Shown here piece after piece: positions 1 through 64,000 of a DNA stretch of 64,000 nucleotides. A model generated the notes under the pieces. It was not told the origin of the DNA and made no database searches. It saw only the letters and a list, made by a program, of their open reading frames with translations. Source of the DNA: Nanobdellota archaeon (GTDB taxonomy: Archaea; Nanobdellota; Nanobdellia; Woesearchaeales; JAHJEM01); NCBI GenBank assembly GCA_043825215.1, contig JBDRSD010000039.1:14302-78301 (forward strand), written 5' to 3'. A program made the translations under genes and the position numbers. The stretch's first letter is position 1, and every line of letters begins with the position of its first letter.

Positions 1-3000
1 CGAGATATTATTATACGGGCAACTAAAAGCCAGCCCGTCATCAAGGATTCCCCCATACCCATACATCCCCACATCGATAGGACTGTTTCCGGCATTGATG
101 ATCGCAACACCAATCTCGGGAGTTATATCAAACGAGGACACATTCCCATAAACGATGCCAGTCACATTCACATCAATCGCATACAAGGGAAGGATGGTGA
201 AATTGATACTGATATTTGAAGAGTTCTCTCCTTCATCCTCAGCATACGCAGTAAACGTCCAGGTCCCATTATTCGCAAAAAACCAGACATCAAACTGGCA
301 GGTAGCATTAATTGATGAGTTTGTCTCATTAGCTATTGTGCAATTGGTCGCATAATGATTCGTCTCATTATCATCTGCATAATATGTGGTGTTGCCAAAG
401 TGCCAGATAGTCCCATTCACGATAGCAATATCAGCAAAGCCGTTGTTATCACTGAAGATTGCACTGAAATTGATTGACAACTGCATGCCTCCAAGCAGAT
501 CCACCTGAGCTGATCCACCAGCGCTCCCTCCCTCTGGCGGGGTGTTATTGACTTCCAAACCTGATACCACGGTAATATTATCATACCATGCCAAGGGACC
601 TGTGATGATGAGCGTCCTGTTCTCAACTGAGAATGATCCTAAACCCTGGGAGTCATTGCATTCCACATTCCAGATAATACTGAGATTCAGAGGCAAGTCA
701 TTGACCACAAATGAGTGCATTCCTGCAGAGATAGGCAGGGTCTGGTTTGGTGAAAAGACTCCTGAAAAATTCGCATACAGCGTGCATGTGCTCACATCCT
801 CATCAACCACCTCATAGATGAATGTCACATTGCCATCAGGATCATTATCCCCCTCAAGCGGCTTCCAGAGCGTCACGACAGGGGGTTGATTCCACAGAAT
901 ATAATTATAGATGCTTGTTGAATTCCTATAATTCCCAAATGAATCATACGCGACAACCATCCAATAATACACGGTGTTGTACACAAGAGAGCCGGTCATG
1001 GTAAATGAGGTGTTTGCCACAGGAAATGTCACATACGTGAAATCAGGCGACGGAAACTGTGCAGAAGTATCAATCAGCAGGGTATAATTCTGGAAATCAG
1101 GATCAGACGTCTGCTGCCAAAAAAATGTGGGCGTGCGAGTGGTGGTATTGGAATTGTTCATCGGAGAGAGCAGATCAAAAGGAGCAGGCCTGCTCTCGAC
1201 GACCGAGAATGAGAGATTGAACCTGGTCTCGACAGTCGGTTTCCCATAGGAATCAACCGCATACAGCTGCGTCACATTATAGACGCCAAGATCACCTGTC
1301 TCGTCAACATCCACTGTATATATATTCCCGGACAAAGAGAGCGAGAGGTTCCTCACAGTCCCATTCGGATAACGGACAGCGACAGAGGCAGAGCCCACAC
1401 CGAAAGATTCCGTGATGGTCACATTGAGCCGGACAGTCCGGGACTGGTTGATCCCGCTCAGGTTGAATGACGGATTGGAGAAGACCGGCCCGTGCGTATT
1501 GATTCCCACAGTAAAGTTCTCAGAGATATTCGTATTATTTTCCTCGTCATAACAACGGACAGCCCAGGAATACCATGCATCCTCGATATCTCCCACAGTA
1601 AAATTCTTCTTCGTACTCAAGGGCACATCCCAGATGGTCGAGAGATTCCCGAACGTGCCTGAAAAATTCGCATACAAGGTACAGTTCTTCGCCTTGAAGT
1701 TCGAGTTGTCATACACGCTGAAATTAAACCATACCGGAGTCGAGCCAACCACGCTCACATTGCCAGGCTCAAGCAGGGTTATCGTCGGAGGGGTTGTGTC
1801 TGGAACAAGCGAAAATGCATTTGCAGCAGATCCGTCATTGAAACCTGATGCAGTCACCTTGGAGACGACAGAATAGTTCCCAAACGACCAATTGAGCGTG
1901 CTTACCGTGAAACTGTCCTGTCCAGAGTAGACGTCTGTTGTATTCCTGTGGAAATAGATAAGGGATTGTTCAACGCTGGAAATGCTCGTGCCCGGAAGCA
2001 ACGGGAGGTATTTCCTTACGCGAAGATTGTCCCACCAAGTGGTATAACCCGCGCCCAATCCATCTCCGATGAAGCCGATGAAGCCGCCATTGTTCGTGAA
2101 CGTGTAGGCACCACCGCACGCTGCATCATTGATATATCCTCTTGCAGTAGTTGCATTTATGAGCAGGGTGAAATTATACCACGTGTTTGTCGCGATGTTG
2201 CTGCAGGTCTGCGACGGAACGCTCCATGATGTCCAGGACGCAGCAGCGCCTACTCCCGCATTATTTCCTCCACGTGTCTCTGCCCTGAAATGCTGGCCAC
2301 TCCCTGCTGCATTCACCAAGAAATAGAGGTTACCCAGGCCATCGCTCCTTACCCCAAAATCCAAAACCCTATTCGTCGTAAGGGATATGTCCCTGTACAT
2401 GTAATTGCCATTGACTGACGTTGCATAATAGCTCGGCGCAGGCAATCCCTGGGAAAATGTCTGGCCAGAAGTACCCACAAGAGTCCAGCTGCCCACAGCG
2501 CTTCCCGTATCGAAATACTCAAAGACATCTGCTCCTGACGTACCTGCAGACGCAGACGAATTTCCATAATACAGATAGACGGCAGTCGTTGAAAAAGCAG
2601 AGAAATTCCCCTTTATCCATACCTTTGTCTTGGCAGAATTGCAATCAGCCTCTATCCAGTAAGGAATCGGGTTGGCAGAGACATCTGCAAAACGCAAGTC
2701 ATCGCAATCCGACTGCAGCTTTCCTGCTGCAACCAATGCTGATGTATCTATTGTCATGTTGGCCTGAAAATCGGTCAGGTTGGAATTGTTCTTTTCAGTG
2801 ACATTCAAAAGGCGCCGATAGGGCCAGGATGCATTCCACCACGGGCTCTCAGTGGTTGTCTGGTTGGTAAAGACTACTGCCGTTGCTGCATTCCCGCTGA
2901 CGGGATTTCCAAAACTGTCCTTCACAGATAATGAGATAGATACGTTTTCACCCCGTTCATACTCAGATTCAGATAAATTAATTGAGACATTCAAAGTTGT

Positions 3001-6000
3001 TGTCTCCATAACCTTGAAAGTTCGTATATCAGTTCCATTCCTGTTATGTGCTGCATCTGAACAATTCACCTGCCATGAATAAGATCCATCATCAAAATCG
3101 ACCACAAAGGTCTGTGTTGTCAGTTTTTGGACTGAAGTATTTGTATTATTAATAGTTCCATTGATCAAGAGAGAGCAATTCGAGATAGAACTTGAGTCAT
3201 TGACATTATATTGAAAGGTTACAGTAACACTTCCAAGAGTCGCATTATCTGCAGGGAAACTCAGATTGATCGTCGGAGGGGCAGTATCATTCACCTGCAA
3301 GAAATGTGTCTCATAACTCGAAGTATAATTCTGCGTCGCGTTATACAACGCTGTTATATTAAAAACAGCCGGATCAAAATAATAACTCAGGTTTGTCAAC
3401 GGGGAGCTCCCTGAACCAACAAGAACTCCATTCACAAATAGATTAACACCTCCATTGGGAGGAGTTACCATCTTTACCGAATGATTCACCAGCGCTCCCT
3501 CTGGCACACTCACATTTGAGTCTAAACCGTTAATGTCCAGATTCACAACAGATGCTGCTTTACCAACCGTGTGGGCAAATATTTGGGTCTTATTAGCATT
3601 CCCTTGCGAATCATTACTATACCACTTGAAGGCATATATGCCAACAGCAGAATCAGTAATATTCACCATGTAGACGGCACCCCCCTGAGCAGGAGTTGAA
3701 TTTACAGTGGAACCTGAAAAATTGCTTTCAAACATTACACTGTTTACACCGAAATTATCATTCAACGTCGCATTGAACTGAATGTTCCCCTCTGGAACAT
3801 ATGTTGATGGAGATGTTGGATACCTAGACGTATTCAATACAATGGGAGGAGCAGTATCTACCTTGGTCGTATAATTTGAGAGAGCAAAACTTTTTCGTCC
3901 AGATGAATCAAAGCAGCGTACATTCCACAAATATGTACCATCAGACAAGTTCTTAGTAAAAGTATTCGACACTCCATTTGTGGGTGTAGAATTCGTCTCA
4001 TTTAAAATAAATGCTCCTGTGAAATTTGCATAAAAAGAGCAATTCACAAGGTTTGTATCATTGGGCAGGTACGAGAACACGACAACCGATGAATTGGAGA
4101 AAGAATCATGCGAAGGAGCTATTAGAGTTATGTTTGGATCTGTCATGTCCACGGTAAAGTTTCTCGCGCTTGACGTGCCCAGGTTGTATTCCGTGCTGTT
4201 GTCATAACATGCGACTGACCAATTGTGCTTGCCCTCAGACAGATTAAAGATGTTGAAATAATTAAAGGCCAGATTTGTTATGTTGGCATCGCTCATATTC
4301 AATACATCATCAATATACAAAGAGCAGTTGTTGATTCCCGTCGCATCGCCAGGGGTATAATTGAAAGAGAGGTTTTCGTAAGGCAGGAAAGACTCAGCGC
4401 CAGGCCAGTTCGGGGTGATCAGAGGGGGATCTGAATCCACCACGCTCACCGACAGGTTGAAGAGGTCTGATGAGCCTTCAAGCCCGTTCTGGTCAGTGCA
4501 GTTGACCATCCAGGTATGGGTACCGTTCAGCACAAGCTCAGTGAACGTGAATGCCACATCATCAGTTATGGCATATTTGACCTGCTTTGATTCGTTGTCA
4601 ATGATGAGTTCGCAAGAGCTCACGTTGGCAAGCACATCGCTTGCGTTTGCCGTGAAGTTGATGTTGTTCGTCACAGTCTCAAACGTGCCATTATCAGGAG
4701 ACATAAGATGCACGCTTGGCCCTGTCAGATCCACAATCACCGTGTAATTTGTCCCGGCAGACCCTGAATTGCCAGCAGTATCATTGCATCTGACATTCCA
4801 ATGAGTCGCACCCTCTTCCAAGGTCGCATTAAAAAAATTCGGCTGGCTCTTATTTATTGATGAATTTGTTTGATTCGCAATCCAAGGACCTGTCGCATTC
4901 GTGTAGAAGGTACAGTTTGTAATCGTGTTCATATCTGACGGCGTATAATTGAAGGTGACTGACTGGGAGGTCGTAAATCCAAAGTCAGAGGGATTGTTAA
5001 GCGCCACCGACGGGGAAGTTAGATCCGTAATATACGAGTATACTGATGATGAATTCTTTGCATTGCCAAAAACGTCATATGCAATAACCTTCCAATAATA
5101 GGTGCTGTCAGGATCAACAGGCGCTTCCACAACTTTCGACGTGTTCGTGACCGCATAGGTCGCATAGGTGAAGTCAGGGCTTCCGAACAGGGAATCCTTG
5201 TCGAGGAGAAGCGTGTAATTCGCAAAAAGGGTGTCAGAGGACTCCTCCCATGTCATGTTCGGAAGCAGATTTGTCGTTTCTATCGTGTCAGGAGGAGACA
5301 GGAGATCAAAATCAGCAGGGGGTGATGCAGACACGTTGAAGGTCAGGTTCGAAAGCGGGGTATCGTTGACATTACCTGCATGGTCCTGAGCAATGACATG
5401 GGTGACATTATAGGTGCCGGTCATGTTCGTGTCACTCATCTCCAAGTACCAAGACGTGCCAGAGCCTCGAGAGAGAGTCCTGTTCACAACACTCCCATTC
5501 GGATATTTCAAACTTATCAGCCCTGAGATGAGGATGGTGTTGTCAGATAGCGAGACAGAGAAATGAACAGGCTCTGACTGGTTGATGAGCGACGTGTTCA
5601 GCGCAGGTCCTGTGACGACCGGCTTCTGCGTGTCGTTAATGATCGTGATGTTCAGGATCCCTGATTCAGTCCTGTCCACTGACTCATTAGCAGACACGAA
5701 CACCTGCCACGAGCTGTTATAATTCCCTGTCGAATTCACCGCCCAGACGACGAGACAATAGTCTCCTGCAGTCATGTTCCCAAGACAAGCATGCGTTGTC
5801 CAATTGGCAGGATTTGCCTGGGAGGTAAAAAATGGCGAGCCAGAACCGGTCTGCACGATCTCTTTTTGCACAAGGCGCTCCTCTGCTCCGATCACATACG
5901 TCGGCTCAGGAGACGCATATTTCCTGACCCGCACATCATCATACCGCGTAAAGGAGCCATAATGGTTCTGCAGGGAAATCTCCCCTGCTGCAGTATATTG

Positions 6001-7038
6001 CGAATCTGAGCAGGTTTTCGTGAGACTTCCTGTAAGTATTGTGAAGGTCGAACCGGTGATGGTCATCCTGAAGTCAAGCCAGGTGCTTATTGCGGGAGGG
6101 GTTCCGGATGCAGTGCATGACGGGAGAAAATTCCAACCAGAATAAGGAGGCTTGAGATGGGAAAGACCCTGACCTCCCCGCGCATCAATTCTTGATTTAT
6201 ATCCGGTATTCCCTGCATAAGAGCCTCTAAAGCCCAACTCCCCTATTGCATCAGCACTCAGAAAATACTTTCCCTCGATTATCCCGTCAACAAATCCAGT
6301 GTATGTCGCATTCGTACCAAGCGCAGTATGCCCATACGGAGAGGATGTCGAGCCTCCGCCTGCGACCATGTATTGGTTCTCGATTCTCGGATAGACCCCT
6401 GAGGTCTTATGCCTTGTCCACTTGGAAAGGTCTCCATTGAAGTCATCAAAAAATACGAAAGTCGCAGAGCCGTTGGTCAGCGGGGTGGCACTTTTATTTC
6501 CATAGTACACATAAATCGCGCTTGGAGTTGTCGTGATATTCTTATCAACCTCAACCCAAAGAGTGATATTCTGTCCGGCAACAGAGCAATTCTCAACCCA
6601 ATAATCCAGAAGGGACACATCTGACCCATTAATGATCCGAAGTCTTGAGGAATTGGCATTGACGCATTCATCAGACCAGTTCCAACTCGATCCGACATTG
6701 GACTGATTGAGGATGATCTTGACCTGATAGTCGCCAGGGGTCGTTCCTGAGGAAACGCTCAGATTTACCTGCTGGCGATACGGCCAGGAGGTGTTCCACC
6801 ACACAGGTGCATTCAGGGCAGCAGTGACATTCCCGCACGAACCTGTTTGACAGGAGATATTTGCTGTGACATTGAATATGAATCCTTTGGAAACATTAAA
6901 ATCAGTGGTTGGATCGGTGGACACGTCCATTCCTGCAGCAAGCAACAGGTTGCATAATACAGCTATCGCAGCCACAATGAAAATCCAATTCACTCTCGTG
7001 GTGACGCCTTTCTTCTCTATCTTTTCATCTTTCTTCAT
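1..7038 (-). CDS. Giant exported surface protein, N-terminal >=2345 aa. The C-terminus lies beyond the left window edge. It has a signal peptide, a DUF2341-like domain and a ConA/LamG-like region.
   Basis: The ATG at 7038 on the minus strand reads MKKDEKIEKKGVTTRVNWIFIVAAIAVLCNLLLAAG..., a hydrophobic signal/anchor. I translated 6361..7038 by hand: ...APVWWNTSWPYRQQVNLSVSSGTTPGDYQVKIILNQS...SSRLRIINGSDVSLLDYWVENCSVAGQNITLWVEVDKNITTTPSAIYVYYGNKSATPLTNGSATFVFFDDFNGDLSKW. The ORF track lists no minus ORF ending near 7038, so the frame is open to position 1. No other frame in 1..7035 has an ORF longer than 91 aa. Confidence 0.75.
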   Translation of the reverse strand, partial: MKKDEKIEKKGVTTRVNWIFIVAAIAVLCNLLLAAGMDVSTDPTTDFNVSKGFIFNVTANISCQTGSCGNVTAALNAPVWWNTSWPYRQQVNLSVSSGTTPGDYQVKIILNQSNVGSSWNWSDECVNANSSRLRIINGSDVSLLDYWVENCSVAGQNITLWVEVDKNITTTPSAIYVYYGNKSATPLTNGSATFVFFDDFNGDLSKWTRHKTSGVYPRIENQYMVAGGGSTSSPYGHTALGTNATYTGFVDGIIEGKYFLSADAIGELGFRGSYAGNTGYKSRIDARGGQGLSHLKPPYSGWNFLPSCTASGTPPAISTWLDFRMTITGSTFTILTGSLTKTCSDSQYTAAGEISLQNHYGSFTRYDDVRVRKYASPEPTYVIGAEERLVQKEIVQTGSGSPFFTSQANPANWTTHACLGNMTAGDYCLVVWAVNSTGNYNSSWQVFVSANESVDRTESGILNITIINDTQKPVVTGPALNTSLINQSEPVHFSVSLSDNTILISGLISLKYPNGSVVNRTLSRGSGTSWYLEMSDTNMTGTYNVTHVIAQDHAGNVNDTPLSNLTFNVSASPPADFDLLSPPDTIETTNLLPNMTWEESSDTLFANYTLLLDKDSLFGSPDFTYATYAVTNTSKVVEAPVDPDSTYYWKVIAYDVFGNAKNSSSVYSYITDLTSPSVALNNPSDFGFTTSQSVTFNYTPSDMNTITNCTFYTNATGPWIANQTNSSINKSQPNFFNATLEEGATHWNVRCNDTAGNSGSAGTNYTVIVDLTGPSVHLMSPDNGTFETVTNNINFTANASDVLANVSSCELIIDNESKQVKYAITDDVAFTFTELVLNGTHTWMVNCTDQNGLEGSSDLFNLSVSVVDSDPPLITPNWPGAESFLPYENLSFNYTPGDATGINNCSLYIDDVLNMSDANITNLAFNYFNIFNLSEGKHNWSVACYDNSTEYNLGTSSARNFTVDMTDPNITLIAPSHDSFSNSSVVVFSYLPNDTNLVNCSFYANFTGAFILNETNSTPTNGVSNTFTKNLSDGTYLWNVRCFDSSGRKSFALSNYTTKVDTAPPIVLNTSRYPTSPSTYVPEGNIQFNATLNDNFGVNSVMFESNFSGSTVNSTPAQGGAVYMVNITDSAVGIYAFKWYSNDSQGNANKTQIFAHTVGKAASVVNLDINGLDSNVSVPEGALVNHSVKMVTPPNGGVNLFVNGVLVGSGSSPLTNLSYYFDPAVFNITALYNATQNYTSSYETHFLQVNDTAPPTINLSFPADNATLGSVTVTFQYNVNDSSSISNCSLLINGTINNTNTSVQKLTTQTFVVDFDDGSYSWQVNCSDAAHNRNGTDIRTFKVMETTTLNVSINLSESEYERGENVSISLSVKDSFGNPVSGNAATAVVFTNQTTTESPWWNASWPYRRLLNVTEKNNSNLTDFQANMTIDTSALVAAGKLQSDCDDLRFADVSANPIPYWIEADCNSAKTKVWIKGNFSAFSTTAVYLYYGNSSASAGTSGADVFEYFDTGSAVGSWTLVGTSGQTFSQGLPAPSYYATSVNGNYMYRDISLTTNRVLDFGVRSDGLGNLYFLVNAAGSGQHFRAETRGGNNAGVGAAASWTSWSVPSQTCSNIATNTWYNFTLLINATTARGYINDAACGGAYTFTNNGGFIGFIGDGLGAGYTTWWDNLRVRKYLPLLPGTSISSVEQSLIYFHRNTTDVYSGQDSFTVSTLNWSFGNYSVVSKVTASGFNDGSAANAFSLVPDTTPPTITLLEPGNVSVVGSTPVWFNFSVYDNSNFKAKNCTLYANFSGTFGNLSTIWDVPLSTKKNFTVGDIEDAWYSWAVRCYDEENNTNISENFTVGINTHGPVFSNPSFNLSGINQSRTVRLNVTITESFGVGSASVAVRYPNGTVRNLSLSLSGNIYTVDVDETGDLGVYNVTQLYAVDSYGKPTVETRFNLSFSVVESRPAPFDLLSPMNNSNTTTRTPTFFWQQTSDPDFQNYTLLIDTSAQFPSPDFTYVTFPVANTSFTMTGSLVYNTVYYWMVVAYDSFGNYRNSTSIYNYILWNQPPVVTLWKPLEGDNDPDGNVTFIYEVVDEDVSTCTLYANFSGVFSPNQTLPISAGMHSFVVNDLPLNLSIIWNVECNDSQGLGSFSVENRTLIITGPLAWYDNITVVSGLEVNNTPPEGGSAGGSAQVDLLGGMQLSINFSAIFSDNNGFADIAIVNGTIWHFGNTTYYADDNETNHYATNCTIANETNSSINATCQFDVWFFANNGTWTFTAYAEDEGENSSNISINFTILPLYAIDVNVTGIVYGNVSSFDITPEIGVAIINAGNSPIDVGMYGYGGILDDGLAFSCPYNNIS

Positions 7039-7550
7039 TGTCTATCTGCGAAATACATGTATATGTATTGCTGGATGCTCCTTATCCCAACCATCTCCTC
7101 TATCTCACCCACTGGCACTTTGGCCTTGAATGCGTTGATGATAAAGGAATGCCGAAATACCCGCGGGTTGAGGGGTATGCCTATGATCCTTTCCGTATGA
7201 TGCCTCACTATTTGCTGGATCCTCCTCTCAGTCATCTGTTTTGACTGCCTTGTGGACAGCAGATAATCAGACCTTTTCAGCGAGCATTCCCTGATATGAT
7301 CAAGAACCTGAACCATCAGCTCTTTTGGCAGCAGGATCTTTCTACTCTTTTTATTCTTCGTAATTTTTGCAGGAACAATCAATGCATCATTTTCCATATC
7401 AAACTCCCCGACACGAAGAGTTGCCATTTCATGGACAGTCATACCCGTCCTTAAGAAGAGCAGGAAGAGGAGCCTGTGCTGGGGATCCTCGATTCCTGAG
7501 ATGAGCGCGTACTCGTCAATACTCGATAAGGCCTTAATTGTCACTGTCAA
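7035..7550 (-). CDS. Tyrosine recombinase (phage-integrase/Xer family). Only the catalytic domain is present, 171 aa.
   Basis: HRLLFLLFLRTGMTVHEMATLRVGEF matches box I with the Arg. LNPRVFRHSFIINAF...MVGIRSIQQYIYMY matches box II with the RH motif and a terminal Tyr nucleophile. There is no room upstream for an N-terminal core-binding domain. Its TGA stop overlaps the ATG of the giant gene as ATGA at 7035..7038. Confidence 0.8.
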   Translation of the reverse strand: MTVTIKALSSIDEYALISGIEDPQHRLLFLLFLRTGMTVHEMATLRVGEFDMENDALIVPAKITKNKKSRKILLPKELMVQVLDHIRECSLKRSDYLLSTRQSKQMTERRIQQIVRHHTERIIGIPLNPRVFRHSFIINAFKAKVPVGEIEEMVGIRSIQQYIYMYFADRQ

Positions 7551-7559
7551 TAGTCCTCA

Positions 7560-7625
7560 GTTTCGTATTTACTATGAATACGCCTATTTATAAAGGTTAT
7601 CTTTTAAGACGAGGGTTTCGTATTT
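7560..7625 (+). promoter_or_regulatory. Two direct copies of GTTTCGTATTT (7560..7570 and 7615..7625) bracketing the TATA box
   Basis: Exact 11-bp direct repeat spaced 55 bp apart. The same core TTCGTAT recurs at other promoters in the window. Confidence 0.5.
7587..7594 (-). promoter_or_regulatory. TATA box (TTTATAAA) about 37-44 bp upstream of the recombinase start codon
   Basis: AT-rich palindromic TATA element in the 133-bp gap 7551..7683. A TTTCGTATTT motif copy lies on each side of it. Confidence 0.45.
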
Positions 7626-7683
7626 GTATCAATTACGTAATAATTTCAATATTTCAACTACGTCCAGTGACATCACGAAAGGA

Positions 7684-9264
7684 TCAGCTCTGCACAAGAC
7701 TCACGACGACAAAACCGGAGCAGTTGCCCTTCTGCGGCTTTGGCACCCCCATCTTCCAATACACATCCCTCGTCGGAGAAAAGGTATCATTCTTCGGCTC
7801 AAGGTTGAAGGAATCAAGCTGCACAGCGGTTGCTGTCAAAGAGGTCATCAGGGAATACAGAAGTCCCCCACTCAAGGAATACCGCTCATAGCCAATAGAA
7901 ATGTTTCCCTCATCGCAAGCCATGGAGAGCCCGTCACCTTCACTTGCCCCATATCCGAACAATGCCACATCCATCTCACCATTTCCCACGTTCTCAATCG
8001 TTATGGCAGAATCTGCTGTCGAGTTCTCTCCAGGATTCAACACGCCATAATCAATAATAAGAGGCGTTATGTTCATCCCGAAGATAGTGCTCACATTCAC
8101 GACTGAATGATTGAAACCAGTCGTCCCGTTCATGTCCACAGCTGTCGCATTGCACGCCCACTCACCAGGAACAGCATAATACCAGACAGAAAAGCCACAG
8201 GTATAATTCCTATACCCACCTCCCTCATAGATTGAATCACAGCTCGCATTCGAAAGGTGAAGAGAACTCTCATCAGGAGCACCATTAGACGAAGAAGAAT
8301 GATACAGGCTTGCCTGCACATTGACTAGATCACCTAAACCGTCCAGGTCAGTCACACTCGCATTGCACTCGACCTGCACAATATCACCGAGGGAAGGAAC
8401 AACGACCGGCAGGCTAGTCACTGAAAGGACCTCTGGCTCCCGATTGGCATCAATTGCCACATAGTTCCTGCCCGCGTCAGACCAGATATCATTGCTATCT
8501 GTACAATTCACCAACCAAAAATACTCCTTGTTCTCCAGCGTCACATTGAACGTATTCAGACGATCTTTGTCAGGATAGCTCTGGGAACTGTTGAAAGAAT
8601 CATTCAAGTACAAATCACAAGACACAATCGTCGAATTGTCCGAGACAGTATAATTGAAAAGGACAGCGCTTGACAATTCCCAGACAGAATTGTTCTGAGG
8701 AGAAACTGCGGAAACTAATGGAATCTCATCATCAAGACCTACCACTACACGTACCTCGTACACATGCATCACCGCACCATCAGGAACAGAATCATTAAGA
8801 CCAGCAATGATGATCTTCAGTTTTTCCATGATCTCACTCCACACCCACACACCATTTCCGTGCTCTGTGAGATTTGACAAGGTAAGATTCTGCCTGACGA
8901 CATTCTCTGCAGAAAACAGCCTCAGATCATACTGCGTTGTGCCATTATCATCAGAATACCTGATCGCCCAGCGATCATCAGTGATGCCTGACACCTCCAG
9001 ATCAATAACCAAATTGACGACATACAATGGCTCCGCATCCGGATGGGAAGAGATGTTGAAATTAAAAAAAGTGAGATTTCCATCGCTCAGGTTGATATGG
9101 GCAAAGGTAGAATAATCCTCGTCGAATGCATTCGCCTGGTCACTTGAATTGATTGTGGCATCAAACCCCCGGGGATGAGAAGGAAGCTGGCTTCCTGACA
9201 CAAGACCCAAAGACAGGAGAAAGAGTGCAAGAAAGATATGAACATTCTTCTGGCCCATCTTCAC
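7684..9264 (-). CDS. Secreted glycoprotein-like protein, 526 aa. Its C-terminus shares a YWK...VP.P..G.C.G.VV motif with the 312-aa and 303-aa proteins.
   Basis: Signal peptide MKMGQKNVHIFLALFLLSLGLVSGS. Very many NxS/T sequons. C-terminus DVYWKMGVPKPQKGNCSGFVVV. It lies 4 nt downstream of the preceding gene. Confidence 0.7.
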   Translation of the reverse strand: MKMGQKNVHIFLALFLLSLGLVSGSQLPSHPRGFDATINSSDQANAFDEDYSTFAHINLSDGNLTFFNFNISSHPDAEPLYVVNLVIDLEVSGITDDRWAIRYSDDNGTTQYDLRLFSAENVVRQNLTLSNLTEHGNGVWVWSEIMEKLKIIIAGLNDSVPDGAVMHVYEVRVVVGLDDEIPLVSAVSPQNNSVWELSSAVLFNYTVSDNSTIVSCDLYLNDSFNSSQSYPDKDRLNTFNVTLENKEYFWLVNCTDSNDIWSDAGRNYVAIDANREPEVLSVTSLPVVVPSLGDIVQVECNASVTDLDGLGDLVNVQASLYHSSSSNGAPDESSLHLSNASCDSIYEGGGYRNYTCGFSVWYYAVPGEWACNATAVDMNGTTGFNHSVVNVSTIFGMNITPLIIDYGVLNPGENSTADSAITIENVGNGEMDVALFGYGASEGDGLSMACDEGNISIGYERYSLSGGLLYSLMTSLTATAVQLDSFNLEPKNDTFSPTRDVYWKMGVPKPQKGNCSGFVVVSLVQS

Positions 9265-9268
9265 CCCC

Positions 9269-10483
9269 CTATGATATGATTCGTTTTGCCTTCTTTTTGC
9301 GCTTCCTTTTGATCAACACAACCAGCAGCATGATCGCCACAAGGACAATTATGATCGGCACAAATGACCACGAGGAGATCCGCCTGCGCTCGACCTCTTT
9401 CTCCAATCCAACATCTGCAGGAAAGGCTTCCAGAAGAGACGCCTTCTCAAACGTCAGCTTGTTGTTGTACAAAACCCTTCCGAAAATCTCGTATTTGCCT
9501 TCCTTCTCGGGCGTAAAAAAGCTCTCGAAATCGACAATCTCTCCAGGAAGGACGTCCAGGTTGTCTGTCTCAATAAGCTTCACCACCACATTTGCCGATC
9601 GTATCGTCCCTTTGAATTTTGCTGAGACAGCCCGCTCCCCGCTGTTCTTGAAAATCGCTTTTATGGGGGTGATCTGGCCGACACGTCCGTAATATTGGTT
9701 CTCTATGCGCATCAAATCCCCCCTGTCTGAAATACCACCTTTTTCAAGAACCTCGAATGTGATCTCTTCTGCAGGCTGGGCGCAGAGCGGCACAGTCACA
9801 TTGACAAAATACTGGCCCTTGGAAAGTTCAAGGCCGGGAATCGCCTGAAATGTATCCACGCTTATCGTCGGAAGGACTTCCTCCCCAGTCACGGTCACGC
9901 TCGCAACCTTGACTGCATGCTCCCTGTCCCAAAAATCAAGCTTTGCCTCAGGAGTGATCCGTACATTGCCCTGGTTCAAGACAGAGAAACGAAATTCAAC
10001 AGGCTTTCCTTCCTCAGTATCAGGTATCCTAAAACCGCCAGGAATGCATGAGATCAATTCCTGCCCTGTTATGCCTATCTCTGTCTGGATAGCAAAAGAT
10101 ACGATAATCGTACTCCCAATGCGCCCCTTGATGTCTGTCGAGAGAACACCTGTCCTCACCCGTATCAATCCCGTATACATGCCATTTGCCACGTCAGCGG
10201 GCGGGCTTACGACGAAAGTCACCCATTGCCCGTGATCCCTGCTTATATAGAGCTCGCCCTCTTCCTTAACAGAAATCCAGGGCTTAATTTCTCCTTCTGC
10301 TTCATAGACCAAGGAAAGATTTTCTACTGAATCAGTCGAAACATACACCTGCTCCTCTGCATATCCATTTTTCAACACGTCATCAATATGGATGAGAGCT
10401 TTACTCACACCAATCGCCGTACCTTCAACATGGGGAAATGCGAGAAGCAAGAATAAAACTGTGCAAAGCAATAATCGTTTCAT
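9269..10483 (-). CDS. Surface protein, 404 aa, with an N-terminal signal peptide and a C-terminal TM helix plus polybasic tail
   Basis: N-terminus MKRLLLCTVLFLLLAFPHVEG. C-terminus WSFVPIIIVLVAIMLLVVLIKRKRKKKAKRIIS. A TATA box at 10508..10515 lies about 24 bp upstream of the ATG, which implies a leaderless transcript. Confidence 0.75.
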   Translation of the reverse strand: MKRLLLCTVLFLLLAFPHVEGTAIGVSKALIHIDDVLKNGYAEEQVYVSTDSVENLSLVYEAEGEIKPWISVKEEGELYISRDHGQWVTFVVSPPADVANGMYTGLIRVRTGVLSTDIKGRIGSTIIVSFAIQTEIGITGQELISCIPGGFRIPDTEEGKPVEFRFSVLNQGNVRITPEAKLDFWDREHAVKVASVTVTGEEVLPTISVDTFQAIPGLELSKGQYFVNVTVPLCAQPAEEITFEVLEKGGISDRGDLMRIENQYYGRVGQITPIKAIFKNSGERAVSAKFKGTIRSANVVVKLIETDNLDVLPGEIVDFESFFTPEKEGKYEIFGRVLYNNKLTFEKASLLEAFPADVGLEKEVERRRISSWSFVPIIIVLVAIMLLVVLIKRKRKKKAKRIIS

Positions 10484-10507
10484 ACATGAAAAAACAGAAC
10501 AAGCTCA

Positions 10508-10515
10508 TTTATAAA
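10508..10515 (-). promoter_or_regulatory. TATA box TTTATAAA centred about -28 from the ATG of the 404-aa gene (leaderless transcript)
   Basis: The minus strand reads actaaataTTTATAAAtgagcttgttctgttttttcatgtATG. Confidence 0.55.
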
Positions 10516-10553
10516 TATTTAGTTTGAAAGACACAAACATTTTCAAAGAACAC

Positions 10554-10569
10554 AAAAAAAGAAAAATTT
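10554..10569 (-). terminator. Oligo-T terminator (AAATTTTTCTTTTTTT on the minus strand) 2 nt after the stop of the 312-aa gene
   Basis: A T-rich tract follows the TAG stop at 10572 directly. This is the archaeal-style intergenic layout of terminator followed by the next promoter. Confidence 0.5.
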
Positions 10570-10571
10570 CC

Positions 10572-11510
10572 CTAACCAGACCAGCCAGCAAGTTGCGCCT
10601 CATACACAACAGTCCCATTGCAGACGCCGAAAGGATTTGGCGGGACGTAGAGCTTCCAATAGGTCGTGTTGAGCGAGAGCTCATCAGTCTGCTGCTTGAA
10701 GATCGTCACATTGCCTATCGTCCTTGGCCCGCTAGTCAGATTGACCATAGTCACCCAAGAGACATTTCCTACCGGAGTCCAGCGCTCATTACCAATGGTA
10801 ATATTTGTCCCATACGGACAGATAAAAGAGAGTTCCTGACCTGTCAGGTTGCTTGTGCCGCCGTAACCATACACACTGAGATTGATCGGCTGGTTGCCCC
10901 AGTTTGTCACATTCACCTGCTGGACGTTCGACGTGTCGAAGACAGACAGGTTGCCGTAATCAATGAGGTCTGTGACATTCATCGCAAACAGGGGATAGAT
11001 GAGGCTTGAATTGGTGCCGTTGATAGGGTAATTGAGTGTGTTGTTCACCTGGACAGAGCAGTTCCAGCTCCCATTGTAGGCATGATAGGTCACATTATTA
11101 AAGGCGCAGATGTACCTGAACGTGTAGGAGTTGACCGTCTGGTTATACTCACATGAATAATTTTGATATCGTGTATTGTTGTCTTGGGCACCGAACGGGG
11201 AGACATTGTCCCTGTGGAATGTCGCATTGACCTTGTCAATATCGGCAAGACCGTTGTAGTCAATGATCGTCACATTGCATTCGACCAGGCGGACAGTTCC
11301 CTCGGAGAGGTTGATTGGCGCACCTTGATTGATGATGATACTAGTTATAATAGGGAGTGACTGGGTGATGTTCACCCTTGTCGTGACATTGGTCCGGTCA
11401 TATGCTATGATGTATCCTATCTGGATGAGGAGAACCAATATGAGACCTGCGAGGAGAAAATAAAGAATCCTTGGCTTCTTGTTGATGTTTTTGTGCGCCA
11501 CGTCGATCAC
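10572..11510 (-). CDS. N-terminally anchored extracellular protein, 312 aa, paralog of the 303-aa protein at 21133..22044. GTG start.
   Basis: N-terminal TM FLLAGLILVLLIQIGYIIAY. Shared blocks with the 303-aa protein: VNITQS..INQGAPINLSEGT..CNVTIIDYNGLADIDKVNATFHRDN...YWKLYVPPNPFGVCNGTVV. Confidence 0.7.
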   Translation of the reverse strand: MIDVAHKNINKKPRILYFLLAGLILVLLIQIGYIIAYDRTNVTTRVNITQSLPIITSIIINQGAPINLSEGTVRLVECNVTIIDYNGLADIDKVNATFHRDNVSPFGAQDNNTRYQNYSCEYNQTVNSYTFRYICAFNNVTYHAYNGSWNCSVQVNNTLNYPINGTNSSLIYPLFAMNVTDLIDYGNLSVFDTSNVQQVNVTNWGNQPINLSVYGYGGTSNLTGQELSFICPYGTNITIGNERWTPVGNVSWVTMVNLTSGPRTIGNVTIFKQQTDELSLNTTYWKLYVPPNPFGVCNGTVVYEAQLAGWSG

Positions 11511-11644
11511 GTAATTGTGCTGCTAATATACGAATTAGTATATCTATATCATAACTTGTATATAAATCTTTCGTTCTTATGTACCCCACCTCTTCCTGCT
11601 CTCCACATTCATCCCACCAATAGCAACCCAGATACATCTTGAAA

Positions 11645-14548
11645 TCATGCGAAGCCCTTCAGGAAATCCCTGGAAAAGGATTCTGCCCTTCGTGCATAGG
11701 ACGACAAGGCGCTTTCCCGCGCATCCTCTTCTGCAAGCGACGACCTGAGTTCCTGAAGCCGTGTGAGCGCTGACCTGAGCCCGACGACATTTTTCCTGTC
11801 GATACACGCATGGACGTCTTTGACCGCTTGCATAAGGGCTAGCTTATCATACACCTCGCACATACCATGATGGAGCGCTACATTCTCCTGGTCAGCATAC
11901 TGATACAGGTCGAGCAAGGTCAGGTAATACGAATAGGCCTGGCCGACATCAAGCGCATCTGCACGCTCATTTGCATGATGCATGAGACGCATCAACTGCA
12001 CAGAGCCCACGTCAGGATGTGATCTCGTGCCAGGGACTGCTGCAGCATTCACCATTCCAGAAGATGCAGCAGCTGCTGAATCATTGGCTGGATTGACCAT
12101 GGCAGGCTGGCGCTCCTGAGTCCGTCGCTCTTGAACCTCATTTCCGCACATACTGCACCATGGTTCCGCAACATGACCAGATGCAGCTCTTCTCTCTGCA
12201 GAATGAAAATGGCGCTTTTCTTCCGTCGGGGAGACTGTATGGCCTGCTTCTGCCCCGGGTACCTCTCTTCCCTTCCTCTGCACGAGCTGTTGCACAGAAG
12301 CCTCCCCGCTCTGGCCAGCCTCATAACTTTCTTCTGCTTTCAAGAAAAAGAAGTAATAGACAGCAAGACCCAGGACGATGATCCCCCCTATGATAATCAT
12401 GATGAAATTCATTCCAGTGAACCATGAGCCTTTGCTCTCCGTCATCGTGAGGCCGTTTCCGCTCGCAAGGCCTGTGATCGAATCGTTCCTGCCTGACGAC
12501 GCATTCCTCCCTGCCAATACTGGCTCGGACAGGACGACAGTTCTCACCGTCTTCATGCTGTTGATGTCCTTCTGGCCAGGGATCGCGTATGAGAAGCGAA
12601 ACCCGTCAGCCCGGCTTGGATTCCATCTCAGGACTGGATCATCCTTGACCACAATAGGAGGTACGCTGCTCTTGACAAGGGACGCTTTCTGGGCGACTGC
12701 CTTTGGGATAATCTCGACGACAATGCCTGCGCTGCCTTCGGAGCGGATGCTCTTTTCCACCAGCGCGAAGGACGATTCCTTCTCAAAAGAGAGCAAGCGC
12801 ACCAGGAGTATCTTCACATTGACATCTGTCTTATCATTTATCGCAAGCATCTCCTGCTCAAACGATGCCCGGTCAGGCAGGTCACGGGAGAAGACATCGT
12901 CGATGGCCTGAAAGATCGTCACATCCTCAAGGGACTGCACAAGCTCGGATTTCTGGTCGATGTCAATCTCTTTCACCACATCCTTGAGTGCCCGCTCCAT
13001 GCGCACATCGATCAGGTCAAGCCTGGACGAGAGCTCCTGCTCAGAAAGTTGCGAGGACAGATAGCCCTCAAGCTCCAGGCGCATTCCCTGGATTGCCTGC
13101 GCTGCTGCTTTAGCTTCTCCCAGCAGGTCAAAAAAGGAGATGACAGACACCGTATCCGCATCAGTTGCTCCTGACAGGTCAGAGATGACCTGCTCGAGCT
13201 CAAGAGACTTCCTGTCAAGAAGAGTGATCTGCTTTTTCACGCTTCCTGAAAGGGATGCCGGAAGCGTGACCTGCTCAGATGCCTGCAGGCCGTAATCTGC
13301 AGTCAAGAAGCGCTCGGTAGAGAGATCCCCCTCATTTCCTGCCTTGTCCACTGCAGAGATCCGGTAATGGTACGTCGTCCCATCTTCGACATCACCATCA
13401 AGATAGCTTGTCGCAGTCGTTCTCGTCAGGTAGTTTATCTGGTCCACTGACGAGAGCTCAGACCGAAAGATCCTGAAGTAATCAACCTCCTCTCCCTCAT
13501 AATACCATTCCAGCTCCAATCCCTTCCTATCGTTCGTAACCTCAAGGGAAAGAGGTGCCGGCGGCTTTCTCGTATCGACGATGAACAGCTTTCCACCCGT
13601 TATCTCTGTCCCAGAAAGTCCGGAGAGATCAATCCCTGAAAAGGAGAACGTGCCGATGCGGTCAGCAGCATCTTCAGGGATGATAAGATAGCCATGATAG
13701 GCGAGACCGCTTCCCACCAATGACACTATCCGAAAATTCCCGTCATCATTATAATTATACTTGAGGATGGGGGCTTCCACAAGTTCTTCTGACAAAGACA
13801 CCCCGACCTCATAGGTGCCTGCCTTAAGCACGTCACCCCCGTCGATAATCACAGCAGCCGAAGGCCTCAGGTTGACATCAAATGAGACTTCGAAGCCGTC
13901 CTGCTGCACATTCCCAGCGCCATCCTTGCAACGCACATAATACCTGTACTGCGCCTGGGGCAGCTTTCCCAATAGCTCCTTATGGACGAATCTGCCAGTC
14001 GTGTCAAACGTCTCCTGGAGCAAGTCATAGGGCACATTGGTGATGTCATACCTGCATGCCGCCTGCTCATTTGTCGTCACGTTGAGCTCGACCAGTCCAG
14101 AGGTCAATGTCCCTGATGGGTATGCCTTTGTGATCAGTGGAGGGGTCCTGTCGACGGTAAATGTGAAATTCTCAGTCATTCCTGTGTTGTTCAGAAGATC
14201 CCTGCAGCCGACAAAAAAGGTATATTGCCCTTCCGGAAGGTTGAGAAGATCCTGATGGTCTGTGCCCTGGCCTGCGAAGAGGAACTCCAGCTCGTCAAAC
14301 AAGCCATAGCCTGTGTCATACCTGCATGATGCAGGCTCGTCAGTCGTGACCTCAAGCGCCACAGGATAGTCTGAGATTGCTCCTTTGGGGGATTTTGCGA
14401 GTATGATTGGCGGCAGCGTATCTGGGTCTGCCCGTGCTATTCCGGGAACCAGGGCAAGGATGAGGAAGATGCACAGTGCTGCACGCACAGAGGGGAATCT
14501 TTTGCCTGTCATTCCCCATTTCCCGCTTCCAGCCTTCCAGTCTTCCAT
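11645..14548 (-). CDS. Single-pass membrane protein, 967 aa. The extracellular part has repeated CRYD-containing domains and an FN3 domain. The cytoplasmic tail is large.
   Basis: Signal peptide ALCIFLILALVPGIARA. FN3 signature PPAPLSLEVTN...LEWYYEGEEVDYFRIFR...TTYHYRISAVDKAGNEG. TM FIMIIIGGIIVLGLAVYYFFFL. The start abuts the stop of the RHH gene at 14548/14549. Confidence 0.75.
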   Translation of the reverse strand: MEDWKAGSGKWGMTGKRFPSVRAALCIFLILALVPGIARADPDTLPPIILAKSPKGAISDYPVALEVTTDEPASCRYDTGYGLFDELEFLFAGQGTDHQDLLNLPEGQYTFFVGCRDLLNNTGMTENFTFTVDRTPPLITKAYPSGTLTSGLVELNVTTNEQAACRYDITNVPYDLLQETFDTTGRFVHKELLGKLPQAQYRYYVRCKDGAGNVQQDGFEVSFDVNLRPSAAVIIDGGDVLKAGTYEVGVSLSEELVEAPILKYNYNDDGNFRIVSLVGSGLAYHGYLIIPEDAADRIGTFSFSGIDLSGLSGTEITGGKLFIVDTRKPPAPLSLEVTNDRKGLELEWYYEGEEVDYFRIFRSELSSVDQINYLTRTTATSYLDGDVEDGTTYHYRISAVDKAGNEGDLSTERFLTADYGLQASEQVTLPASLSGSVKKQITLLDRKSLELEQVISDLSGATDADTVSVISFFDLLGEAKAAAQAIQGMRLELEGYLSSQLSEQELSSRLDLIDVRMERALKDVVKEIDIDQKSELVQSLEDVTIFQAIDDVFSRDLPDRASFEQEMLAINDKTDVNVKILLVRLLSFEKESSFALVEKSIRSEGSAGIVVEIIPKAVAQKASLVKSSVPPIVVKDDPVLRWNPSRADGFRFSYAIPGQKDINSMKTVRTVVLSEPVLAGRNASSGRNDSITGLASGNGLTMTESKGSWFTGMNFIMIIIGGIIVLGLAVYYFFFLKAEESYEAGQSGEASVQQLVQRKGREVPGAEAGHTVSPTEEKRHFHSAERRAASGHVAEPWCSMCGNEVQERRTQERQPAMVNPANDSAAAASSGMVNAAAVPGTRSHPDVGSVQLMRLMHHANERADALDVGQAYSYYLTLLDLYQYADQENVALHHGMCEVYDKLALMQAVKDVHACIDRKNVVGLRSALTRLQELRSSLAEEDARESALSSYARRAESFSRDFLKGFA

Positions 14549-14785
14549 CTACAGCTTCCTCTTCAGTTTTTCGAGAAGGTTCCTGTCCTTTTCGAGCGCA
14601 GCCTCTATCGCATCCTCGAAATAGCTGTTCAGTGTCGTGTCCTTCAGAACCGCGATAAGCTTTGCCTTGGTATGGACATCGTCTTTCAGTGCAATGTTGA
14701 CTCGTTTCACGTATACCCCGACTGTGCAATTGCCGCGCCGAAACGGCAAATACAAGTAAGTGATCATATCTCTGATAGAACTCAT
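14549..14785 (-). CDS. Small ribbon-helix-helix (CopG/Arc-like) DNA-binding protein, 78 aa
   Basis: VYVKRVNIALKDDVHTKAKLIAVLKDTTLNSYFEDAIEAAL fits a beta-strand followed by helix-turn-helix. It is translationally coupled to the 967-aa gene. Confidence 0.55.
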   Translation of the reverse strand: MSSIRDMITYLYLPFRRGNCTVGVYVKRVNIALKDDVHTKAKLIAVLKDTTLNSYFEDAIEAALEKDRNLLEKLKRKL

Positions 14786-14786
14786 A

Positions 14787-14804
14787 TAAATAGTTTACTA
14801 TTTA
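14787..14804 (-). promoter_or_regulatory. Perfect 8-bp inverted repeat TAAATAGT-TT-ACTATTTA immediately upstream of the RHH start codon (candidate operator)
   Basis: Read directly from the sequence. A second AT palindrome AAATATAAAAATATTT (TATA-like) lies at about 14821..14836. Confidence 0.5.
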
Positions 14805-14925
14805 TACAATTACATCATAAAAATATTTTTATATTTCTGCACAGATATGATATCTGCCCGGTAAACAGGGCTTCCAACCACATCATTACGCTTGCGCACC
14901 TCCCAACATCTCTTGCCGCGACCCA

Positions 14926-17055
14926 TCAGCCATCTCCTCCAGTCTTTCCCTGAGTCTTTCCTTCACCCCTCCCCTCAACCTCCCCTTCAGCAGCACCCGC
15001 CGCATGATCCTGCCCTTTAGGCCCGGCCCCGTCCTTTGCGCTTCCAGAAGATGCCTTTTCTTTCGCAGGGCTTTGCTCTGCATTTCCTGTTGACAAGTCT
15101 TTAGAAGATGCCTGACCAGATGGAGAGACAGGCTGCTCAGATTGCTCCTCTGCCGTCTTAGATGAAACTCCTGAAGCTGCCACCCCCTCTTTCCCATCTT
15201 CATCTGCATCAAGCCTGTCCAATGCCTCATACAGCTCCTGCTTCTGCTCGTATATGGTGTAGAGCTGCTTCAGGCGATCCCCTATCGCCTGTATCCTGGG
15301 ATGATTGACACTCTGCTGCACATATTCCTGGCTTTCCAAAAGCGCGCGCAGCTCGCTCAAGAGCAGGCGCTCCTCTGCAAAAGGCGTGCTGCTCTTCTTA
15401 TACTTGTCAAAAAGGGCAAGCAGGGAAGAATAGACCTTCTTCAGGGAATGCGTCCCCCTGAACAATTCCGCATACTCCGGACTTTTTTGCACCTGCACGA
15501 TCTCATCCGCGATCTCATGCTCAAGCTCAAGCAGGTGAGCATTCTGCAGGCTGATCAAATCCGTGATCTGCTTATAGTGGGTGTCTGCAAGCAAGCGCAG
15601 CCCATCCAGCCTTTTCTTCTCATCATACTCGTATCGCTTCATGATGAAATGGACTACCACGGGAATCAGAACAAGGGCGAGGATGAACACCCAAAGGTAG
15701 AGCAGGTTGAGCTGATAGCAGATGCCGATGAAATAATAATACAGGAACGTCACAAGAGCAACAAGGAGTATTGACATGATGAACCTGAATGTCCTTCGCC
15801 TGATCCTGCTAATCTTGAGAACGCGCTTGAGGCGGCTCTTTGCTGGCTCATCCTGCATCCGCATCTTAATCCGCCTGACCTTCAATTCAGATGAGACCAC
15901 CCTTCCCACAAGCACCAAGAACAGCAATGATGCTATGAAGATAAAATAGGGATTGAACGGATCGACCATGCGCACACACACCAGGCGCGGCAATTCAAAA
16001 ATCGTCTTGCAAGCCTGGCACGGGCCGCCGCAATCAACACCTGATTCCCCCTGGTTCCTCATCCCATCAGCACAGGACGGGCATGCAGGACAAGGCCCGC
16101 CGCAATCAACAGCAAGCTCGCCATAATTCTGAATCCTATCAAAGCAATGCGCACAGGGAGGGCAGGGGCCGCCGCAATCAACTCCTGTTTCCAGCCCGTT
16201 CATGATGCCATCAAAGCAGGTGGGAACATAGAAGCACTCCTGGGAAAGAAGCGGCTTGTTCCTGTCCGTGTTGCAATCAGTCATCTCAGTGCAATTTCGC
16301 GTTTGCACTCCTGACGACTGGCAATCACCCCACTCGGTGCAGAGCCACTTCTCCTCGCATGTGCTCTTGGTGCTTGCCGGCTGGTTTGCAGCTGCTCCTG
16401 CACCAGCACCCCCGCCAGCACCGCTACCGCCTCCAGCCCCAGCCTCACCCTGACCTTCATCGCCGCCCCCTCCAGGAGTCTCATTGGCAGGAGGCGCTCC
16501 GCAGTCGTCAGGACAGGTCTGCTGTGACTCCAGACTATCACAGAATCCGTCACCGCAGACCAGTTTTGGCACGACTATATCCACTCTCTTGAAGGTTCCC
16601 GGCTCATACGTCGGATCCCCTATCAGGCTTGTCTCCAGGCTATCAAAGGTGAAATTCAAGACATTACCCACGCCTGCACCCTCGTCAGTAGCATTGGTCT
16701 CCTCCCAATCGCCCATGCAGGACAACACGCCATAATACCCGCTGTTGACTGTCGTGAACCTGCCGCACTGCTGCGCACCAGGGTCATAGACACGGATCAC
16801 GAGACCAGTAGACGCATTGTCATTATATACCTTCACGCTTCCATAAAACTCAGTAGGAAGGGGAGGAATGGCGCTGCCCATGCCTGCGAAAAGCAGCACG
16901 AACAGCAATATAGCAGCATGTAAACAATAGCTCTGCATCCAGGAACGCATCTGGGGAATAGGCGACAAACTACCTTTATGGACTCGCACTTTCGCATTCC
17001 TATTACGCACGTCCCACGCTTTCCACGCTTCTTTCTGCACTTCTTTTCTTTTCAT
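14926..17055 (-). CDS. Membrane protein, 709 aa. The extracellular domain carries a CGDGxC...CPxDC motif, a Gly/Ala-rich linker and three Cys-rich repeats. Two TM helices and a cytoplasmic coiled-coil plus acidic low-complexity tail follow.
   Basis: CGDGFCDSLESQQTCPDDCG. Three repeats: NGLETGVDCGGPCPPC, NYGELAVDCGGPCPACPSC, NQGESGVDCGGPCQAC. TMs FIFIASLLFLVLVG and IMSILLVALVTFLYYYFIGICY. The start could instead be the internal Met at about 16950. Confidence 0.7.
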   Translation of the reverse strand: MKRKEVQKEAWKAWDVRNRNAKVRVHKGSLSPIPQMRSWMQSYCLHAAILLFVLLFAGMGSAIPPLPTEFYGSVKVYNDNASTGLVIRVYDPGAQQCGRFTTVNSGYYGVLSCMGDWEETNATDEGAGVGNVLNFTFDSLETSLIGDPTYEPGTFKRVDIVVPKLVCGDGFCDSLESQQTCPDDCGAPPANETPGGGGDEGQGEAGAGGGSGAGGGAGAGAAANQPASTKSTCEEKWLCTEWGDCQSSGVQTRNCTEMTDCNTDRNKPLLSQECFYVPTCFDGIMNGLETGVDCGGPCPPCAHCFDRIQNYGELAVDCGGPCPACPSCADGMRNQGESGVDCGGPCQACKTIFELPRLVCVRMVDPFNPYFIFIASLLFLVLVGRVVSSELKVRRIKMRMQDEPAKSRLKRVLKISRIRRRTFRFIMSILLVALVTFLYYYFIGICYQLNLLYLWVFILALVLIPVVVHFIMKRYEYDEKKRLDGLRLLADTHYKQITDLISLQNAHLLELEHEIADEIVQVQKSPEYAELFRGTHSLKKVYSSLLALFDKYKKSSTPFAEERLLLSELRALLESQEYVQQSVNHPRIQAIGDRLKQLYTIYEQKQELYEALDRLDADEDGKEGVAASGVSSKTAEEQSEQPVSPSGQASSKDLSTGNAEQSPAKEKASSGSAKDGAGPKGQDHAAGAAEGEVEGRGEGKTQGKTGGDG

Positions 17056-17085
17056 CTTTTCAGGATTGCAATTTTTCTCCAGACG

Positions 17086-17790
17086 CTATGCTACGAAATT
17101 GATCGTCCCATCAGCAGTCATGTTGATCCAATATGCCTGGAAGGGCACGGTATAGTTCAATGAATTATTATCAAGATCAGGAATGAAGAGTACATAGTCC
17201 GCAATCGTCGTATTATATCCCACCACGTGGGTATATGTCCCATAGACCGAGGACAAGGACTCGTTGATGTCCTTGACGACAGCAAGCGGATAGCTGATCA
17301 GGTTATAGCCGCTATCCACAGGCACATCCTCCTGTGACTTGAGGATTCCCAAATAGGAAAAATGGCCTTCAGCGCTCATGCCGATGACATATCCCTTCAG
17401 GCGCGACACATACGTGAGGTCCTGGACTGTCCAGTTCGGAAGTGTCGGATTATAGCTTTTCCAATAGTCTGTTGCCACACCAGGGCTGTATTCAAAGAGA
17501 TAGGAAAACCCGGACACGTTCTGGAAGAGATTAGCTGGATTCTCATACATCCCGATGCAGTATGCTGAAAAGAGGCTCTGGCCAACAGGAATGTCTGTTG
17601 CACATTCAACAATCGTTCCGTTTCTCACATTCACTGTGGCGACTGCCCATCCTGTCGCCCTGTCCAGAAGAGTCTGGTCTGTCCCGATGAAGCTGACGAA
17701 GAACAAGCAGAGGACAAGCAGGAAAACAAATAGTACGAAGAATCCTTTCCTGCTCCATAGTCCGCCTTGTCTCTCGTCAGCCATCTTCAT
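17086..17790 (-). CDS. N-anchored membrane protein with an extracellular domain, 234 aa (hypothetical)
   Basis: TM FFVLFVFLLVLCLFFVSFIG followed by a sequon-rich domain. The start overlaps the AbrB-like gene stop by 4 nt. Confidence 0.65.
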   Translation of the reverse strand: MKMADERQGGLWSRKGFFVLFVFLLVLCLFFVSFIGTDQTLLDRATGWAVATVNVRNGTIVECATDIPVGQSLFSAYCIGMYENPANLFQNVSGFSYLFEYSPGVATDYWKSYNPTLPNWTVQDLTYVSRLKGYVIGMSAEGHFSYLGILKSQEDVPVDSGYNLISYPLAVVKDINESLSSVYGTYTHVVGYNTTIADYVLFIPDLDNNSLNYTVPFQAYWINMTADGTINFVA

Positions 17791-18059
17791 ACCATGCGCC
17801 TACGATCCTTTTGTGCTTCGTCTTTCTCGATTATGACATACCATCTCTTTTTCTCATGGTCATACTGGAATGCCACCACATACTTCATTCCCGGCTCCAT
17901 GTCGAAGAGAAGAGGACGGGGAATCGTTGTCTCAAATGAGCTTCCCCTGGAATAGAGTTTCCTTCTGATTTCCATAACCATCCTCATTTTTTTATAGGGA
18001 TTTATATATTTACTTATTTTCATACTTATATTTCTCCTTATATATGTGGGCAATATCAC
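17787..18059 (-). CDS. AbrB/MazE/SpoVT-like swapped-hairpin DNA-binding protein, 90 aa
   Basis: RRKLYSRGSSFETTIPRPLL resembles the consensus KrGnSl.vtIPkel. It is the first gene of a coupled operon. Confidence 0.5.
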   Translation of the reverse strand: MILPTYIRRNISMKISKYINPYKKMRMVMEIRRKLYSRGSSFETTIPRPLLFDMEPGMKYVVAFQYDHEKKRWYVIIEKDEAQKDRRRMV

Positions 18060-18113
18060 AAAGCAGTATACAAAAACGTATACAAATCGAAATATTTATA
18101 TATTAGTTATGCT

Positions 18114-18542
18114 TTGTATGCCTGTATGGTTATTTTATTCGATCAGTACAACCTGCCAGAGAACATTTACGAGATCATATTCGCAACAAAACAGCAAGTC
18201 ATAGTCGGCAAATTGCTCGTGGAAGAGATGAAACTGAAAGACGGCGAGATGGGAAAGACAGAGATGAGCATGTTCGCAACAGCACTTCACGAAGGAAAAC
18301 TCGTCGAAGAGGTCCAAGACTCCCCCCTCCGCCCAAAGAAGAAAGTCTCCCTCTCCTACAACAAGAGGCAATTCTATGACAGGATCCTCACCCCTATGAA
18401 GACCATGGGCATCATCGACTACGACCTGTACAAGAAGACGTACAAGCTGTCAGACAAGTTCAACAAGAACATGATGAGGATCGGGCTCATGTGGCTGCAG
18501 GAACTCAGAAAGCCACCGCAACGGCTCAACCTCAAAAGATAA
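18114..18542 (+). CDS. Hypothetical basic protein. It is the only plus-strand gene, and the true start is probably the second ATG at 18126.
   Basis: A TTTATATA TATA box at 18094..18101 would place a leaderless start near 18126. A T8 tract follows downstream. Confidence 0.45.
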   Translation: MYACMVILFDQYNLPENIYEIIFATKQQVIVGKLLVEEMKLKDGEMGKTEMSMFATALHEGKLVEEVQDSPLRPKKKVSLSYNKRQFYDRILTPMKTMGIIDYDLYKKTYKLSDKFNKNMMRIGLMWLQELRKPPQRLNLKR

Positions 18543-18606
18543 TCACATTCACAAAAAGAGGGCTCCCAAGAGATTTCTATTCTCTCAACCACCCTCCCCA
18601 CCACCC

Positions 18607-18625
18607 GGGAGCCACTCTTTTTTTT
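18607..18625 (+). terminator. T8 tract (18618..18625) after a weak hairpin, downstream of the plus-strand gene
   Basis: gggagccactcTTTTTTTTc. The 7-bp stem ggctccc/gggagcc encloses a large loop. The oligo-T tract is the main archaeal termination signal. Confidence 0.4.
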
Positions 18626-18777
18626 CTGGGATCAGCATCCGGCTGACGGCTAACTGAGAAATCAGAACTCAGCATCATAAAAAGGGAACAGAACGCAGCT
18701 ATACAACAAGGGATCGAAACGTAGCCAACTGCTGACGGGTGCTGCGAATTCTCGCAGGATTATCTGTAAAAGTCTCT

Positions 18778-19170
18778 TCAGGTACGCATCTTGATAACGC
18801 CCTGACATTTTTTGCTACCGCAGTTACAATTCAAATGTAGTCCAGGAACCTTTTCTCTCACATAATCTGCAGTAATTTCTTCACCTTTTCTAATCATTCT
18901 CACTGCAACATCACATCCTTCTTTTACGTAAGTATTGGAATCACAAGAGTGATTTACATATTTTCCAGGCGGCTTGAAAAGAACAAATACATTATCCTTA
19001 AGGAAGGAAACATACTTTTTTTGACTCGGGAGTAATTTATTAACTTCTTCCTTTGTCAATCTATCTGAACATGTAGACCAATCAATGACCACCTCTCCCT
19101 TCTTAAAATCCCTCCCGGCAAATACTCCTTGCCCATGGATTCTGGATTTTTTAACAACAATATCTGACAT
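18778..19170 (-). CDS. SET-domain protein-lysine methyltransferase (small archaeal-type SET, 130 aa)
   Basis: SRIHGQGVFAGRDFKKGEVV, YVNHSCDSNT (NHSC motif), EEITADY and post-SET CNCGSKKCQG. Confidence 0.85.
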   Translation of the reverse strand: MSDIVVKKSRIHGQGVFAGRDFKKGEVVIDWSTCSDRLTKEEVNKLLPSQKKYVSFLKDNVFVLFKPPGKYVNHSCDSNTYVKEGCDVAVRMIRKGEEITADYVREKVPGLHLNCNCGSKKCQGVIKMRT

Positions 19171-19204
19171 TTATCTTTCACACCCAGTGATACCCGACAC
19201 GGCC

Positions 19205-20989
19205 CTAATGACCACTCTGCTGGCTTCTATGGACGTCTTTTAAAGGATGCCCGCATTTCACACAATGCGTCGCTTTCTTCCTGTTCTTCGCCTTGCAGTT
19301 CGGGCAGCGCCTCTTTCTCAAGACAATGAATGCTATGAGGAGGATGACAACCAGAATGATAAGCCCATACGTCACATAGTCAAGACCTTTCTCCCTGAAC
19401 GCGAAGCTCTTGACCTTGACCTTGACAAGCGAGATCTCCCGAGCACCATAAAACGCCTGCACAAGGACCTGCTCATTATCAAGAACATCCTCTACTGCAA
19501 GCTCGATTGCCACAGGAATCCATTTCTTTTCCCCTTTCTTCAAAAACGTCACCCCGTCAGACGCGACAGTGACTGCCTCACCATTGACGAAAAGATCGAC
19601 AAGCTCCACCTGCGTATACACGTCCACAACCCCGGTGTTCTCAATCTGCACCTCAAACTGCTTCTTCTGCCGGTTATAGACAAGATCCATTATCTCGATG
19701 TCCGTGTCATCAAGGACAGTCACCGACTCCACCCGCAGGGTCTTTTCCACAGTAAACTCCAAAGATTTCTTGCCCTCGCCGAAAATCGTCAAGACCTTGG
19801 CCTCGAGCTCGTCATTCTGGAACCGCAGGGGAGACCCGTCTGAAGACTCTGTATAGATGACAGTCTTGTATTCTCCCCCGTCGATGAAAAGAGGCTCCGG
19901 ATCTCCGATGATAATGGTGTCAGCGCCATCGGTGATAGAAATGGCCGACTTGAAATATGTGGCAAGATCAACAAGATTATGGAAGGTGACTTCAAGAGCG
20001 CTTGTCCCTTTGTTGTAGGCAACAGCATAGATGTCCAGGTTCAGGTTATAGCTTGGCATCGGAAACCGGTCAAGATCCTCGACAGGCGCGATCGATCCTG
20101 AAGGCGTCCTCGACCCTTGGGCAAACTTGACAAAGACACTGATGCCAAGCTGCCTCCTGATGATCGTCGCAGAGCCGATCAGGTCGTTTCCAATAAGCAC
20201 ACCCACATCAATGCCGCTTTTCTTAATATAGTCCCTGATCTGGTCCGGGACATTGGTCCTTCCGATGAAAATGACAGGCTCAGCGCCTGTGAGAAGGCTT
20301 GCCTCGATAAACTCGCCATTGGTCAGGATCGCCTGCTTCTTATTGACAATCTCCTGGAATTTCTTCACGATAGCGATATTGTTGTCAAAGCGGTCTCCCT
20401 CATTGATCACCTCTGGATTGTACCTGGCAAGTTCATCCTTCACGCTCCTGTCCAGCTGGCCATAGAGAAGCACCTTATCAACATCAATCCCTCCGAGAAA
20501 ATCCATCACTTGACCGATTGTCCTGTCATCAGCAAAGAGCACGTACGACCTTGAAACGACTGCATACGGGCCGACAGAAATCGCATTATACCCATAAGAC
20601 GGATCAATGATGATGAAATTCCTGATCCCTGTCAGGCGGTCTGCAAGCTCAAGATTGACATTCTGGTAGATGACCTCTGTCACGTTCTCATATCCCCTTC
20701 CCTCGAAAATCGAGCTATAGCCTGCGACAAAGGCATTCCTTCTTGAGGAGATGACCTCGACCTCGATGTCTTTACTGATGGAATAGAGAAGGATTGTGGA
20801 ATGGCGAGCGCTCGTGATGAAATTCACTGATTTTCCCTCGAGGCTTCCAAAGAGCATGATGGAATACACATCCTTCCAGTCCGCAGAATTCGAAATAAGC
20901 TTCTCTGGTTCACTTGAAACCGAAGGAAGAGTAAATACAACAAGGCACAAAATGGCCATTGATAAAAATACTGACCAACCCCTTACCAT
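19205..20989 (-). CDS. Single-pass surface protein, 594 aa, with a large extracellular domain, a C-terminal TM helix and a cytoplasmic CPxC...CxxC zinc-ribbon tail
   Basis: Signal peptide FLSMAILCLVVFTLPSVSS. C-terminus GLIILVVILLIAFIVLRKRRCPNCKAKNRKKATHCVKCGHPL. A TATA box at 21013..21020 lies about 24 bp upstream. Confidence 0.75.
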   Translation of the reverse strand: MVRGWSVFLSMAILCLVVFTLPSVSSEPEKLISNSADWKDVYSIMLFGSLEGKSVNFITSARHSTILLYSISKDIEVEVISSRRNAFVAGYSSIFEGRGYENVTEVIYQNVNLELADRLTGIRNFIIIDPSYGYNAISVGPYAVVSRSYVLFADDRTIGQVMDFLGGIDVDKVLLYGQLDRSVKDELARYNPEVINEGDRFDNNIAIVKKFQEIVNKKQAILTNGEFIEASLLTGAEPVIFIGRTNVPDQIRDYIKKSGIDVGVLIGNDLIGSATIIRRQLGISVFVKFAQGSRTPSGSIAPVEDLDRFPMPSYNLNLDIYAVAYNKGTSALEVTFHNLVDLATYFKSAISITDGADTIIIGDPEPLFIDGGEYKTVIYTESSDGSPLRFQNDELEAKVLTIFGEGKKSLEFTVEKTLRVESVTVLDDTDIEIMDLVYNRQKKQFEVQIENTGVVDVYTQVELVDLFVNGEAVTVASDGVTFLKKGEKKWIPVAIELAVEDVLDNEQVLVQAFYGAREISLVKVKVKSFAFREKGLDYVTYGLIILVVILLIAFIVLRKRRCPNCKAKNRKKATHCVKCGHPLKDVHRSQQSGH

Positions 20990-21012
20990 GGCCTAAAAAA
21001 GGAATCAGGGCG

Positions 21013-21020
21013 TATATAAA
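21013..21020 (-). promoter_or_regulatory. TATA box (TTTATATA on the minus strand) about 24 bp upstream of the ATG of the 594-aa gene (leaderless)
   Basis: gggcgtatataaatcttg, with the adjacent CGTAT core. Confidence 0.5.
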
Positions 21021-21132
21021 TCTTGCGGTCAATACTTGCTCAATAACCCAGACGGATACTGACCAAAGCTTCATACGTGTCCCGCTCCACCAATGCCAAG
21101 TATTCTTCAGTTTCCATGAGTTTCACCTCTGT

Positions 21133-22044
21133 TTATGGATTTCCGCCCAATTGCCCTTCAATCACGATCGTGCCATTGCAGACACCGAAGGGATTCGGCG
21201 GGATGTATGTCTTCACATACGTTGTATTGATAGACAATTCATCAGTCATCTGCTTAGGCACAGTTATATTCTGAACAACCCGAGGACCACTCGTCATCGC
21301 AACCATGGTATCATAGCTGATGTTGCCAAGAGATGTCCACCGCACATTGCCAATAGAGATGTTTGTCCCTATCGGACAGACAAAGGCAAGGCCACCGCCT
21401 GATGCATTGCTGTTTCCCCCATAGCCATAGATGGTCAGGTTCAAGGGCTGGTTGCCCCAGTTCGTCACGTTGATCTCGCTGACATCTGACGTGTCAAAGA
21501 CCGAGAGGTTGCCAAAATCGACTGCGTCTGTCACGTTGACTGCGTAGAGGGGATAGATCGTGCTGAAATTGGTCCCATTCTGGGTGTAGTTCAGCGTGCT
21601 GTTGACAAAGACCGTGCAGTTCCAACTCCCGTTGTACGCGTAATAGGTCACGTTGAAATCGCAGTAGTACGCAAAATTGTTCGCATCGATCGAATAATTG
21701 TAGCTGCAATTGGTGTTCTTGTAGACCGTGTTGTTTTCAGCATCAGCAAAAACGCTCGTGTTCGACCTGTGGAATGTCGCGTTGACCTTGTCGATGTCGC
21801 TCAGGCCGGAATAGTCAGTGATTGTCACATTGCAGACCACATTCAAGTCCGTTCCCTCAGATAGGTTGATCGGCCCTCCCTGGTTGATAACGATATTTGC
21901 GACTGTCGCCGCAGACTGGGTGATGTTCACCTGGGTCGAGACTGTCGTCTGGTCATAGCTTACGGCAACGCCAACAAGCCCTATCATCAGAAGAGATGTT
22001 GCTGCTATCAACAGTGCCAGTATCTTATTGTTTGCCATTTTCAT
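21133..22044 (-). CDS. N-anchored extracellular protein, 303 aa, paralog of 10572..11510
   Basis: MKMANNKILALLIAATSLLMIGLVGVAV. Blocks VNITQS..INQGGPINLSEGT..CNVTITDYSGLSDIDKVNATFHRSN...YVKTYIPPNPFGVCNGTIV. The start abuts the stop of the next gene at 22044/22045. Confidence 0.75.
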   Translation of the reverse strand: MKMANNKILALLIAATSLLMIGLVGVAVSYDQTTVSTQVNITQSAATVANIVINQGGPINLSEGTDLNVVCNVTITDYSGLSDIDKVNATFHRSNTSVFADAENNTVYKNTNCSYNYSIDANNFAYYCDFNVTYYAYNGSWNCTVFVNSTLNYTQNGTNFSTIYPLYAVNVTDAVDFGNLSVFDTSDVSEINVTNWGNQPLNLTIYGYGGNSNASGGGLAFVCPIGTNISIGNVRWTSLGNISYDTMVAMTSGPRVVQNITVPKQMTDELSINTTYVKTYIPPNPFGVCNGTIVIEGQLGGNP

Positions 22045-22779
22045 TCACTTAATCTCTGCGTAAAAGTAATACGCGTTCGTTGTTGTGCTTGACCCGTTCT
22101 CAGGGACTATCATCTGGAAATCATACGTCGTGTTGTCAAAGCCGTATGCATTGTTCTCGATAAGGGCCGCAAAGACCATGTTGCCTCCGTCAGAGAGGAC
22201 AACCTCCTGGAAATCAGAGGCGGTCGCAGTCGCCTGGCGGGTGTCGTTGACAAACAGGAAGGTCGAATTACAGGTGTTCGCCGTGATCGTCACCGCACCC
22301 ACCTTGATCTGAGTATGCACAGTCGCATTGAACGAGCGGTTGATGTTGTCGACCTGTGTCGCGCTGTAGCCGAAGTAATTGTTCTCGCTCTCCATATGCG
22401 CCTCATTGGCGCAGACAATCCCTGGCCAGTTGATGGTGCTGTTCCTCGACGCATAGACCTCTCCGCCGGTGACGGTGAGTTCCCAATTGTATATCGTCCT
22501 GTTCTGCGCGTCATCCAAGGTGAAGCTTCCTGTCACGTTCCCGAGGTATGCCTTCCAGTTCTGGTTCTGGGAGAGCGTGTCCATGTTGGTTACATAGATA
22601 TACCCTCCAGAATCGTTCCTTGATCCGGCTGCGGTCCCATTGCTTGAGCCGTTGTACTGAAAAGAGACAGCAACACCGGACGGCAGTGCAGCTATCTCCC
22701 GTAGGACAAGCCCTGCAACCCCTAAAAACAGGACGAGGGTTACCAATCCGATGTATGCGTTTCTTTTCATGTTAGTCAC
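22045..22779 (-). CDS. Secreted ~240-aa protein, member 1 of a five-gene paralogous family
   Basis: Signal peptide with AALPSG cleavage region. Family motifs WKAYLGNVTG, TIYNWE, GEVYASR, DFQMIVPENG. C-terminus YYFYAEIK. Confidence 0.75.
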   Translation of the reverse strand: MTNMKRNAYIGLVTLVLFLGVAGLVLREIAALPSGVAVSFQYNGSSNGTAAGSRNDSGGYIYVTNMDTLSQNQNWKAYLGNVTGSFTLDDAQNRTIYNWELTVTGGEVYASRNSTINWPGIVCANEAHMESENNYFGYSATQVDNINRSFNATVHTQIKVGAVTITANTCNSTFLFVNDTRQATATASDFQEVVLSDGGNMVFAALIENNAYGFDNTTYDFQMIVPENGSSTTTNAYYFYAEIK

Positions 22780-22798
22780 CTTTTCAATAGTGTTCGTC

Positions 22799-23545
22799 TT
22801 ATCCGAGCTCCACCCAGAAGTAATACTGGGTCAGCGTGTTCTCCTCAGCCAATGTGTGCCCATCCTCAGGGACAAGCATCTGGAAGTCATGGGCCTCGCC
22901 ATCAAATCCTGTTGCCGTGTCGTTAATGACCGACACATAGACTATATCATGGTTGATATCATTCAAAATCACTTCAGCATACACATAAGGTGCTGATTGA
23001 GCTGCTCCACTCACATAGGTATAAGTCGTATAGCAGGTGTCTGCCTCTGTGATGTTCGCATTGCCCACATAGAACTGCGGGTGCGGATTTGCAGTTGAGA
23101 ATGTCGCTGAGATGTTGTCTGCGTCAGTCTCTTCCATGCCCATCGCGACCTCTTCCTCAAGGATCTTTGATGCATTCGAGCAGTTGACCCAATTGAAATT
23201 GACCGTGTTGACACGGGCTGCATAAACCTCTCCCTGGGTTGATCCTATACCCCACTTGTACAGCTGCTGGCCATTGGAATCTTCCAATGTGATGTTTCCG
23301 GTCACATTACCGTAGAAGCCCTGCCAGGCCTTGGTTATCTGGGTCCCGTTGATCTCGAGTTCAGATATGTTTCCTGCCTGCGCATACACGCTTCCGATGC
23401 TTCCACCAGACAGGTTTCCCCGTGTTGAGTTGAGCACGCCAACTTCTGCCCCTTCCGGGTTTGCGAGCGCCATTCTCACGCTTGCAAGGGCTATTGCTAG
23501 TGTCAATCCCACAAAAAGGATTGCGTATATTCTCTCTTTTTTCAT
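22799..23545 (-). CDS. Secreted ~248-aa protein, family member 2
   Basis: MKKERIYAILFVGLTLAIALASVRMALA. Motifs WQGFYGNVTG, GEVYAARV, DFQMLVPEDG. C-terminus YYFWVELG. ATGA overlap with the upstream HTH gene. Confidence 0.75.
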   Translation of the reverse strand: MKKERIYAILFVGLTLAIALASVRMALANPEGAEVGVLNSTRGNLSGGSIGSVYAQAGNISELEINGTQITKAWQGFYGNVTGNITLEDSNGQQLYKWGIGSTQGEVYAARVNTVNFNWVNCSNASKILEEEVAMGMEETDADNISATFSTANPHPQFYVGNANITEADTCYTTYTYVSGAAQSAPYVYAEVILNDINHDIVYVSVINDTATGFDGEAHDFQMLVPEDGHTLAEENTLTQYYFWVELG

Positions 23546-24144
23546 AAAACCACCTCTCCTTCATTTTTTTTTAGATGCGAAGGATCGTAAAGAACGAAAA
23601 AGTCCCCTTTCATGCGGCTTTGTGCATCATGAGCTGAGACAAACTGGCACTTGAATGATTTTTTCTGGACACTTGCTGCAAGATGTTTTTTCTTCACGCG
23701 GTCATCATCCGACACTATATAGAGAGTCTGGTTTGAGAAATCCGCATACAGTGCCTTGATCCTGTCCAGATCATCTTCAAAGGACATGAACATCCGAAAC
23801 AGCTGGTCAGACTTTGCTTCATCATCGAGAAGCAGGATCTTTATGACTGCAGATCTTTTTGCGTTCAGGGTGATCTGCTTTTTCTCTGCATGGTGGGGCT
23901 CAAGAAGAATGATCATTGCCGTGCTCTTGACAAGGGAATAGACAAGCCTTGGCTGGCCGCGATCCCGATTCGGCACCCGAACGCTTGCGACAAGACCTGC
24001 CATTTCAAGGAGGCGTAGCTGCTGGCTCACATTTGCGACAGAAGTCTTTGCGATCTTCGCGATCTGGATAGGGGACTTGCCTTCCTTACTCAGTATGGAC
24101 AGGATGTCCCATTTTGTTGCTGTAAAGAGCATCTCTTGATTCAT
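23542..24144 (-). CDS. Winged-HTH transcription regulator (TrmB/ArsR-like N-terminal domain), 200 aa
   Basis: SPIQIAKIAKTSVANVSQQLRLLEMAGLVASVRVPNRDRGQPRLVYSL. Confidence 0.65.
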   Translation of the reverse strand: MNQEMLFTATKWDILSILSKEGKSPIQIAKIAKTSVANVSQQLRLLEMAGLVASVRVPNRDRGQPRLVYSLVKSTAMIILLEPHHAEKKQITLNAKRSAVIKILLLDDEAKSDQLFRMFMSFEDDLDRIKALYADFSNQTLYIVSDDDRVKKKHLAASVQKKSFKCQFVSAHDAQSRMKGDFFVLYDPSHLKKNEGEVVL

Positions 24145-24473
24145 GCATGTACATTCGCGTGTTTCAGATTAGCGTTTCCGCCTATCACATACACACGAAC
24201 CCTCCCGACACTTTTTCACGATTGGCGCACGCGATGTTAGCCGGCACCGCATGCGCCGCTAGTATACACTTTTGTATGTTACTCTATCCCATGACAGTAC
24301 TTCTATTTAAATGTTTCGTTTTCTACTGTACCACTGTGTTAATGTACCACCACACTATTAATTGCACAATCTTACATTATTTTTGTAATTTTATAATTTA
24401 GTAACTAATTAAATTATGAGATTGAAGGCCTCAAGCGCCATAACTCAAGAATTCGTCGCAAATCATATGGCAC

Positions 24474-25193
24474 CTAACCAATCTCTGCAAAGAAATAATA
24501 GGTTGTCGGGCTTGACGCAAACTCATCATTGGCAAGAATCAGCTGGAAGTCATAGAGCTGGTTGTTGAAGCCATACTTATTGTTCTCAATGATTGTCGCG
24601 TAGAACAGGGAAGAGGTATCTGTCAGGAGGATCTCCTGGAAGAGCGCAGTCGGACCTGCTGCCTGACGCGTATCATTGACATAGGTTGCAATGGCAAAAC
24701 AATCGTTCTGAGGAATCGACACTGTCCCGACATAGAATGCCTTATGGAATGACGCATTGAAGGTGTTGTTCAGGCTGTCTGCGCTATCCGCATTCATATT
24801 GATTGCCGTCATCTCGCCAGACATGTCTGCTGCATCAGCACACTCTGTGAGCGCCCAATTGAGGGTTCCCGCTCGGGACGCAAATATCTCTCCTGTCACA
24901 ATCGACGGGGTCCAATCATAGATGGTGTTGTTCACAGCATCATTCAGCGTCATGATCCCGGTGACATTACCCACGTACGCCTTCCACCGCAGGGATTGCG
25001 CAGTGATATTGAGCGACATCGTCGTAAATGAACCTCCTGCTGTCGTCAATTCTGCTGCTGACTGCGGCGTGTAATTAAGGGTCTGATTATAGATGAAGTC
25101 GACACCGCTCGGAAGCGCGCTTGCCCAGGCAGACAGGGCAAGGACCATCAGGAGGGCAAGAATTCCCCATCCGGCCTGTTTCTCCTTATACAT
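24474..25193 (-). CDS. Secreted protein, family member 3. The start is refined to the internal ATG at 25193; the track ORF runs to 25283.
   Basis: MYKEKQAGWGILALLMVLALSAWASALPSG. Motifs WKAYVGNVTG, TIYDW, GEIFASR, DFQLILAND. C-terminus YYFFAEIG. The refined start removes the overlap with the upstream regulator. Confidence 0.7.
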   Translation of the reverse strand: MYKEKQAGWGILALLMVLALSAWASALPSGVDFIYNQTLNYTPQSAAELTTAGGSFTTMSLNITAQSLRWKAYVGNVTGIMTLNDAVNNTIYDWTPSIVTGEIFASRAGTLNWALTECADAADMSGEMTAINMNADSADSLNNTFNASFHKAFYVGTVSIPQNDCFAIATYVNDTRQAAGPTALFQEILLTDTSSLFYATIIENNKYGFNNQLYDFQLILANDEFASSPTTYYFFAEIG

Positions 25194-25701
25194 GTTCCCT
25201 CCCTTCAAGCTTTTTCTGCGCGCGATGATATGATGTCCAGACAGTCCTTTGGTCCTTCCTGAGGAGGGATCCCATCTCTGCATAGGAGAACCCTGCGCCC
25301 TTCAGGAAGACACAAATCGCCTCAAGAGGGCCGAGCAGACGATCTGAGAAGACAGACAAGGGAACATTCACGGCAGAGGATGCAGGGATGCCAGTTGCCC
25401 CTTGAGGAAGCTTTCTGTAGCTTGTCCAGACAGCAGCATAGCTTCTCTTGAGATGGAGCGCAATCTCATCAAACGACAGGCGCCCCACATCATGGAGATA
25501 AGCGACAAGCACCCGCAGGATGCTTGCATCAGTGAAGAAGACAGAAAGCGGGACAGACAACTCAGCCGTTTTCAGGGTGTGAGAATATCTCTGCTCATTC
25601 TGCATGGGCAATGCTATTGCGACATAGTTCTCTTCTTTTTCCTGCAGCGCCCCATCTCGCCAACTCTCAGTTGCAGTGTCATTTCGATACGTCGAATCCA
25701 C
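25186..25701 (-). CDS. Regulator with an internally duplicated HTH (sigma-70 region-4/LuxR-like), 171 aa
   Basis: Two repeats: LSVFFTDASILRVLVAYLHDVGRLSFDEIALHLKRSYAAVWTSYRKL and LSVFSDRLLGPLEAICVFLKGAGFSYAEMGSLLRKDQRTVWTSYHRAQKKL. Confidence 0.55.
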   Translation of the reverse strand: MDSTYRNDTATESWRDGALQEKEENYVAIALPMQNEQRYSHTLKTAELSVPLSVFFTDASILRVLVAYLHDVGRLSFDEIALHLKRSYAAVWTSYRKLPQGATGIPASSAVNVPLSVFSDRLLGPLEAICVFLKGAGFSYAEMGSLLRKDQRTVWTSYHRAQKKLEGREHV

Positions 25702-25705
25702 GTAA

Positions 25706-25776
25706 TTCGTATTATGTAAGTATCTGATTTAAAAAGTTTGGCTTTTTCCAAGTTATTTTTCGTATTATGTAAGTAT
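25706..25776 (+). promoter_or_regulatory. Perfect 18-bp direct repeat TTCGTATTATGTAAGTAT (25706..25723 and 25759..25776) flanking a TTTAAAAA TATA-like element
   Basis: Read from the sequence. It begins 5 bp upstream of the regulator start codon at 25701. Confidence 0.55.
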
Positions 25777-26002
25777 TTCATCACACAATAACCACATTAT
25801 TTAATTTATTACTAAAATATTGAAGTATTAAAACATTTAAACATAGAAACAATGAAGTACAGAAATACAAGAAAACAGAAATACAATAATCAATTATGTT
25901 CTACATGATTTCCTTCTGTCGTCGGAATAGGAGGCAAGCGTGTCCAGAACACCTGGAAACAAAGGAGTAAAAAGGGTCTACAAAAGTGAAAAAGCCTTTC
26001 CT

Positions 26003-26761
26003 TCAGATCTCCACATAGAAATAATAGGTGGTCGGGGTTGCGAGGGTCTTGTTCTCCGGGAGGATGAGCTGGAAGTCGCTCGTCACATTGTCTGTCGAAT
26101 TCGTCTGGTAATTGAATTGGTCCTGCTCGATGAAGGTCGCATAGATGAGGCTGAAATGCGCATCCATGAGGAGGAGCTCCTGGAATACACTGTTAACGCT
26201 CACAGTCTGCTTTGTGTCATTGACATAGGTCGAGGTCATCCTGCAGGTGCTCTCGTTTATTGTGGACGTCGCGACCTGCATGGGCTTATGCGTCGACTCA
26301 TTGAACGTGCTGTTGATGCTGTCAGGAGCAGAATCGACCATACCGAAAAAGGTGGTCTCATTGTCCCTCACGGAGCTATTTGAGCAGTTGATCCACGTCC
26401 AGTCTATCGAGTTGTTCCTTGTCGCGTAGATCTCTCCTGTGAGTTCAGACGCATTCACCGACCAGTCATAGATCGTCCTGCCTTCTGTATCATCCAATGT
26501 GAAGAGGCCTGTCACGTTCCCGATGTATGCCTTCCACGCATAGTTCTGCTGGGTAGCAGATATGGAACCATAATAGAGATAGCCGCCGGCATTCGCAAGG
26601 GAATACGGGGTTGAACTGATGGTCGAGTTATCGGTGACGCTTATCGTCGGGCCGACAGGAAGCGCACTGACAGATGCCCAGGTGATCAGAGAAACCCCAA
26701 TGACCATCAGGAGCCATATCGCCTGTACACTCTTGGCCTGTGTGCGTTTCATTGGCATCAT
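26003..26761 (-). CDS. Secreted protein, family member 4 (252 aa)
   Basis: AIWLLMVIGVSLITWASVSALPVG. Motifs WKAYIGNVTG, TIYDWS, GEIYATR, DFQLILPEN. C-terminus YYFYVEI. Confidence 0.75.
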   Translation of the reverse strand: MMPMKRTQAKSVQAIWLLMVIGVSLITWASVSALPVGPTISVTDNSTISSTPYSLANAGGYLYYGSISATQQNYAWKAYIGNVTGLFTLDDTEGRTIYDWSVNASELTGEIYATRNNSIDWTWINCSNSSVRDNETTFFGMVDSAPDSINSTFNESTHKPMQVATSTINESTCRMTSTYVNDTKQTVSVNSVFQELLLMDAHFSLIYATFIEQDQFNYQTNSTDNVTSDFQLILPENKTLATPTTYYFYVEI

Positions 26762-26819
26762 CGCGTTGTTGGTTAAAGGACAGACCCGGGCAATTGCCCA
26801 GAATCTGCTGTATTAATGT

Positions 26820-27704
26820 TTACTCAATCTCTACCCAGAAGTAATAGTTGGTCTGGGTGTCTTCTGTTGCTTCTGTATGACCATCTTCCATGACTAGCAT
26901 CTGGAAGTCATAGGGAGTTCCGTCAAAGCCGATAGGGTCTGATGCGTTGTTTTCGTCATTCTCGATGAACGTGACAAAGACAAGCGCATTGCTGCCACCG
27001 TCGCTTACGCTTCCGTCAGTCAGGAGGACTTCTGTGAAATCCTTTGCCTGGGAGACATTGCCTATGTATGTCCAGGTTGTCGGGCAGGTCTGTTCATGGA
27101 TCGTCACTGTTCCGACATTGAACCTTGTGTGGTTGGTCCAGTTGAAGGTCACGTTGATCGTGTCTGGATCAGTATTCAGGAGACCGAACCTGGCATTCTC
27201 TGTGCTTGCATTGATATCAGATCCAACATAGGTTCCGTTACCAACATCTGCATCCGGATCTCCAGCAGTGAAATTGAAGCAGCGGATCTGACCCCACGCA
27301 ACTGAGGAGTTTGTCGACGTGTAGATCTTTCCCTGGGGCTCTGCATCGTTCCAATTGTAGAGCGTGTTGTTCTGGGCATCCTGCAAGATGAGCTGGCCGC
27401 TGATGTTCCCATAGTAGCCCTGCCAGGATTTTGTGACGGATGTCGCGTTCAACACGAGCTCAGTCACGTTGCCTGCTTCGGCAGGAGTTGACTTGGGACT
27501 ATACGATGTGTTCAAGAGGCGCTCACTTCTTCCAACAGTGAGGGTGTGCACACCGATAGGCTCTGTCGGCTCTGCAAAGCTGAATCGCAGCACAAAACTG
27601 AGAGCCAATATTGTCAATACCACAAAACTGATGTTTTTTATCAGGTTTCGTCGAATCATTTTGATTTCACCTTTTCCACGATCCCGTCCGATAAACGAGA
27701 CCAT
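26820..27704 (-). CDS. Secreted protein, family member 5 (294 aa). An alternative start is at 27659.
   Basis: MIRRNLIKNISFVVLTILALSFVLRFSFA. Motifs WQGYYGNISG, TLYNWN, GKIYTST, DFQMLVMEDG. C-terminus YYFWVEIE. Confidence 0.75.
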   Translation of the reverse strand: MVSFIGRDRGKGEIKMIRRNLIKNISFVVLTILALSFVLRFSFAEPTEPIGVHTLTVGRSERLLNTSYSPKSTPAEAGNVTELVLNATSVTKSWQGYYGNISGQLILQDAQNNTLYNWNDAEPQGKIYTSTNSSVAWGQIRCFNFTAGDPDADVGNGTYVGSDINASTENARFGLLNTDPDTINVTFNWTNHTRFNVGTVTIHEQTCPTTWTYIGNVSQAKDFTEVLLTDGSVSDGGSNALVFVTFIENDENNASDPIGFDGTPYDFQMLVMEDGHTEATEDTQTNYYFWVEIE

Positions 27705-27725
27705 TATACTAAATTAATATATTAA

Positions 27726-27764
27726 TTCGTATACTCATATATAAATATTTCGGTTTCGTATAGT
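27726..27764 (+). promoter_or_regulatory. TTCGTATAC - TATATAAATATTT - TTTCGTATAG: two motif copies flanking a TATA box upstream of family member 5
   Basis: Same architecture as the recombinase promoter and the tandem-HTH regulator promoter. Confidence 0.5.
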
Positions 27765-27883
27765 GTTATGTATAATGATAGCGTAAATGGGTGTGCAGAA
27801 AAGTTATTGCCGTCGCTGATTCGAATCTCCAGCCAAAAGAACGGTCTCAGATGACAAGTAAGTGATACGAATCGGGTAGGGGA

Positions 27884-29188
27884 TTATCTTTCGTCGAGAA
27901 ATAGCGCATCGAGAAAGCGAGAAAACTCTTCCTTTGCACGTATTCCCTTTGCCTGTTCTGAGAGAAAAGGATCAAAGAGGGAAAGCCAGGGAAGAAAATG
28001 GTTCTCCTGCGCATTCACGTGATGTGAAAAGACAGTATCGTCGACAGATGAGAGCATCTCCTGCAGCTCACGAAGTGAGGCTATTGCCCTGCCGTCTGCG
28101 AGGATGAACGCCTTATCAGGCGGAAGCAGCTTGTCAAGGATTGTGGGAGCGGGAGGGCCTGCCAATCCAGCATTCTCAAGACCTTCATCAGAGAAACCTG
28201 CAGCAGGCATCACCTCTCCACCAGGATGTTGCCCTGGCAGGGATGCTATCGGCTGCTCAGGAATGCCTGCGATAAGTGGGCTTGCCGGAGGGGAGCTTGC
28301 CGGGAAAGGACGCATATCCCCTATCAGCGGATCAAGGGCTGTTTCTGCAGAGGCAGCCACTGCCCCGCCTGTTCTTGCCATCCTTTGCAGCCCTTTTTTC
28401 CCATTTTTTGCAAGAAGATCCTGCTTCTCAAACGCGCCATGCTTTGCCATCACCTGCTTCAGATCATCAATCATCTGCTCAATCTTCTCTTCCCGCTCAC
28501 GCAGGGTGTCCTGCAGGGCGCTCACTTCCTGGCTCACACGGATCCAATCGTCTTCCAATGACTTGAGCGAGTGGATCTTCTCCATGACATATGCATCATA
28601 ATCAGTCTTATCAAACACATAGGACTTGCCTTCCTTTTTTCTGCCATGATACTCCTTCATCTTGGCAAAGATGTCCTTTTCCAGAAGGTTCTTGACTTCC
28701 TGCTCTGACAGCTGCGTATCCTGCAAGAGGCGCTCGATCTTCTCAAAAAAGAGCGCGTTTGCAAGCAGCCCTGAAGGCAATGATGCAGTATCCTGGCCCG
28801 CGACAGAATGCGTGGCGGAAATATTGTTCTTCTGCACGTCTGCAATGATAGTATTGACGATCGAATTATAATCAACCTGTTTTTTCGGCGGGACTTTCAG
28901 CTCTGGAAAAGAAAGCTCTGGCTTTGATGCAGCAGATGCATCCCTGCCCGTCCTCAAGGCTGCGTCTGGTGGACTTCTCGCTTCTCCAGAAAACGCCTGG
29001 CTGATAGGGTGCTGTTTTTCCGACGGAGCTGTCACATGACCAGTTGCAGGAAACGGCCTGGACGTAGAGATTGCCTGCGGCAGTGCGTCAGTTTTCAAGG
29101 ATGGAAATGGAGGAGCCAACCCTCCCTGTTTCTTTTTGACCACTCCCTTGACTTTCTCTAGTATGCCTCTGATGATTTCACCCCGCAT
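27884..29188 (-). CDS. Cytoplasmic protein with a Pro-rich N-terminus and a central coiled coil, 434 aa (hypothetical)
   Basis: No TM segment. Heptad-like region LLEKDIFAKMKEYHGRKKEGKSYVFDKTDYDAYVMEKIHSLKSLEDDWIRVSQEVSALQDTLREREEKIEQMIDDLKQ. TATA 29206..29215 lies about 20 bp upstream of the ATG. Confidence 0.6.
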   Translation of the reverse strand: MRGEIIRGILEKVKGVVKKKQGGLAPPFPSLKTDALPQAISTSRPFPATGHVTAPSEKQHPISQAFSGEARSPPDAALRTGRDASAASKPELSFPELKVPPKKQVDYNSIVNTIIADVQKNNISATHSVAGQDTASLPSGLLANALFFEKIERLLQDTQLSEQEVKNLLEKDIFAKMKEYHGRKKEGKSYVFDKTDYDAYVMEKIHSLKSLEDDWIRVSQEVSALQDTLREREEKIEQMIDDLKQVMAKHGAFEKQDLLAKNGKKGLQRMARTGGAVAASAETALDPLIGDMRPFPASSPPASPLIAGIPEQPIASLPGQHPGGEVMPAAGFSDEGLENAGLAGPPAPTILDKLLPPDKAFILADGRAIASLRELQEMLSSVDDTVFSHHVNAQENHFLPWLSLFDPFLSEQAKGIRAKEEFSRFLDALFLDER

Positions 29189-29205
29189 TTTTCAGAAGTT
29201 CAGCT

Positions 29206-29215
29206 ATTTAAAAAT
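29206..29215 (-). promoter_or_regulatory. TATA-like TTTTTAAATA about 20-27 bp upstream of the ATG at 29188 (leaderless)
   Basis: ccgtaatatttttaaatagctgaacttctgaaaaATG on the minus strand. Confidence 0.5.
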
Positions 29216-29460
29216 ATTACGGTAAGGACAAAGGAAGCCAGAAAAATGTGTATAGAACATGCCAATAACCCTCTATATATAGTAATGGACAATCATATTC
29301 GGCACTTGCCAAGCCAAGACTTGCATCACCCACCCACACTATTTAAGTAATTAATTCATTTGTGTAATTTTTAAATACAGTATTATTCTAACTACAATCA
29401 GATATTGTTTAATATATTGTTCTATTTAATTAAATTGACTAATGGTTCGTCCTGCAACGT

Positions 29461-29515
29461 GGAAAAATAGGGAAAAAATTGCGCATTCGCCGGCCATCGG
29501 CCGGAGAATGCGCAA
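29461..29515 (-). terminator. GC-rich hairpin followed by a U-rich tract on the minus strand, downstream of the 4510-aa gene
   Basis: 17-bp stem with one mismatch and a 3-nt loop: TTGCGCATTCGCCGGCC / GGCCGGAGAATGCGCAA. On the minus strand it is followed by TTTTTTCCCTATTTTTCC. It lies 30-85 nt past the TAG stop at 29546. Confidence 0.6.
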
Positions 29516-29545
29516 GTGATGAAGCATGATTCCAATCATTCTGCG

Positions 29546-32500
29546 CTATGTCAACTCAACATAGATCGCGAACGCATCTGTTCCTGCCTTGTATGCCCGA
29601 AGGAGCGCGGGAACCTTGATCTCATAATCATACACCCCATACATGCCCGCTCCTCCAAGAGATAATTCTGTCACAAAGACCAAGTCCTCCTCATCCGAAT
29701 CATCATACTGGAGATTCACCGACGTGTCATCTGCAGTGTCCCACAGGATGCCAGACACGAATGCAGAGGTATTTGTCGAGTTGACTATGGGGACGTCAGA
29801 GATGTCTCCAGAGGAAAAATTGAATGCGCGTGTCGCGACCGGGACATCAGTGCCATTGCCCCAGACAAGTTTCACCGAATCATTGAAGCCCGCACTCGCA
29901 AGCCCGGCATCGATATCTGTGAAATCGTTTCCGACAGTCAGGTTGTTTGTGCTCCTTCCAATCGCCTGAAGACCAGAAAAGCTGAAACTGCTGTCAATAT
30001 CAGCAACAAAGAGGAAGCTATTTTCATTCACCGACGCATTCGTGAACCCAAGGAGCGAATCGTTGACGCCAAATCCGAGGATGATGTTTTTCGTCACATT
30101 GCCATAATAGAGCTGGTACAATGAGACGGACAAATTATAACTCGCATTGTTATTCTGCTCGTCAGTCTCATTCACCTCCTGCCCGGGATCGATCATGACC
30201 CATATCTCGTTCTTGCCCGGGATGAGTATATGGGACACGTTCACGACAGCCCATTCCCCTGATGCAAGGATGCCGACAGTCTGATTAGAATCGATGAGAG
30301 TCCCTCCTTGAGAAGGATTCCCAAGATAGAAGGACACATTGAACTCGCTTGTCGCGTTCGTCAATCCGGCATTGGAGATGTTTGCGAATATCGTGATGTT
30401 GTTGCCTTCGACAACCGACTCGTTTCCGAAGAAGATGTCGCTCGTGTCCATGGTGAAATCAGGTCCTGTGATGTTCAATGTGAAGTTAGCGGGAGCGAAT
30501 CCCCAGTTGCCGTCCGTGTCGCTGCAGTTCACGTTCCATGCGTAAACCCCGGAGACCATAAAGATGTCTGCGAACGTGTTGTTCGCCCCATTCACAGGAG
30601 AGGAATCGGTCTGGTTCTTGCTGAAACCGCCGTCTTTCCCGAGATACAATGCACAGGACAGCAGATTAATATCGTGTGGAGCATACGTGAAATTCACAAG
30701 GTCCTCCCCTTGCGCGTATAGGTCATGGGGAGAGACAAGGGTGATGTTCGGAGTGGTGGAATCAGGATTCAGGTTGAAAGCAGCATACCCTTTTCCCGTA
30801 TTAAAGCCTGAAGCCTGAGCAAAAGCCACTGCAGAATAATTCCCGACAGGCCACCCGAGCATCGAGAAGTTGGTGATGAGAGTCCCGTTCAGCGCGTCAG
30901 TCAGCCCCGCCTTCAGCCCGAGGAGAGTCTCCTGCGGCAATATGCCTGCTATCGGTTCATTCTCGATGAGAATCCTGATGCGGATATCATCTGTATCGAA
31001 TTGATAACCGCCATGGATGACAAACCTGTCGAATTGGACAACGCTCGGGTCTGTCCCCTGGAGGGAATCGAGGTAAGTGCGATCCGTATCATTATAGACA
31101 GTGATGTTGATCTGCGTGTTGTTCCACGTCTGCTCGATAACATACCAGGTGTTCAGGAAGAAATACGACGTAGCTGTCGTCGCGACATTTCCTGCGCTCG
31201 TTCCTCCTGAACGCTCTTCAATGCCGAATGTCCCAGAAGGGTTGACATCCGTTATCTGGAAGCCGTAGCCATTGAACCCGCTGTCAGATATCGCATATCT
31301 TGATTGTTCACCGCCAGCTTCATTCGGCCTGTTAAAGCGGTACAGCGCGACATATCCTGTGATGTTCTTCGTGAAGAGGGCGTATCCGCCGTTCGGATCG
31401 TTGTTGGTGTCCTTTCGGCCCACATAGCTTCCGCCAGCCAGCGCAAGCCCCACCTGCCCCAGGCTGTAATTGGTCCAGTCAGAGATATTCCCTTCCTCAA
31501 AATCCTCATAAAAGAAGTAGATATTGCTCTGATTTGCCGGCGGGCTTGTGACTGTGCCGTTCCCAAAATAGACGTAATACATGCTGGTATGATTATTTTC
31601 GCTTATGCCCTCCTGGAGCCTGAACCACAAGTCTGTCTGGGTTGTGTTGAATGCAGTCGTGTTGACCCGGTCGAGCTCTATGTTTGTCTGGTTGGACTCG
31701 TTGAAAAACACGATCCGAATGTCATCGCCATCAGGCTGCATCTCCGGATTGGTCGTGTTGAGCGCGATAAGCACAGTATACCCCTCCTCGAGTATGCTCG
31801 CGTTGTTGTTCGTGATGTTTATGGGGAAGCGGTAGGGATAGCTGGCATTCCACCAGGGGACTTGAGTAATGCTGTTGTTCGTAAAGATCACGCTCACTGT
31901 CGCATCGGACACGACCGGATTCCCATAGGTGTCATTCGCCATGACCCTCACGATGAGCGTATCTCCTCTCTCGTATTCTGGCAGGGATGTGTTGACGCTC
32001 ACGTTAAGGAAAGGGATGATGTTCACGACAAAATCCCGTATCCCGCTGGCACCAAGATTCCCAGGGATGTCGTAGCACCTCACCTGCCAGGAATAGCTTC
32101 CGTCTTCAAAGGGGACGGAGAACGTCTGGGTCGCATCCGTCATGATTTCCGTATCGGTCGTATTCAGCGAGCCATTGATGTAGAGGGAGCAATTGGTGAC
32201 TGCGCTTGCGTCTGCCACCTTGTACGAGAACGTGACAAGGGCTGTTCCGACTGTGCCGTTTGCCTCTGGGAAATACATCGTCAGGTTCGGGCCTGTCGTA
32301 TCGTTCACCTGAAGGAAGTGCGTGACCACCTGCCCGGTGTAATTCTGGGTTGTATTGAAGAACGCAGTGATGTTATAGGTCCCCGGATTTGAGAAAAAGG
32401 TTATGTTCTCAATGGGTGATGACCCGTTCTGGATCTCGGTGCCGTTCAAGTAGAGGTGCACAAATCCTCCCTGCGGCAGATTTGAAACCACAGTCATATT

Positions 32501-35500
32501 GACATCCTGATCCTCATTGGCCGTAAGGTTCCCTTCTGTCCCGTTGAGGTAGAGGCTGATGTTCGCCTGCGCACGATTGACAGTATAGGCGTAATTCGGG
32601 GTGCTGTTCGTGTGGCTTACTGTGTCGTTTGCGTACCAAGTATATATATAGGAGCCTGCGGAAAGCCCTTGAACCGTGAAAGAATAGATGCTGCCCGAGC
32701 CGGCCACGCTCTCATTCATCAAAGTCCCTGTGAAATTATGCTCGAGAAGGACGGCTGCGACGCCAAAGCTGTCAGTCCATGTGATGTTGAACTCGTAGAG
32801 CTGGGTTGCATTGAACGTCGCTGGTGATGCAGGAGAGGTCACATTGTTGGAATAGGCAGGAGCTGTCGTGTCCACTTTGACTGTCCGGTTGTAGTCGCCA
32901 TACTTCGTATTTCCTGCAGTGTCGTTGCACTTGATGTTCCAGAGATAATTCCCATCAGGAAGAAAAAGCGTGAAGTTGCTTGAGGCATTGCTTTGCGGCG
33001 CATCGGTCATATTCTCTGCGTAAACCCCTGAAAAATTTGCCAGGAGGGTGCACTGGTAAAGATGTGTATCATTTGCCACATAGGTGAAATTTACCATAGA
33101 GGATAATGAGAAGGTATCATTTGGCGGGCCGGCCACATCCAGGGAGGGATACGTCACATCGACCGTGAAATTTCTCCAGCCAGAGCTTCCCAGGTTGAAG
33201 TCTGTGCCATTGTCATAACAGGAGATGCTCCAATTATGGGTGCCCTCAGCAAGGCCTGCAACTGTGAAATTGTTCGCGATAAATGTCTCGACTGACGTAT
33301 TGGTCTGGTTAAGCAGGCCGTCTATGTGTATGCTGCAATTTGCGATGCCTGTCGCATCCTCTGGAGTGAAGTTGAAGTTGACATCCAGTGAGTTCTCGAA
33401 GCCATCCTGTCCAGGATGATGCAACGTGATGAGAGGCGGATCGTTATCGATGACAAGGACACTGAGATTGCTGATTTCAGACGAGTTCTCATTCCCAAGC
33501 GAGTCTGTGCAATTCACCATCCACGTGTGGTTGCCGTTCAGGACGAATCTCGTGAAGGTGAAGGGATCTCCCTCCTGGATTCCTGTCTTGGTCATTTCAA
33601 CAACGCCATCGATGATGAGCTTGCATGAGCTGATGTTCGCATAGGTATCATTCGCATTTGCCGTGAAGTTGATATTGTTGGTCGTGTTCTCGAGGGTATT
33701 GTTCGCGGGGCTTATAATCCCAATGGCGGGACCTGAGGTATCTGCAGTAAGTGTGTAGTTTCCTGACGCGAAGTTCGAATTGCCTGCAGTATCATTGCAC
33801 TGCGCATTCCAGTCAAATATTCCCTCCGGGACAGTAATGGTGAAGTTATTGACCGTGTTGTTCAGTATAGTCGTGTTGGTCGAATTCGCAAGGAACAGCC
33901 CTGAGAAATTCCCGTATAATGTACAGGAACTGAGGGTGTTGGTATCTGCAGGGGTATAGGTGAATGTGATTGAGGCATTATTGGTGATTGTCCTATGGGG
34001 TGGGCTGTTCAGGGTCACGGACGGGGCAATGGTGTCTATGATGTACTGGAACACGCTTATGGATGATGTGGAATTCCCATAGAGATTATAGGCGTTTACC
34101 CGCCAATAATACCGCGCATTCGCGTCAAGGGCATAGTCGACCTTGTAGGAGGTGTTTCCTATCGGGGATGTCTTGTAGGTATAGTCAGGGCTGCCGAAGA
34201 GAGGGTCCTTGTCCAGCTGGATCGTGTAGTTCAGGAAGTTCTTTCCTGAAGTCGCATCCCAGGTGAGGTTAGGGAGCAGGTTTTGGCTTTCAGACGCATT
34301 CACCGGCGATGAGAGATTGAACGAAGATAAGGGAGTCGCAACCGCCGTGAATGTCAGGTTGGTATAGGTGCTGTGGTTGGCCTGGCTGATGTTGTCCATG
34401 GCATAGATGTCCGTGACATTATACAATCCAAGCTGGTACGTGTCTGTCCATTCCGCCTGCCAAAGGCTTGACCTTGACTCGTGGCTTATCTCGATGACAA
34501 GGCCTGTCCAATTGATCTCGTCTATATTTGTCTCATCATAGTAATCCATGCCAGCCCCCCTGATCCTGACATCCCTGTTCGCCGACGTCAACCATGCCGT
34601 GAGGATTGCACTGTCTGTGGTTGTTGCAGAAAATGTCCCTGCTCCTGTTGCGCTGATGTTGCCTATTGTCACCCAGCCTCCCTGGTCGATGGTTGCGAGC
34701 GCCACCTCAAGGTCAGGATTGTCATTCCCGCTCATGAGCGAACCGCTTTTGTTATAGGAGGAGACGGTGACTTTCACGGTGATGTTGTTGATGCTGGCAA
34801 GGACTGTCGTGTCGATATCATCATAAGTTATCCAGGCTGTTGCGGCATCAGTCATGTTCTCGAAGATGACTGAGCTCGTATTAGGCCAGGTGATGATCCA
34901 GCAGTTGATCAACGATGGCTGGGTTGAGGATCTCGTCCTGAAATTTACCGCCCTGATGGTGCTGGTTGAGTCGAGCATGTACCCCCAGTAATCCCTCGTG
35001 TGGGCTGTGCCCCCTCCTGCTTCCATGGAATTGTCGCACGTGAGAAGGGTCCTGTTCAGGCTGCTGGCTGAAGGCGAGAACGCGCTTGTGATGTTCTGGT
35101 CAGTATATGCTGGACTTATGCGAAAGTGCTGGGTGGATGCCTGCGAGTCATTCTCGAAATTGGCCACGTATGCTGTCACCTGCGATTGCACTCCGGTAAG
35201 CCCGGTCTCTGCGACATAGAACTGGATGTTCGTGGCATTCGTGATGTTGTTGATGATCGCGTTCTGCCCAACGCCGTCATCTGCCTGGCGATGGTTATGG
35301 ATGGCAAATGAGATCGAGGTGTTCACCGGGCTCATGCTCACGTCCTGCGTGGCAGGCTCCGCGTCAGGCATGACCGTGAAAAGCTGCTGGACAACGCTTG
35401 CGTCCCTGAAGCACAAGACATCAGCGACAGTAGTTCCGGCAGCTGCAGGAGCTGTCTCAGGATCACGGTAAAAATCGATATTGTCGGCTGCCGTTATGTT

Positions 35501-38500
35501 GCTTTCCACCTCTGCCTCGGCGAAATCGTTGATATCATTAGAATTGATACTCGTCGACCGGTGCACATTCACGAGGCAGCTGTCGGCAAAGCCTGCCGGA
35601 AGGTCGGGGTCCGGATCAAATGTGGCGGCCGTCTGCCCTGATGCCCATGAGATCGTGAAGTTCCACGCCTGGATATTATCTGCCTGAAGTATGGAGTACG
35701 ATGCCAAAAGGTCTTCTTTTCCCGTGCTCGCATACCTTGTTGCCGTGAGCTGGTTGCAGACGTCTCCAGTGCAGTTCGCCCATTCGATATTCGCTGTAGC
35801 CCCGTCAGGCTCATTATTCGAATCATTGTTCGCCATGGCATACCGCCTGATGATGAATGCCTTGCTCCTGTTGTATGTGTTCTGGAGGGTGACTGTATCT
35901 GACAGGCTGGTGAGGATGATGAAACCAGTCTCAGCCCTCGCATTGGTGGAACCATACACCCGTGCGTACGCCTGCTGCTCGCCGCTCTCCCTGTCTGGCG
36001 TGTCATACGTGAGGTTCTCCAGAAGCTGAGTCAGGCTGGCATTCACTTTTGTCCCGTTCGGATACGTGAATGTGGCATTGACTGAGGAAACAGTGTCGTT
36101 TCCGAAAAGGTCGGTGACAGTCACATTAAGCATGACCGGATCGTTCCCCTCGATCAGCGAGGCATTGAACGTGGCATTCTCAACCACTGGAACATGGTTG
36201 ATCTCGCTTCCCATGATGACGGCTGCTGAATAGTTGAGGAGAATCTGTGCTGTCATATTGTACCAGTCAATACTCTCTGCAGTGTCCATGACCCTGAATT
36301 CGTGAATAGTTCCGATAAAATAGTTCCCCGCCTGGGTGGTACTGTCATGATAGTCCTTCGTGTCAGAACCGGTGTATGCGATGCCGCCGTTTCCTGTGTG
36401 GGCATTCATAAGTGCCGCTGCCACTCTCGCGTCCACTTGATTGCCGTTGACGATGAGAGAATAGTTTCCAGGATAACTGTAGGTCAGAACTGCATGATAG
36501 ACAGTATTTGCAGATATTGGCGTATTGATGTGGTCTCCTGCCCATCCCTGCGATTCGCTCCACCAGCGGGCATACAGCTGCCCTGCATCAATATAGAGCA
36601 TGACTCCGTTGGAAGCGCCCCCTTCTGCAAACAGGGTCTGCCTGGTTGTCACATCATTTCCAGTGGCAAAGAGGGCTTCATGGGTCCTCACGCTCCATTG
36701 TTGCTCCCAGTATGCCATGTCAGTCATATTCCACGCGCTCGTCCCGTCAAAGGAGCGCCCATAGCCAATGTACGTATTCTTGGCTCCTGGCGTCCCGATA
36801 TCTGAAACCCTGTCCAGGTTGTTTGCTGTGGAATCATTGCCGCTCGCATTCATGTGATAGACAATGCCAAAGTTGCTGTTCCACGTCCCTTCGGCGTCCT
36901 CTCCAGGGGAGGCAGCGGGGTTGTCATAGTACATTGCAATGACCTTCCCGTTGGCAGGTAGCATGTCGATCTCGACCCAGACCTCTGCCGCGATGGCTGT
37001 CTTGTATTCTATCTCGTAGTCCAGCGCTGATCCTCCATTGTCGCATGTCGTGTTCACGAAACGCAAGTCGCTGTAATCCGCGTTCATATTTGCAGTAGAA
37101 GAGACGTTGAGATAGACGGGAAAGTCGATGAGTGCCACCAATCCGTTGTTCTTTATTTCAATGTTCATGCACCTGCTCCAATTCTTGTTCCACCATTGGT
37201 CAAGACTGGTTATGGTGACCGTGTCTGGTGTAGAGAGTGCCTCATATCCCTGCGATGAGCCGTTGCACGTGACATTCCACGTGTATTCTCCCGTATAGAT
37301 GAATGATCTCGAAAACTCGTAGAGCTTGCTTGTGCTGTTATACGTCATGTTTATTGTTGAGCTGTCAACAGTAAGCATACAAGATATTCCTACACCGGTA
37401 ATCGGGACACTTGACGTCTTGTTTGAATAGTTCACGAAGAATCCTACCTGTTCAAGGACATATTTCGTCTGGGAGCCTTCTTCAGAGTCTGTACTGTCCC
37501 ATATGCCAAGATCAGCATTCGCTCCTGTCACATACGAAGAGAAAGAGGTCACGTTGAACGAGATGATGCCCCCTGCATACGTATTGATTGCGCATTGCAC
37601 TGGAAGGCAGGGGAGGCTGTCCTTGAGCACTACTGGCGTCTTGGTGTAGTCCAAGCCATATATGCTCAAGATGGCGGTCTTGTTGAGACGCGGCTCTTCG
37701 GAGCTGTTGACGCTGATGCTATTATTCGCTATCGTGATGACCGCCCCGAGATCAGCCCCGCCTGAGAGATTCACCGGCTCGGTAAAGAGTATGCGGCCGT
37801 ATGAGGGCATTTCTATTGTGAGATTCACGATATTCTCAGGGTCGACCCCTGACATGTTGGTTCCGTTTAGCCCACCGAACAATATCACATCAAGCACACG
37901 CTCTCCTGTCTCCTGCAGGTTGCCATAGACGTCGGCGCAACGAATCTTCCATTGAATCCTTGCTGGTTCATCCACGACATGGAAAAAGCTTTGGTTCTGT
38001 GCCTGATCTATTGTCACATTGGTCGCGTTTACCGTCGAATTGATGACAAGGCTGCAATTTCCGATTTCGCTCTCGTCAGAGACAGCATATCTGAAGCTGA
38101 TCATGCCATCAGCGTTTCCTGTGTTGTTCTGCGGCTCTGTCAGAGCAATAACAGGGGCTGCTGTCTCAATGACTGTGAGGTTTTGTGGAGTAGCATTGTA
38201 TGCGCTGTTTCCTGCAGGATCAGACACTGTCACATTCACGAACGTGAACGTGCCAACCGTATTCCCAACCTCCAGAACGAGGCCGTACACGCCATCGCCG
38301 AGGATGCCTGCGCATACAGAGGTATCATCAAGGAGGATGTTTTTTTCACTTCCATTTGAAAGATTGACATCCGCGGTGACAGAGGCGATGCCGTTCTCAT
38401 CTCCAATTCCAGACACATTAATGCAGACAGATTCATTCCTGTCCGCAGGACCCGACGTATTCAATTCCTTCTGTCCTATCGTAGGAGATGCCGTATCAAT

Positions 38501-41500
38501 ACTAATTTCCACGAGGACCGAATCATTAAAATTGTCCTCCCCGTCAGAGGCATTGAGAGATATATTGTATGTTCCATCCTCAAGAAGCACGGGATCATAG
38601 GTCAAGGACCAATACCCCTCTGAGGTATTTCCTGATGAGAGAGAAAGCACATCCTGATCAACAACATCACCTGTCCCATTCAACACGACAAACTTCGCGC
38701 TTGACACACCAGTACCTGAATCATTGATGCTCGCATTGACAAGAAATTCCCCATTATACAATCCGCTCATGTTCGGCGAGGCAACAGATACCTGCGGGGG
38801 AGAACCATCCTCAGACCAGGCAAATGCGACGCTGGTGAGGCTTATCACACGGGAGTCATTTGTCACAAACAAGGCATCATACACCATGCTTTGGCCAGCA
38901 ATAAATCCGGGACAGGATTTCATGTCAAGCCTCTGACCGTTCTGCGCTGTACAATACGATGCCCCGCCGTCCGCACTTACCTGTAAGCTGATGTTGTTTG
39001 CGCTGTCAGTTCCTGCCTCCTGCCAAGTTATATTCTTGAACACTGCGATCTCACCAGAAGCGTTGACTGCTCTGCTTATGAGATGGCCGGCATCCCCTGC
39101 CGCCCTGAATTCTTCAGATCCTAAGCTTATGGCAGGCTCTTTACCTAAGAACTCACGCACGGTCACATTATCATAATAGGCCTGGGTGCCATGCATCATC
39201 AGGCCGATGCCACCTGACGACCACGCTGTGTAATTGTACTCATGGGTAATGCCGTCAAAGATAGCCCGAATAGTGTCCTGGCCAGCATCATCGAACACCT
39301 TGATACGCAGGGGTGACCATACATCCCTGTTCACCGTGACATCCGTGTATTCCTGCGGACTGGTTGTATAACTGCCAGCGATCCATTGTCGAAACCAGAT
39401 GCTGTCATCAGGATCAACCCTATCATCAAGGATAGATGCATAATGGTCTGTCTCATTCTGCCACCTGAAGAGCACTCCTGCAAATCCACCTGTTGCTCCT
39501 CCGCTCAAGATGTTGATCATGACATCAACGGAGTAGTTCCCCCATGACGAATTCGAGTAGGATGCACGCATGTATGTTGCCAGGTTGTCGCTCTGATAAT
39601 ACGCGTTACTGTCGACCACCCATATGCCGTTATGCGCAATCCAGCCGTCTGCAGTGCCATCATCGAAATCCTCATAGAGGAGATAGACCTTGGAAGTATC
39701 GTTTGGCGGGCTCTGTGCTGATGGATTTGCGAGGTAGATATAATAGGATGCGTTTGTCACGCCCGCCTGAATCGGATTTCTAAGTCGGAACCTTACTTCT
39801 GTCGAGCCATTCGCACAGTCAAGAACAATCCTGTCCAGTTCAATGGATTGCTCTCCTTCCAATTCAACGATCCTCAGGTCATCACAGTCTGTCTGCAGCC
39901 TGGTCCTGTCGATGAGGTCTGTCGTGTTTATCGTAAAATTAATAGTATAGTCCCCCGAGATATCATCTGCATTCGTATTCGTGATGTTGACTTGCATACG
40001 ATACGAGTAGCTCGAGTTCCACCAGTCCTCCCTAATGCCACGGAAGCTCACATTTTGTGCCTGCCATGTTGTCCCATTCAACAATTGTATGCTCGATTCA
40101 TCTGCATAAGAATCACTAAAGGAGTGATTGAGATCAAGAGTGATTGACGACTGATCGTTTCCCACATTCCCAAAAGAATCATTGACATAGACGTCGAGTA
40201 TATAACCCCCCTCTGCCAGGTCAAGAAAATCCTGATACGAGGAACATGAACTACACAAGGTGACATTTTCTCCGCCATCAACAGCATACCACGCCTCCTC
40301 CACAGTCTCGCCAAAGGTCACATTCAAGAGAGGTGTCGGATCAGAGATGTTTCCTACAGGAGAAAGTATTGATACACTCGGAGGAGTCACATCAACAGTG
40401 AATGAGTAATTAATAGGATATGTCCCGCTAAAGTCAGTCTCATCATAGGCAAGGCAGTTCCACTGCCAGGTCCCGTCAGGAATATTCTTTGAGAAGTTCG
40501 TCGAATTCGACAGGCCGCCAAGAGGCACTGTTTCATTTGCATGCCAGCCATTCCAATCCCCATACAAGGTGATATTGACCAAGGGGTCATTCGAGCTTGC
40601 GCTGCAATTGAAATCAATAAGAGACGTTGTCTGAGTTGCTCCATTTTCAGGAGCGTCCAGATTGACGACGAGAACATTGGCCTGCTCATCAGACACGTTC
40701 GCACCAGGCTCACTTGTCGTAAACAATCGCACGGCAACATCATCCCACCAGCCATTCCTGTACGCGCCAACCCCATAATAGCCAGTGGTGTACGTCGCAT
40801 CAGTTGCTGTGAGGTTGCCCCAGGGAACCATGCTTGCATTCCACACCTCCATCCTCATGAAGCTGTCTGCCTGCCATGTGAACTTGATATAATACCACTT
40901 GAACTTTTCGACAGTATTCGCTGTTGATGAGGCGATCACTGAGCCGCTGTTGAAATTCCTCCTTATTTGCATATCAGAACTGCTTCCTGTCCCTGATCGC
41001 CAATCAAGCACTGCCTGAAAACCATTTGCTTCGGTTGTCGATGACATCCCCAATTCAAGTCCTGGAAGGTCTGCAGTCGTACCATTCCCCTGAGAGAACA
41101 CCCATCCCTCGATGATCAATCCCCGCGCCATTGTCTCAGGCTTCACTGCCCGTTTATAGCCAGCATTGCCGTCTCCTTGCAGACCGTAGTTTCCATTCTT
41201 TTTGGCATTTGCAGTTATTGTCGCACCAACTGTGCCGTCCGTGAAATTATGCGTGAGGTCCTCAAAATCATCCCAGAGCCAATAGATGTTTGACTTGTTC
41301 TCAGGAGGCGCTGGCGCTGTCGGATTTCCATAATAGACAGTATAATTCGCATCCCATGACCATATCGGCAGCCTACTCTTGATGAAAAAAACAGTGTTCG
41401 TATCATTGCACGGCGTGATATTGATCCTGTCCAATTCCACATTCTTTGTCCCGTTGTACCAGGTGAACCGGACGTCAGAGCAATCGGTATTTACCTTACC

Positions 41501-43078
41501 TTCGGATATTAGCGTCTGCGTATCAAGACTTATGTTAAGAGTGTACCCCTGGGCAAGGGATGTGCCATTGTTGTTCGTGAAATTGATTATGCGACGATAT
41601 GCATAGCTCCCATTCCACCAAGGCTTTGCATCATTATACGCGACAGCGCTCGCCGCACCATACTCGAAAAGAAGCGCGTGATATCCTTGCGTATGCACCC
41701 TGCTCCTCTCTTCACCGATGCCTTCGCAGGAATAATCGCTGACAACGATACTCCCATTCACCATTTGATCCGGAAGGATATTTCCGTCACAGGAAATATC
41801 AAGGAATTCAAGGTCTCCATACGAGTCATCTTCTGACCACCAAGACGTATTATCAAACGGCGTCACCACCAGGTCTGCCAGTCCACTAGTCTGAAATTTC
41901 ACAGACCAGATCCCGCCAACAATGGGAAAGCTCTGCACGTTCAAGACCTCGATCAAGCCTTCCGCAAAAGCGATCATGCCTTCACCAGCGTATTGCGCAC
42001 TATACTCTTCACCAGGGATTATCCGCTTGACAAGCTCCCACTTGCCAGGGCACGTCAAGCTGGACATATCAAAATCTGCACAGCGATACAGCGCATTTCC
42101 CTGGGCAATCTTTTTCAGCGTTCCGCCCGCATAAGATATATTGGAAAAATCAAGAGCTAAACCTGCCCGGACATCCTTGAGCGGAATCAGTCCCGACGAG
42201 ATATTCTCGACAGTCAACCGCAGCCCCTCTGCAAATGTCACGTTATGCACATCAATGGAAAACCCCTCGCCATACAAGAAGAGATCATATTGATTTCCCT
42301 GGATTAGCTGCTCAATATCCACCTGCTGCCTCGACTGCACCTGGATGATGTTTCCGCTCTGATAATCAAACGCGAGGGACTTTTGCATTGCGCCCGCATC
42401 AGAGAATGCGATGCCTATCTCACCTGAAAGGCCGGGCGTGCTGACAATGGGCGCCCTGCCTGCGAATGAGTCATTGACCAGGTGATGACCTTTCTGGCCG
42501 ACAACGCGGAACTGCCTTGCCTCTTCATGGCCTGTGACAAGATCGTTGAAGGTGACCTGGTAGTTTCCAACGCGTGGCGGGACAAATACTGCTGCCCCCC
42601 CATCCTCAGGCCGATAGAACCAGAAGTCAGAAGAGGATGATACCGTCAGCGTATAGGGATTGCCTGCAGTGATTACGATCTGCACCTCTTCTCCAACCAC
42701 GAACTCCTCCTTCTCAAGGGCTATTGCACCGGTTGATTGCAAGATATGGCCAACGGTGAACTCTAAAGCATCCTCAATCACGCCACTCTCTGACGTAAGG
42801 ACTATCCTATACACCCCGTCTGCCGAAGGCAGGAACACCTGCTCGCCGATGGGAGAGCCAAACAGCCTGAAGACCTTATCTCCTGCATAAATGTCAATCC
42901 GGGACGTGTTTGTCGTGTTCGCAAGAAAATGCACTTCATCACCTGACTGATAGTGGTAACGGTCGATCGTGATATACCCGCCAAATACGCCTGGGAGAGA
43001 GACCATGCTAAAGAGGATGCAGCAGAGGATAATAACCCATGCCCTGCTTCCCCGCCCTTTTGCCTTGCCACTCATCAT
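29546..43078 (-). CDS. Giant exported protein, 4510 aa. It has a signal peptide, at least four DUF2341-like domains, a LamG/ConA-like domain, many Ig-like domains, a CARDB domain and a conserved ~190-aa C-terminal domain.
   Basis: Signal peptide WVIILCCILFSMVSLPGVFG. DUF2341-like domains: WWNGSYAYRRIINFTN...DVRF...YTVYYGN, WWNSSYSYRMQVNITN, WWNKNWSRCMNIEIKNN, WWNASYPYRFPINITN. LamG-like region with WWSESQGW and FIGTIHEFRV. CARDB: NITIFANISNAGLTNATSEFNVSFYLG...VMIDPGQEVNETDEQNNNASYNLSV. The ATG overlaps the TGA of the upstream giant gene (ATGA at 43075..43078). Confidence 0.85.
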   Translation of the reverse strand: MMSGKAKGRGSRAWVIILCCILFSMVSLPGVFGGYITIDRYHYQSGDEVHFLANTTNTSRIDIYAGDKVFRLFGSPIGEQVFLPSADGVYRIVLTSESGVIEDALEFTVGHILQSTGAIALEKEEFVVGEEVQIVITAGNPYTLTVSSSSDFWFYRPEDGGAAVFVPPRVGNYQVTFNDLVTGHEEARQFRVVGQKGHHLVNDSFAGRAPIVSTPGLSGEIGIAFSDAGAMQKSLAFDYQSGNIIQVQSRQQVDIEQLIQGNQYDLFLYGEGFSIDVHNVTFAEGLRLTVENISSGLIPLKDVRAGLALDFSNISYAGGTLKKIAQGNALYRCADFDMSSLTCPGKWELVKRIIPGEEYSAQYAGEGMIAFAEGLIEVLNVQSFPIVGGIWSVKFQTSGLADLVVTPFDNTSWWSEDDSYGDLEFLDISCDGNILPDQMVNGSIVVSDYSCEGIGEERSRVHTQGYHALLFEYGAASAVAYNDAKPWWNGSYAYRRIINFTNNNGTSLAQGYTLNISLDTQTLISEGKVNTDCSDVRFTWYNGTKNVELDRINITPCNDTNTVFFIKSRLPIWSWDANYTVYYGNPTAPAPPENKSNIYWLWDDFEDLTHNFTDGTVGATITANAKKNGNYGLQGDGNAGYKRAVKPETMARGLIIEGWVFSQGNGTTADLPGLELGMSSTTEANGFQAVLDWRSGTGSSSDMQIRRNFNSGSVIASSTANTVEKFKWYYIKFTWQADSFMRMEVWNASMVPWGNLTATDATYTTGYYGVGAYRNGWWDDVAVRLFTTSEPGANVSDEQANVLVVNLDAPENGATQTTSLIDFNCSASSNDPLVNITLYGDWNGWHANETVPLGGLSNSTNFSKNIPDGTWQWNCLAYDETDFSGTYPINYSFTVDVTPPSVSILSPVGNISDPTPLLNVTFGETVEEAWYAVDGGENVTLCSSCSSYQDFLDLAEGGYILDVYVNDSFGNVGNDQSSITLDLNHSFSDSYADESSIQLLNGTTWQAQNVSFRGIREDWWNSSYSYRMQVNITNTNADDISGDYTINFTINTTDLIDRTRLQTDCDDLRIVELEGEQSIELDRIVLDCANGSTEVRFRLRNPIQAGVTNASYYIYLANPSAQSPPNDTSKVYLLYEDFDDGTADGWIAHNGIWVVDSNAYYQSDNLATYMRASYSNSSWGNYSVDVMINILSGGATGGFAGVLFRWQNETDHYASILDDRVDPDDSIWFRQWIAGSYTTSPQEYTDVTVNRDVWSPLRIKVFDDAGQDTIRAIFDGITHEYNYTAWSSGGIGLMMHGTQAYYDNVTVREFLGKEPAISLGSEEFRAAGDAGHLISRAVNASGEIAVFKNITWQEAGTDSANNISLQVSADGGASYCTAQNGQRLDMKSCPGFIAGQSMVYDALFVTNDSRVISLTSVAFAWSEDGSPPQVSVASPNMSGLYNGEFLVNASINDSGTGVSSAKFVVLNGTGDVVDQDVLSLSSGNTSEGYWSLTYDPVLLEDGTYNISLNASDGEDNFNDSVLVEISIDTASPTIGQKELNTSGPADRNESVCINVSGIGDENGIASVTADVNLSNGSEKNILLDDTSVCAGILGDGVYGLVLEVGNTVGTFTFVNVTVSDPAGNSAYNATPQNLTVIETAAPVIALTEPQNNTGNADGMISFRYAVSDESEIGNCSLVINSTVNATNVTIDQAQNQSFFHVVDEPARIQWKIRCADVYGNLQETGERVLDVILFGGLNGTNMSGVDPENIVNLTIEMPSYGRILFTEPVNLSGGADLGAVITIANNSISVNSSEEPRLNKTAILSIYGLDYTKTPVVLKDSLPCLPVQCAINTYAGGIISFNVTSFSSYVTGANADLGIWDSTDSEEGSQTKYVLEQVGFFVNYSNKTSSVPITGVGISCMLTVDSSTINMTYNSTSKLYEFSRSFIYTGEYTWNVTCNGSSQGYEALSTPDTVTITSLDQWWNKNWSRCMNIEIKNNGLVALIDFPVYLNVSSTANMNADYSDLRFVNTTCDNGGSALDYEIEYKTAIAAEVWVEIDMLPANGKVIAMYYDNPAASPGEDAEGTWNSNFGIVYHMNASGNDSTANNLDRVSDIGTPGAKNTYIGYGRSFDGTSAWNMTDMAYWEQQWSVRTHEALFATGNDVTTRQTLFAEGGASNGVMLYIDAGQLYARWWSESQGWAGDHINTPISANTVYHAVLTYSYPGNYSLIVNGNQVDARVAAALMNAHTGNGGIAYTGSDTKDYHDSTTQAGNYFIGTIHEFRVMDTAESIDWYNMTAQILLNYSAAVIMGSEINHVPVVENATFNASLIEGNDPVMLNVTVTDLFGNDTVSSVNATFTYPNGTKVNASLTQLLENLTYDTPDRESGEQQAYARVYGSTNARAETGFIILTSLSDTVTLQNTYNRSKAFIIRRYAMANNDSNNEPDGATANIEWANCTGDVCNQLTATRYASTGKEDLLASYSILQADNIQAWNFTISWASGQTAATFDPDPDLPAGFADSCLVNVHRSTSINSNDINDFAEAEVESNITAADNIDFYRDPETAPAAAGTTVADVLCFRDASVVQQLFTVMPDAEPATQDVSMSPVNTSISFAIHNHRQADDGVGQNAIINNITNATNIQFYVAETGLTGVQSQVTAYVANFENDSQASTQHFRISPAYTDQNITSAFSPSASSLNRTLLTCDNSMEAGGGTAHTRDYWGYMLDSTSTIRAVNFRTRSSTQPSLINCWIITWPNTSSVIFENMTDAATAWITYDDIDTTVLASINNITVKVTVSSYNKSGSLMSGNDNPDLEVALATIDQGGWVTIGNISATGAGTFSATTTDSAILTAWLTSANRDVRIRGAGMDYYDETNIDEINWTGLVIEISHESRSSLWQAEWTDTYQLGLYNVTDIYAMDNISQANHSTYTNLTFTAVATPLSSFNLSSPVNASESQNLLPNLTWDATSGKNFLNYTIQLDKDPLFGSPDYTYKTSPIGNTSYKVDYALDANARYYWRVNAYNLYGNSTSSISVFQYIIDTIAPSVTLNSPPHRTITNNASITFTYTPADTNTLSSCTLYGNFSGLFLANSTNTTILNNTVNNFTITVPEGIFDWNAQCNDTAGNSNFASGNYTLTADTSGPAIGIISPANNTLENTTNNINFTANANDTYANISSCKLIIDGVVEMTKTGIQEGDPFTFTRFVLNGNHTWMVNCTDSLGNENSSEISNLSVLVIDNDPPLITLHHPGQDGFENSLDVNFNFTPEDATGIANCSIHIDGLLNQTNTSVETFIANNFTVAGLAEGTHNWSISCYDNGTDFNLGSSGWRNFTVDVTYPSLDVAGPPNDTFSLSSMVNFTYVANDTHLYQCTLLANFSGVYAENMTDAPQSNASSNFTLFLPDGNYLWNIKCNDTAGNTKYGDYNRTVKVDTTAPAYSNNVTSPASPATFNATQLYEFNITWTDSFGVAAVLLEHNFTGTLMNESVAGSGSIYSFTVQGLSAGSYIYTWYANDTVSHTNSTPNYAYTVNRAQANISLYLNGTEGNLTANEDQDVNMTVVSNLPQGGFVHLYLNGTEIQNGSSPIENITFFSNPGTYNITAFFNTTQNYTGQVVTHFLQVNDTTGPNLTMYFPEANGTVGTALVTFSYKVADASAVTNCSLYINGSLNTTDTEIMTDATQTFSVPFEDGSYSWQVRCYDIPGNLGASGIRDFVVNIIPFLNVSVNTSLPEYERGDTLIVRVMANDTYGNPVVSDATVSVIFTNNSITQVPWWNASYPYRFPINITNNNASILEEGYTVLIALNTTNPEMQPDGDDIRIVFFNESNQTNIELDRVNTTAFNTTQTDLWFRLQEGISENNHTSMYYVYFGNGTVTSPPANQSNIYFFYEDFEEGNISDWTNYSLGQVGLALAGGSYVGRKDTNNDPNGGYALFTKNITGYVALYRFNRPNEAGGEQSRYAISDSGFNGYGFQITDVNPSGTFGIEERSGGTSAGNVATTATSYFFLNTWYVIEQTWNNTQINITVYNDTDRTYLDSLQGTDPSVVQFDRFVIHGGYQFDTDDIRIRILIENEPIAGILPQETLLGLKAGLTDALNGTLITNFSMLGWPVGNYSAVAFAQASGFNTGKGYAAFNLNPDSTTPNITLVSPHDLYAQGEDLVNFTYAPHDINLLSCALYLGKDGGFSKNQTDSSPVNGANNTFADIFMVSGVYAWNVNCSDTDGNWGFAPANFTLNITGPDFTMDTSDIFFGNESVVEGNNITIFANISNAGLTNATSEFNVSFYLGNPSQGGTLIDSNQTVGILASGEWAVVNVSHILIPGKNEIWVMIDPGQEVNETDEQNNNASYNLSVSLYQLYYGNVTKNIILGFGVNDSLLGFTNASVNENSFLFVADIDSSFSFSGLQAIGRSTNNLTVGNDFTDIDAGLASAGFNDSVKLVWGNGTDVPVATRAFNFSSGDISDVPIVNSTNTSAFVSGILWDTADDTSVNLQYDDSDEEDLVFVTELSLGGAGMYGVYDYEIKVPALLRAYKAGTDAFAIYVELT

Positions 43079-46000
43079 CTGATCTCACCGTAAAATACGA
43101 CTATGTCGTTTGTTCCTGTCAATTCCCGTAACGTTGCCGGAATCCTGATCTCAAAATCAGAGATTCCCGCGAATGACTCCATGCCCTCATTCACTGCGGT
43201 GATGAGCACAAGGTCCTGGGTTCCTGCATATTCTGTGCCGCCGTCCGACGCGTCCCAGAGAAGGCCTGTCTCAAAGGTTGTCATGTTCGTCGAGTTCACC
43301 ACAGAGACATTCGCGACATCCTTTGCGAAGATTGTATAATTGCGAAGTGCAATGGGAACGCCACCCACTGTATAGGTCACCGTGATATTATCCACATATG
43401 ACGAAGACCCGAGTGCCGTATCTGCCTCAGGGAAATCATCTGGTTGTGACAAGTTGTTCGTATCCCTTCCTAGTGCCTTCAGGCTGAAGAATGAGACCTG
43501 GCTGTCGATGTCTGCAATATAGATGTTCGTCCCATTCTCACCAAATGGCGTCCAGTTGTAGATGGTGCTGTTCGACTGGCTCCTAAGCGCCTTCTCCACA
43601 GTCGTGTTCCCTGCGACAAACATCCAGAACCCGACCGTGAAGGTCTGTGATGCGTTGTTGTTCTCTTCGTTCGCTTCCGCAACCGTGCCGTTCGTCTCGA
43701 GCGGAGCGTCGACGATAACGCGGAAATTATTGAAGCCAAGCGTGAGGTTGAAGGTCACGTTGAGCGTCATGTTCATCGACGCGTTGAGATAGGGAATGGT
43801 GAAGTTCTGGCCGATCTGGGAAGTCTTGTTTCCCGTATAGTTGAAGAACTGGACAGTGAAGTTCTCGGCATCGCGCACGCCCTCGTTGAAGATGACAACT
43901 GAGACAGTCACGTTCTTGCGCTCGATCAGGTCCGAGTCGTTCAGGGTGATGTTGCCGCTGTTCACGAGAAGATCTGCAGAAGTCACATTGAAGAAGTATG
44001 TCTCGCTCACATTATAGTTTCCGGCAAGATCGACGCATGAGACGTTCCAGTAATGCAGGCCGATCGAGAAGGTGAACACGTTGATGACATACTCCTCACC
44101 CTGTACGACAGTTGTCGCATTATAGAGCGCATGGTCTATCGTGAGATTGCAAGAGGTGTTATGCGACCTTGATTCGTTGACCGTGTAATTCAGAGTCACG
44201 ATGGGAGAGGAGACATTCTCATAATAGATGGGAGAGTTGAGGATGATTGTCGGCGCGACAGTATCAACGTAAATTGTCCTGTTTGTCGAATTCTTGACAT
44301 TTCTCGCACGATCAAACGCCTCAAGGACCAGGAAGTACGTGTCATCAGTGAGATTTGCCAGGATGTCTGAGGTCGTATTGGTCACATTCGAGATGTTTCT
44401 GAGATTGACCTGGCCTGTGGTATTCCTTGTCCCGTTGATGAAGAACGTGTAATTGATTATCCAGTCCATGTTGTCTGTGATGTTGAAAAATATCTCCGGG
44501 CTCGCATTCCTGAACCAGGTCCCGTTGGCTGTCGTGATGTTCGGCTCTGGTTGGGTGAAGTCAATATACAATGAGATGTTTCCTGTCGTCCCATTCGATT
44601 CCGTGACCGACGTGTCATAGCAGACGATGCTCCAGTTATGCCAGCCCTGTTCAAGGTTTTCCAGGGTGAAGAAGTTCTCCTGGTTGTTCTCTACGGCGTT
44701 GTCTGTATCATTCAGGGACTCGTCAAGCCATAAGGAACAGTTGTTTATGTCATCATTGTCTGTCACGTTATATGATATCGTGTGGTTCACTGAGCTGTTC
44801 CAGGTATTGTTCATCGGATAGTTCACGATAAGGTACGGGGCGAGGCTTGTCGCGAAATTGATGGTCTCTGAGACATTCGTATTACTCGCCGTATCATAGC
44901 ATTCAATGTACATCTCATGGTTCCCGTCTATGATGCTTGAGAGGGAGTAATTCGTGATCGTGTTGTTATCCACCTCCATCCAGTCATAATAGAATGCATC
45001 AAGTACAAGGCGACACGTCATATTATCATCGAATGAGTCAGTGGCAATCCAGGTGAAATTCACCGTGTTGTTCAGGATGATCAGCCCTTGCGTCGGATAG
45101 ATGACCTCAATGGACGGGTCTGTCGGATCATAGGAAAAATTCCAGACCGTTGAATTACCCATCTTCACACTATTATCTGTACAATTGATGCTCCAATTAT
45201 GGAAACCCAAAGAAAGATTGTCCAGACTGAATGTATTTGTCTGGTTGTTCAAAATGGACGTATTCGTCCTGTTCAGGATTCCGTCAATTGTTATCGAGCA
45301 CGCCGTGATGTTCCCATAATCCTGCGGCCTGTAGGAGAACAGGGCAGAGTCCTGGTTGGAATACCCGTTATTCGGCGGAGAGAGCAGGGTTATTGTCGGA
45401 GGGCCATAATCGACCCTGAATGTCCTTGTCTCGCTCGAATTCGGATTATTGAACGTGTCAACACAGCCTACATACCAGGTATGGATGCCATCACTGATGT
45501 TGGTCATGGTCACGTTATAGACAGTATTGTTCGACACGTTGAAGTTTGACACCCGCTCGTACGAATCCATGAAAAAGTCGCATATCGCATAGGATGAATT
45601 GTCATCGAACACCGTGAAGTTGAACGAGACATTCCTTATCTGGGTATAATAGTTCTGCTCTGGCTCATGCAGGACAATGGTCGGCGGGACCCTGCCAAAT
45701 GTCAGCGTCTGGGATGCCACATGGTCGTTCAGGGTCTTATTCACGATGTAAGACAGCTTTTCCTGGTTGTCTATCTCGCACGTATAGACCTCTTCCCCTT
45801 CCTCACCAGTCACATTCACATTGAATGTTGCCTGGCCCTGGGCGTTTGTCATAGTCGTGTCGATCAGGTCATAAGAGCCATTGTAGAGATACACCTGATA
45901 GTTCTGGATGGGCACGCCGCTATGCTTATCCGTCACATTACATTTCATGTCAACAAAGTTGGTCGTCACAATCCCTGAGGGAGAATCCCAATAGACTTTC

Positions 46001-49000
46001 GAACGGCCTGTCACGTTCAATGTCAGGTATGCAAGGGAGATGTTCCAGTTGCCTGCAAGGTCTCTCGCAAAGAGCTTTAAGCCATGAAGCCCGGCAAACC
46101 AGGAATTGTTCACCGTGAACGTGTAATTCGTCCAATTCCCCGTGTATGGTGGGGAGATATTCACGTTCTCAAGTGTCGCACTCGTCCCATTGAAGCGCGC
46201 ATAGCTGTAGTTAATCTCCTCATTCCACAACGCATAGATCGTTGTCGTCGGGCTTGCTCCCTTCGTGACGGCGTAGGACGTCAAGCCGTAGGAAAGATTG
46301 TATGGCGCATAGATGTCAGACCCTTCAGGAAGGGTGTTCAATTCCTCAGATATCTCATCATTTCCTGAGGCATTATAAAATATCGTCGGCGCATCATTAA
46401 TCCTGCAATACATCATCTCAATGCCTGTTGAATAATCAGCATAAGAATACGTTGCATAACCAGTGCTGTTTGTCGTATTTGTCCCAAGTGGGGTTGTCGA
46501 ATTGTAGAAGTAAACAGTATAGTTGGCTATTCCTGCAAGGCTGAGATTGTCCCTGACAAGACAGGTGATGTTGGTCGTGTTCGTCTCGAACATGCTCATC
46601 GGATCAAGGGTTATCGACGCTGCATCAGCCCAGCCCCAGACCTGGAACGGGTACGTCTGAGTCCCATTCTGGTTGTTTGAGGTATCATTTGCGAAGATCC
46701 GCCAACCGAAGATCCCTCTTGTTGAAGCTGCCCCGAAAGCAACAGAGAAATTCGAGACATACATAACCGAATCATTCAGGTCTATCGGGCTTGCAAGCGA
46801 GCTGTTCTGATACGTTCCTGTCTCATTGGTGGAGAAGACTGCCGTGTCCAGGGCAAGATTGTCATACCATGTCGTCCAGAAATAGGCTGTCTCTCCCTTA
46901 TGGATGATAAGGCGGCTCTGGTTCGTGTTATTGTAATAAGGAGGCGAGCCCTCCTGCGTGAAGAGCGATGCGATCTGGCTGTACGTGCCTGACCTGTTGT
47001 AATAAATGGCAGGCTCGTCTTCTATCACGCAGGTCATGTTCTCGCTGCCGGCAGAAGTGTCTGTATAGAGGAATGTCGCGTATCCTGAAGCGTTGGTCAT
47101 GTTCGTGCCGATAAGGCCTGTCGAATTGAAAAATGAGACCGTGTAATTCGCGATTCCTGCAAGGGTGATGTTATTGACGACTTTGCAGGTGATGGTTGTC
47201 GAGCCGGACTCATTTATCAGGGCTGGCGTCAGGTTGATGGACGCAAGGCTCGCATATGCCCAGACCTCAAATACCAGGTAGGGAAGCGTGTCGTTCCAGT
47301 TATAATTCAGGTCCTCTGCATATATCTTTGCGTAATGGATGCCCAATGTCCAGTTCTCTGACGTGTTTATGGTGTAGTTGCTCCAATTTTTCGGGTTCGG
47401 AGACGGAAGGGTTACCGAATAATTCGTCATGGACTGGTTTGTCGAATTATACTCGATCGTCGCTGACTCGAGCGTCTCGTTCCAGCGGGCAAAGACTGTC
47501 AGGTTCTCGCGGGTATGGACAATTCGCGGGGACACATTGTAGGTGCTGTTGAAAAGTACAGGAGGAATGCTCTCTGTCTCAATCACCCAGAACAGGGAAG
47601 AATCATGCTCGCTGTACTGTGCGTTTATAACGTCGAAACTCACAGGATAATACCCGGAAGTGTTCTGCGTGAGATTAAAGATGTAATAGAATGAAACGAT
47701 ATCAGGCGCGACAGAAATGCCACCCTGGGACGTGTTCCATGAGATATTTCCTCCAGTGAAGTTCCCGCTCGAATAGTTGTCTGTCCCGACAGCATAATAG
47801 ATATCTGAGATGGTTGACACATTCCAAAGCCCGCTCAATCCCTTATGATAGATATCCGCGGTTGAGATCGTCCAGTCCTGGATGCTCTCCTCAAGGTTGT
47901 CAACGATGACCTCAACCCTATAGGACCGATTCGTATACAGCCTGAACGTGGCATTCAGGCCCTGATCGATCAGATAGGCTGTGCTCTGATTCGTATCAGA
48001 GACATTTGTTATATCGTAGACACGGAGAGCATTCATGTCAAGGCTCACCGGGGATGGCGTTATCTGGAAGACGTAGGATGCATTGAAATAAGAGCCGTTA
48101 TCCATGCGCAGAATATTCTCGTAATAATCCCTGATCTCAGCATAGACCCGATAATACCCATTCTCCCTCGTCATGGTGTCGAAAGAGCCTGAATCATTCC
48201 AGGGAGTCGTCAGGTCAAATGGCTGCGTGTACTCAAAGGAGCGCAAGGTGGCATTCAGGATATCGTCGACAACGGTCTCTTCCTCCACCCACACCCCAGA
48301 ACTATTGAAATCAACTCGCATAAGGAGGTAGCCATCCATCGGATACTGGTTTATGATCACGCTCGAGCCCAGCTGCTGCGTCGACTGGAGCGATCCCTTC
48401 TCCGCACTCGGCTGGTTTGAGAGCATCGGCCAGATAGTATCAAGGTCGCTCCTATTTCCAGCCTTTCGCCAGAACGTGATCGTCACATACTCTCCAGCCG
48501 GAACGACGATGGAATAATTCCGTCCCCACACAGGATAGCCCCTCCCAGTCCAACCAACACCCGCAGTGTCCTCACTTCCAACAGGGATATTCTGGGGAGT
48601 TCCCTCTGCAGTGCAGCCAAACCCCTCAAAGTCATGGATATGCACTTCTGGAGGGATGGAAAGAGAATCGTTCACATACACGTACCCTGTGTCCAAGTAA
48701 GTCGCTGCAGGCCGGTAATTCTGCAGCCATGGCTCTCTCGACTGAAAGTTCATGATGTGCTGCTCTGTGCAGCCGTTACATACTGTCGGGGATCCTGCCG
48801 CGTCCGCATACCGGTAGTCATACGTGCCTCCCCCGTCAGCTCCGCCGAACTCCACCCTGATCGAGATGTTTGTCGTATTCTTGTTCTCGATGACATATTG
48901 CGTCTTTGCGAGGTAGCTGAAGTTATCATCCTGGAAGCTGCCATTGTACACGCTCATCATCTTGTTGAAATAGACACCATTCGTATAATCGTACTTGAAG

Positions 49001-52000
49001 CGGACAGTCGACCTGTACGCGTCCTGGGAAAGGAACGACTTCTGCGGCACGGGCTCGCTTGCCATGTTCTTGCAGGTCGTCGCGCTGTCAATGTTCGACC
49101 ACAGCACAGTGCCAGACTTGTTGAACCCGAACGAGAGCAGCTCATACCTCTCCATCTCAGTAGCCGTCGACCAGTTGTTTGCAGTGTACGCCCACTGCTG
49201 GTCACCCTGATCCTCGAACATGATGCCGTAATTGCTCGCATTTCCAGCAGGCATCAGGCACCAGGTATCCGTATAGGGCGAATTCGGCTGCCTACAATAC
49301 CCATACCCTGAATACATGGTCCTGTTCACGCCATAATCAGACAGGTTCTTAGCACTCACATTGCGCGAGAGATTGTTGAAATAGACATAATACATCCGGG
49401 ACTCGCTAGCAGTCAGGTTAACGAGGAAAGTGACTATCGCCGTGTCATTGTCAAACCAGTCCACCTGGACAGGCAGCTCGTTCCTGAACTCATCTGCCAC
49501 ACGAATGCTATCATTATCAAGGCTTGTCACATTGGCGAGGTAATCATCAAAGTCAACCCAGATATCCATGGGAAAATCATTCCTGTCAAACCCGTTCCCG
49601 GAAATGTTGTATGGAACCCTGTACTCCCACTGGTAGTCCCACCAGTCGGTCAATGTCGCGCCCTGGGTCAGGTTCACCTGCTGGTTGATGTCATAGGTAT
49701 CCTTTTCTGTCTGCACCTTCACATCCCCAGACGCCCTGACGTAGAACACGTCAGACGAAGAAACAGTGACCTCCTGAGTGGTATCTCTAGCATATACATA
49801 AAATGAATAATTGCCCCAGGTCCATGTCTGATTGAAAATCGCGCGATATGTATTTCCTCCCATCAAAGTTAATGACATATTAGATGTCGCATTATTAGGA
49901 TAGGTGACCATAATCACTGTCTCCTCCAATCCGTCCTCATCATACATGTCCACAGAGACAGTCACGTTCCGGCCATACCCCACAGTCTGCGGTTCAACTG
50001 TCAAATTACCTATCGTCGTCGCCTGCGTCACTGTTATGTTCAAGAGCCCATAAGAAGGAGTCAGGTACCGTGCAGCATCCCCAGCAAAGCTTACATTCAG
50101 GGTGTGCACGCCCACACTCGCATTCGCAAGCACATTATACTCGAAGGAACCGACACCAATGCCGTTGGTCACGTTCGATCCGATGAGATAACCATCTGTC
50201 ATGTCCCTGAACGTGACCGTCTCGCCAGACATGAGCGTCCCATTATCCCACTGCAAGGTGCCTTTCAACTCAATTCGCGCGCCCTGCTTGGGGTTTGAAT
50301 TGTTTGATTCAAACAGTGAAAATGACGGACGCGCATACACGTCAATAACATACTCTGCAGCAATCCCCAACTTATCAGCAGCAGTCACGTTCAGGCGCAC
50401 TGTCTGAGAACCCAACGCAGCATCACTATCCAGGATGACTGTCGTGTTCCCCCACAGATAAGCAGTCTCATTCAAGACAGTCTCGTTGAACGATGCAGGA
50501 GTCATGTTTGTCCAACCTCCCGGAAACGTCCAATTCAGGGTCACGTTGTTTGCAGGGGTCGTGTCCGTATTCTCAGCATAACCCAAGAAAGTGAAATTCC
50601 CATATGCCCTGGTTATCGTCGTCTCATTATTCACAATGTCTGTCAGAAGGGCTCCTGGGACAAGTACCCTGAACTGGCGCGACTGGCGCTGGGTGAGGTT
50701 TCTCACTTCACCACCAGGATTCATATACACTATAGTCACATTGGCATAATACGTGCCGACAGGAACCGATGCATTCGTCGAGATGTTGAACGATGCCTTT
50801 TCCCAAAATCCTGCAGAGATACCCGCATACGAGCAGGTCTGCGAGGGGGCGGCAGACTTGCAGAAGCAGGCAAGGCCTGTCACATTGGGGCAGTTTACAG
50901 TGAAGTTCACGAATGTCAGGTCAGATAGCCAGGGATTCATGAGCGTCACGTTATACGTTGTCGACTCGTTCTGGTAGATCAGCGACGGGGAGATCAGGGA
51001 TGACAAATTGTACAGCAGGTTATGGATCCTGAAGTAATTCGAGAAATTACTCACCTGATTGCCATTCGCATAATCAATCAAGATATCCCAATAGAAACTA
51101 TATGTCCCCGGAGACGCGCTTGAGGGGATGCGATACCCTGCTGACGAATTATCGAATCTTCTCTCACAAGACGCCCCCTCTGCAAGATCACCGCAGGACT
51201 GCGTCTCATCAGGACCCCAGGACACATCAATAAGATTATAATCAAGCACGTTCAATGAAAGATTCACATCTATCGCTGTGATATTGTTGTTCTGGATCGT
51301 GATATTCACCCACTGCAAGGTATCCCCTATCTCATACTCATTGATGCCGTGCTCATACTCGTTCTCATGCTCAACAGACGTGATAGTGATATCTGGCGAG
51401 CCAATCTTGAATGGATAATATGCTGAGAAGGGAGTCACCCCATCAAGAGTGAGCAAGTCCGATACGTTATCTCTTATCGTCGCATACACCCTGTACTGGC
51501 CCTTCTCATTGAGCTGGGTATTCCATGCGCCCTTATCATCCCACGTCTGGTTCAGATACAGGGTCGTCATATTGATAAAAGTACGAATCGATATCGGGGG
51601 AAGCAGGTCATTAACGACAGGCGTTCCCACATTCGCCCAGGTACCGCTCACATTCTTCTGTACGCGCATCACCAGATATGCCTTGAAATCAGTCGTCCCT
51701 GTATTGTCGACGACAGAATACCTGGTGACTTGCGTCTCAGCCCCACCGACAGTGACTCCCGGGACATTGGAAAGCAATGGATAATACGTATCAGGGGTTG
51801 CCGTATCAATCGTCCTCCAATACGTGATGATCTTCCTGCCTCCCGCAGGGACAGTCATGCTGTAATTGCCCCATACCTGATACCCTTTCTGCAGCCAGCC
51901 GACGCCTGCCCTGTCTTCAGTCCCATTCGGGACATTCTGCGGCATGCCCTCTGCAGAGCATGCGAACGACTCATGGTCATGCATGTGCGCCTGCTGCGGG

Positions 52001-55000
52001 ACGCTCACCGAATCATTGACATATATCCAGCCCGTGTCAAGGTACGTCTGGAAGGGCCGCGTATATGCGATCCACGGCTCACGGGACTGGAAATTTGTTA
52101 TGTGCACTTCAGCACAATCATCGCAGGTGACCGGGTTTCCAGCGCTATCCGGGTAAATATATTTATAATTGCCATTCCCGTCATAACCCGACAGGTCTAT
52201 CCTGATGGTCGCATTTGATGCGTTCTCGTTCTCGATGATATACTCGACCTTTGCAAGCTTCTCAAAGAGCCCTGATTGGTACGTCGGATTGAACACGCTC
52301 ACCCGTTTCTTGAAAATGATGCCTGACCTGAAACCATAATCAAAGGACACCGTACCCTTGAACCCCTGCTCTGTAAAAAAGGACATGTTCGGAGAGGGAG
52401 GGGAAGTCATATTCCCGCAGGTCGCTGCCGCACCGATGATCGACCAGTTATCTGCAGTTCCCACACGGTAACCGAATGAAAGGAACTCATGACGCTCCAT
52501 CTCAGTAATGCTTGACCAATTATCTCCAGAATACTGCCACTGCATATCCCCCGCCTGCTCAAGCATGATCCCATAATAGGAAGAGCTGCCCCCAGGCATG
52601 AGGCAGTAATTGTCTGTGTTTCCCTGCGGCTCACGGCAGCCAATTCCAGACCAATAGGTTCTTGTCACCCCATAATCAGCAAGAGTCTTCTCAGGCTTCG
52701 GGGATACAGTAGTATCATAATAAAGATAGTATTGGTCATTTCCATCTGTTGTCGTATTCACAAGGAACGTGATAATCGCAGTCGAATCATCATACCAGTC
52801 GATCTGGCGGGGAACCTCCTCTGATGTCGAATTTCCTGGAGCGTAAATGAGACGAGTCGAATTCTTGTCCACGTCCGAAACGTTCTCAAAACTAACCCAG
52901 ACCTCAACAGGAAACTCAGTCCTATTACTCCCTGCTGAAGAAACTGTCAAAGGAAGCCTGTATGCCCAGGAAAAATTCCACCAATTCGTGGTATTGATCT
53001 CACCCAGGAGATCCACCTGCTCATTTGACCCATAGATGTCCTGTTCAGTCGTCACCCTGAATGTCACATTCAAGTCAATCGTAAAAGAAGAGGTGTTCGT
53101 CCACGTCAAGCCAGCCGTGTCATTCGCCGTGACAGTCACATTATGCACACCATACATCCATGTCGACTCAAAGATATACGTGTACATATCTTTTGTCAAA
53201 TTAGTCATGACATAGATTTTCGAGCTGCCGTTTGGCTTTGTGATATTCACAATCACCGTATCAGTTAAATTCAGGTCATCAGTCACATTCGCCGTGATAT
53301 TGACCGGATACCCATAACCAAGATACGACGGTGAGACCGAAAGAGTGTTGATTCTCGGCTTGAAATTGGAGATGTTGACCGTAAGAGTTCTTTGCGTCCC
53401 GTTTCCGATATTTCCTGCAGTATCTGTGCAGTTCACCTGCCAGGAATAGATCCCGTTAGAAAGTGCCTGCAAGAATTCAATGGTCTGACCCTGAGTGATG
53501 TTTGAATCATTCTGGTAGACAGTATTATTGATAATGAGGGAACAATTGGCAACCTCGAGGAGATTATCAGTCACATTAAACGTGAAAGAGAGATCCGCTT
53601 CCTCAGTCTGGTTGTAATAATCCTCCGGTGTGATGAGAGTGATATTTGGCGCCTCCTGATCGACAGCAAAATTCCATGCAGAAGAGGAAGCAGTATTATT
53701 GAAGCCATCCCAGCAGGACAACGACCAATTATACAGCCCGGTTTCAAATCCATACACTGACTGGTTTGTGACAGAATCATTTGTCTGATTCATCAATGAA
53801 ACATTGACTTCATCAGCAATGCTCAGATTGCAAAGCAGGTAATCCCAGAAATTATCTGAGGCATTCCATGTGAAATTCAGCTCAGTTGACGAGGTATTAT
53901 AAAAAGCCAAGGGATACATCATATTGATATCTGGCGCATCTGCATCAACAAACAAGTACCGTGTCAAGTCTCCTGTGCTTCCCTGATAGGTGAGGTTCAC
54001 CCGGACAGAATAATTCCCTGTCTGATTAGGGCTTGTGAAGATATATAAGTAATCACCGAACTCATCAGTTGTTATCCCATAGATAAGGGTGACATTGTCC
54101 ACAATCGGCGACACGGTCACATTTACCGTCGTGAGATTGATTCTCCACTGCACATACCGTCCATATTGCGATGAAAGGTTAGTTCCATACGGCTCGAGGG
54201 AGAGGTTCGAGAGGTTATCTGAAGACCGCAATTCATAGCCAACACTCGCCCCAGACGGAACACTTATGTTCTGGATGACAAGGGACCCATAAAACACATC
54301 ATCCCTTCCTGCATCAAATATCTGTGACTCCAGGTTTCCATAAGATGAGTAATCCACGTGATACTCTGGGATGATCACCCCCCCGTCACCAAGATAAATA
54401 TAATTATCTTTTCTCGCCACATGGTTCGGATTCAAGGGAATCTCAAACTTTGTCTTCAGGACAGGAGTTGACCAATTTGAGATGTCAACGACAAGCATCT
54501 CATTCCAAGCAGTATCACCAGGACCGCCATACTCATCAGCAAGATAGAGATGACCATCAAACCAGGCGATTCCCTCTCCATAATAATCATCACCTGCGTC
54601 ATACGGGTCAAGAGTGTCGCCGTTGATCGTGCCATTTGCAGCACCATTAGTCTTATTATACCTATAGATGAGACCGCCTCTTGTGTTGCAGTAGACAAAG
54701 TCAGGGTCAACGTCGATGCCAATACAGTTCGTCGAATCAAAGCTGCTCTGCCACGTAAACGTATTCCCATTACTCGACACGTAATACTTGTGGATGTTGC
54801 CGCCATTGTACGTCCAGTCCTGAGACCAGAAGACAGCAGTGCCTGACGTGTTCAGGCTTTCCGTCTCCCACTTGTCAAAGGCAATCCCCGTGTACACTGT
54901 TTCAAAGGTTCCCCCTGTAGGACTGCTCACATAGTTGAAATCCTCACTAAATTTCCTGATATACGGATTTCCTCCGGACATGGATGCGAAAAAGAAGTAG

Positions 55001-58000
55001 TTTGCGTCAAAGCCAGACTCTATCGCAGGAGCATAGGTGAAACCCCACGCGGCAGTACCTGCAGAGGCAGTATTATTCTGGACAAAGGTCGCATTCTGGG
55101 AATGATTATACCGCAACCTGAACGAATCATCAGAGACATAGACATCATTCTTCGTGCCATTGTTGAAATCCTCATCCAAGGTCTGCAACCACTGCGAACC
55201 GCCTGCTATAAGAGACCCATTCAACCAGATATTCAAAGGAGCAAAGGTCGCATTCCCTCCAGAGGTTGTCTCAGCATGGCCATATACTGTCACATTCATA
55301 TCAGGCCCTACAGCATACTGGTCCAGGTATTCAGTCATCACAAGAAAGCCGATAGTGCCATTATAGGTCATGTTCAAGCCATCAGCATCGATCGCAAAGA
55401 CACTGTAGTTCCACGCGCCATATTCATCTATTGTATAATTGATCGACTTCCAAATACTGCCGTTCAAATACGTACCATTCAGATTATATACAACAACATC
55501 GAACGGATTAATCAAGGTAAAATTGACTGATACGAGGTTATCATCAGTCACATTCGCCCTCAGATTGAACTCAGTATCATACATGACCGCATCAGGATCA
55601 GTCCAGACATCCTCAATAATAGGACCCTGGTAGACCTTGATGTTCAGGCGCTTCTCGCCATAAATGCCCCTGAAAGTCGTGTTGACGATAACATCGTATG
55701 ACCCGCCGACAGTCGCATTGAACGTCACATTATAGTCCCCATTCGCATCAGTCTTCGCCCCGTAAAAAAGGGTCGAATTGATGAGCGTGGGTGTGAAGTT
55801 CCTGTCTGTCGTCGTCAGGTTGTAGCGCAATTGCGCATACCTTCCCCGCTCAAGCGAGGCATCTTCAGTCCACGACGCGACAAGAAGGGCAGCAACACTC
55901 TCACCTGAGCGTATCTCAGCAGAAATATTGGTTCCAGATCCCATCACACCGGACCAGTTGATCTCATAAAGAGGTGCTGTCTGCTCGGTATCGAAAATCT
56001 CGCTGATGATTTCACCAGAAGACTTATACTGTATCCTATACTTGTGGAATGTCGTTCCTCCATCGCCAAGCCAGAAGTATGAACCATTATTGGCCATGAA
56101 ATTCGCAGGATAGGCGCCAGCGAACTTGGTCTCGATGTTCGGATTGCTCCAATCCGTAATGTTCAAAACTATTATCTCGTCCCCATACTCATCATTCAGA
56201 TAAAGGTGATTGTCAAAATAGAAGATGCCCTCACCATAATAGGAATCCCCGCCGCCATCAAGCGTGTCCATGTTGATCGTGCCCATCGCGGTTCCCGACT
56301 TGTTATACCTATAGATCGAGCTTGTCGTTGCTGTCGGACGATCCCTTGTATTGCAGTAGATGTAATTCTCATCAACAGCAATACCGATGCACCTGTCGCT
56401 TGACCAGGAATCATACATTGCCCAGGTCGTCCCATTGTCTGTGACCAAATACCTATGCATCTGATAATTGTAGGTCCAGTCCTGGGTCCAGAAGACAGCA
56501 GTTCCCGACTGATTTAATAGGGCAGTTTCCCAGGGATCAAAGATGACAGCAGTATATATCGTGTTTGTCAGCCAGCCTGTCGGCGAATCCAGGTAGAAAA
56601 GCGTGCTGTTGAACCGCTGAACAGTATTTGCGGTCGTGAAGAAAAAGTAATCATTATCAAAACCTGATTGCGCTGCAGGGGCAAAAGTCATGTCCCAATC
56701 AGGAGGATTGGAGCCCACCTGCGATCCCAGATATGCAGACTGCGAGCCATGATCATACGCAAGCGTGAGGTTGTATGGGTTTAAGGTCAGGTTCTGATGC
56801 GTGCCATTGTCAAAATCAGCCTCCTCATCATACGTCCACTCCCGCACGCCATCAACAACGAGGACATCATCCAAGTAGACTGTGAATGGGTTGTTCGACG
56901 CATTCGTGCCATTGGATAGGTTGATATGACCCCACACACTCACATTATCGTAGAGGTTGACAACACTATTATCCAACTGGCCGCTTACCTCTAAAAGCTC
57001 AATTATCCCGCTCACATTATCCGTATACCCAAGAGCATCAGTCGCGAGGATCGTGTAATTGTATTGGAGGAATGATGTTATCGCAGAAGAGAGTGACGTC
57101 CATGTCATCCCACCACCCTTTGTGCCATTGAGATTATACACTATGTTTCCATCAAAATCAATCAGAGTGAAATTTACAGAGACCAAATCGTTATCCACGA
57201 CAGTCGCTGCAATAACAAAGTCCGCAGGATTATAAGGCGAGATTGGAGTCGTCGACCAGTTCGTGATATTCGGGCGCTGGATAACCGTGAAATTCTTCCT
57301 CGCCTCACCATAGATCCCATCATACGTAGAATTGACCAAGATCTCATACACACCACCAAATCCGGGAGCAGTAATCGTATAATTATAATCCCCATTACTA
57401 TCAGTAGACGCGCCATAGTACAAGGACACATTATCCACAATTGGGGTGAAATTGGCATCAGCCGTCGTCAGATTGATCCGCCACTGGGCAAAGCGACCGG
57501 CCTGGGTTGAAAGGTCAGTCGTCCACAACGCCGAACTCACCGCGGCATAACTTCCAGCAGACCGCATCTCAAAGGTGATATTTCCGGTTGCAGGAGTGGA
57601 ATTGATAATCTTAAATCCAGTATACGCAGGAGTGCTCAGGTTCGTGTTGAAAATCTGCGATACCAGATTCCCTGCATTCGCATACATGAGCTCGTACTTA
57701 TACAGCGTCACACCGCCATTACCCATGAAGATTGTGCCATTCCTTCTCGCAAGCTGATTAGGACCAGTGGTCAGGTTCGTTCCTGAAACATACACAGGAC
57801 TATCCCAATCAGAGATGTCAACAATGTGCAGCTCGTTCCAGGTTGTCGTGGGAGTTCCGCCATACTCATCCGCAAGGAAGAGATGATTGTCATACACGAC
57901 AATTCCCTCTCCATAATAATCATCACCGGCGGAATAGGGATCAAGCGCATCCATGTTGATGTTCCCTGCGGCAGTGCCATTCTTGTAATACCTATAGACT

Positions 58001-61000
58001 GCAGTCGCGCCAGCCGAGGGATTGCCACGCGTATTGCAATAGATATACGTGTCATCAACATCAATCCCTATGCAGTTGGTCGAATCAAAAATCGAAACCC
58101 ACGTCCAGGTGAGGCCGTTATTCGTAACATTATACCTGTGGATATTCGCCCCGTTGTTCGTCCAGTCCTGCGCCCAGAAGACAGCTGTACCTGATGTATT
58201 CAGAATGGCTGTCTCATACGGGTCAAAAGCAAGTCCTGTATAAATGGTGCTCGTGTTAAAGCCGGCAGCGTTTCCAACAAAAGAATACGCGTCATTGTAG
58301 ACATTGAGGACATTCTGCGTGGAGAAAAAGAAATAATTCGCATCAAAGCCAGATTCTGACTTGTGCGCATAGGTAAATCCCCAATCACCTGGATCTGAAT
58401 TCAACGTGGCTGTGCCGGAGTAGTAGGGACTTGTGCTGTAGTCATAGCCAAGGAAGAATGTACTGTTCTCGACGACCACATTTGACGCGTTTCCTGCATT
58501 GAAATCAGCATCCGAGTACTGCAGCCACGCATTGATTCCGCCAACACGAAGGACGCTATTGATATAGATGTAGATCGGATTATTGCTCACATTTGTCCCA
58601 TTGGAGATATTGATATGCCCGAAGACCGTGACATTCTCAGAAAGCCCGACCGTTTCCGGGGTATTGTTGAGCGTCACCTGCATCATCTGCAAGATCCTCG
58701 TCACCGTGTCATTGAAGCCTGTCTGGTCATACGCAAAGATGGTATAATTCCACGTCTGGTAGGAATCTATGGAATAAGAGGGCGACGTCCAGATGCTTCC
58801 CGCTCTTGTCCCGTTCTGGTTGAAGATGATGCTTCCGTTCGGGTGATTCAACGTGAAATTCACCCCGAGAATATTGTCATCAGACACATTTGCCTTGATG
58901 ACAAAAGAGCGGCCATAATACGGGTAGGATGGCACGGTATAATGATCCTCTATTGACGGGAACTGGTAGATGGTAAGGGACGATGTACTCTCGCCGTACA
59001 CTCCCTGGAATGTCGAATTGACAAGCACTTCATAGACACCTCCCAAAGACGGTGCCGTTATCGCGTAGCAGTAATTCCCATTTGCATCAGTCTGCGCACC
59101 ATAGGTGAGCGACACATTCCTTATCGTCGGCGTCTGCCACGTATTATTCGTCGCAAGCGTTGCACGGTACTGGGCATACCTGCCATTCTCCCCGGACAAG
59201 TTGGAGGTGAAATTCTTGTACGTCAGGTTCGCGGCAATAGGCGCGCTTCTCATCTCCAGGATAATCGAGGTGTTTGTCTCGGAAATGTTCGACGAATACA
59301 ATGATAAGTAGGACGGCGAGACCTGGCCTGTATCAAGCACCGTAGATATGAACTCTCCCTGAGGAAAATAGGGAATCCGATAATTATAGATATATCCAGA
59401 GCCTGCAGAGACAAAGATGTCAGACCTGTTCCTCGCAAGCATATTGATGTCCGGCGCGTACGCCCAGGTCGTGAGAAGGACAGGACTGCTCCAATCTGAC
59501 ACATTCAGGACAAGGATGTCATCAGAATTATCATTCCCAAGATACAGGATGTTCTTATACTTGACAATACCTTCCCCGCTGTATCCTGCAACAATGGCAT
59601 TCACATTGATAGATCCTGCCGCTGCCCCACCCTTCGTGAAGCGATAGACGCTCGCCCCATTGGCAAAGCGCGTATTGCAATAGATGTACGATTGATCGAC
59701 ATCAATCCCTAAGCAAGGCCTTGGACTCGAGCTAAACAAGGTCGAATCATCCCTCACCCAAGTAGCACCATTATTCGTGACATTCCAAGCGTACACCTGG
59801 TACGATGACCAGTTCTGCATCCAGATGACTGCACGACCCTGGCTCGCATTGGATAGCCAGGGATCAAATGCCATTCCAGTATACCATCCCGCTGTCGTAT
59901 TGCTGAGCGACTCCACCCAATTGAGATATGTATTGAACCGGCGGACCTGGTTCAAGGTGACTGAGAAGAGATAATCCTGATCCCAACCACTCTCCTGCTT
60001 TGGAACAAATGTCATGTCATATGTCGCGTACGTCACGATGCTGGAATGATTCCTTACATCAATGGGATCAGCAGTGTAGTTGTGCGAAAGCACCAGGGTA
60101 TTATTCATCTCGTGATAGAACGTGTCATTTCCAAGGGTCACATTATACCTTGTCCCTGCAAGATAATCCGCAAGGACAGACTGGGACCACGTCGACACAT
60201 CTCCCAGCTGCAGCACGTCGTTCAAATAGATGAAGATCGGATTATTGGTCACATTCGTCCCATTGGACAGGTTGATATGCCCACACACAAGAACCTCCTC
60301 TTCAAAATCCGCAATCTCAGGTGTGAGATTCATAGTTACCCACATCGTCTCAAAAAAGCCATCATAGGTATCATTGAACCCGTCACCATCCTGGGAATAG
60401 ATGGAGAAATTCCACGTCCCATGCACATCAACAGCGTGGCTCGGACTTGTCCAGATATCGCCAGACCGCGTGCCATTGCCAATGTATGCCAGGGAACCGT
60501 TCGGATAATACAAGGTGAATGTCGCAAAGACAGGATTGTCATCAGAGATGTTCACCTTTATGGTGAAGTTATCAGGATAATACGGCGATACCGGATTGAA
60601 GAACACAGAAACAATCTCTGGCGGCTTAAACGCGTGGATGCGCACCCGATTCTCACCATAGATGCTGTTATACGTCGTATTGACGATGACATCAAAATAC
60701 CCGCCAGAACTCAACGAAAGGGTTGTGATATTATAATCCCCGTTCTCATCCGTCTTCACGCCATAGGAAATGTTCACCCGGGAAACCTCAGGGCTGACAG
60801 ACGCATCAGTCGTGTTCAGGATGATCTTCCACTGGATATACCTACCCTGCGTCGTTCCGAGCGTGGACTTCCAGGATGTCGCATTGAGGTCAGCAAGGTC
60901 ACCCGCAGCACGGATCATCCATGTCATCTGGGAAGCGGAAGGAGTTGTATTCGTTACTGCGATGTCTGTGATGAGCGGGGCGAACTGCCCCGTATCAAAC

Positions 61001-64000
61001 ACCTGGGAAACCAGGTTCCCTTCTGTGACATGCTGCAAGCTATAAGCAATAACAGTCGCACCCCCGTCCACTGCATAGATAGTCGTGCCATTTCGCATCA
61101 GCTTGTTCGGCGCAAAAGGCAGGGAGAACTTATTGACAAGCACAGGATTATCCCAATCAGAGATGTTCACGACAACAACCTCATTTCCAACCGTGTCTCC
61201 CAAATACAAGTGATTGTCATAGACGACAATGCCCTGACCGAAGTAGCTGTTCCCACCACCATCAAGCGCGTCCATATTGATCGTTCCCGCATCAGTGCCA
61301 TTCTTGAAATAGCGATACACCATCGTCGTCAAAGCAGCGGGGCGATCTCGCGTATTGCAATAAATATACGTATCATCAACATCCAGCCCGATACAGTTCT
61401 GCGAAGTGAAATCATATGCGGGACCATCATCAGTCCACGAAGCACCATTATTCGTTACAGTCCAGCGATTGATCTCATATCCAGTCCAGTCCTGGCTCCA
61501 GAATATCATCTCGCCTGAACTGACATTCGATTCCCACGGATCAAACGTCAATCCCGTGTATATCTCAGCAGATACGGTCTCTGTTCCCATATAGACCCAA
61601 TTACCTGTCCAGCGCTGCAAGGCATTACTTGTCGCAAAGAAAAGATAATCCTGGCTCCATCCGGTCAGGTTCTGCGGAGCATAGGTCGCACCCCACGCAT
61701 ACGGCGTCGGAACAAGAGTGTAGTTTACCGCATTCACCGGATCAACACTATGGTTTATTGACAGCTTGAAATAATCATCCCAGCCCGGCCAAAGCCCGGA
61801 CCAGATAGCGATATTATCATACTCACCTGCTGTAAAATCAGTATCATTCTCCTGTATCCACGACGAGATGCCGCCAGCGACCAACGTATTATTGATATAC
61901 ACCCAGATGGGATTGTTCGCAGCATCAGCACCTGAACTGATGTTCACATGGCCCCAGACGGTCAGGTTCTCCTCGAGAAAGACCTCTGTCGGCGTGACAT
62001 TCTCCGAAACCCACAACGTGAGGATATAATCTGATGCGTTTCGCGAATAGTTCGCCTGGTCCATCGCAACGATCGTATAATTCCACGTGCCATGCGCATC
62101 AAGGTTGATCGTCGGGCTTGTCCATAAGTCACCATTACGCGTACCATTCACATTATAAACTATAGAACCGTTTGGCGCAATCAGCGTAAAATTCACCCAC
62201 CAGACATCATTGTCAGTCACGTTTCCGGTGATATTAAAGGGGGCAATGTAATACGGGGAGGTCGGAGTGGTATAATGGGAATGGACAGTTGGCATCTCAA
62301 CGACAAGTATATTCTTCGTGTTCTCGCCATAGACCTCATCCTGATATGTCGCATTCACTTTCACTGTGGCAATCCCACCGACACCAGGAGCCTTGATCGT
62401 GATATTATAATTCCCAGAAGAATCGGTTGCAGCACCATAGCGCAAGATGATGTCATCAACAAGAGCAGATGATGAGAGGTTTGTCGTCGTCAGGTTCACG
62501 CGCATCTGCACATACCTTCCATGGGTAGCGGAAATGTCAGTCGTGTAGGTCGCATTCGCAATATCTGACAGGAAGATCGCCGACCGGATCTCCTTTGTTA
62601 TTGCCGTATCTGCAGGAGTCGTATTGATGATGTTGAGAAGAGAATACGAGGTTGCTCCTTGCTCTGTATCATAGACTTCAGACGTCCATTGGGCAAATGA
62701 GACATACGGTATCTGGTAGCGATAGAAAATCGTATTTCCCCCATTCACGTGCATAACCGTATCCACGCGAGCAAGGCTGTTGATGTCCAGGCCATGATAC
62801 CATCTCGCATCCAATGTTGGCGTATTCCAGTTCGTAATGTCAACGACAACAACCTCATCGCTCGTCACGCTCCCATTGTCATTTCCAAGGTAGAGGTGGT
62901 TATTGTAGTACGCTATCCCTTCCCCGTCATAGCCAACAACAAGGGATGCAATGTCAATATTTCCTGCAGCGGTGCCATTCTTATAATACCTATAGACTGC
63001 CGAGACAGGAGTTCTCGTGTTGCAATAGATATACGTCTCATCCACGTCAATACCAATGCAATTGGTCGAATCAAACCAAGAGACCCACGTCCAGGTATCA
63101 CCGTTGTTCGTGACATTCCAGCGGTGGATGTTCGCTCCGTTATTTGTCCAGTCCTGCGTCCAGAAGACAGCAGTCCCTGACTCGTTCAGGAGAGCTGTCT
63201 CGTAGGGGTCGAACGCGATGCCAGTATAGACCGTGCTCAGGTTGAAGCCTGAAGGGTGGCTCTGCCAGGTATAGGTCGTGTCAAACTTGTCAATCAGGTT
63301 GTTTGTCACGGTGAAAAAATAATTCTGCACAAACCCTGACTCGCTCGCGCTCGCATAGGTATTATCCCAGGGGGCAATGCCATGCGTCGTCGTGAGCGTT
63401 CCGAGAGTCACCGGATCAGCAGTATAATTCACTTCTGCGCGGAACGTGTCATCAAAGACATAGATCTCATTCTTTGTCCCGTTATTGAAGTGGGTATCAT
63501 TCGTCCGGTTCCAATAATTGACCCCGCCCGCCTGGAGCTCATCATTGAGATATATCCATATCGGGTTGTTAGCGACAGTTGTGCCATTTGAGAGATTTAT
63601 ATGGCCAAAGACCGCAACGTTCTCATAGAAATTTGCGATTACCGGCGGATCGACATCCTCTGAGACCTGCATCACCTGCAAGACACCTGAGAGAGACTGC
63701 GAGAATCCTGTCGCGTCCATTGCAAGAATCGACCAGTTCAAGGAGCGATAAGAATCAATCAGATGGGATTGCGAATTCCAGATGTCACCTGCCCGTGTGC
63801 CATTCGCATTATAGATCAAGGACCCATTCTGGTCAGTGAGCGAAAAATTCACATAATACAAGTTGTCATCAGTCACATTCGCATAGATGACAAACGAATT
63901 ATTGAAGTAGGGAAGCGCGGGGATAAACCATTGCTCAGTTATATTTGGTCCCTGCAGGATGAGCAGGTCCTGCGATGCCTCACCATAGAGGCCATTATAC
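43075..64000 (-). CDS. Giant exported protein, at least 6975 aa in the window. The 5' end is beyond the right edge. The N-terminal half is a tandem array of ~550-aa modules. The C-terminal half has two DUF2341-like domains, Ig-like arrays, CARDB and the same C-terminal domain as the 4510-aa protein.
   Basis: The track ORF begins at a GTG at 63876, but I read the frame by hand as open to 64000: YNGLYGEASQDLLILQGPNITEQWFIPALPYFNNSFVIYANVTDDN. DUF2341-like domains: WWNFSWAYRLPLTVSS...YYLYYDT and WWDYQWEYRVPYNISGN...YVYFNN. CARDB: NVTVSVVIFNEGVRDAENFTVQFFNYTG...VDAPLETNGTVAEANEENNNASQTFTV. C-terminus ...DIVVFYGEIR. Confidence 0.85.
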   Translation of the reverse strand, partial: YNGLYGEASQDLLILQGPNITEQWFIPALPYFNNSFVIYANVTDDNLYYVNFSLTDQNGSLIYNANGTRAGDIWNSQSHLIDSYRSLNWSILAMDATGFSQSLSGVLQVMQVSEDVDPPVIANFYENVAVFGHINLSNGTTVANNPIWIYLNDELQAGGVNYWNRTNDTHFNNGTKNEIYVFDDTFRAEVNYTADPVTLGTLTTTHGIAPWDNTYASASESGFVQNYFFTVTNNLIDKFDTTYTWQSHPSGFNLSTVYTGIAFDPYETALLNESGTAVFWTQDWTNNGANIHRWNVTNNGDTWTWVSWFDSTNCIGIDVDETYIYCNTRTPVSAVYRYYKNGTAAGNIDIASLVVGYDGEGIAYYNNHLYLGNDNGSVTSDEVVVVDITNWNTPTLDARWYHGLDINSLARVDTVMHVNGGNTIFYRYQIPYVSFAQWTSEVYDTEQGATSYSLLNIINTTPADTAITKEIRSAIFLSDIANATYTTDISATHGRYVQMRVNLTTTNLSSSALVDDIILRYGAATDSSGNYNITIKAPGVGGIATVKVNATYQDEVYGENTKNILVVEMPTVHSHYTTPTSPYYIAPFNITGNVTDNDVWWVNFTLIAPNGSIVYNVNGTRNGDLWTSPTINLDAHGTWNYTIVAMDQANYSRNASDYILTLWVSENVTPTEVFLEENLTVWGHVNISSGADAANNPIWVYINNTLVAGGISSWIQENDTDFTAGEYDNIAIWSGLWPGWDDYFKLSINHSVDPVNAVNYTLVPTPYAWGATYAPQNLTGWSQDYLFFATSNALQRWTGNWVYMGTETVSAEIYTGLTFDPWESNVSSGEMIFWSQDWTGYEINRWTVTNNGASWTDDGPAYDFTSQNCIGLDVDDTYIYCNTRDRPAALTTMVYRYFKNGTDAGTINMDALDGGGNSYFGQGIVVYDNHLYLGDTVGNEVVVVNISDWDNPVLVNKFSLPFAPNKLMRNGTTIYAVDGGATVIAYSLQHVTEGNLVSQVFDTGQFAPLITDIAVTNTTPSASQMTWMIRAAGDLADLNATSWKSTLGTTQGRYIQWKIILNTTDASVSPEVSRVNISYGVKTDENGDYNITTLSLSSGGYFDVIVNTTYNSIYGENRVRIHAFKPPEIVSVFFNPVSPYYPDNFTIKVNISDDNPVFATFTLYYPNGSLAYIGNGTRSGDIWTSPSHAVDVHGTWNFSIYSQDGDGFNDTYDGFFETMWVTMNLTPEIADFEEEVLVCGHINLSNGTNVTNNPIFIYLNDVLQLGDVSTWSQSVLADYLAGTRYNVTLGNDTFYHEMNNTLVLSHNYTADPIDVRNHSSIVTYATYDMTFVPKQESGWDQDYLFSVTLNQVRRFNTYLNWVESLSNTTAGWYTGMAFDPWLSNASQGRAVIWMQNWSSYQVYAWNVTNNGATWVRDDSTLFSSSPRPCLGIDVDQSYIYCNTRFANGASVYRFTKGGAAAGSINVNAIVAGYSGEGIVKYKNILYLGNDNSDDILVLNVSDWSSPVLLTTWAYAPDINMLARNRSDIFVSAGSGYIYNYRIPYFPQGEFISTVLDTGQVSPSYLSLYSSNISETNTSIILEMRSAPIAANLTYKNFTSNLSGENGRYAQYRATLATNNTWQTPTIRNVSLTYGAQTDANGNYCYAITAPSLGGVYEVLVNSTFQGVYGESTSSLTIYQFPSIEDHYTVPSYPYYGRSFVIKANVSDDNILGVNFTLNHPNGSIIFNQNGTRAGSIWTSPSYSIDSYQTWNYTIFAYDQTGFNDTVTRILQMMQVTLNNTPETVGLSENVTVFGHINISNGTNVSNNPIYIYINSVLRVGGINAWLQYSDADFNAGNASNVVVENSTFFLGYDYSTSPYYSGTATLNSDPGDWGFTYAHKSESGFDANYFFFSTQNVLNVYNDAYSFVGNAAGFNTSTIYTGLAFDPYETAILNTSGTAVFWAQDWTNNGANIHRYNVTNNGLTWTWVSIFDSTNCIGIDVDDTYIYCNTRGNPSAGATAVYRYYKNGTAAGNINMDALDPYSAGDDYYGEGIVVYDNHLFLADEYGGTPTTTWNELHIVDISDWDSPVYVSGTNLTTGPNQLARRNGTIFMGNGGVTLYKYELMYANAGNLVSQIFNTNLSTPAYTGFKIINSTPATGNITFEMRSAGSYAAVSSALWTTDLSTQAGRFAQWRINLTTADANFTPIVDNVSLYYGASTDSNGDYNYTITAPGFGGVYEILVNSTYDGIYGEARKNFTVIQRPNITNWSTTPISPYNPADFVIAATVVDNDLVSVNFTLIDFDGNIVYNLNGTKGGGMTWTSLSSAITSFLQYNYTILATDALGYTDNVSGIIELLEVSGQLDNSVVNLYDNVSVWGHINLSNGTNASNNPFTVYLDDVLVVDGVREWTYDEEADFDNGTHQNLTLNPYNLTLAYDHGSQSAYLGSQVGSNPPDWDMTFAPAAQSGFDNDYFFFTTANTVQRFNSTLFYLDSPTGWLTNTIYTAVIFDPWETALLNQSGTAVFWTQDWTYNYQMHRYLVTDNGTTWAMYDSWSSDRCIGIAVDENYIYCNTRDRPTATTSSIYRYNKSGTAMGTINMDTLDGGGDSYYGEGIFYFDNHLYLNDEYGDEIIVLNITDWSNPNIETKFAGAYPANFMANNGSYFWLGDGGTTFHKYRIQYKSSGEIISEIFDTEQTAPLYEINWSGVMGSGTNISAEIRSGESVAALLVASWTEDASLERGRYAQLRYNLTTTDRNFTPTLINSTLFYGAKTDANGDYNVTFNATVGGSYDVIVNTTFRGIYGEKRLNIKVYQGPIIEDVWTDPDAVMYDTEFNLRANVTDDNLVSVNFTLINPFDVVVYNLNGTYLNGSIWKSINYTIDEYGAWNYSVFAIDADGLNMTYNGTIGFLVMTEYLDQYAVGPDMNVTVYGHAETTSGGNATFAPLNIWLNGSLIAGGSQWLQTLDEDFNNGTKNDVYVSDDSFRLRYNHSQNATFVQNNTASAGTAAWGFTYAPAIESGFDANYFFFASMSGGNPYIRKFSEDFNYVSSPTGGTFETVYTGIAFDKWETESLNTSGTAVFWSQDWTYNGGNIHKYYVSSNGNTFTWQSSFDSTNCIGIDVDPDFVYCNTRGGLIYRYNKTNGAANGTINGDTLDPYDAGDDYYGEGIAWFDGHLYLADEYGGPGDTAWNEMLVVDISNWSTPVLKTKFEIPLNPNHVARKDNYIYLGDGGVIIPEYHVDYSSYGNLESQIFDAGRDDVFYGSLVIQNISVPSGASVGYELRSSDNLSNLSLEPYGTNLSSQYGRYVQWRINLTTVNVTVSPIVDNVTLIYGITTDEFGDYLYIFTSPNQTGNYSVRVNLTYQGSTGDLTRYLFVDADAPDINMMYPLAFYNTSSTELNFTWNASDNFWDYLLCNLSIADEVNVSLMNQTNDSVTNQSVYGFETGLYNWSLSCWDGFNNTASSSAWNFAVDQEAPNITLITPEDYYNQTEEADLSFTFNVTDNLLEVANCSLIINNTVYQNDSNITQGQTIEFLQALSNGIYSWQVNCTDTAGNIGNGTQRTLTVNISNFKPRINTLSVSPSYLGYGYPVNITANVTDDLNLTDTVIVNITKPNGSSKIYVMTNLTKDMYTYIFESTWMYGVHNVTVTANDTAGLTWTNTSSFTIDLNVTFRVTTEQDIYGSNEQVDLLGEINTTNWWNFSWAYRLPLTVSSAGSNRTEFPVEVWVSFENVSDVDKNSTRLIYAPGNSTSEEVPRQIDWYDDSTAIITFLVNTTTDGNDQYYLYYDTTVSPKPEKTLADYGVTRTYWSGIGCREPQGNTDNYCLMPGGSSSYYGIMLEQAGDMQWQYSGDNWSSITEMERHEFLSFGYRVGTADNWSIIGAAATCGNMTSPPSPNMSFFTEQGFKGTVSFDYGFRSGIIFKKRVSVFNPTYQSGLFEKLAKVEYIIENENASNATIRIDLSGYDGNGNYKYIYPDSAGNPVTCDDCAEVHITNFQSREPWIAYTRPFQTYLDTGWIYVNDSVSVPQQAHMHDHESFACSAEGMPQNVPNGTEDRAGVGWLQKGYQVWGNYSMTVPAGGRKIITYWRTIDTATPDTYYPLLSNVPGVTVGGAETQVTRYSVVDNTGTTDFKAYLVMRVQKNVSGTWANVGTPVVNDLLPPISIRTFINMTTLYLNQTWDDKGAWNTQLNEKGQYRVYATIRDNVSDLLTLDGVTPFSAYYPFKIGSPDITITSVEHENEYEHGINEYEIGDTLQWVNITIQNNNITAIDVNLSLNVLDYNLIDVSWGPDETQSCGDLAEGASCERRFDNSSAGYRIPSSASPGTYSFYWDILIDYANGNQVSNFSNYFRIHNLLYNLSSLISPSLIYQNESTTYNVTLMNPWLSDLTFVNFTVNCPNVTGLACFCKSAAPSQTCSYAGISAGFWEKASFNISTNASVPVGTYYANVTIVYMNPGGEVRNLTQRQSRQFRVLVPGALLTDIVNNETTITRAYGNFTFLGYAENTDTTPANNVTLNWTFPGGWTNMTPASFNETVLNETAYLWGNTTVILDSDAALGSQTVRLNVTAADKLGIAAEYVIDVYARPSFSLFESNNSNPKQGARIELKGTLQWDNGTLMSGETVTFRDMTDGYLIGSNVTNGIGVGSFEYNVLANASVGVHTLNVSFAGDAARYLTPSYGLLNITVTQATTIGNLTVEPQTVGYGRNVTVSVDMYDEDGLEETVIMVTYPNNATSNMSLTLMGGNTYRAIFNQTWTWGNYSFYVYARDTTQEVTVSSSDVFYVRASGDVKVQTEKDTYDINQQVNLTQGATLTDWWDYQWEYRVPYNISGNGFDRNDFPMDIWVDFDDYLANVTSLDNDSIRVADEFRNELPVQVDWFDNDTAIVTFLVNLTASESRMYYVYFNNLSRNVSAKNLSDYGVNRTMYSGYGYCRQPNSPYTDTWCLMPAGNASNYGIMFEDQGDQQWAYTANNWSTATEMERYELLSFGFNKSGTVLWSNIDSATTCKNMASEPVPQKSFLSQDAYRSTVRFKYDYTNGVYFNKMMSVYNGSFQDDNFSYLAKTQYVIENKNTTNISIRVEFGGADGGGTYDYRYADAAGSPTVCNGCTEQHIMNFQSREPWLQNYRPAATYLDTGYVYVNDSLSIPPEVHIHDFEGFGCTAEGTPQNIPVGSEDTAGVGWTGRGYPVWGRNYSIVVPAGEYVTITFWRKAGNRSDLDTIWPMLSNQPSAEKGSLQSTQQLGSSVIINQYPMDGYLLMRVDFNSSGVWVEEETVVDDILNATLRSFEYTQPFDLTTPWNDSGSFDTMTRENGYYRVYAEIRDYYENILRMDNGSYFNASYVFQITPSPVSLDMNALRVYDITNVSDTNQSTAYLIDQGLNATFRLYTNRSYRVEVIVDNLEESIQDWTISTADIYHKGLSGLWNVSTISDIYYAVGTDNYSSGNFTGGNISWNTSQGGISVAPDIVSFYYIFNLTQNTSGYYPVSFDVINAQYSEHDSSLFWVIETESIPPVLFNSTYNVSPRIVHTRENLTVFARWNETLESATIEYNSTNQSMTNYSVTLPSPNPKNWSNYTINTSENWTLGIHYAKIYAEDLNYNWNDTLPYLVFEVWAYASLASINLTPALINESGSTTITCKVVNNITLAGIANYTVSFFNSTGLIGTNMTNASGYATFLYTDTSAGSENMTCVIEDEPAIYYNRSGTYSQIASLFTQEGSPPYYNNTNQSRLIIHKGETAYFWTTWYDNLALDTAVFSTNETGTYQNSSLASPIDLNDSVMYVSNFSVAFGAASTRGIFGWRIFANDTSNNQNGTQTYPFQVWGWADAASITLDPMSMFETNTTNITCLVRDNLSLAGIANYTVYFYNSTTPLGTNTTNSTGYATYSYADYSTGIEMMYCRINDAPTIFYNASGNDEISEELNTLPEGSDIYAPYNLSYGLTSYAVTKGASPTTTIYALWNEEINYSYARFNGTSATLENVNISPPYTGNWTNYTFTVNNSWFAGLHGLKLFARDLAGNWNISLAYLTLNVTGRSKVYWDSPSGIVTTNFVDMKCNVTDKHSGVPIQNYQVYLYNGSYDLIDTTMTNAQGQATFNVNVTGEEGEEVYTCEIDNQEKLSYIVNKTLNDHVASQTLTFGRVPPTIVLHEPEQNYYTQIRNVSFNFTVFDDNSSYAICDFFMDSYERVSNFNVSNNTVYNVTMTNISDGIHTWYVGCVDTFNNPNSSETRTFRVDYGPPTITLLSPPNNGYSNQDSALFSYRPQDYGNITACSITIDGILNRTNTSILNNQTNTFSLDNLSLGFHNWSINCTDNSVKMGNSTVWNFSYDPTDPSIEVIYPTQGLIILNNTVNFTWIATDSFDDNMTCRLVLDAFYYDWMEVDNNTITNYSLSSIIDGNHEMYIECYDTASNTNVSETINFATSLAPYLIVNYPMNNTWNSSVNHTISYNVTDNDDINNCSLWLDESLNDTDNAVENNQENFFTLENLEQGWHNWSIVCYDTSVTESNGTTGNISLYIDFTQPEPNITTANGTWFRNASPEIFFNITDNMDWIINYTFFINGTRNTTGQVNLRNISNVTNTTSDILANLTDDTYFLVLEAFDRARNVKNSTNRTIYVDTVAPTIILNSPIYYENVSSPIVTLNYTVNESRSHNTSCNLTIDHALYNATTVVQGEEYVINVFTFSIGLHYWNVSCVDLAGNYNVSETYFFNVTSADLLVNSGNITLNDSDLIERKNVTVSVVIFNEGVRDAENFTVQFFNYTGNKTSQIGQNFTIPYLNASMNMTLNVTFNLTLGFNNFRVIVDAPLETNGTVAEANEENNNASQTFTVGFWMFVAGNTTVEKALRSQSNSTIYNWTPFGENGTNIYIADIDSQVSFFSLKALGRDTNNLSQPDDFPEADTALGSSSYVDNITVTYTVGGVPIALRNYTIFAKDVANVSVVNSTNMTTFETGLLWDASDGGTEYAGTQDLVLITAVNEGMESFAGISDFEIRIPATLRELTGTNDIVVFYGEIR
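53700..64000 (-). repeat. At least six in-frame tandem modules of ~1.65 kb (~550 aa) inside the giant gene, continuing beyond the window
   Basis: Recurring blocks NGTR(A/N/S)GD(I/L)W, NNPI(W/F/Y)IY(L/I)N, NCIGIDVD(E/D)TYIYCNTR, GEGI(V/A)(V/Y)YDNHLYLGD. NGTR sits at aa 27 and aa 578 of the track protein, giving a 551-aa period. Homologous antisense ORFs at 62749..63180, 57826..58194 and 54550..54846 give 1.66-1.8-kb periodicity. Confidence 0.8.

Follow-up and report, generated by a model that had tools for sequence, protein, structure and literature searches.

We asked what a run of five similar genes for small secreted proteins contributes to the surface of a Nanobdellota archaeon, and how these genes are related to the two giant surface protein genes beside them. 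The window, meaning the whole stretch of DNA analyzed, spans 64,000 nucleotides, and the five genes, their regulators, the partner genes and the ends of the giant genes described below all lie on its minus strand. We refer to the domain shared by the five proteins as the F module.

Five secreted proteins of a large unnamed family

All five open reading frames proposed in a sequence-only reading of this DNA were found where it had placed them. Paralog 1 (26820..27704; 294 aa as an ORF, with 15 sequons and 2 Cys) and paralog 4 (22799..23545; 248 aa) are of an alpha type, running from WQGYYGN to YYFWVEIE and from WQGFYGN to YYFWVELG, respectively. Paralog 2 (26003..26761; 252 aa; WKAYIGN to YYFYVEI) and paralog 5 (22045..22779; 244 aa) are of a beta type, and paralog 3 (24474..25193; 239 aa) is a beta-like type coupled to the regulator gene hthS. 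A family HMM matched paralogs 1 to 5 at E 2.7e-70, 3.1e-80, 1.2e-86, 8.7e-80 and 2.7e-88, respectively (an overall range of E 1e-70 to 1e-88), with no remaining ORF of the window below E 0.1. The start of paralog 1 is likely M16 at 27659, which fits the homologs better than 27704. Paralog 5 likely starts at the ATG at 22770 rather than the GTG at 22779, giving a 241-aa protein identical to NCBI ABIJ21_03825 (P0001). For paralog 3, the start at 25193 is likely the one that fits the family, though the ORF reaches 25283.

The similarity among the five goes far beyond composition, as had been claimed. A MAFFT alignment (A1) has 32 invariant columns, with 33-41% identity to the first sequence, and BLASTP linked 10 of 10 pairs at E 1e-32 to 1e-60. 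The ordered motif blocks described earlier recur with small deviations only: the 248-aa copy has WQGFYGN and QLYKW, the 294-aa copy GKIYTST and the 239-aa copy DFQLILANDE. At the DNA level the paralogs share no long identical stretch, and identity is 60-76% over 87 nt.

Judged by inspection, all five proteins carry an n-h-c signal peptide with small residues at -3/-1, in agreement with the proposed Sec signals. The putative cleavage sites, placed by eye, fall between IAA and LP, ALA and NP, ASA and LP, VSA and LP, and SFA and EP. Each protein also has 2 Cys and 8-15 N-x-S/T sequons. Together, the signal peptides, Cys pair and sequons would place the F proteins among N-glycoproteins exported by Sec and cleaved by signal peptidase I, and suggest that they are secreted and extracellular. 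They lack the hallmarks of archaeal type IV pilins: the N-termini have no consistent [KR][GA] motif, as expected of a class III signal peptide ahead of a retained hydrophobic helix, and instead show a conserved A-x-A-type site after the hydrophobic stretch, and in fusion proteins the F module occurs without an adjacent helix. Neither the window nor the recurrent cluster partners include a PilB/ArlI-type ATPase, a PilC/ArlJ platform or a prepilin peptidase.

The proteins had been described as belonging to no known family, and family databases including Pfam and NCBIfam indeed gave no assignment. Clustered at 50% identity, the F family falls into 1,427 clusters, almost all of them from metagenome-assembled genomes of Woese-, Pace- or Nanoarchaeota, and it keeps about 40% identity across many species. 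We take the F module to be an undescribed extracellular module that defines a large, so far unnamed family of proteins in Woesearchaeota-type DPANN archaea. It consists of an arm of ~40 residues and a core of ~175 residues, and ends 0-4 residues before the stop codon in 240/240 strong matches. Elsewhere it forms the C-terminal domain of fusion proteins of 468 to 2,359 aa. Its invariant polar and aromatic residues are W75, D90, W99, E107, R112, E132, D144, H155, Q182, D197, D220 and E227. Two Cys are present in 104 of 121 members, the median number of sequons is 11, and the sequons at N81 and N178 are kept in 96% and 72% of members, respectively. The text of Castelle et al. 2021 (PMC8204110) presents a "Module 98" of 51 families restricted to Pace- and Woesearchaeota and mostly of unknown function. 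The F family shows the same taxonomic restriction and lack of annotation, and plausibly it and its partners are among these families; the article text gives no account of the F family, of the cluster or of the connection with the giants.

An AlphaFold model of paralog 5 (m7cd7ced083be) reached a pLDDT of 86.4. The N-terminal arm (residues 33-72) is conserved but poorly ordered in this model, at pLDDT 51-76. Searches with the predicted fold against solved structures (PDB chains) and a viral structure library returned no match, and a pilin-like or other known beta-sandwich fold, as had been considered, is not supported. We also rejected a TasA-like jelly-roll or beta-sandwich subunit, as neither the fold nor the Pfam Peptidase_M73/TasA signature was matched by the F proteins.

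A recurrent gene order with subtypes, partners and regulators

The five copies had been taken for a lineage-specific expansion. They are instead ancient, positionally orthologous subtypes whose order is shared by many species. The arrangement giant > p434 > F F > hthS-F > hthA-F F > p303 > p594 > p234 > p709 recurs in dozens of species, with 1-7 F copies per locus, mostly 2-5. Of the five window genes, four form two alpha/beta pairs, in each of which a WQG type precedes a WKA type, and the fifth is the regulator-coupled beta-like copy. Across loci, the first member of a pair has WQG or WAG in 43/52 cases and the second has WK[AG] in 52/52. Paralogs 1 and 2 are the first and second of the pair after p434; the best matches of paralog 1 are the orthologs placed first after p434 and first after hthA. 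For paralog 3, 24 of the 25 best matches follow hthS in other genomes, and for paralog 4, 22 of 25 are first-after-hthA orthologs.

Five partner genes accompany the F genes. A secreted 303-aa glycoprotein, p303 (21133..22044; 25 sequons, 6 Cys), closes an alpha-beta-p303 triplet; homologs are found in 56/78 loci, with the order F-F-p303 seen 52 times, and the window has two further copies, one at 10572-11510 and the other within the C-terminal half of 7684-9264. The type I membrane protein p594 (19205..20989) combines a signal peptide and a large ectodomain with a TM segment (aa 539-557) and a zinc ribbon on the cytoplasmic side, with homologs in 37/78 loci (48% identity in locus L004). The cluster further includes p234 (17086..17790), a small surface protein with an N-terminal anchor that is a conserved cluster member (31/78 loci), and the membrane protein p709 (14926..17055; 35/78 loci), which has a Cys-rich ectodomain (27 Cys), three further TM segments and, in the cytoplasm, a tail with coiled-coil and low-complexity sequence. 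The order p594-p234-p709 was found 15 times. The gene p434 (27884..29188; 31/78 loci) separates the first F pair from the giant genes, and its product lacks a signal peptide or TM segment and is predicted to be cytoplasmic; the arrangement giant > p434 > F F recurs. In three species-level loci, the cluster adjoins a gene for a bitopic HerA/DUF87-type ATPase with an F-like domain in its ectodomain, which fits the F module as a docking element.

The two interleaved genes had been called HTH regulators, and Pfam supports this. The product of hthA (23542..24144; 200 aa) consists of an ArsR/MarR-type winged HTH and a ~110-aa C-terminal domain with no assigned function. It belongs to the winged-HTH class by its match to Pfam HTH_5 (29.7 bits, cut-off 22), with a match to NCBIfam ArsR/SmtB below the cut-off. 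The product of hthS (25186..25701; 171 aa) has two sigma-70 region-4-like HTH repeats and matches Pfam Sigma70_r4_2 in two stretches (29.3 bits, cut-off 25.7). As it contains region-4-like repeats only, without region 2, we rejected a role as a sigma-70 factor; judged by its domains, hthS is an HTH DNA-binding protein. Both genes belong to the cluster, on the evidence of synteny in about 50 loci and a conserved putative operator. Homologs of hthS occur in 51/78 loci, and in 47 of 50 cases just one F gene comes next; homologs of hthA occur in 48/78, with F as the next gene in 50 of 55 cases and two F genes in a row in 37. The 3' end of hthS overlaps paralog 3 by 8 nt, and the hthA stop overlaps the start of paralog 4 (ATGA).

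One copy of the putative operator (TACTTACATAATACGAA; 25759..25775) is upstream of the TATA-like box of the hthS promoter, and the other (25706..25722) is 4 nt upstream of the hthS GTG, overlapping the expected transcription start. These are the two matches in the 64-kb window, where 0.09 would be expected, and across loci 46/60 matches are upstream of hthS. Since the putative operator is found in the window only at the hthS-F promoter, it argues for separate control of at least that F copy, although it has no bearing on whether the paralogs are expressed to the exclusion of one another. We propose that hthS probably autoregulates the hthS-F operon through two semi-palindromic operator copies flanking its TATA box, with one beta-like F copy translationally coupled to hthS, while hthA would head an alpha-beta-p303 operon.

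The C-terminal module of the giant proteins

A functional link between the small proteins and the neighboring giants had been suggested from their proximity. The link is stronger than that guess, because the giants themselves end in a divergent F module, which we term the G-CTD. It occupies the last ~200 aa of a 4,510-aa giant (29549..30148, in the gene at 29546-43078) and of a second giant (43078..43677, in the gene at 43075-63876), which is at least 6,933 aa since its ORF continues to the window end. In hhalign comparisons, the G-CTD matched the F family profile at 98.6% (A2; E 6.8e-16) and, with an independent alignment, at 98.4% (E 4.5e-15), whereas six unrelated cluster families used as controls all gave 13% or less. 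Single-sequence comparisons gave 72% (E 3.4e-5) for the larger giant, and E 0.011 for the 4,510-aa giant, aligned to the extreme C-terminus. An AlphaFold model of the G-CTD of the larger giant (pLDDT 80.6) has its secondary-structure elements in the same order as the F model. Most of the invariant polar residues of the F module and both Cys are lost in the G-CTD, and sequons at the equivalent GN[VT][TS] and VNST sites are present in 66% and 79% of copies, respectively. Since the giants end in the same module, its most likely role is to build or anchor a structure at the cell surface.

The signal peptides of the giants look cleavable, and the proteins lack a TM segment at the C-terminus. Like the fusion proteins, they contain passengers of the adhesin type, for example DUF2341, LamG, beta-helix and Ig domains, and a CARDB domain (aa 4206-4312) precedes the G-CTD of the 4,510-aa giant. 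A separate module, distinct from F and resembling the Nup98/S59-type autopeptidase, is found at a fixed 320-336 residues from the C-terminus of F fusion proteins and also inside the 4,510-aa giant. In other surface proteins, autopeptidase modules lie where a part that is shed meets a stub that stays anchored. Searching PDB with a profile of this module (A5) retrieved only the autoproteolytic domains of Nup98, Nup145 and Nup116 (E 9e-5 to about 0.35), and the Nup98 cleavage site (FKVSHF|SKY, cut at the bar) lines up with the FxVxHFSxY motif of the archaeal proteins. Only one archaeal protein reached the Pfam cut-off (31.0 vs 28.4 bits); the window copy is below it at E 0.002. The HFS tripeptide is present in P0175, P0202, P0233, P0239 and P0241, with SFS, GFS or AFS in others, including the window copy (aa 1841-1849), where His is replaced to give SFS. 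ZU5-type autopeptidases have been described in bacterial surface proteins (PMC3482391). Any likeness to ZU5, GPS or Nup98 (peptidase S59) proteins is confined to this module beside the F module and in the 4,510-aa giant. The His is replaced in many copies of this putative autopeptidase.

Possible roles of the F module

Our preferred reading, to which we give a probability of about 0.4, is that F modules assemble with one another on the outside of the cell, forming a scaffold to which the giant adhesins are tethered. Sec would export the small F proteins and signal peptidase I would cleave them; they would acquire disulfide bonds and N-glycans, the latter partly at family-conserved positions, and after cleavage would have no membrane anchor of their own. 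The fixed set, two ordered alpha/beta pairs each closed by or near p303 and the beta-like hthS copy, may then bind through their F modules to form a hetero-oligomeric scaffold such as a short fiber, ring or lattice patch. At the membrane, the scaffold could be held by p594, p234 and p709, the membrane proteins conserved together with the F genes, and each giant could be tethered by its own divergent F module co-assembling with the small subunits.

Several known systems share parts of this arrangement. With adhesins that have a shaft-subunit domain, such as FimH of chaperone-usher pili (a lectin and a pilin domain), and with sortase tip pilins, several paralogous subunits likewise share one small structural module, which also terminates a large adhesin and lets it join the assembly, and the genes are clustered with regulators. 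TasA, the bundling pili of Pyrobaculum (AbpA) and Sulfolobus threads are, like F, built of Sec-secreted, glycosylated ~25 kDa subunits without an assembly ATPase. The conserved low-pLDDT arm of F resembles their donor strand, a likeness that in a single-chain model is compatible with strand exchange but not diagnostic of it. F differs from them in its lack of a Peptidase_M73/TasA match or a fold match to PDB chains, and its arm is internal in fusion proteins, so that F does not need a free N-terminal strand. This makes donor-strand exchange of the classical N-terminal kind unlikely, which itself counts against the scaffold. The T9SS CTD, SLH/CWB2 anchors and cohesin-dockerin pairs also place a strictly C-terminal module on many large surface proteins with different passengers, and the F module may mediate non-covalent attachment. 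However, F also occurs as free-standing secreted proteins of fixed subtypes, is ~215 aa with its own fold, and has no matching secretion or sortase machinery.

Three further points count against the scaffold. The unusually strong conservation, with many invariant polar residues, would be explained equally well by a ligand or enzymatic site; uncleaved N-terminal signal anchors could hold the giants, putting the F module at the distal tip; and the core cluster has no assembly ATPase, peptidase or usher-like gene. DPANN archaea rely on host contact, and the F module could instead be a distal, lectin-like head that binds a ligand or host, with the giants anchored by an N-terminal hydrophobic segment and the small paralogs acting as short secreted or surface versions that bind the same host or self glycan. 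The invariant polar and aromatic residues, the adhesin-type passengers and weak CBM64 matches (4/121 members, best E 0.026) are consistent with such a head. We nevertheless find it unlikely, because host-binding tips are usually the most variable part of an adhesin and F is the most conserved, while the G-CTD has lost both Cys and most of the residues in question. Moreover, the signal peptides appear cleavable, the fixed alpha/beta order and subtype set resemble stoichiometric subunits, and structure searches gave no lectin or CBM fold match.

It is improbable that the small F proteins and p303 form an S-layer or outer envelope lattice into which the giants insert through their F-like domain. 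Woesearchaeales are not known to have an S-layer protein, and the family is found across the clade; its members appear to be secreted, heavily N-glycosylated and anchorless, with membrane-anchored partners encoded alongside. Yet S-layer proteins usually diverge fast and come as one or two genes, unlike a family with about 40% identity across many species, 2-7 differentiated copies and dedicated regulators, and no sequence or fold similarity of the F module to described S-layer proteins was found. Homology to the giants' C-terminus and adjacency to the giant genes on the same strand could also mean that the small paralogs are chaperone-like secretion or folding partners, or caps, that bind the terminal module transiently. 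This is very unlikely, since some F clusters (L021, L037 and L075, for example) lie more than 10 kb from any giant gene, F modules of the canonical kind also occur fused to passengers, and five differentiated, glycosylated, disulfide-bonded extracellular copies exceed a chaperone's needs. Finally, a polymorphic-toxin-like layout, with C-terminal effectors on the giants and the downstream small genes as spare C-terminal cassettes, is disfavored to the point of rejection: a giant with an autopeptidase-like module followed by an array homologous to its C-terminus fits superficially, but the small genes have their own starts and signal peptides and form conserved orthologous subtypes rather than variable cassettes, the F module is conserved and not polymorphic, G-CTD and F are only remotely related with no long identical DNA for recombination, and the window has no immunity-like small genes.

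A broader and more doubtful extension of the scaffold is that the F module stands for a class of surface assembly new among archaea, with no relationship to type IV pili, TasA-like fibers or known S-layers. Alpha/beta heteromers would form a glycosylated fiber or socket into which giant adhesins plug by homotypic contacts, and in some lineages the assembly would also dock onto a membrane HerA/VirB4-like ATPase. If true, this would be a host-attachment, and possibly transfer, apparatus of Woesearchaeales-/Pacearchaeales-type DPANN archaea.

A fixed set of secreted F proteins

Five open reading frames, proposed in the sequence-only reading as paralogous secreted proteins, are present on the minus strand of the window (22045-27704). 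Their paralogy goes beyond composition, with pairwise BLASTP E values of 1e-32 to 1e-60 in 10/10 comparisons. In a MAFFT alignment of the five, 32 columns are invariant and identity to the first copy is 33-41%, and the motif blocks quoted for them proved right apart from small deviations in single copies. A family HMM matched the paralogs at E 1e-70 to 1e-88 and, in a six-frame translation of the window, found no further member below E 0.1. The NCBI locus tags in the window include ABIJ21_03825 and ABIJ21_03830. Each N-terminus begins with a basic n-region and runs through 15-20 hydrophobic residues to a small-x-small site, with predicted cleavage at IAA↓LP, ALA↓NP, ASA↓LP, VSA↓LP and SFA↓EP. 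Every paralog contains exactly two Cys residues and 8-15 N-x-S/T sequons, and the F proteins appear to be extracellular, glycosylated and disulfide-bonded, without an anchor of their own.

The two interleaved genes are, as suggested, HTH regulators: hthA (23542-24144, minus) is ArsR/MarR-like and hthS (25186-25701, minus) contains two sigma-70 region-4-like repeats. In the window, hthS overlaps its F gene by 8 nt and hthA by 4 nt, a spacer of 19 nt separates the 248-aa and 244-aa F genes, and none separates the 244-aa gene from p303. Gaps of ~300 nt occur in the cluster only ahead of hthS and hthA.

The family was found in 78 loci from other genomes, which carry one to seven F copies within ~10 kb (mostly two to five; five in 13 loci). 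Profile searches with the window neighbours gave homologs of p303 (21133-22044) in 56/78 loci, hthS in 51, hthA in 48, p594 (19205-20989) in 37, p709 (14926-17055) in 35, and p434 (27884-29188) and p234 (17086-17790) in 31 each, all of which are lower bounds because many loci are truncated contigs. The conserved order is giant, p434, F-F, hthS-F, hthA-F-F, p303, p594, p234, p709. Locus L055 keeps it from the giant to p594, where the contig ends, L020 and L038 keep it without p594, and L011 keeps it up to p303.

Subtypes follow this order closely. Exactly one F gene comes after hthS in 47/50 cases and two in none, while hthA is followed by F in 50/55 cases and by F-F in 37; the F-F-p303 triplet occurs 52 times. 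The first gene of the pair is of the WQG type in 38/52 cases and WAG in 5/52, the second is WK[AG] in 52/52, and the F gene after hthS is WK[AG] in 41/47. For the window's hthS-linked copy 24 of the 25 best matches are positional orthologs, as are 22 of 25 for the first copy after hthA. The window's F genes thus comprise two alpha/beta pairs (WQG-type alpha first, WKA-type beta second) and a single beta-like copy coupled to a regulator. This contradicts the earlier view of a lineage-specific expansion, since the subtypes are old and hold the same positions across many genomes. Such an old, fixed set is as expected of distinct subunits in one assembly.

The partner p303, a predicted secreted glycoprotein, carries 25 sequons and 6 Cys residues, and the window holds two further copies, at 10572-11510 and in the C-terminal half of 7684-9264, one of them behind an Ig-like (Big_7) region. 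The p404 gene (9269-10483) follows these p303-like genes, as it does in L002/L003, and the region is therefore a surface island with a second, partial module set. Protein p594 combines a signal peptide and a large ectodomain with a single TM segment and, on the cytoplasmic side, a zinc ribbon; p234 is N-terminally anchored; and in p709 the ectodomain is Cys-rich and is accompanied by further TM segments and a coiled coil in the cytoplasm. No Pfam or PDB relatives were found for p303, p594, p234 or p709 (PDB sequence searches covered p594, p303 and p709), and the core cluster contains no ATPase, peptidase, sortase or usher-like gene. A 1.4-kb insert (17790-19205) lies between p594 and p234, which are adjacent in other genomes; it contains a 130-aa ORF, SET-like by eye only (NHSCDSN ... 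CNCGSKKC), and two small ORFs.

Putative promoter elements of the two regulators

Two copies of TACTTACATAATACGAA (25759-25775 and 25706-25722, minus) lie 53 nt apart around a TATA-like box directly upstream of hthS, the second overlapping the expected transcription start. These are the only matches in the 64-kb window, where 0.09 would be expected. The consensus TACTTACATAATAAGTA is an imperfect palindrome, TACTTA-N5-TAAGTA, and of its 60 matches in 1.02 Mb of other loci, 46 are located no more than 350 nt upstream of hthS and on its strand. There is good evidence from these sequence patterns that TACTTACATAATAAGTA is a dedicated cis element of the hthS-F operon. Because it recurs upstream of hthS in 33/51 hthS-bearing loci, the TACTTACATAATAAGTA/TACTTACATAATACGAA element is a probable operator, and its action is probably autoregulatory.

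Promoters of hthA share a AACATTTAAATA box and the words GTATACTG and ATACAAAA. In the window, the region upstream of hthA (~24200-24320, minus) has a promoter-like AACATTTAAATA box with ACATACAAAAGTGTATACT words, and these recur in 19-29/53 hthA upstream regions of other genomes. They stand ~60-110 nt before the annotated hthA ATG, so either the hthA leader is long or the gene starts elsewhere. Since the hthS and hthA promoters carry different conserved elements, separate control of the modules is plausible.

The F module in small proteins, giants and fusions

AlphaFold2, run on a single chain with a 121-sequence alignment, gave an F model with mean pLDDT 86.4 and pTM 0.79, and residues 110-244 were above 90. 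The signal-peptide helix is followed by an arm that is conserved yet poorly ordered (residues 33-72, pLDDT 51-76), and then by a four-stranded meander, an 11-residue helix, a short helix and ~seven more strands, the last being the C-terminal YYFxVE[IL] motif. Compared with solved structures and a viral structure library, the predicted fold had no match and is to that extent without structural precedent. Identities as TasA, AbpA, thread, type IV pilin or chaperone-usher proteins were dropped, with no matching fold, signal type or machinery.

The sequence-only reading could place the proteins in no known family, and this stands: neither the five paralogs nor their neighbours have a consistent Pfam or NCBIfam match, no Pfam family recurs among the 121 aligned members, and the family profile had no match in the PDB sequence library at E up to 10. 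A word-indexed search returned at least 439 related proteins, all called hypothetical save one evident mislabel. An exhaustive search of 1.84 billion representatives gave 1,427 clusters at 50% identity with E <=1e-3, and 512 with E <=1e-30; in GTDB species representatives, 421 F stretches were confirmed. The hosts are nearly all MAGs named Woesearchaeota, Pacearchaeota, Nanoarchaeota or Nanoarchaeia. Some cluster-bearing contigs (L009, L012, L014, L024 and others) or proteins (P0275, P0300) were labelled by submitters as uncultured Methanosarcinales, Saccharibacteria, Bacteroidota or bacterium, which are probably placeholder or binning labels because the F distribution is otherwise exclusively DPANN.

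A viral or mobile origin of the family is unsupported, with no relatives in IMG/VR viral contigs and no tRNA or Rfam features in the window. The sole mobile-type feature is a 171-aa phage-integrase-family fragment (7035-7550, minus; Pfam E 2.9e-16) between the surface genes and a third giant, ~7 kb past the last cluster gene. We found no description of the family or its cluster in the literature, and a preprint on complete Nanobdellota genomes does not mention surface genes. Castelle et al. 2021 (PMC8204110) mention 51 families without names that are confined to Pace- and Woesearchaeota, and the F family may be one of them. Family, predicted fold and cluster are without known counterpart.

The exhaustive search also placed the F module in the last ~215 residues of 468-2,359-aa proteins, whose N-terminal parts contain DUF2341, LamG-like, beta-helix and Ig-type domains. 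In 240/240 strong locus matches the end of the module falls 0-4 residues short of the stop codon. In the window, the C-termini of the 4,510-aa giant (29546-43078, minus) and the giant of at least 6,933 aa (43075-63876, minus) align in register with F to the last residues. The second may be longer than listed, because its ORF (GTG at 63876) is open to the window end (43075-63999, minus; 6,974 codons). The third giant ORF (1-7041, minus; >2,347 aa) has DUF2341 and Ig-like domains, and its C-terminus lies beyond the window start.

A direct HMM search did not detect the module in the giants' C-termini (iE 0.16, or none), and profile-profile comparison alone found it. A profile of 29 giant C-termini from the loci matched the F family at 98.6% probability (E 6.8e-16, 168 columns), and an independent profile built from database matches at 98.4% (E 4.5e-15). 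The hhalign controls, six unrelated cluster families (p303, p234, p594, p434, p404 and p709), gave 13% or less, and their homology to F was rejected. For the final 210 residues of a giant, AlphaFold gave a model (pLDDT 80.6) whose elements follow the order of the F model: a meander of four strands, then two helices, then six or seven strands.

Several of the most conserved F motifs are N-glycosylation sequons (alignment columns N81, N125, N137 and N178), the best conserved being N81 (GN[VI][TS]G) in 96% and N178 (VN[DS]T) in 72% of members. The module that ends the giants has lost both Cys residues; sequons corresponding to N81 and N178 are retained there in 66% and 79% of copies, respectively. 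The persistence of these sequons in the divergent giant version suggests that site-specific glycans matter for the module.

In proteins with a fused F module, a further module of ~120 aa closes with FxVx(H/S/G)FSxY, and its distance from the C-terminus is constant at 320-336 residues. Pfam calls it a Nup98-96 autopeptidase (S59) in eight proteins, one above the gathering score, and a ten-copy profile matched only the autoproteolytic domains of Nup98, Nup145 and Nup116 in the PDB (best E 9e-5), with HFS of the archaeal copies aligned to the site HF↓S at which Nup98 is cleaved. The 4,510-aa giant carries this module at aa 1735-1856 (37511-37876, minus; Pfam E 0.002) with SFS in place of HFS, and S59-like (peptidase S59, ZU5 superfamily) modules ending in (H/S/G)FS are also present in P0175, P0202, P0233, P0239 and other related proteins. 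Autopeptidases of the ZU5/Nup98 type are known in bacterial surface proteins (PMC3482391). If the S59-like module is active, one Ig-like domain and the F module would remain as a C-terminal stub after cleavage, and a role for F as the retained, cell-proximal end is consistent with such a stub.

In a third architecture, an F-like ectodomain domain sits on a bitopic protein with a cytoplasmic HerA/DUF87/TrwB-type P-loop ATPase. Three species-level loci have such a gene (L026:7462-11274, minus; L002/L003:18585-20735, plus; L044:1-2043, minus), at a distance of 3-8 kb from the F cluster.

Possible roles of the F module

Several properties are established or follow directly from sequence: the F proteins make up a heterotypic set that is fixed; the module occurs strictly at the C-terminus and is common to giant adhesin-like proteins that likewise have no C-terminal anchor; and the co-conserved partners are membrane-anchored. 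Functional claims rest on sequence, synteny and single-chain models. In the simplest model of function, to which we give a probability of roughly 0.4, F modules would bind one another to form a membrane-tethered scaffold, and the giants would plug into it through their own terminal module. FimH-type adhesins follow a like principle, joining the pilus through a pilin domain, but the F system has no homology to such systems.

The F module could instead be a distal head that binds a host or glycans. We consider this unlikely, as conservation within the giants is highest in the module, and their version has lost most of the invariant polar residues. Somewhat more doubtful still is that the F proteins are the S-layer itself, given their high conservation, many differentiated copies and dedicated regulators. 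A chaperone or cap for the giants appears improbable, and polymorphic-toxin cassettes can be dismissed almost entirely, since the genes encode their own signal peptides, fall into orthologous subtypes and lack immunity genes.

The most widespread of the uncultivated archaea include Woesearchaeales and Pacearchaeales, which are presumed to be host-attached; to our knowledge, nothing is known of how they build their surface or attach to partners. The cluster provides a concrete conserved set of ~10 genes: small module proteins of fixed subtype and a partner glycoprotein, along with three membrane proteins, two regulators (one has a recognisable candidate operator) and giant adhesins ending in the same module. 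Hypothetical proteins beside giant genes thereby become an apparatus that can be tested, and the F signature is a tool to find and compare it in metagenomes, with its proteins as candidate antigens or imaging labels. Should the F module turn out to serve in assembly or anchoring, it would represent a new principle in how archaeal surfaces are organised.

Follow-up and report, generated by a model that had tools for sequence, protein, structure and literature searches.

What holds a giant surface protein on the cell of a DPANN archaeon, and with what does it assemble? The question is raised by the window analysed here (the whole stretch of 64,000 nucleotides from contig JBDRSD010000039.1), in which two adjacent giant genes, designated A and B, both end in a CARDB domain followed by a C-terminal domain of ~190 aa (CTD). 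Among the uncultured archaea of groundwater and sediments, Woese-/Pacearchaeota-type DPANN rank with the most abundant, and a life in attachment to hosts is presumed for them; to our knowledge, the means of this attachment have not been described. A DPANN genome is typically roughly 1 Mb, and A (9083 aa) and B (4510 aa) together, about 41 kb of coding sequence, would then take up several percent of it. The features of the pair are as follows.

43075..63999, minus strand: 3' part of giant gene A, 6974 codons within the window, frame open to the window edge
43648..43977, minus strand: CARDB domain of A, residues ~6675-6784 of the part encoded in the window (PF07705, E 3.6e-6 for the long piece)
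43078..43641, minus strand: CTD of A, 'GTQDL' subtype with a shorter loop, ending ...VVFYGEIR and then the stop
43075..43078, minus strand: ATGA stop/start overlap of A and B, read from the sequence
29546..43078, minus strand: giant gene B, 4510 aa
42980..43078, minus strand: N-terminal signal-peptide-like segment of B (MMSGKAKGRGSRAWVIILCCILFSMVSLPGVFG), read from the sequence
30143..30463, minus strand: CARDB domain of B, residues 4206-4312 (PF07705, E 3.4e-10)
29549..30133, minus strand: CTD of B, residues 4316-4510, 'D.EDLVF' subtype with a longer loop, ending ...AIYVELT and then the stop

The frame of gene A runs without a single internal stop through 6974 aa up to the window edge, and its full length of 9083 aa was obtained from an independent Logan assembly. 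Gene B is identical to NCBI MFH1916375.1, annotated as 'Ig-like domain-containing protein [Nanoarchaeota archaeon]'. Pfam matches were found to Big_13, LVIVD, NPCBM_assoc and CARDB in A, and to Big_7, Big_3_3, Big_13, 3keto-disac_hyd and CARDB in B. Upstream, the proteins have Ig-like repeats of ~600-700 aa in common (residues 2975-3716 of B versus 6098-6791 of A; 26-28% identity, E down to 8e-40).

A first-pass annotation of the DNA had stated that the C-terminal modules are homologous and that the genes overlap by ATGA. The last 319 aa of both proteins align with 32% identity over 315 aa (BLASTP with compositional adjustment, E 4e-44), and the terminal 200 aa alone with 34% identity (E 3.6e-33). 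The motifs listed in that annotation (F.ADIDS..SF..L.A.GR.TNNL, NST, G.LWD..D and DYEI..PA.LR) are all seen in the alignments, as are the termini AIYVELT and VVFYGEIR. The CARDB assignment was borne out in both proteins by Pfam matches above the gathering score of PF07705 (22.7 bits), taken as the threshold for membership; within the terminal 319 aa the scores were 32.4 bits (E 1.1e-7) for A and 45.6 bits (E 8.5e-12) for B. CARDB covers only the ~100 aa before the CTD, and the ~190 aa of the CTD lie outside this model. On the minus strand the junction reads ...GGT GAG ATC AGA TGA, with the stop of A (TGA, 43077..43075) sharing its letters with the start of B (ATG, 43078..43076).

The similarity could in principle reflect nothing but the composition of Asn/Ser/Thr-rich glycoproteins, or an assembly error could have split a single gene into A and B, and N-x-S/T is indeed abundant in both proteins. 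A purely compositional similarity, the reservation attached to the original claim, is excluded by the composition-adjusted BLASTP values given above, and non-polar and aromatic positions are invariant among the hundreds of relatives (E<1e-30) that the profile of the family described below recovers. Against a split gene, a complete CTD closes A, a signal peptide opens B, the same junction is present in the independent Logan assembly, and the same tandem arrangement occurs in other MAGs. We consider both readings refuted and A and B separate genes. The 4-nt ATGA junction between tandem CTD genes was also found in three unrelated loci (L021, L038 and L050), which makes four independent loci with the window counted; variants are a 5-nt spacer (L052) and a gap of about 105 nt (L029). 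With ATGA conserved across relatives, A and B have the sequence signature of a coupled gene pair, and their translation may be coupled. That A and B arose by recent duplication was rejected because each CTD has closer relatives in other genomes: the two domains belong to different subtypes and are 34% identical to each other versus 45% and 50-53% to proteins from other genomes (53% for the CTD of B and P0001). A rule that tandem pairs combine one GTQD and one D.ED domain was also rejected, as L029 and L038 are GTQD/GTQD.

The domain had been taken to come from no recognised family, and this view held: neither the CTD of A nor that of B matched Pfam-A 2025 or NCBIfam 20.0 at E<=1. Sequence-profile searches of the PDB gave a single, spurious nanobody match (E 0.003), and no published description of the CTD or its operon was found in the literature on DPANN/Woesearchaeota giant proteins, CARDB and donor-strand pili. 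A profile search for the domain at the C-termini of other proteins, as the first-pass annotation had suggested, yielded a large family of 806 protein clusters (defined at 50% identity) at E<=1e-3, of which 649 also reach E<=1e-30; its members are named only 'hypothetical' or 'CARDB domain-containing'. The CTDs of A and B score 222 bits (E 9e-67, profile positions 2-193) and 246 bits (E 4e-74), respectively, against this profile. The module had been described as shared by partner proteins; its homology in A and B stands, and it is not special to the pair, being part of a DPANN-wide family. All 54 genome loci with a CTD are from DPANN archaeal MAGs, and within the genomes sampled here the domain occurs exclusively in the Woese-/Pace-/Nanoarchaeota group. 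In 160 CTD proteins, ranging in length from 153 to 6414 aa, no more than 5 residues separate the end of the domain from the C-terminus in 159, and 0-1 in 147. CARDB lies directly upstream in 45 of 56 mid-sized members, and stand-alone proteins of ~320 aa consisting of signal peptide, CARDB and CTD exist as well. The AF2 model of the CTD of B was moderate overall (pLDDT 66) with a core at pLDDT ~85. Overall, the CTD is an extracellular domain, built mostly of beta-strands, that has not been described before and is new as a family; it clearly qualifies as a candidate Pfam entry, and its fold may be new as well.

A signal-like N-terminal segment is present in 49 of the 63 full-length family members of at least 1000 aa. 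The giants have 5-6 sequons (N-x-S/T) per 100 aa (5.9 in gene A) and the small secreted paralogs described below 3-5.6, versus 0.2-1.0 in the neighbouring ORFs o434, o171, o200, o594, o130, o709, o967 and o404. The giants have no known C-terminal anchor, since a hydrophobic 19-mer occurs within the last 250 aa of just 2 of 160 family members and NCBIfam sorting domains gave no matches. Archaeosortase-type signals (a short motif, TM helix and basic tail at the very C-terminus, as in PGF-CTERM and PEF-CTERM) were not found in the CTDs. In these Sec-secreted surface proteins, which are heavily N-glycosylated, the domain always makes up the very C-terminus, usually after CARDB, and no membrane anchor follows it.

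Downstream of B, five small secreted paralogs that are essentially the CTD alone are encoded within 22045..27704.

26820..27704, minus strand: 294 aa, CTD profile match, signal peptide with SFA↓EP site
26003..26761, minus strand: 252 aa
24474..25283, minus strand: 269 aa in the ORF list; translation probably begins at an internal Met ahead of the signal peptide
22799..23545, minus strand: 248 aa, the paralog that was modelled
22045..22779, minus strand: 244 aa

Identities among these proteins are 30-42% (30-37% between the 294-aa paralog and the other four), and they have no Pfam or NCBIfam match for the domain either. The 248-aa paralog has 55 homologues, all 'hypothetical'. Alignment of its family with the CTD by hhalign gave 98.5% (E 1.5e-15), end to end to both C-termini, and 98.7% (E 3.9e-16) with CARDB included, the alignment of the small proteins extending back into the last CARDB strand. 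The HMMs of the CTD and of the small family match each other's families reciprocally. The AF2 model of the 248-aa paralog (pLDDT 88.8, pTM 0.81) is a monomeric, complete fold, with secondary-structure elements in the same order as in the CTD model. The small secreted proteins of ~250 aa have the same fold as the CTD. By inspection, their N-termini correspond to signal peptides of the SPase-I type: n-, h- and c-regions are present, and the hydrophobic stretch precedes sites of the A-x-A type (e.g. VRA↓EPSG and ASA↓LPSG). The mature N-terminus behind them is conserved, [ED]P.G[AP]; class III (type IV pilin-like) signal peptides were not seen. The small paralogs carry a conserved N-terminal extension of ~45 aa with an AGNVTEL.I block, at the place taken by CARDB in the giants. 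Of 45 CTD loci with enough flank, 23 have one to six small paralogs downstream, in 15 within 1.5 kb, and 22 have none within 10 kb. The small paralogs are likelier partners of the giants than A and B are of each other.

An anchoring or assembly function, as proposed in the first-pass annotation, appears plausible, and the small paralogs nearby strengthen the case for it. Since the CTD also occurs as small secreted proteins just downstream, it is probably the means by which the giants dock on a cell-surface structure. We see roughly an even chance that the CTD is a subunit-like docking or assembly domain by which adhesin-like giants are tied to a structure on the cell surface built from the small paralogs. 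The latter would assemble into, or belong to, a fibre, sheath or lattice; the giants would enter it via their subunit-like CTD and would so be kept on the cell, displayed outward toward host or substrate, the ATGA overlap possibly ensuring that both are made together. A precedent is found in FimH-type tip adhesins of chaperone-usher pili, in which a receptor-binding part is followed at the C-terminus by a pilin domain, homologous to the FimG/F/A subunits that the operon also encodes (PMC12122975, PMC5798934). The likeness lies in a large adhesive protein ending in the fold of the small subunits encoded beside it, in several diverged subunit paralogs per operon, and possibly in an N-terminal extension that is on the small subunits and not on the adhesin. 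Archaeal donor-strand filaments, namely the Sulfolobus threads (Saci_0406 with the Saci_0405 cap; PMC9715654), Pyrodictium cannulae (10.1101/2024.12.30.630787) and bundling pili (PMC12337348), likewise have Sec-secreted, SPase-I processed, heavily N-glycosylated subunits with a conserved mature N-terminus and a subunit paralog with a special role encoded alongside; they do not need dedicated machinery. Against the docking reading, no assembly machinery (ATPase, peptidase or usher-like protein) was recognisable in the neighbourhood of the giants, about half of the CTD loci (22 of 45) are without a small paralog within 10 kb, and the model of the CTD is only moderate. The extension of the small paralogs versus CARDB in the giants may parallel the extended subunit versus unextended adhesin of donor-strand filaments such as the threads (PMC9715654). 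In contrast to these filaments, neither homology nor a structural match to their solved subunits was detectable, and an Ig-like/jelly-roll fold related to known pilins (chaperone-usher, thread, cannula or bundling pilus) was not found; moreover, thread, cannula and bundling-pilus subunits are not described in their papers as C-terminal domains of multi-thousand-residue proteins.

The CTD might instead be a generic envelope anchor that binds a membrane lipid, a glycan, the S-layer or an unrelated component, with small paralogs that act independently and form no polymer. The C-terminal position without a TM anchor, the missing small paralog near half of the CTD genes, the stand-alone ~320-aa proteins and the monomeric, complete fold modelled for the small paralog would all suit such a role, which we nevertheless consider rather unlikely: it leaves unexplained why the small proteins have almost nothing beyond the domain, why they occur as 2-6 tandem diverged copies in conserved order directly after the giants and why their mature N-terminus is conserved, and the CTD bears no likeness to SLH, PGF-CTERM or other known anchors. 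It is improbable that the CTD is a sorting or secretion signal, read by a dedicated export or processing system that perhaps removes or covalently attaches it. Like PGF-/PEF-CTERM with archaeosortase and the T9SS CTD, it is strictly C-terminal and common to unrelated secreted proteins of one lineage, with cargos of all sizes. Unlike sorting domains, it has no TM helix, basic tail or match to NCBIfam sorting-domain models, and it also occurs in stand-alone secreted proteins; at ~190 aa it is large for a signal and several-fold longer than the archaeal sorting models of 25-27 positions. N-terminal Sec signal peptides are already present, no sortase, peptidase or transporter that could serve is conserved in the vicinity, and the small paralogs would be signals without cargo.

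We give equally little credence to a lectin-like effector role, in which the CTD and the small paralogs would bind host glycans or proteins and the CTD would be the business end rather than the attachment end of the giants. Such a role would fit a beta-rich, extracellular domain in adhesin-like proteins, and the divergence of the paralogs together with the two CTD subtypes could mirror ligand diversity. Other symbionts and episymbionts have giant surface proteins as well: those of the tandem Giant1-5 genes of Apilactobacillus kunkeei (PMC12863079) and of Omnitrophota (10.1101/2023.11.21.568195), for example, resemble A and B as multi-thousand-residue extracellular proteins encoded in tandem and taking up several percent of a small genome. 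They differ in lineage and domain content, and the text of the Omnitrophota preprint (10.1101/2023.11.21.568195) makes no mention of DPANN or CARDB.

The docking of giants via a subunit-like domain may extend to a second family, F303, encoded directly after the small paralogs.

21133..22044, minus strand: F303 protein, 303 aa, secreted, very rich in sequons (8.3 per 100 aa)

This protein is 65% identical to the ORF at 10572..11510, and the gene order giant, small, small, F303 recurs in L017, L033, L039, L040, L042 and L049. The F303 domain also closes a 2420-aa giant (window 1..7041) and a 526-aa protein (7684..9264). A CTD at the end of this third giant was therefore rejected, its terminal domain being F303; an apparent 7-kb 'ORF-free' region (1..7000) was rejected as well, since the ORFs there run off the window. 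The principle of a giant plus small proteins is thus seen a second time at the locus. Tentatively, and with more doubt than for docking itself, the operon of one or two giant CTD proteins, two to six small paralogs and F303 proteins with their giant fusions might encode a previously unseen surface organelle, with a subunit fold without known relative and adhesins plugged in by the CTD, serving as host-attachment apparatus of Woesearchaeales/Pacearchaeales-type DPANN. The CTD family with its 806 clusters, the small paralogs of the same fold and the conserved gene order give the giant DPANN genes a common handle, by which it becomes directly testable how these proteins are held on the cell and what they assemble with.

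Three further genes lie between or next to those described; neither an Rfam nor a tRNA scan of the window gave a match.

27884..29188, minus strand: 434-aa protein between giant gene B and the small paralogs, no Pfam match
25186..25701, minus strand: 171-aa protein among the small paralogs, Sigma70_r4_2-like helix-turn-helix (Pfam E 6.7e-7)
23542..24144, minus strand: 200-aa ArsR/MarR-type HTH protein among the small paralogs (Pfam HTH_5, E 5.8e-7)

The 434-aa protein is probably cytoplasmic, because it has no hydrophobic segment and few sequons; 12 related loci contain relatives, which in several cases likewise lie between giant and small paralogs. The ORF of the 171-aa protein overlaps that of the 269-aa paralog by about 100 nt, so one of the two starts may be miscalled. 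The 171-aa protein occupies the same position in L006, L010, L013 and L038, and the position of the 200-aa HTH protein is conserved in L006, L010, L013, L036 and L038.

Homology between the C-termini of the giant surface proteins A and B, encoded on the minus strand, was assessed with composition-adjusted BLASTP. The last 319 aa aligned over 315 positions with 32% identity (E 4e-44), which upholds the homology proposed in the first-pass annotation; for the final 200 aa the identity was 34% (E 3.6e-33). The similarity is confirmed to be far beyond chance, and a compositional or assembly artefact was excluded. CARDB (PF07705), claimed for both proteins, scored above the Pfam gathering score in each, and the ~190 aa that follow it (the C-terminal domain, CTD) had no match in Pfam-A or NCBIfam at E≤1 in A or B, in line with the earlier remark that this part resembled no recognised family; all the motifs listed at that time are present. 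The two CTDs are of different subtypes, with a short 'GTQDL' loop in A and a longer 'D.EDLVF' loop in B. The closest identities in other genomes were about 45% for the CTD of A and 50–53% for that of B, compared to 34% between A and B; since each CTD is closer to proteins of other genomes than to the other, the pair does not stem from a recent duplication.

29546..43078, minus strand: gene B, 4510 aa, ATG start

NCBI lists the very protein encoded by gene B under MFH1916375.1 ('MAG: Ig-like domain-containing protein [Nanoarchaeota archaeon]'), which places the window in a DPANN archaeal MAG (source sample SRR26275509). Upstream of its stop at 43075, the frame of gene A comprises 6974 codons without an internal stop and is still open where the window ends; the protein measures 9083 aa in a separate Logan assembly for this organism. 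The junction reads ...GGT GAG ATC AGA TGA TGA G..., with the TGA of A at 43077..43075 and the ATG of B at 43078..43076, so that stop and start overlap as had been claimed. Tandem genes both ending in a CTD were found in the window and in six related loci (L006, L021, L029, L038, L050 and L052), with ATGA at the junction in the window, L021, L038 and L050. This conserved junction suggests that A and B are translationally coupled.

A word-indexed search with the last 196 aa of B yielded 15 relatives (37–53% identity), several of which are ~320-aa proteins from Nanoarchaeota MAGs, composed of a signal peptide, CARDB and the CTD. In Nanoarchaeota MAGs from Hainich groundwater, where relatives occur in ERZ1292630, and from elsewhere (L001 6810-11014 and L004 7093-10930), such a stand-alone module of ~310–337 aa lies directly downstream of a ~950–980-aa protein related to the window ORF 11645..14548 (967 aa); the opposite strand carries 393–537-aa proteins with fused, more distant relatives of the small family described below. 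A profile of the CTD alone (A2), searched against 1.84 billion cluster representatives, matched 806 proteins with a cutoff of E≤1e-3; tightening it to 1e-10 and 1e-30 left 782 and 649, respectively. CTD-bearing proteins range from 153 to 6414 aa, some of the shortest being gene fragments on short contigs. Among the best 160 of the 806, the domain ended 0–5 residues from the C-terminus in 159. In the sole exception, P0153, the CTD occupies residues 1004-1192 of 1756 aa; a wrong gene call could account for this, as could fusion with, or read-through into, the gene that follows. Of 56 mid-sized members, 45 had CARDB directly before the CTD. A hydrophobic, signal-like stretch at the N-terminus was present in 49 of 63 full-length members of at least 1000 aa, and only 2 of the 160 had a hydrophobic 19-mer within their final 250 residues; the CTD proteins are thus predicted to be Sec-type secreted, without a recognisable C-terminal membrane anchor.

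A scan with one genome per species gave 54 CTD loci, all in archaeal MAGs and mostly labelled Woesearchaeota, Pacearchaeota, Nanoarchaeota/Nanoarchaeia or Diapherotrites; the other labels were 'Euryarchaeota archaeon' (one), 'archaeon' (two) and 'uncultured Methanosarcinales' (12 bins). A DPANN-type operon was seen in 'uncultured Methanosarcinales archaeon' MAGs L007, L009, L010, L024, L031, L038, L046, L052, L057 and L059, and L031 and L059 have the gene sizes, gene order and operon architecture of the Woesearchaeota locus L019. The Methanosarcinales bins with the CTD operon are probably mislabelled. The CTD is a DPANN-wide C-terminal module that is common to small secreted paralogs too. Of the first-pass description as a domain shared by partner proteins, the homology in A and B stands, and the restriction to two partners does not.

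These small proteins emerged when the CTD profile was run against six-frame ORFs of all fetched loci, which returned weak, often near-full-length matches to ORFs of ~250 aa that follow many CTD genes at a distance of a few kb, including ORF 22799..23545. Five paralogs lie downstream of B:

26820..27704, minus strand: small paralog
26003..26761, minus strand: small paralog
24474..25283, minus strand: small paralog
22799..23545, minus strand: small paralog
22045..22779, minus strand: small paralog

They share 30–42% pairwise identity. Each begins with a Sec/SPase-I type signal peptide; the mature protein opens with the conserved sequence [ED]P.G[AP] and continues with an extension of ~45 aa, in which an AGNVTEL.I block is conserved, before a domain that ends in ...YYFWVE[LI]x at the C-terminus. 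All 55 detected homologues are annotated as hypothetical and lack a Pfam domain; every source that names the organism gives DPANN archaea. Profile–profile comparison of the CTD alignment with that of 54 small-family members gave 98.5% probability (E 1.5e-15) over 163 columns reaching both C-termini. With 56 CARDB+CTD proteins the values were 98.7%, E 3.9e-16 and 180 columns, and the alignment extended back into the last CARDB strand. Reciprocally, an HMM of the five window paralogs matched the CTDs of several giants (E 1e-5 to 1e-10). Three motifs correspond between the small family and the CTD: W[QK].[FY].GN[VI][TS]G with Y.GN, DFQMLVPE with DYEIKVPA, and the C-terminal YYFWVEL-end with FY.EL-end. 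The AlphaFold model of the CTD (17 sequences) was moderate (pLDDT 66 overall, ~85 in the core) and that of the small protein (54 sequences) confident (pLDDT 88.8, pTM 0.81), the latter showing a signal helix, an extended N-terminal segment and a beta-rich domain with two short helices; the secondary-structure elements follow in identical order in the two models. Profile comparison, shared motifs and modelled element order together indicate that the CTD and the small paralogs have the same fold.

Gene order was compared in the 45 genome loci whose downstream flank measured 3 kb or more. One to six small paralogs followed the CTD gene in 23 of these, in 15 of them within 1.5 kb. The minimal order is giant (CTD), small, small and F303, a second small secreted family (L017, L033, L039, L040, L042 and L049); L006, L010, L013 and L038 have the long form found in the window, with about five small paralogs and interspersed ArsR/MarR-type HTH and Sigma70_r4-like proteins.

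23542..24144, minus strand: ArsR/MarR-type HTH protein, interleaved with small paralogs, also in L006, L010, L013 and L038
25186..25701, minus strand: Sigma70_r4_2-like protein, interleaved in the same way in the same four loci

The conserved interleaving suggests that both are dedicated regulators of the locus. A and B have 5–6 N-x-S/T sequons per 100 aa, the small paralogs 3.0–5.6 and F303 proteins 8.3; the neighbouring ORFs o434, o171, o200, o594, o130, o709, o967 and o404 (numbered by length in aa) have only 0.2–1.0. The high densities are what extracellular proteins with heavy N-glycosylation would show.

The position of F303 behind the small CTD-like paralogs is conserved in about 17 related loci. 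The window holds the following members and F303-bearing proteins:

21133..22044, minus strand: F303 protein, 303 aa, small, secreted, extremely sequon-rich
10572..11510, minus strand: F303 protein, 312 aa, small, secreted, extremely sequon-rich
7684..9264, minus strand: 526-aa protein, C-terminal half an F303 domain
1..7041 (L060 4564-11826), minus strand: third giant gene, cut off by the left window edge (2420 aa in a Logan contig)

The two small F303 proteins are 65% identical and had no credible Pfam or NCBIfam match. The third giant contains DUF2341, Big_13 and Big_7, and ends in an F303 domain, not a CTD. Two unrelated small secreted families at this locus thus each turn up again at the C-terminus of far larger proteins, which strengthens the case for terminal modules as the functional common ground of large and small proteins.

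The CTD is best explained as a subunit-like docking or assembly domain, a reading on which we are evenly balanced. It is argued for by the strictly C-terminal position, the lack of a membrane anchor and the Sec signal peptides. A secreted C-terminal domain could also be a generic envelope anchor, which we consider unlikely, or a sorting or secretion signal, which is a good deal less probable still. The docking or assembly reading draws further on the small secreted paralogs, which share the CTD fold and are encoded in several copies immediately downstream, and on their conserved N-terminal extension, which occupies the place of CARDB in the giants; that the CTD is a ligand-binding domain seems as improbable as the sorting signal. 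On the docking or assembly reading, the giants would be integrated via the CTD into a surface structure that the small proteins form or are part of.

The closest functional analogue is that of FimH-type tip adhesins, whose C-terminal pilin domain is homologous to the subunits of their operon (PMC12122975, PMC5798934). A close one is also offered by the chaperone-free donor-strand filaments of archaea, namely threads (PMC9715654), cannulae (10.1101/2024.12.30.630787) and bundling pili (PMC12337348), with Sec-secreted, SPase-I processed, glycosylated subunits whose mature N-terminus is conserved, and with a cap protein paralogous to them. Both comparisons concern only how the system might work; by the fold test it belongs to neither group. 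By this analogy, a subunit-like C-terminal module on large adhesins would be of an already known kind. Literature searches found no description of the CTD or its operon; both the CTD family and the small-protein family are new, and their fold may be new as well. There is a fair chance, though less than even, that the operon marks a new type of archaeal surface organelle for host attachment by DPANN.

Further genes of the cluster are:

27884..29188, minus strand: 434-aa protein, sequon-poor, without TM segments, between giant B and the small paralogs
18778..19170, minus strand: 130-aa SET-domain protein (Pfam E 5e-12), within the surface-protein cluster
14926..17055, minus strand: 709-aa multi-TM protein, with Cys-rich CGGPCP.C repeats and a low-complexity stretch rich in Gly and Ala
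19205..20989, minus strand: 594-aa protein, N-terminal signal segment, C-terminal TM helix and cytoplasmic zinc ribbon
7035..7550, minus strand: 171-aa ORF, Phage_integrase match (E 2.9e-16), shorter than full integrases

The SET-domain protein had no relative among the related loci, and the 709-aa protein neither a Pfam match nor relatives among the fetched loci. Relatives of the 434-aa protein occur in 12 related loci, in several at the equivalent position. The 594-aa protein is sequon-poor, has relatives in 10 related loci and bears a weak resemblance, below threshold (E 5e-5), to ArlF/ArlG, the stator proteins of the archaellum; it could be a membrane component of the system. On the Logan contig, the Phage_integrase ORF and the beginning of the third giant gene have 4 nt in common; the ORF could be what is left of a mobile element, or encode a recombinase that acts on the surface-protein locus.
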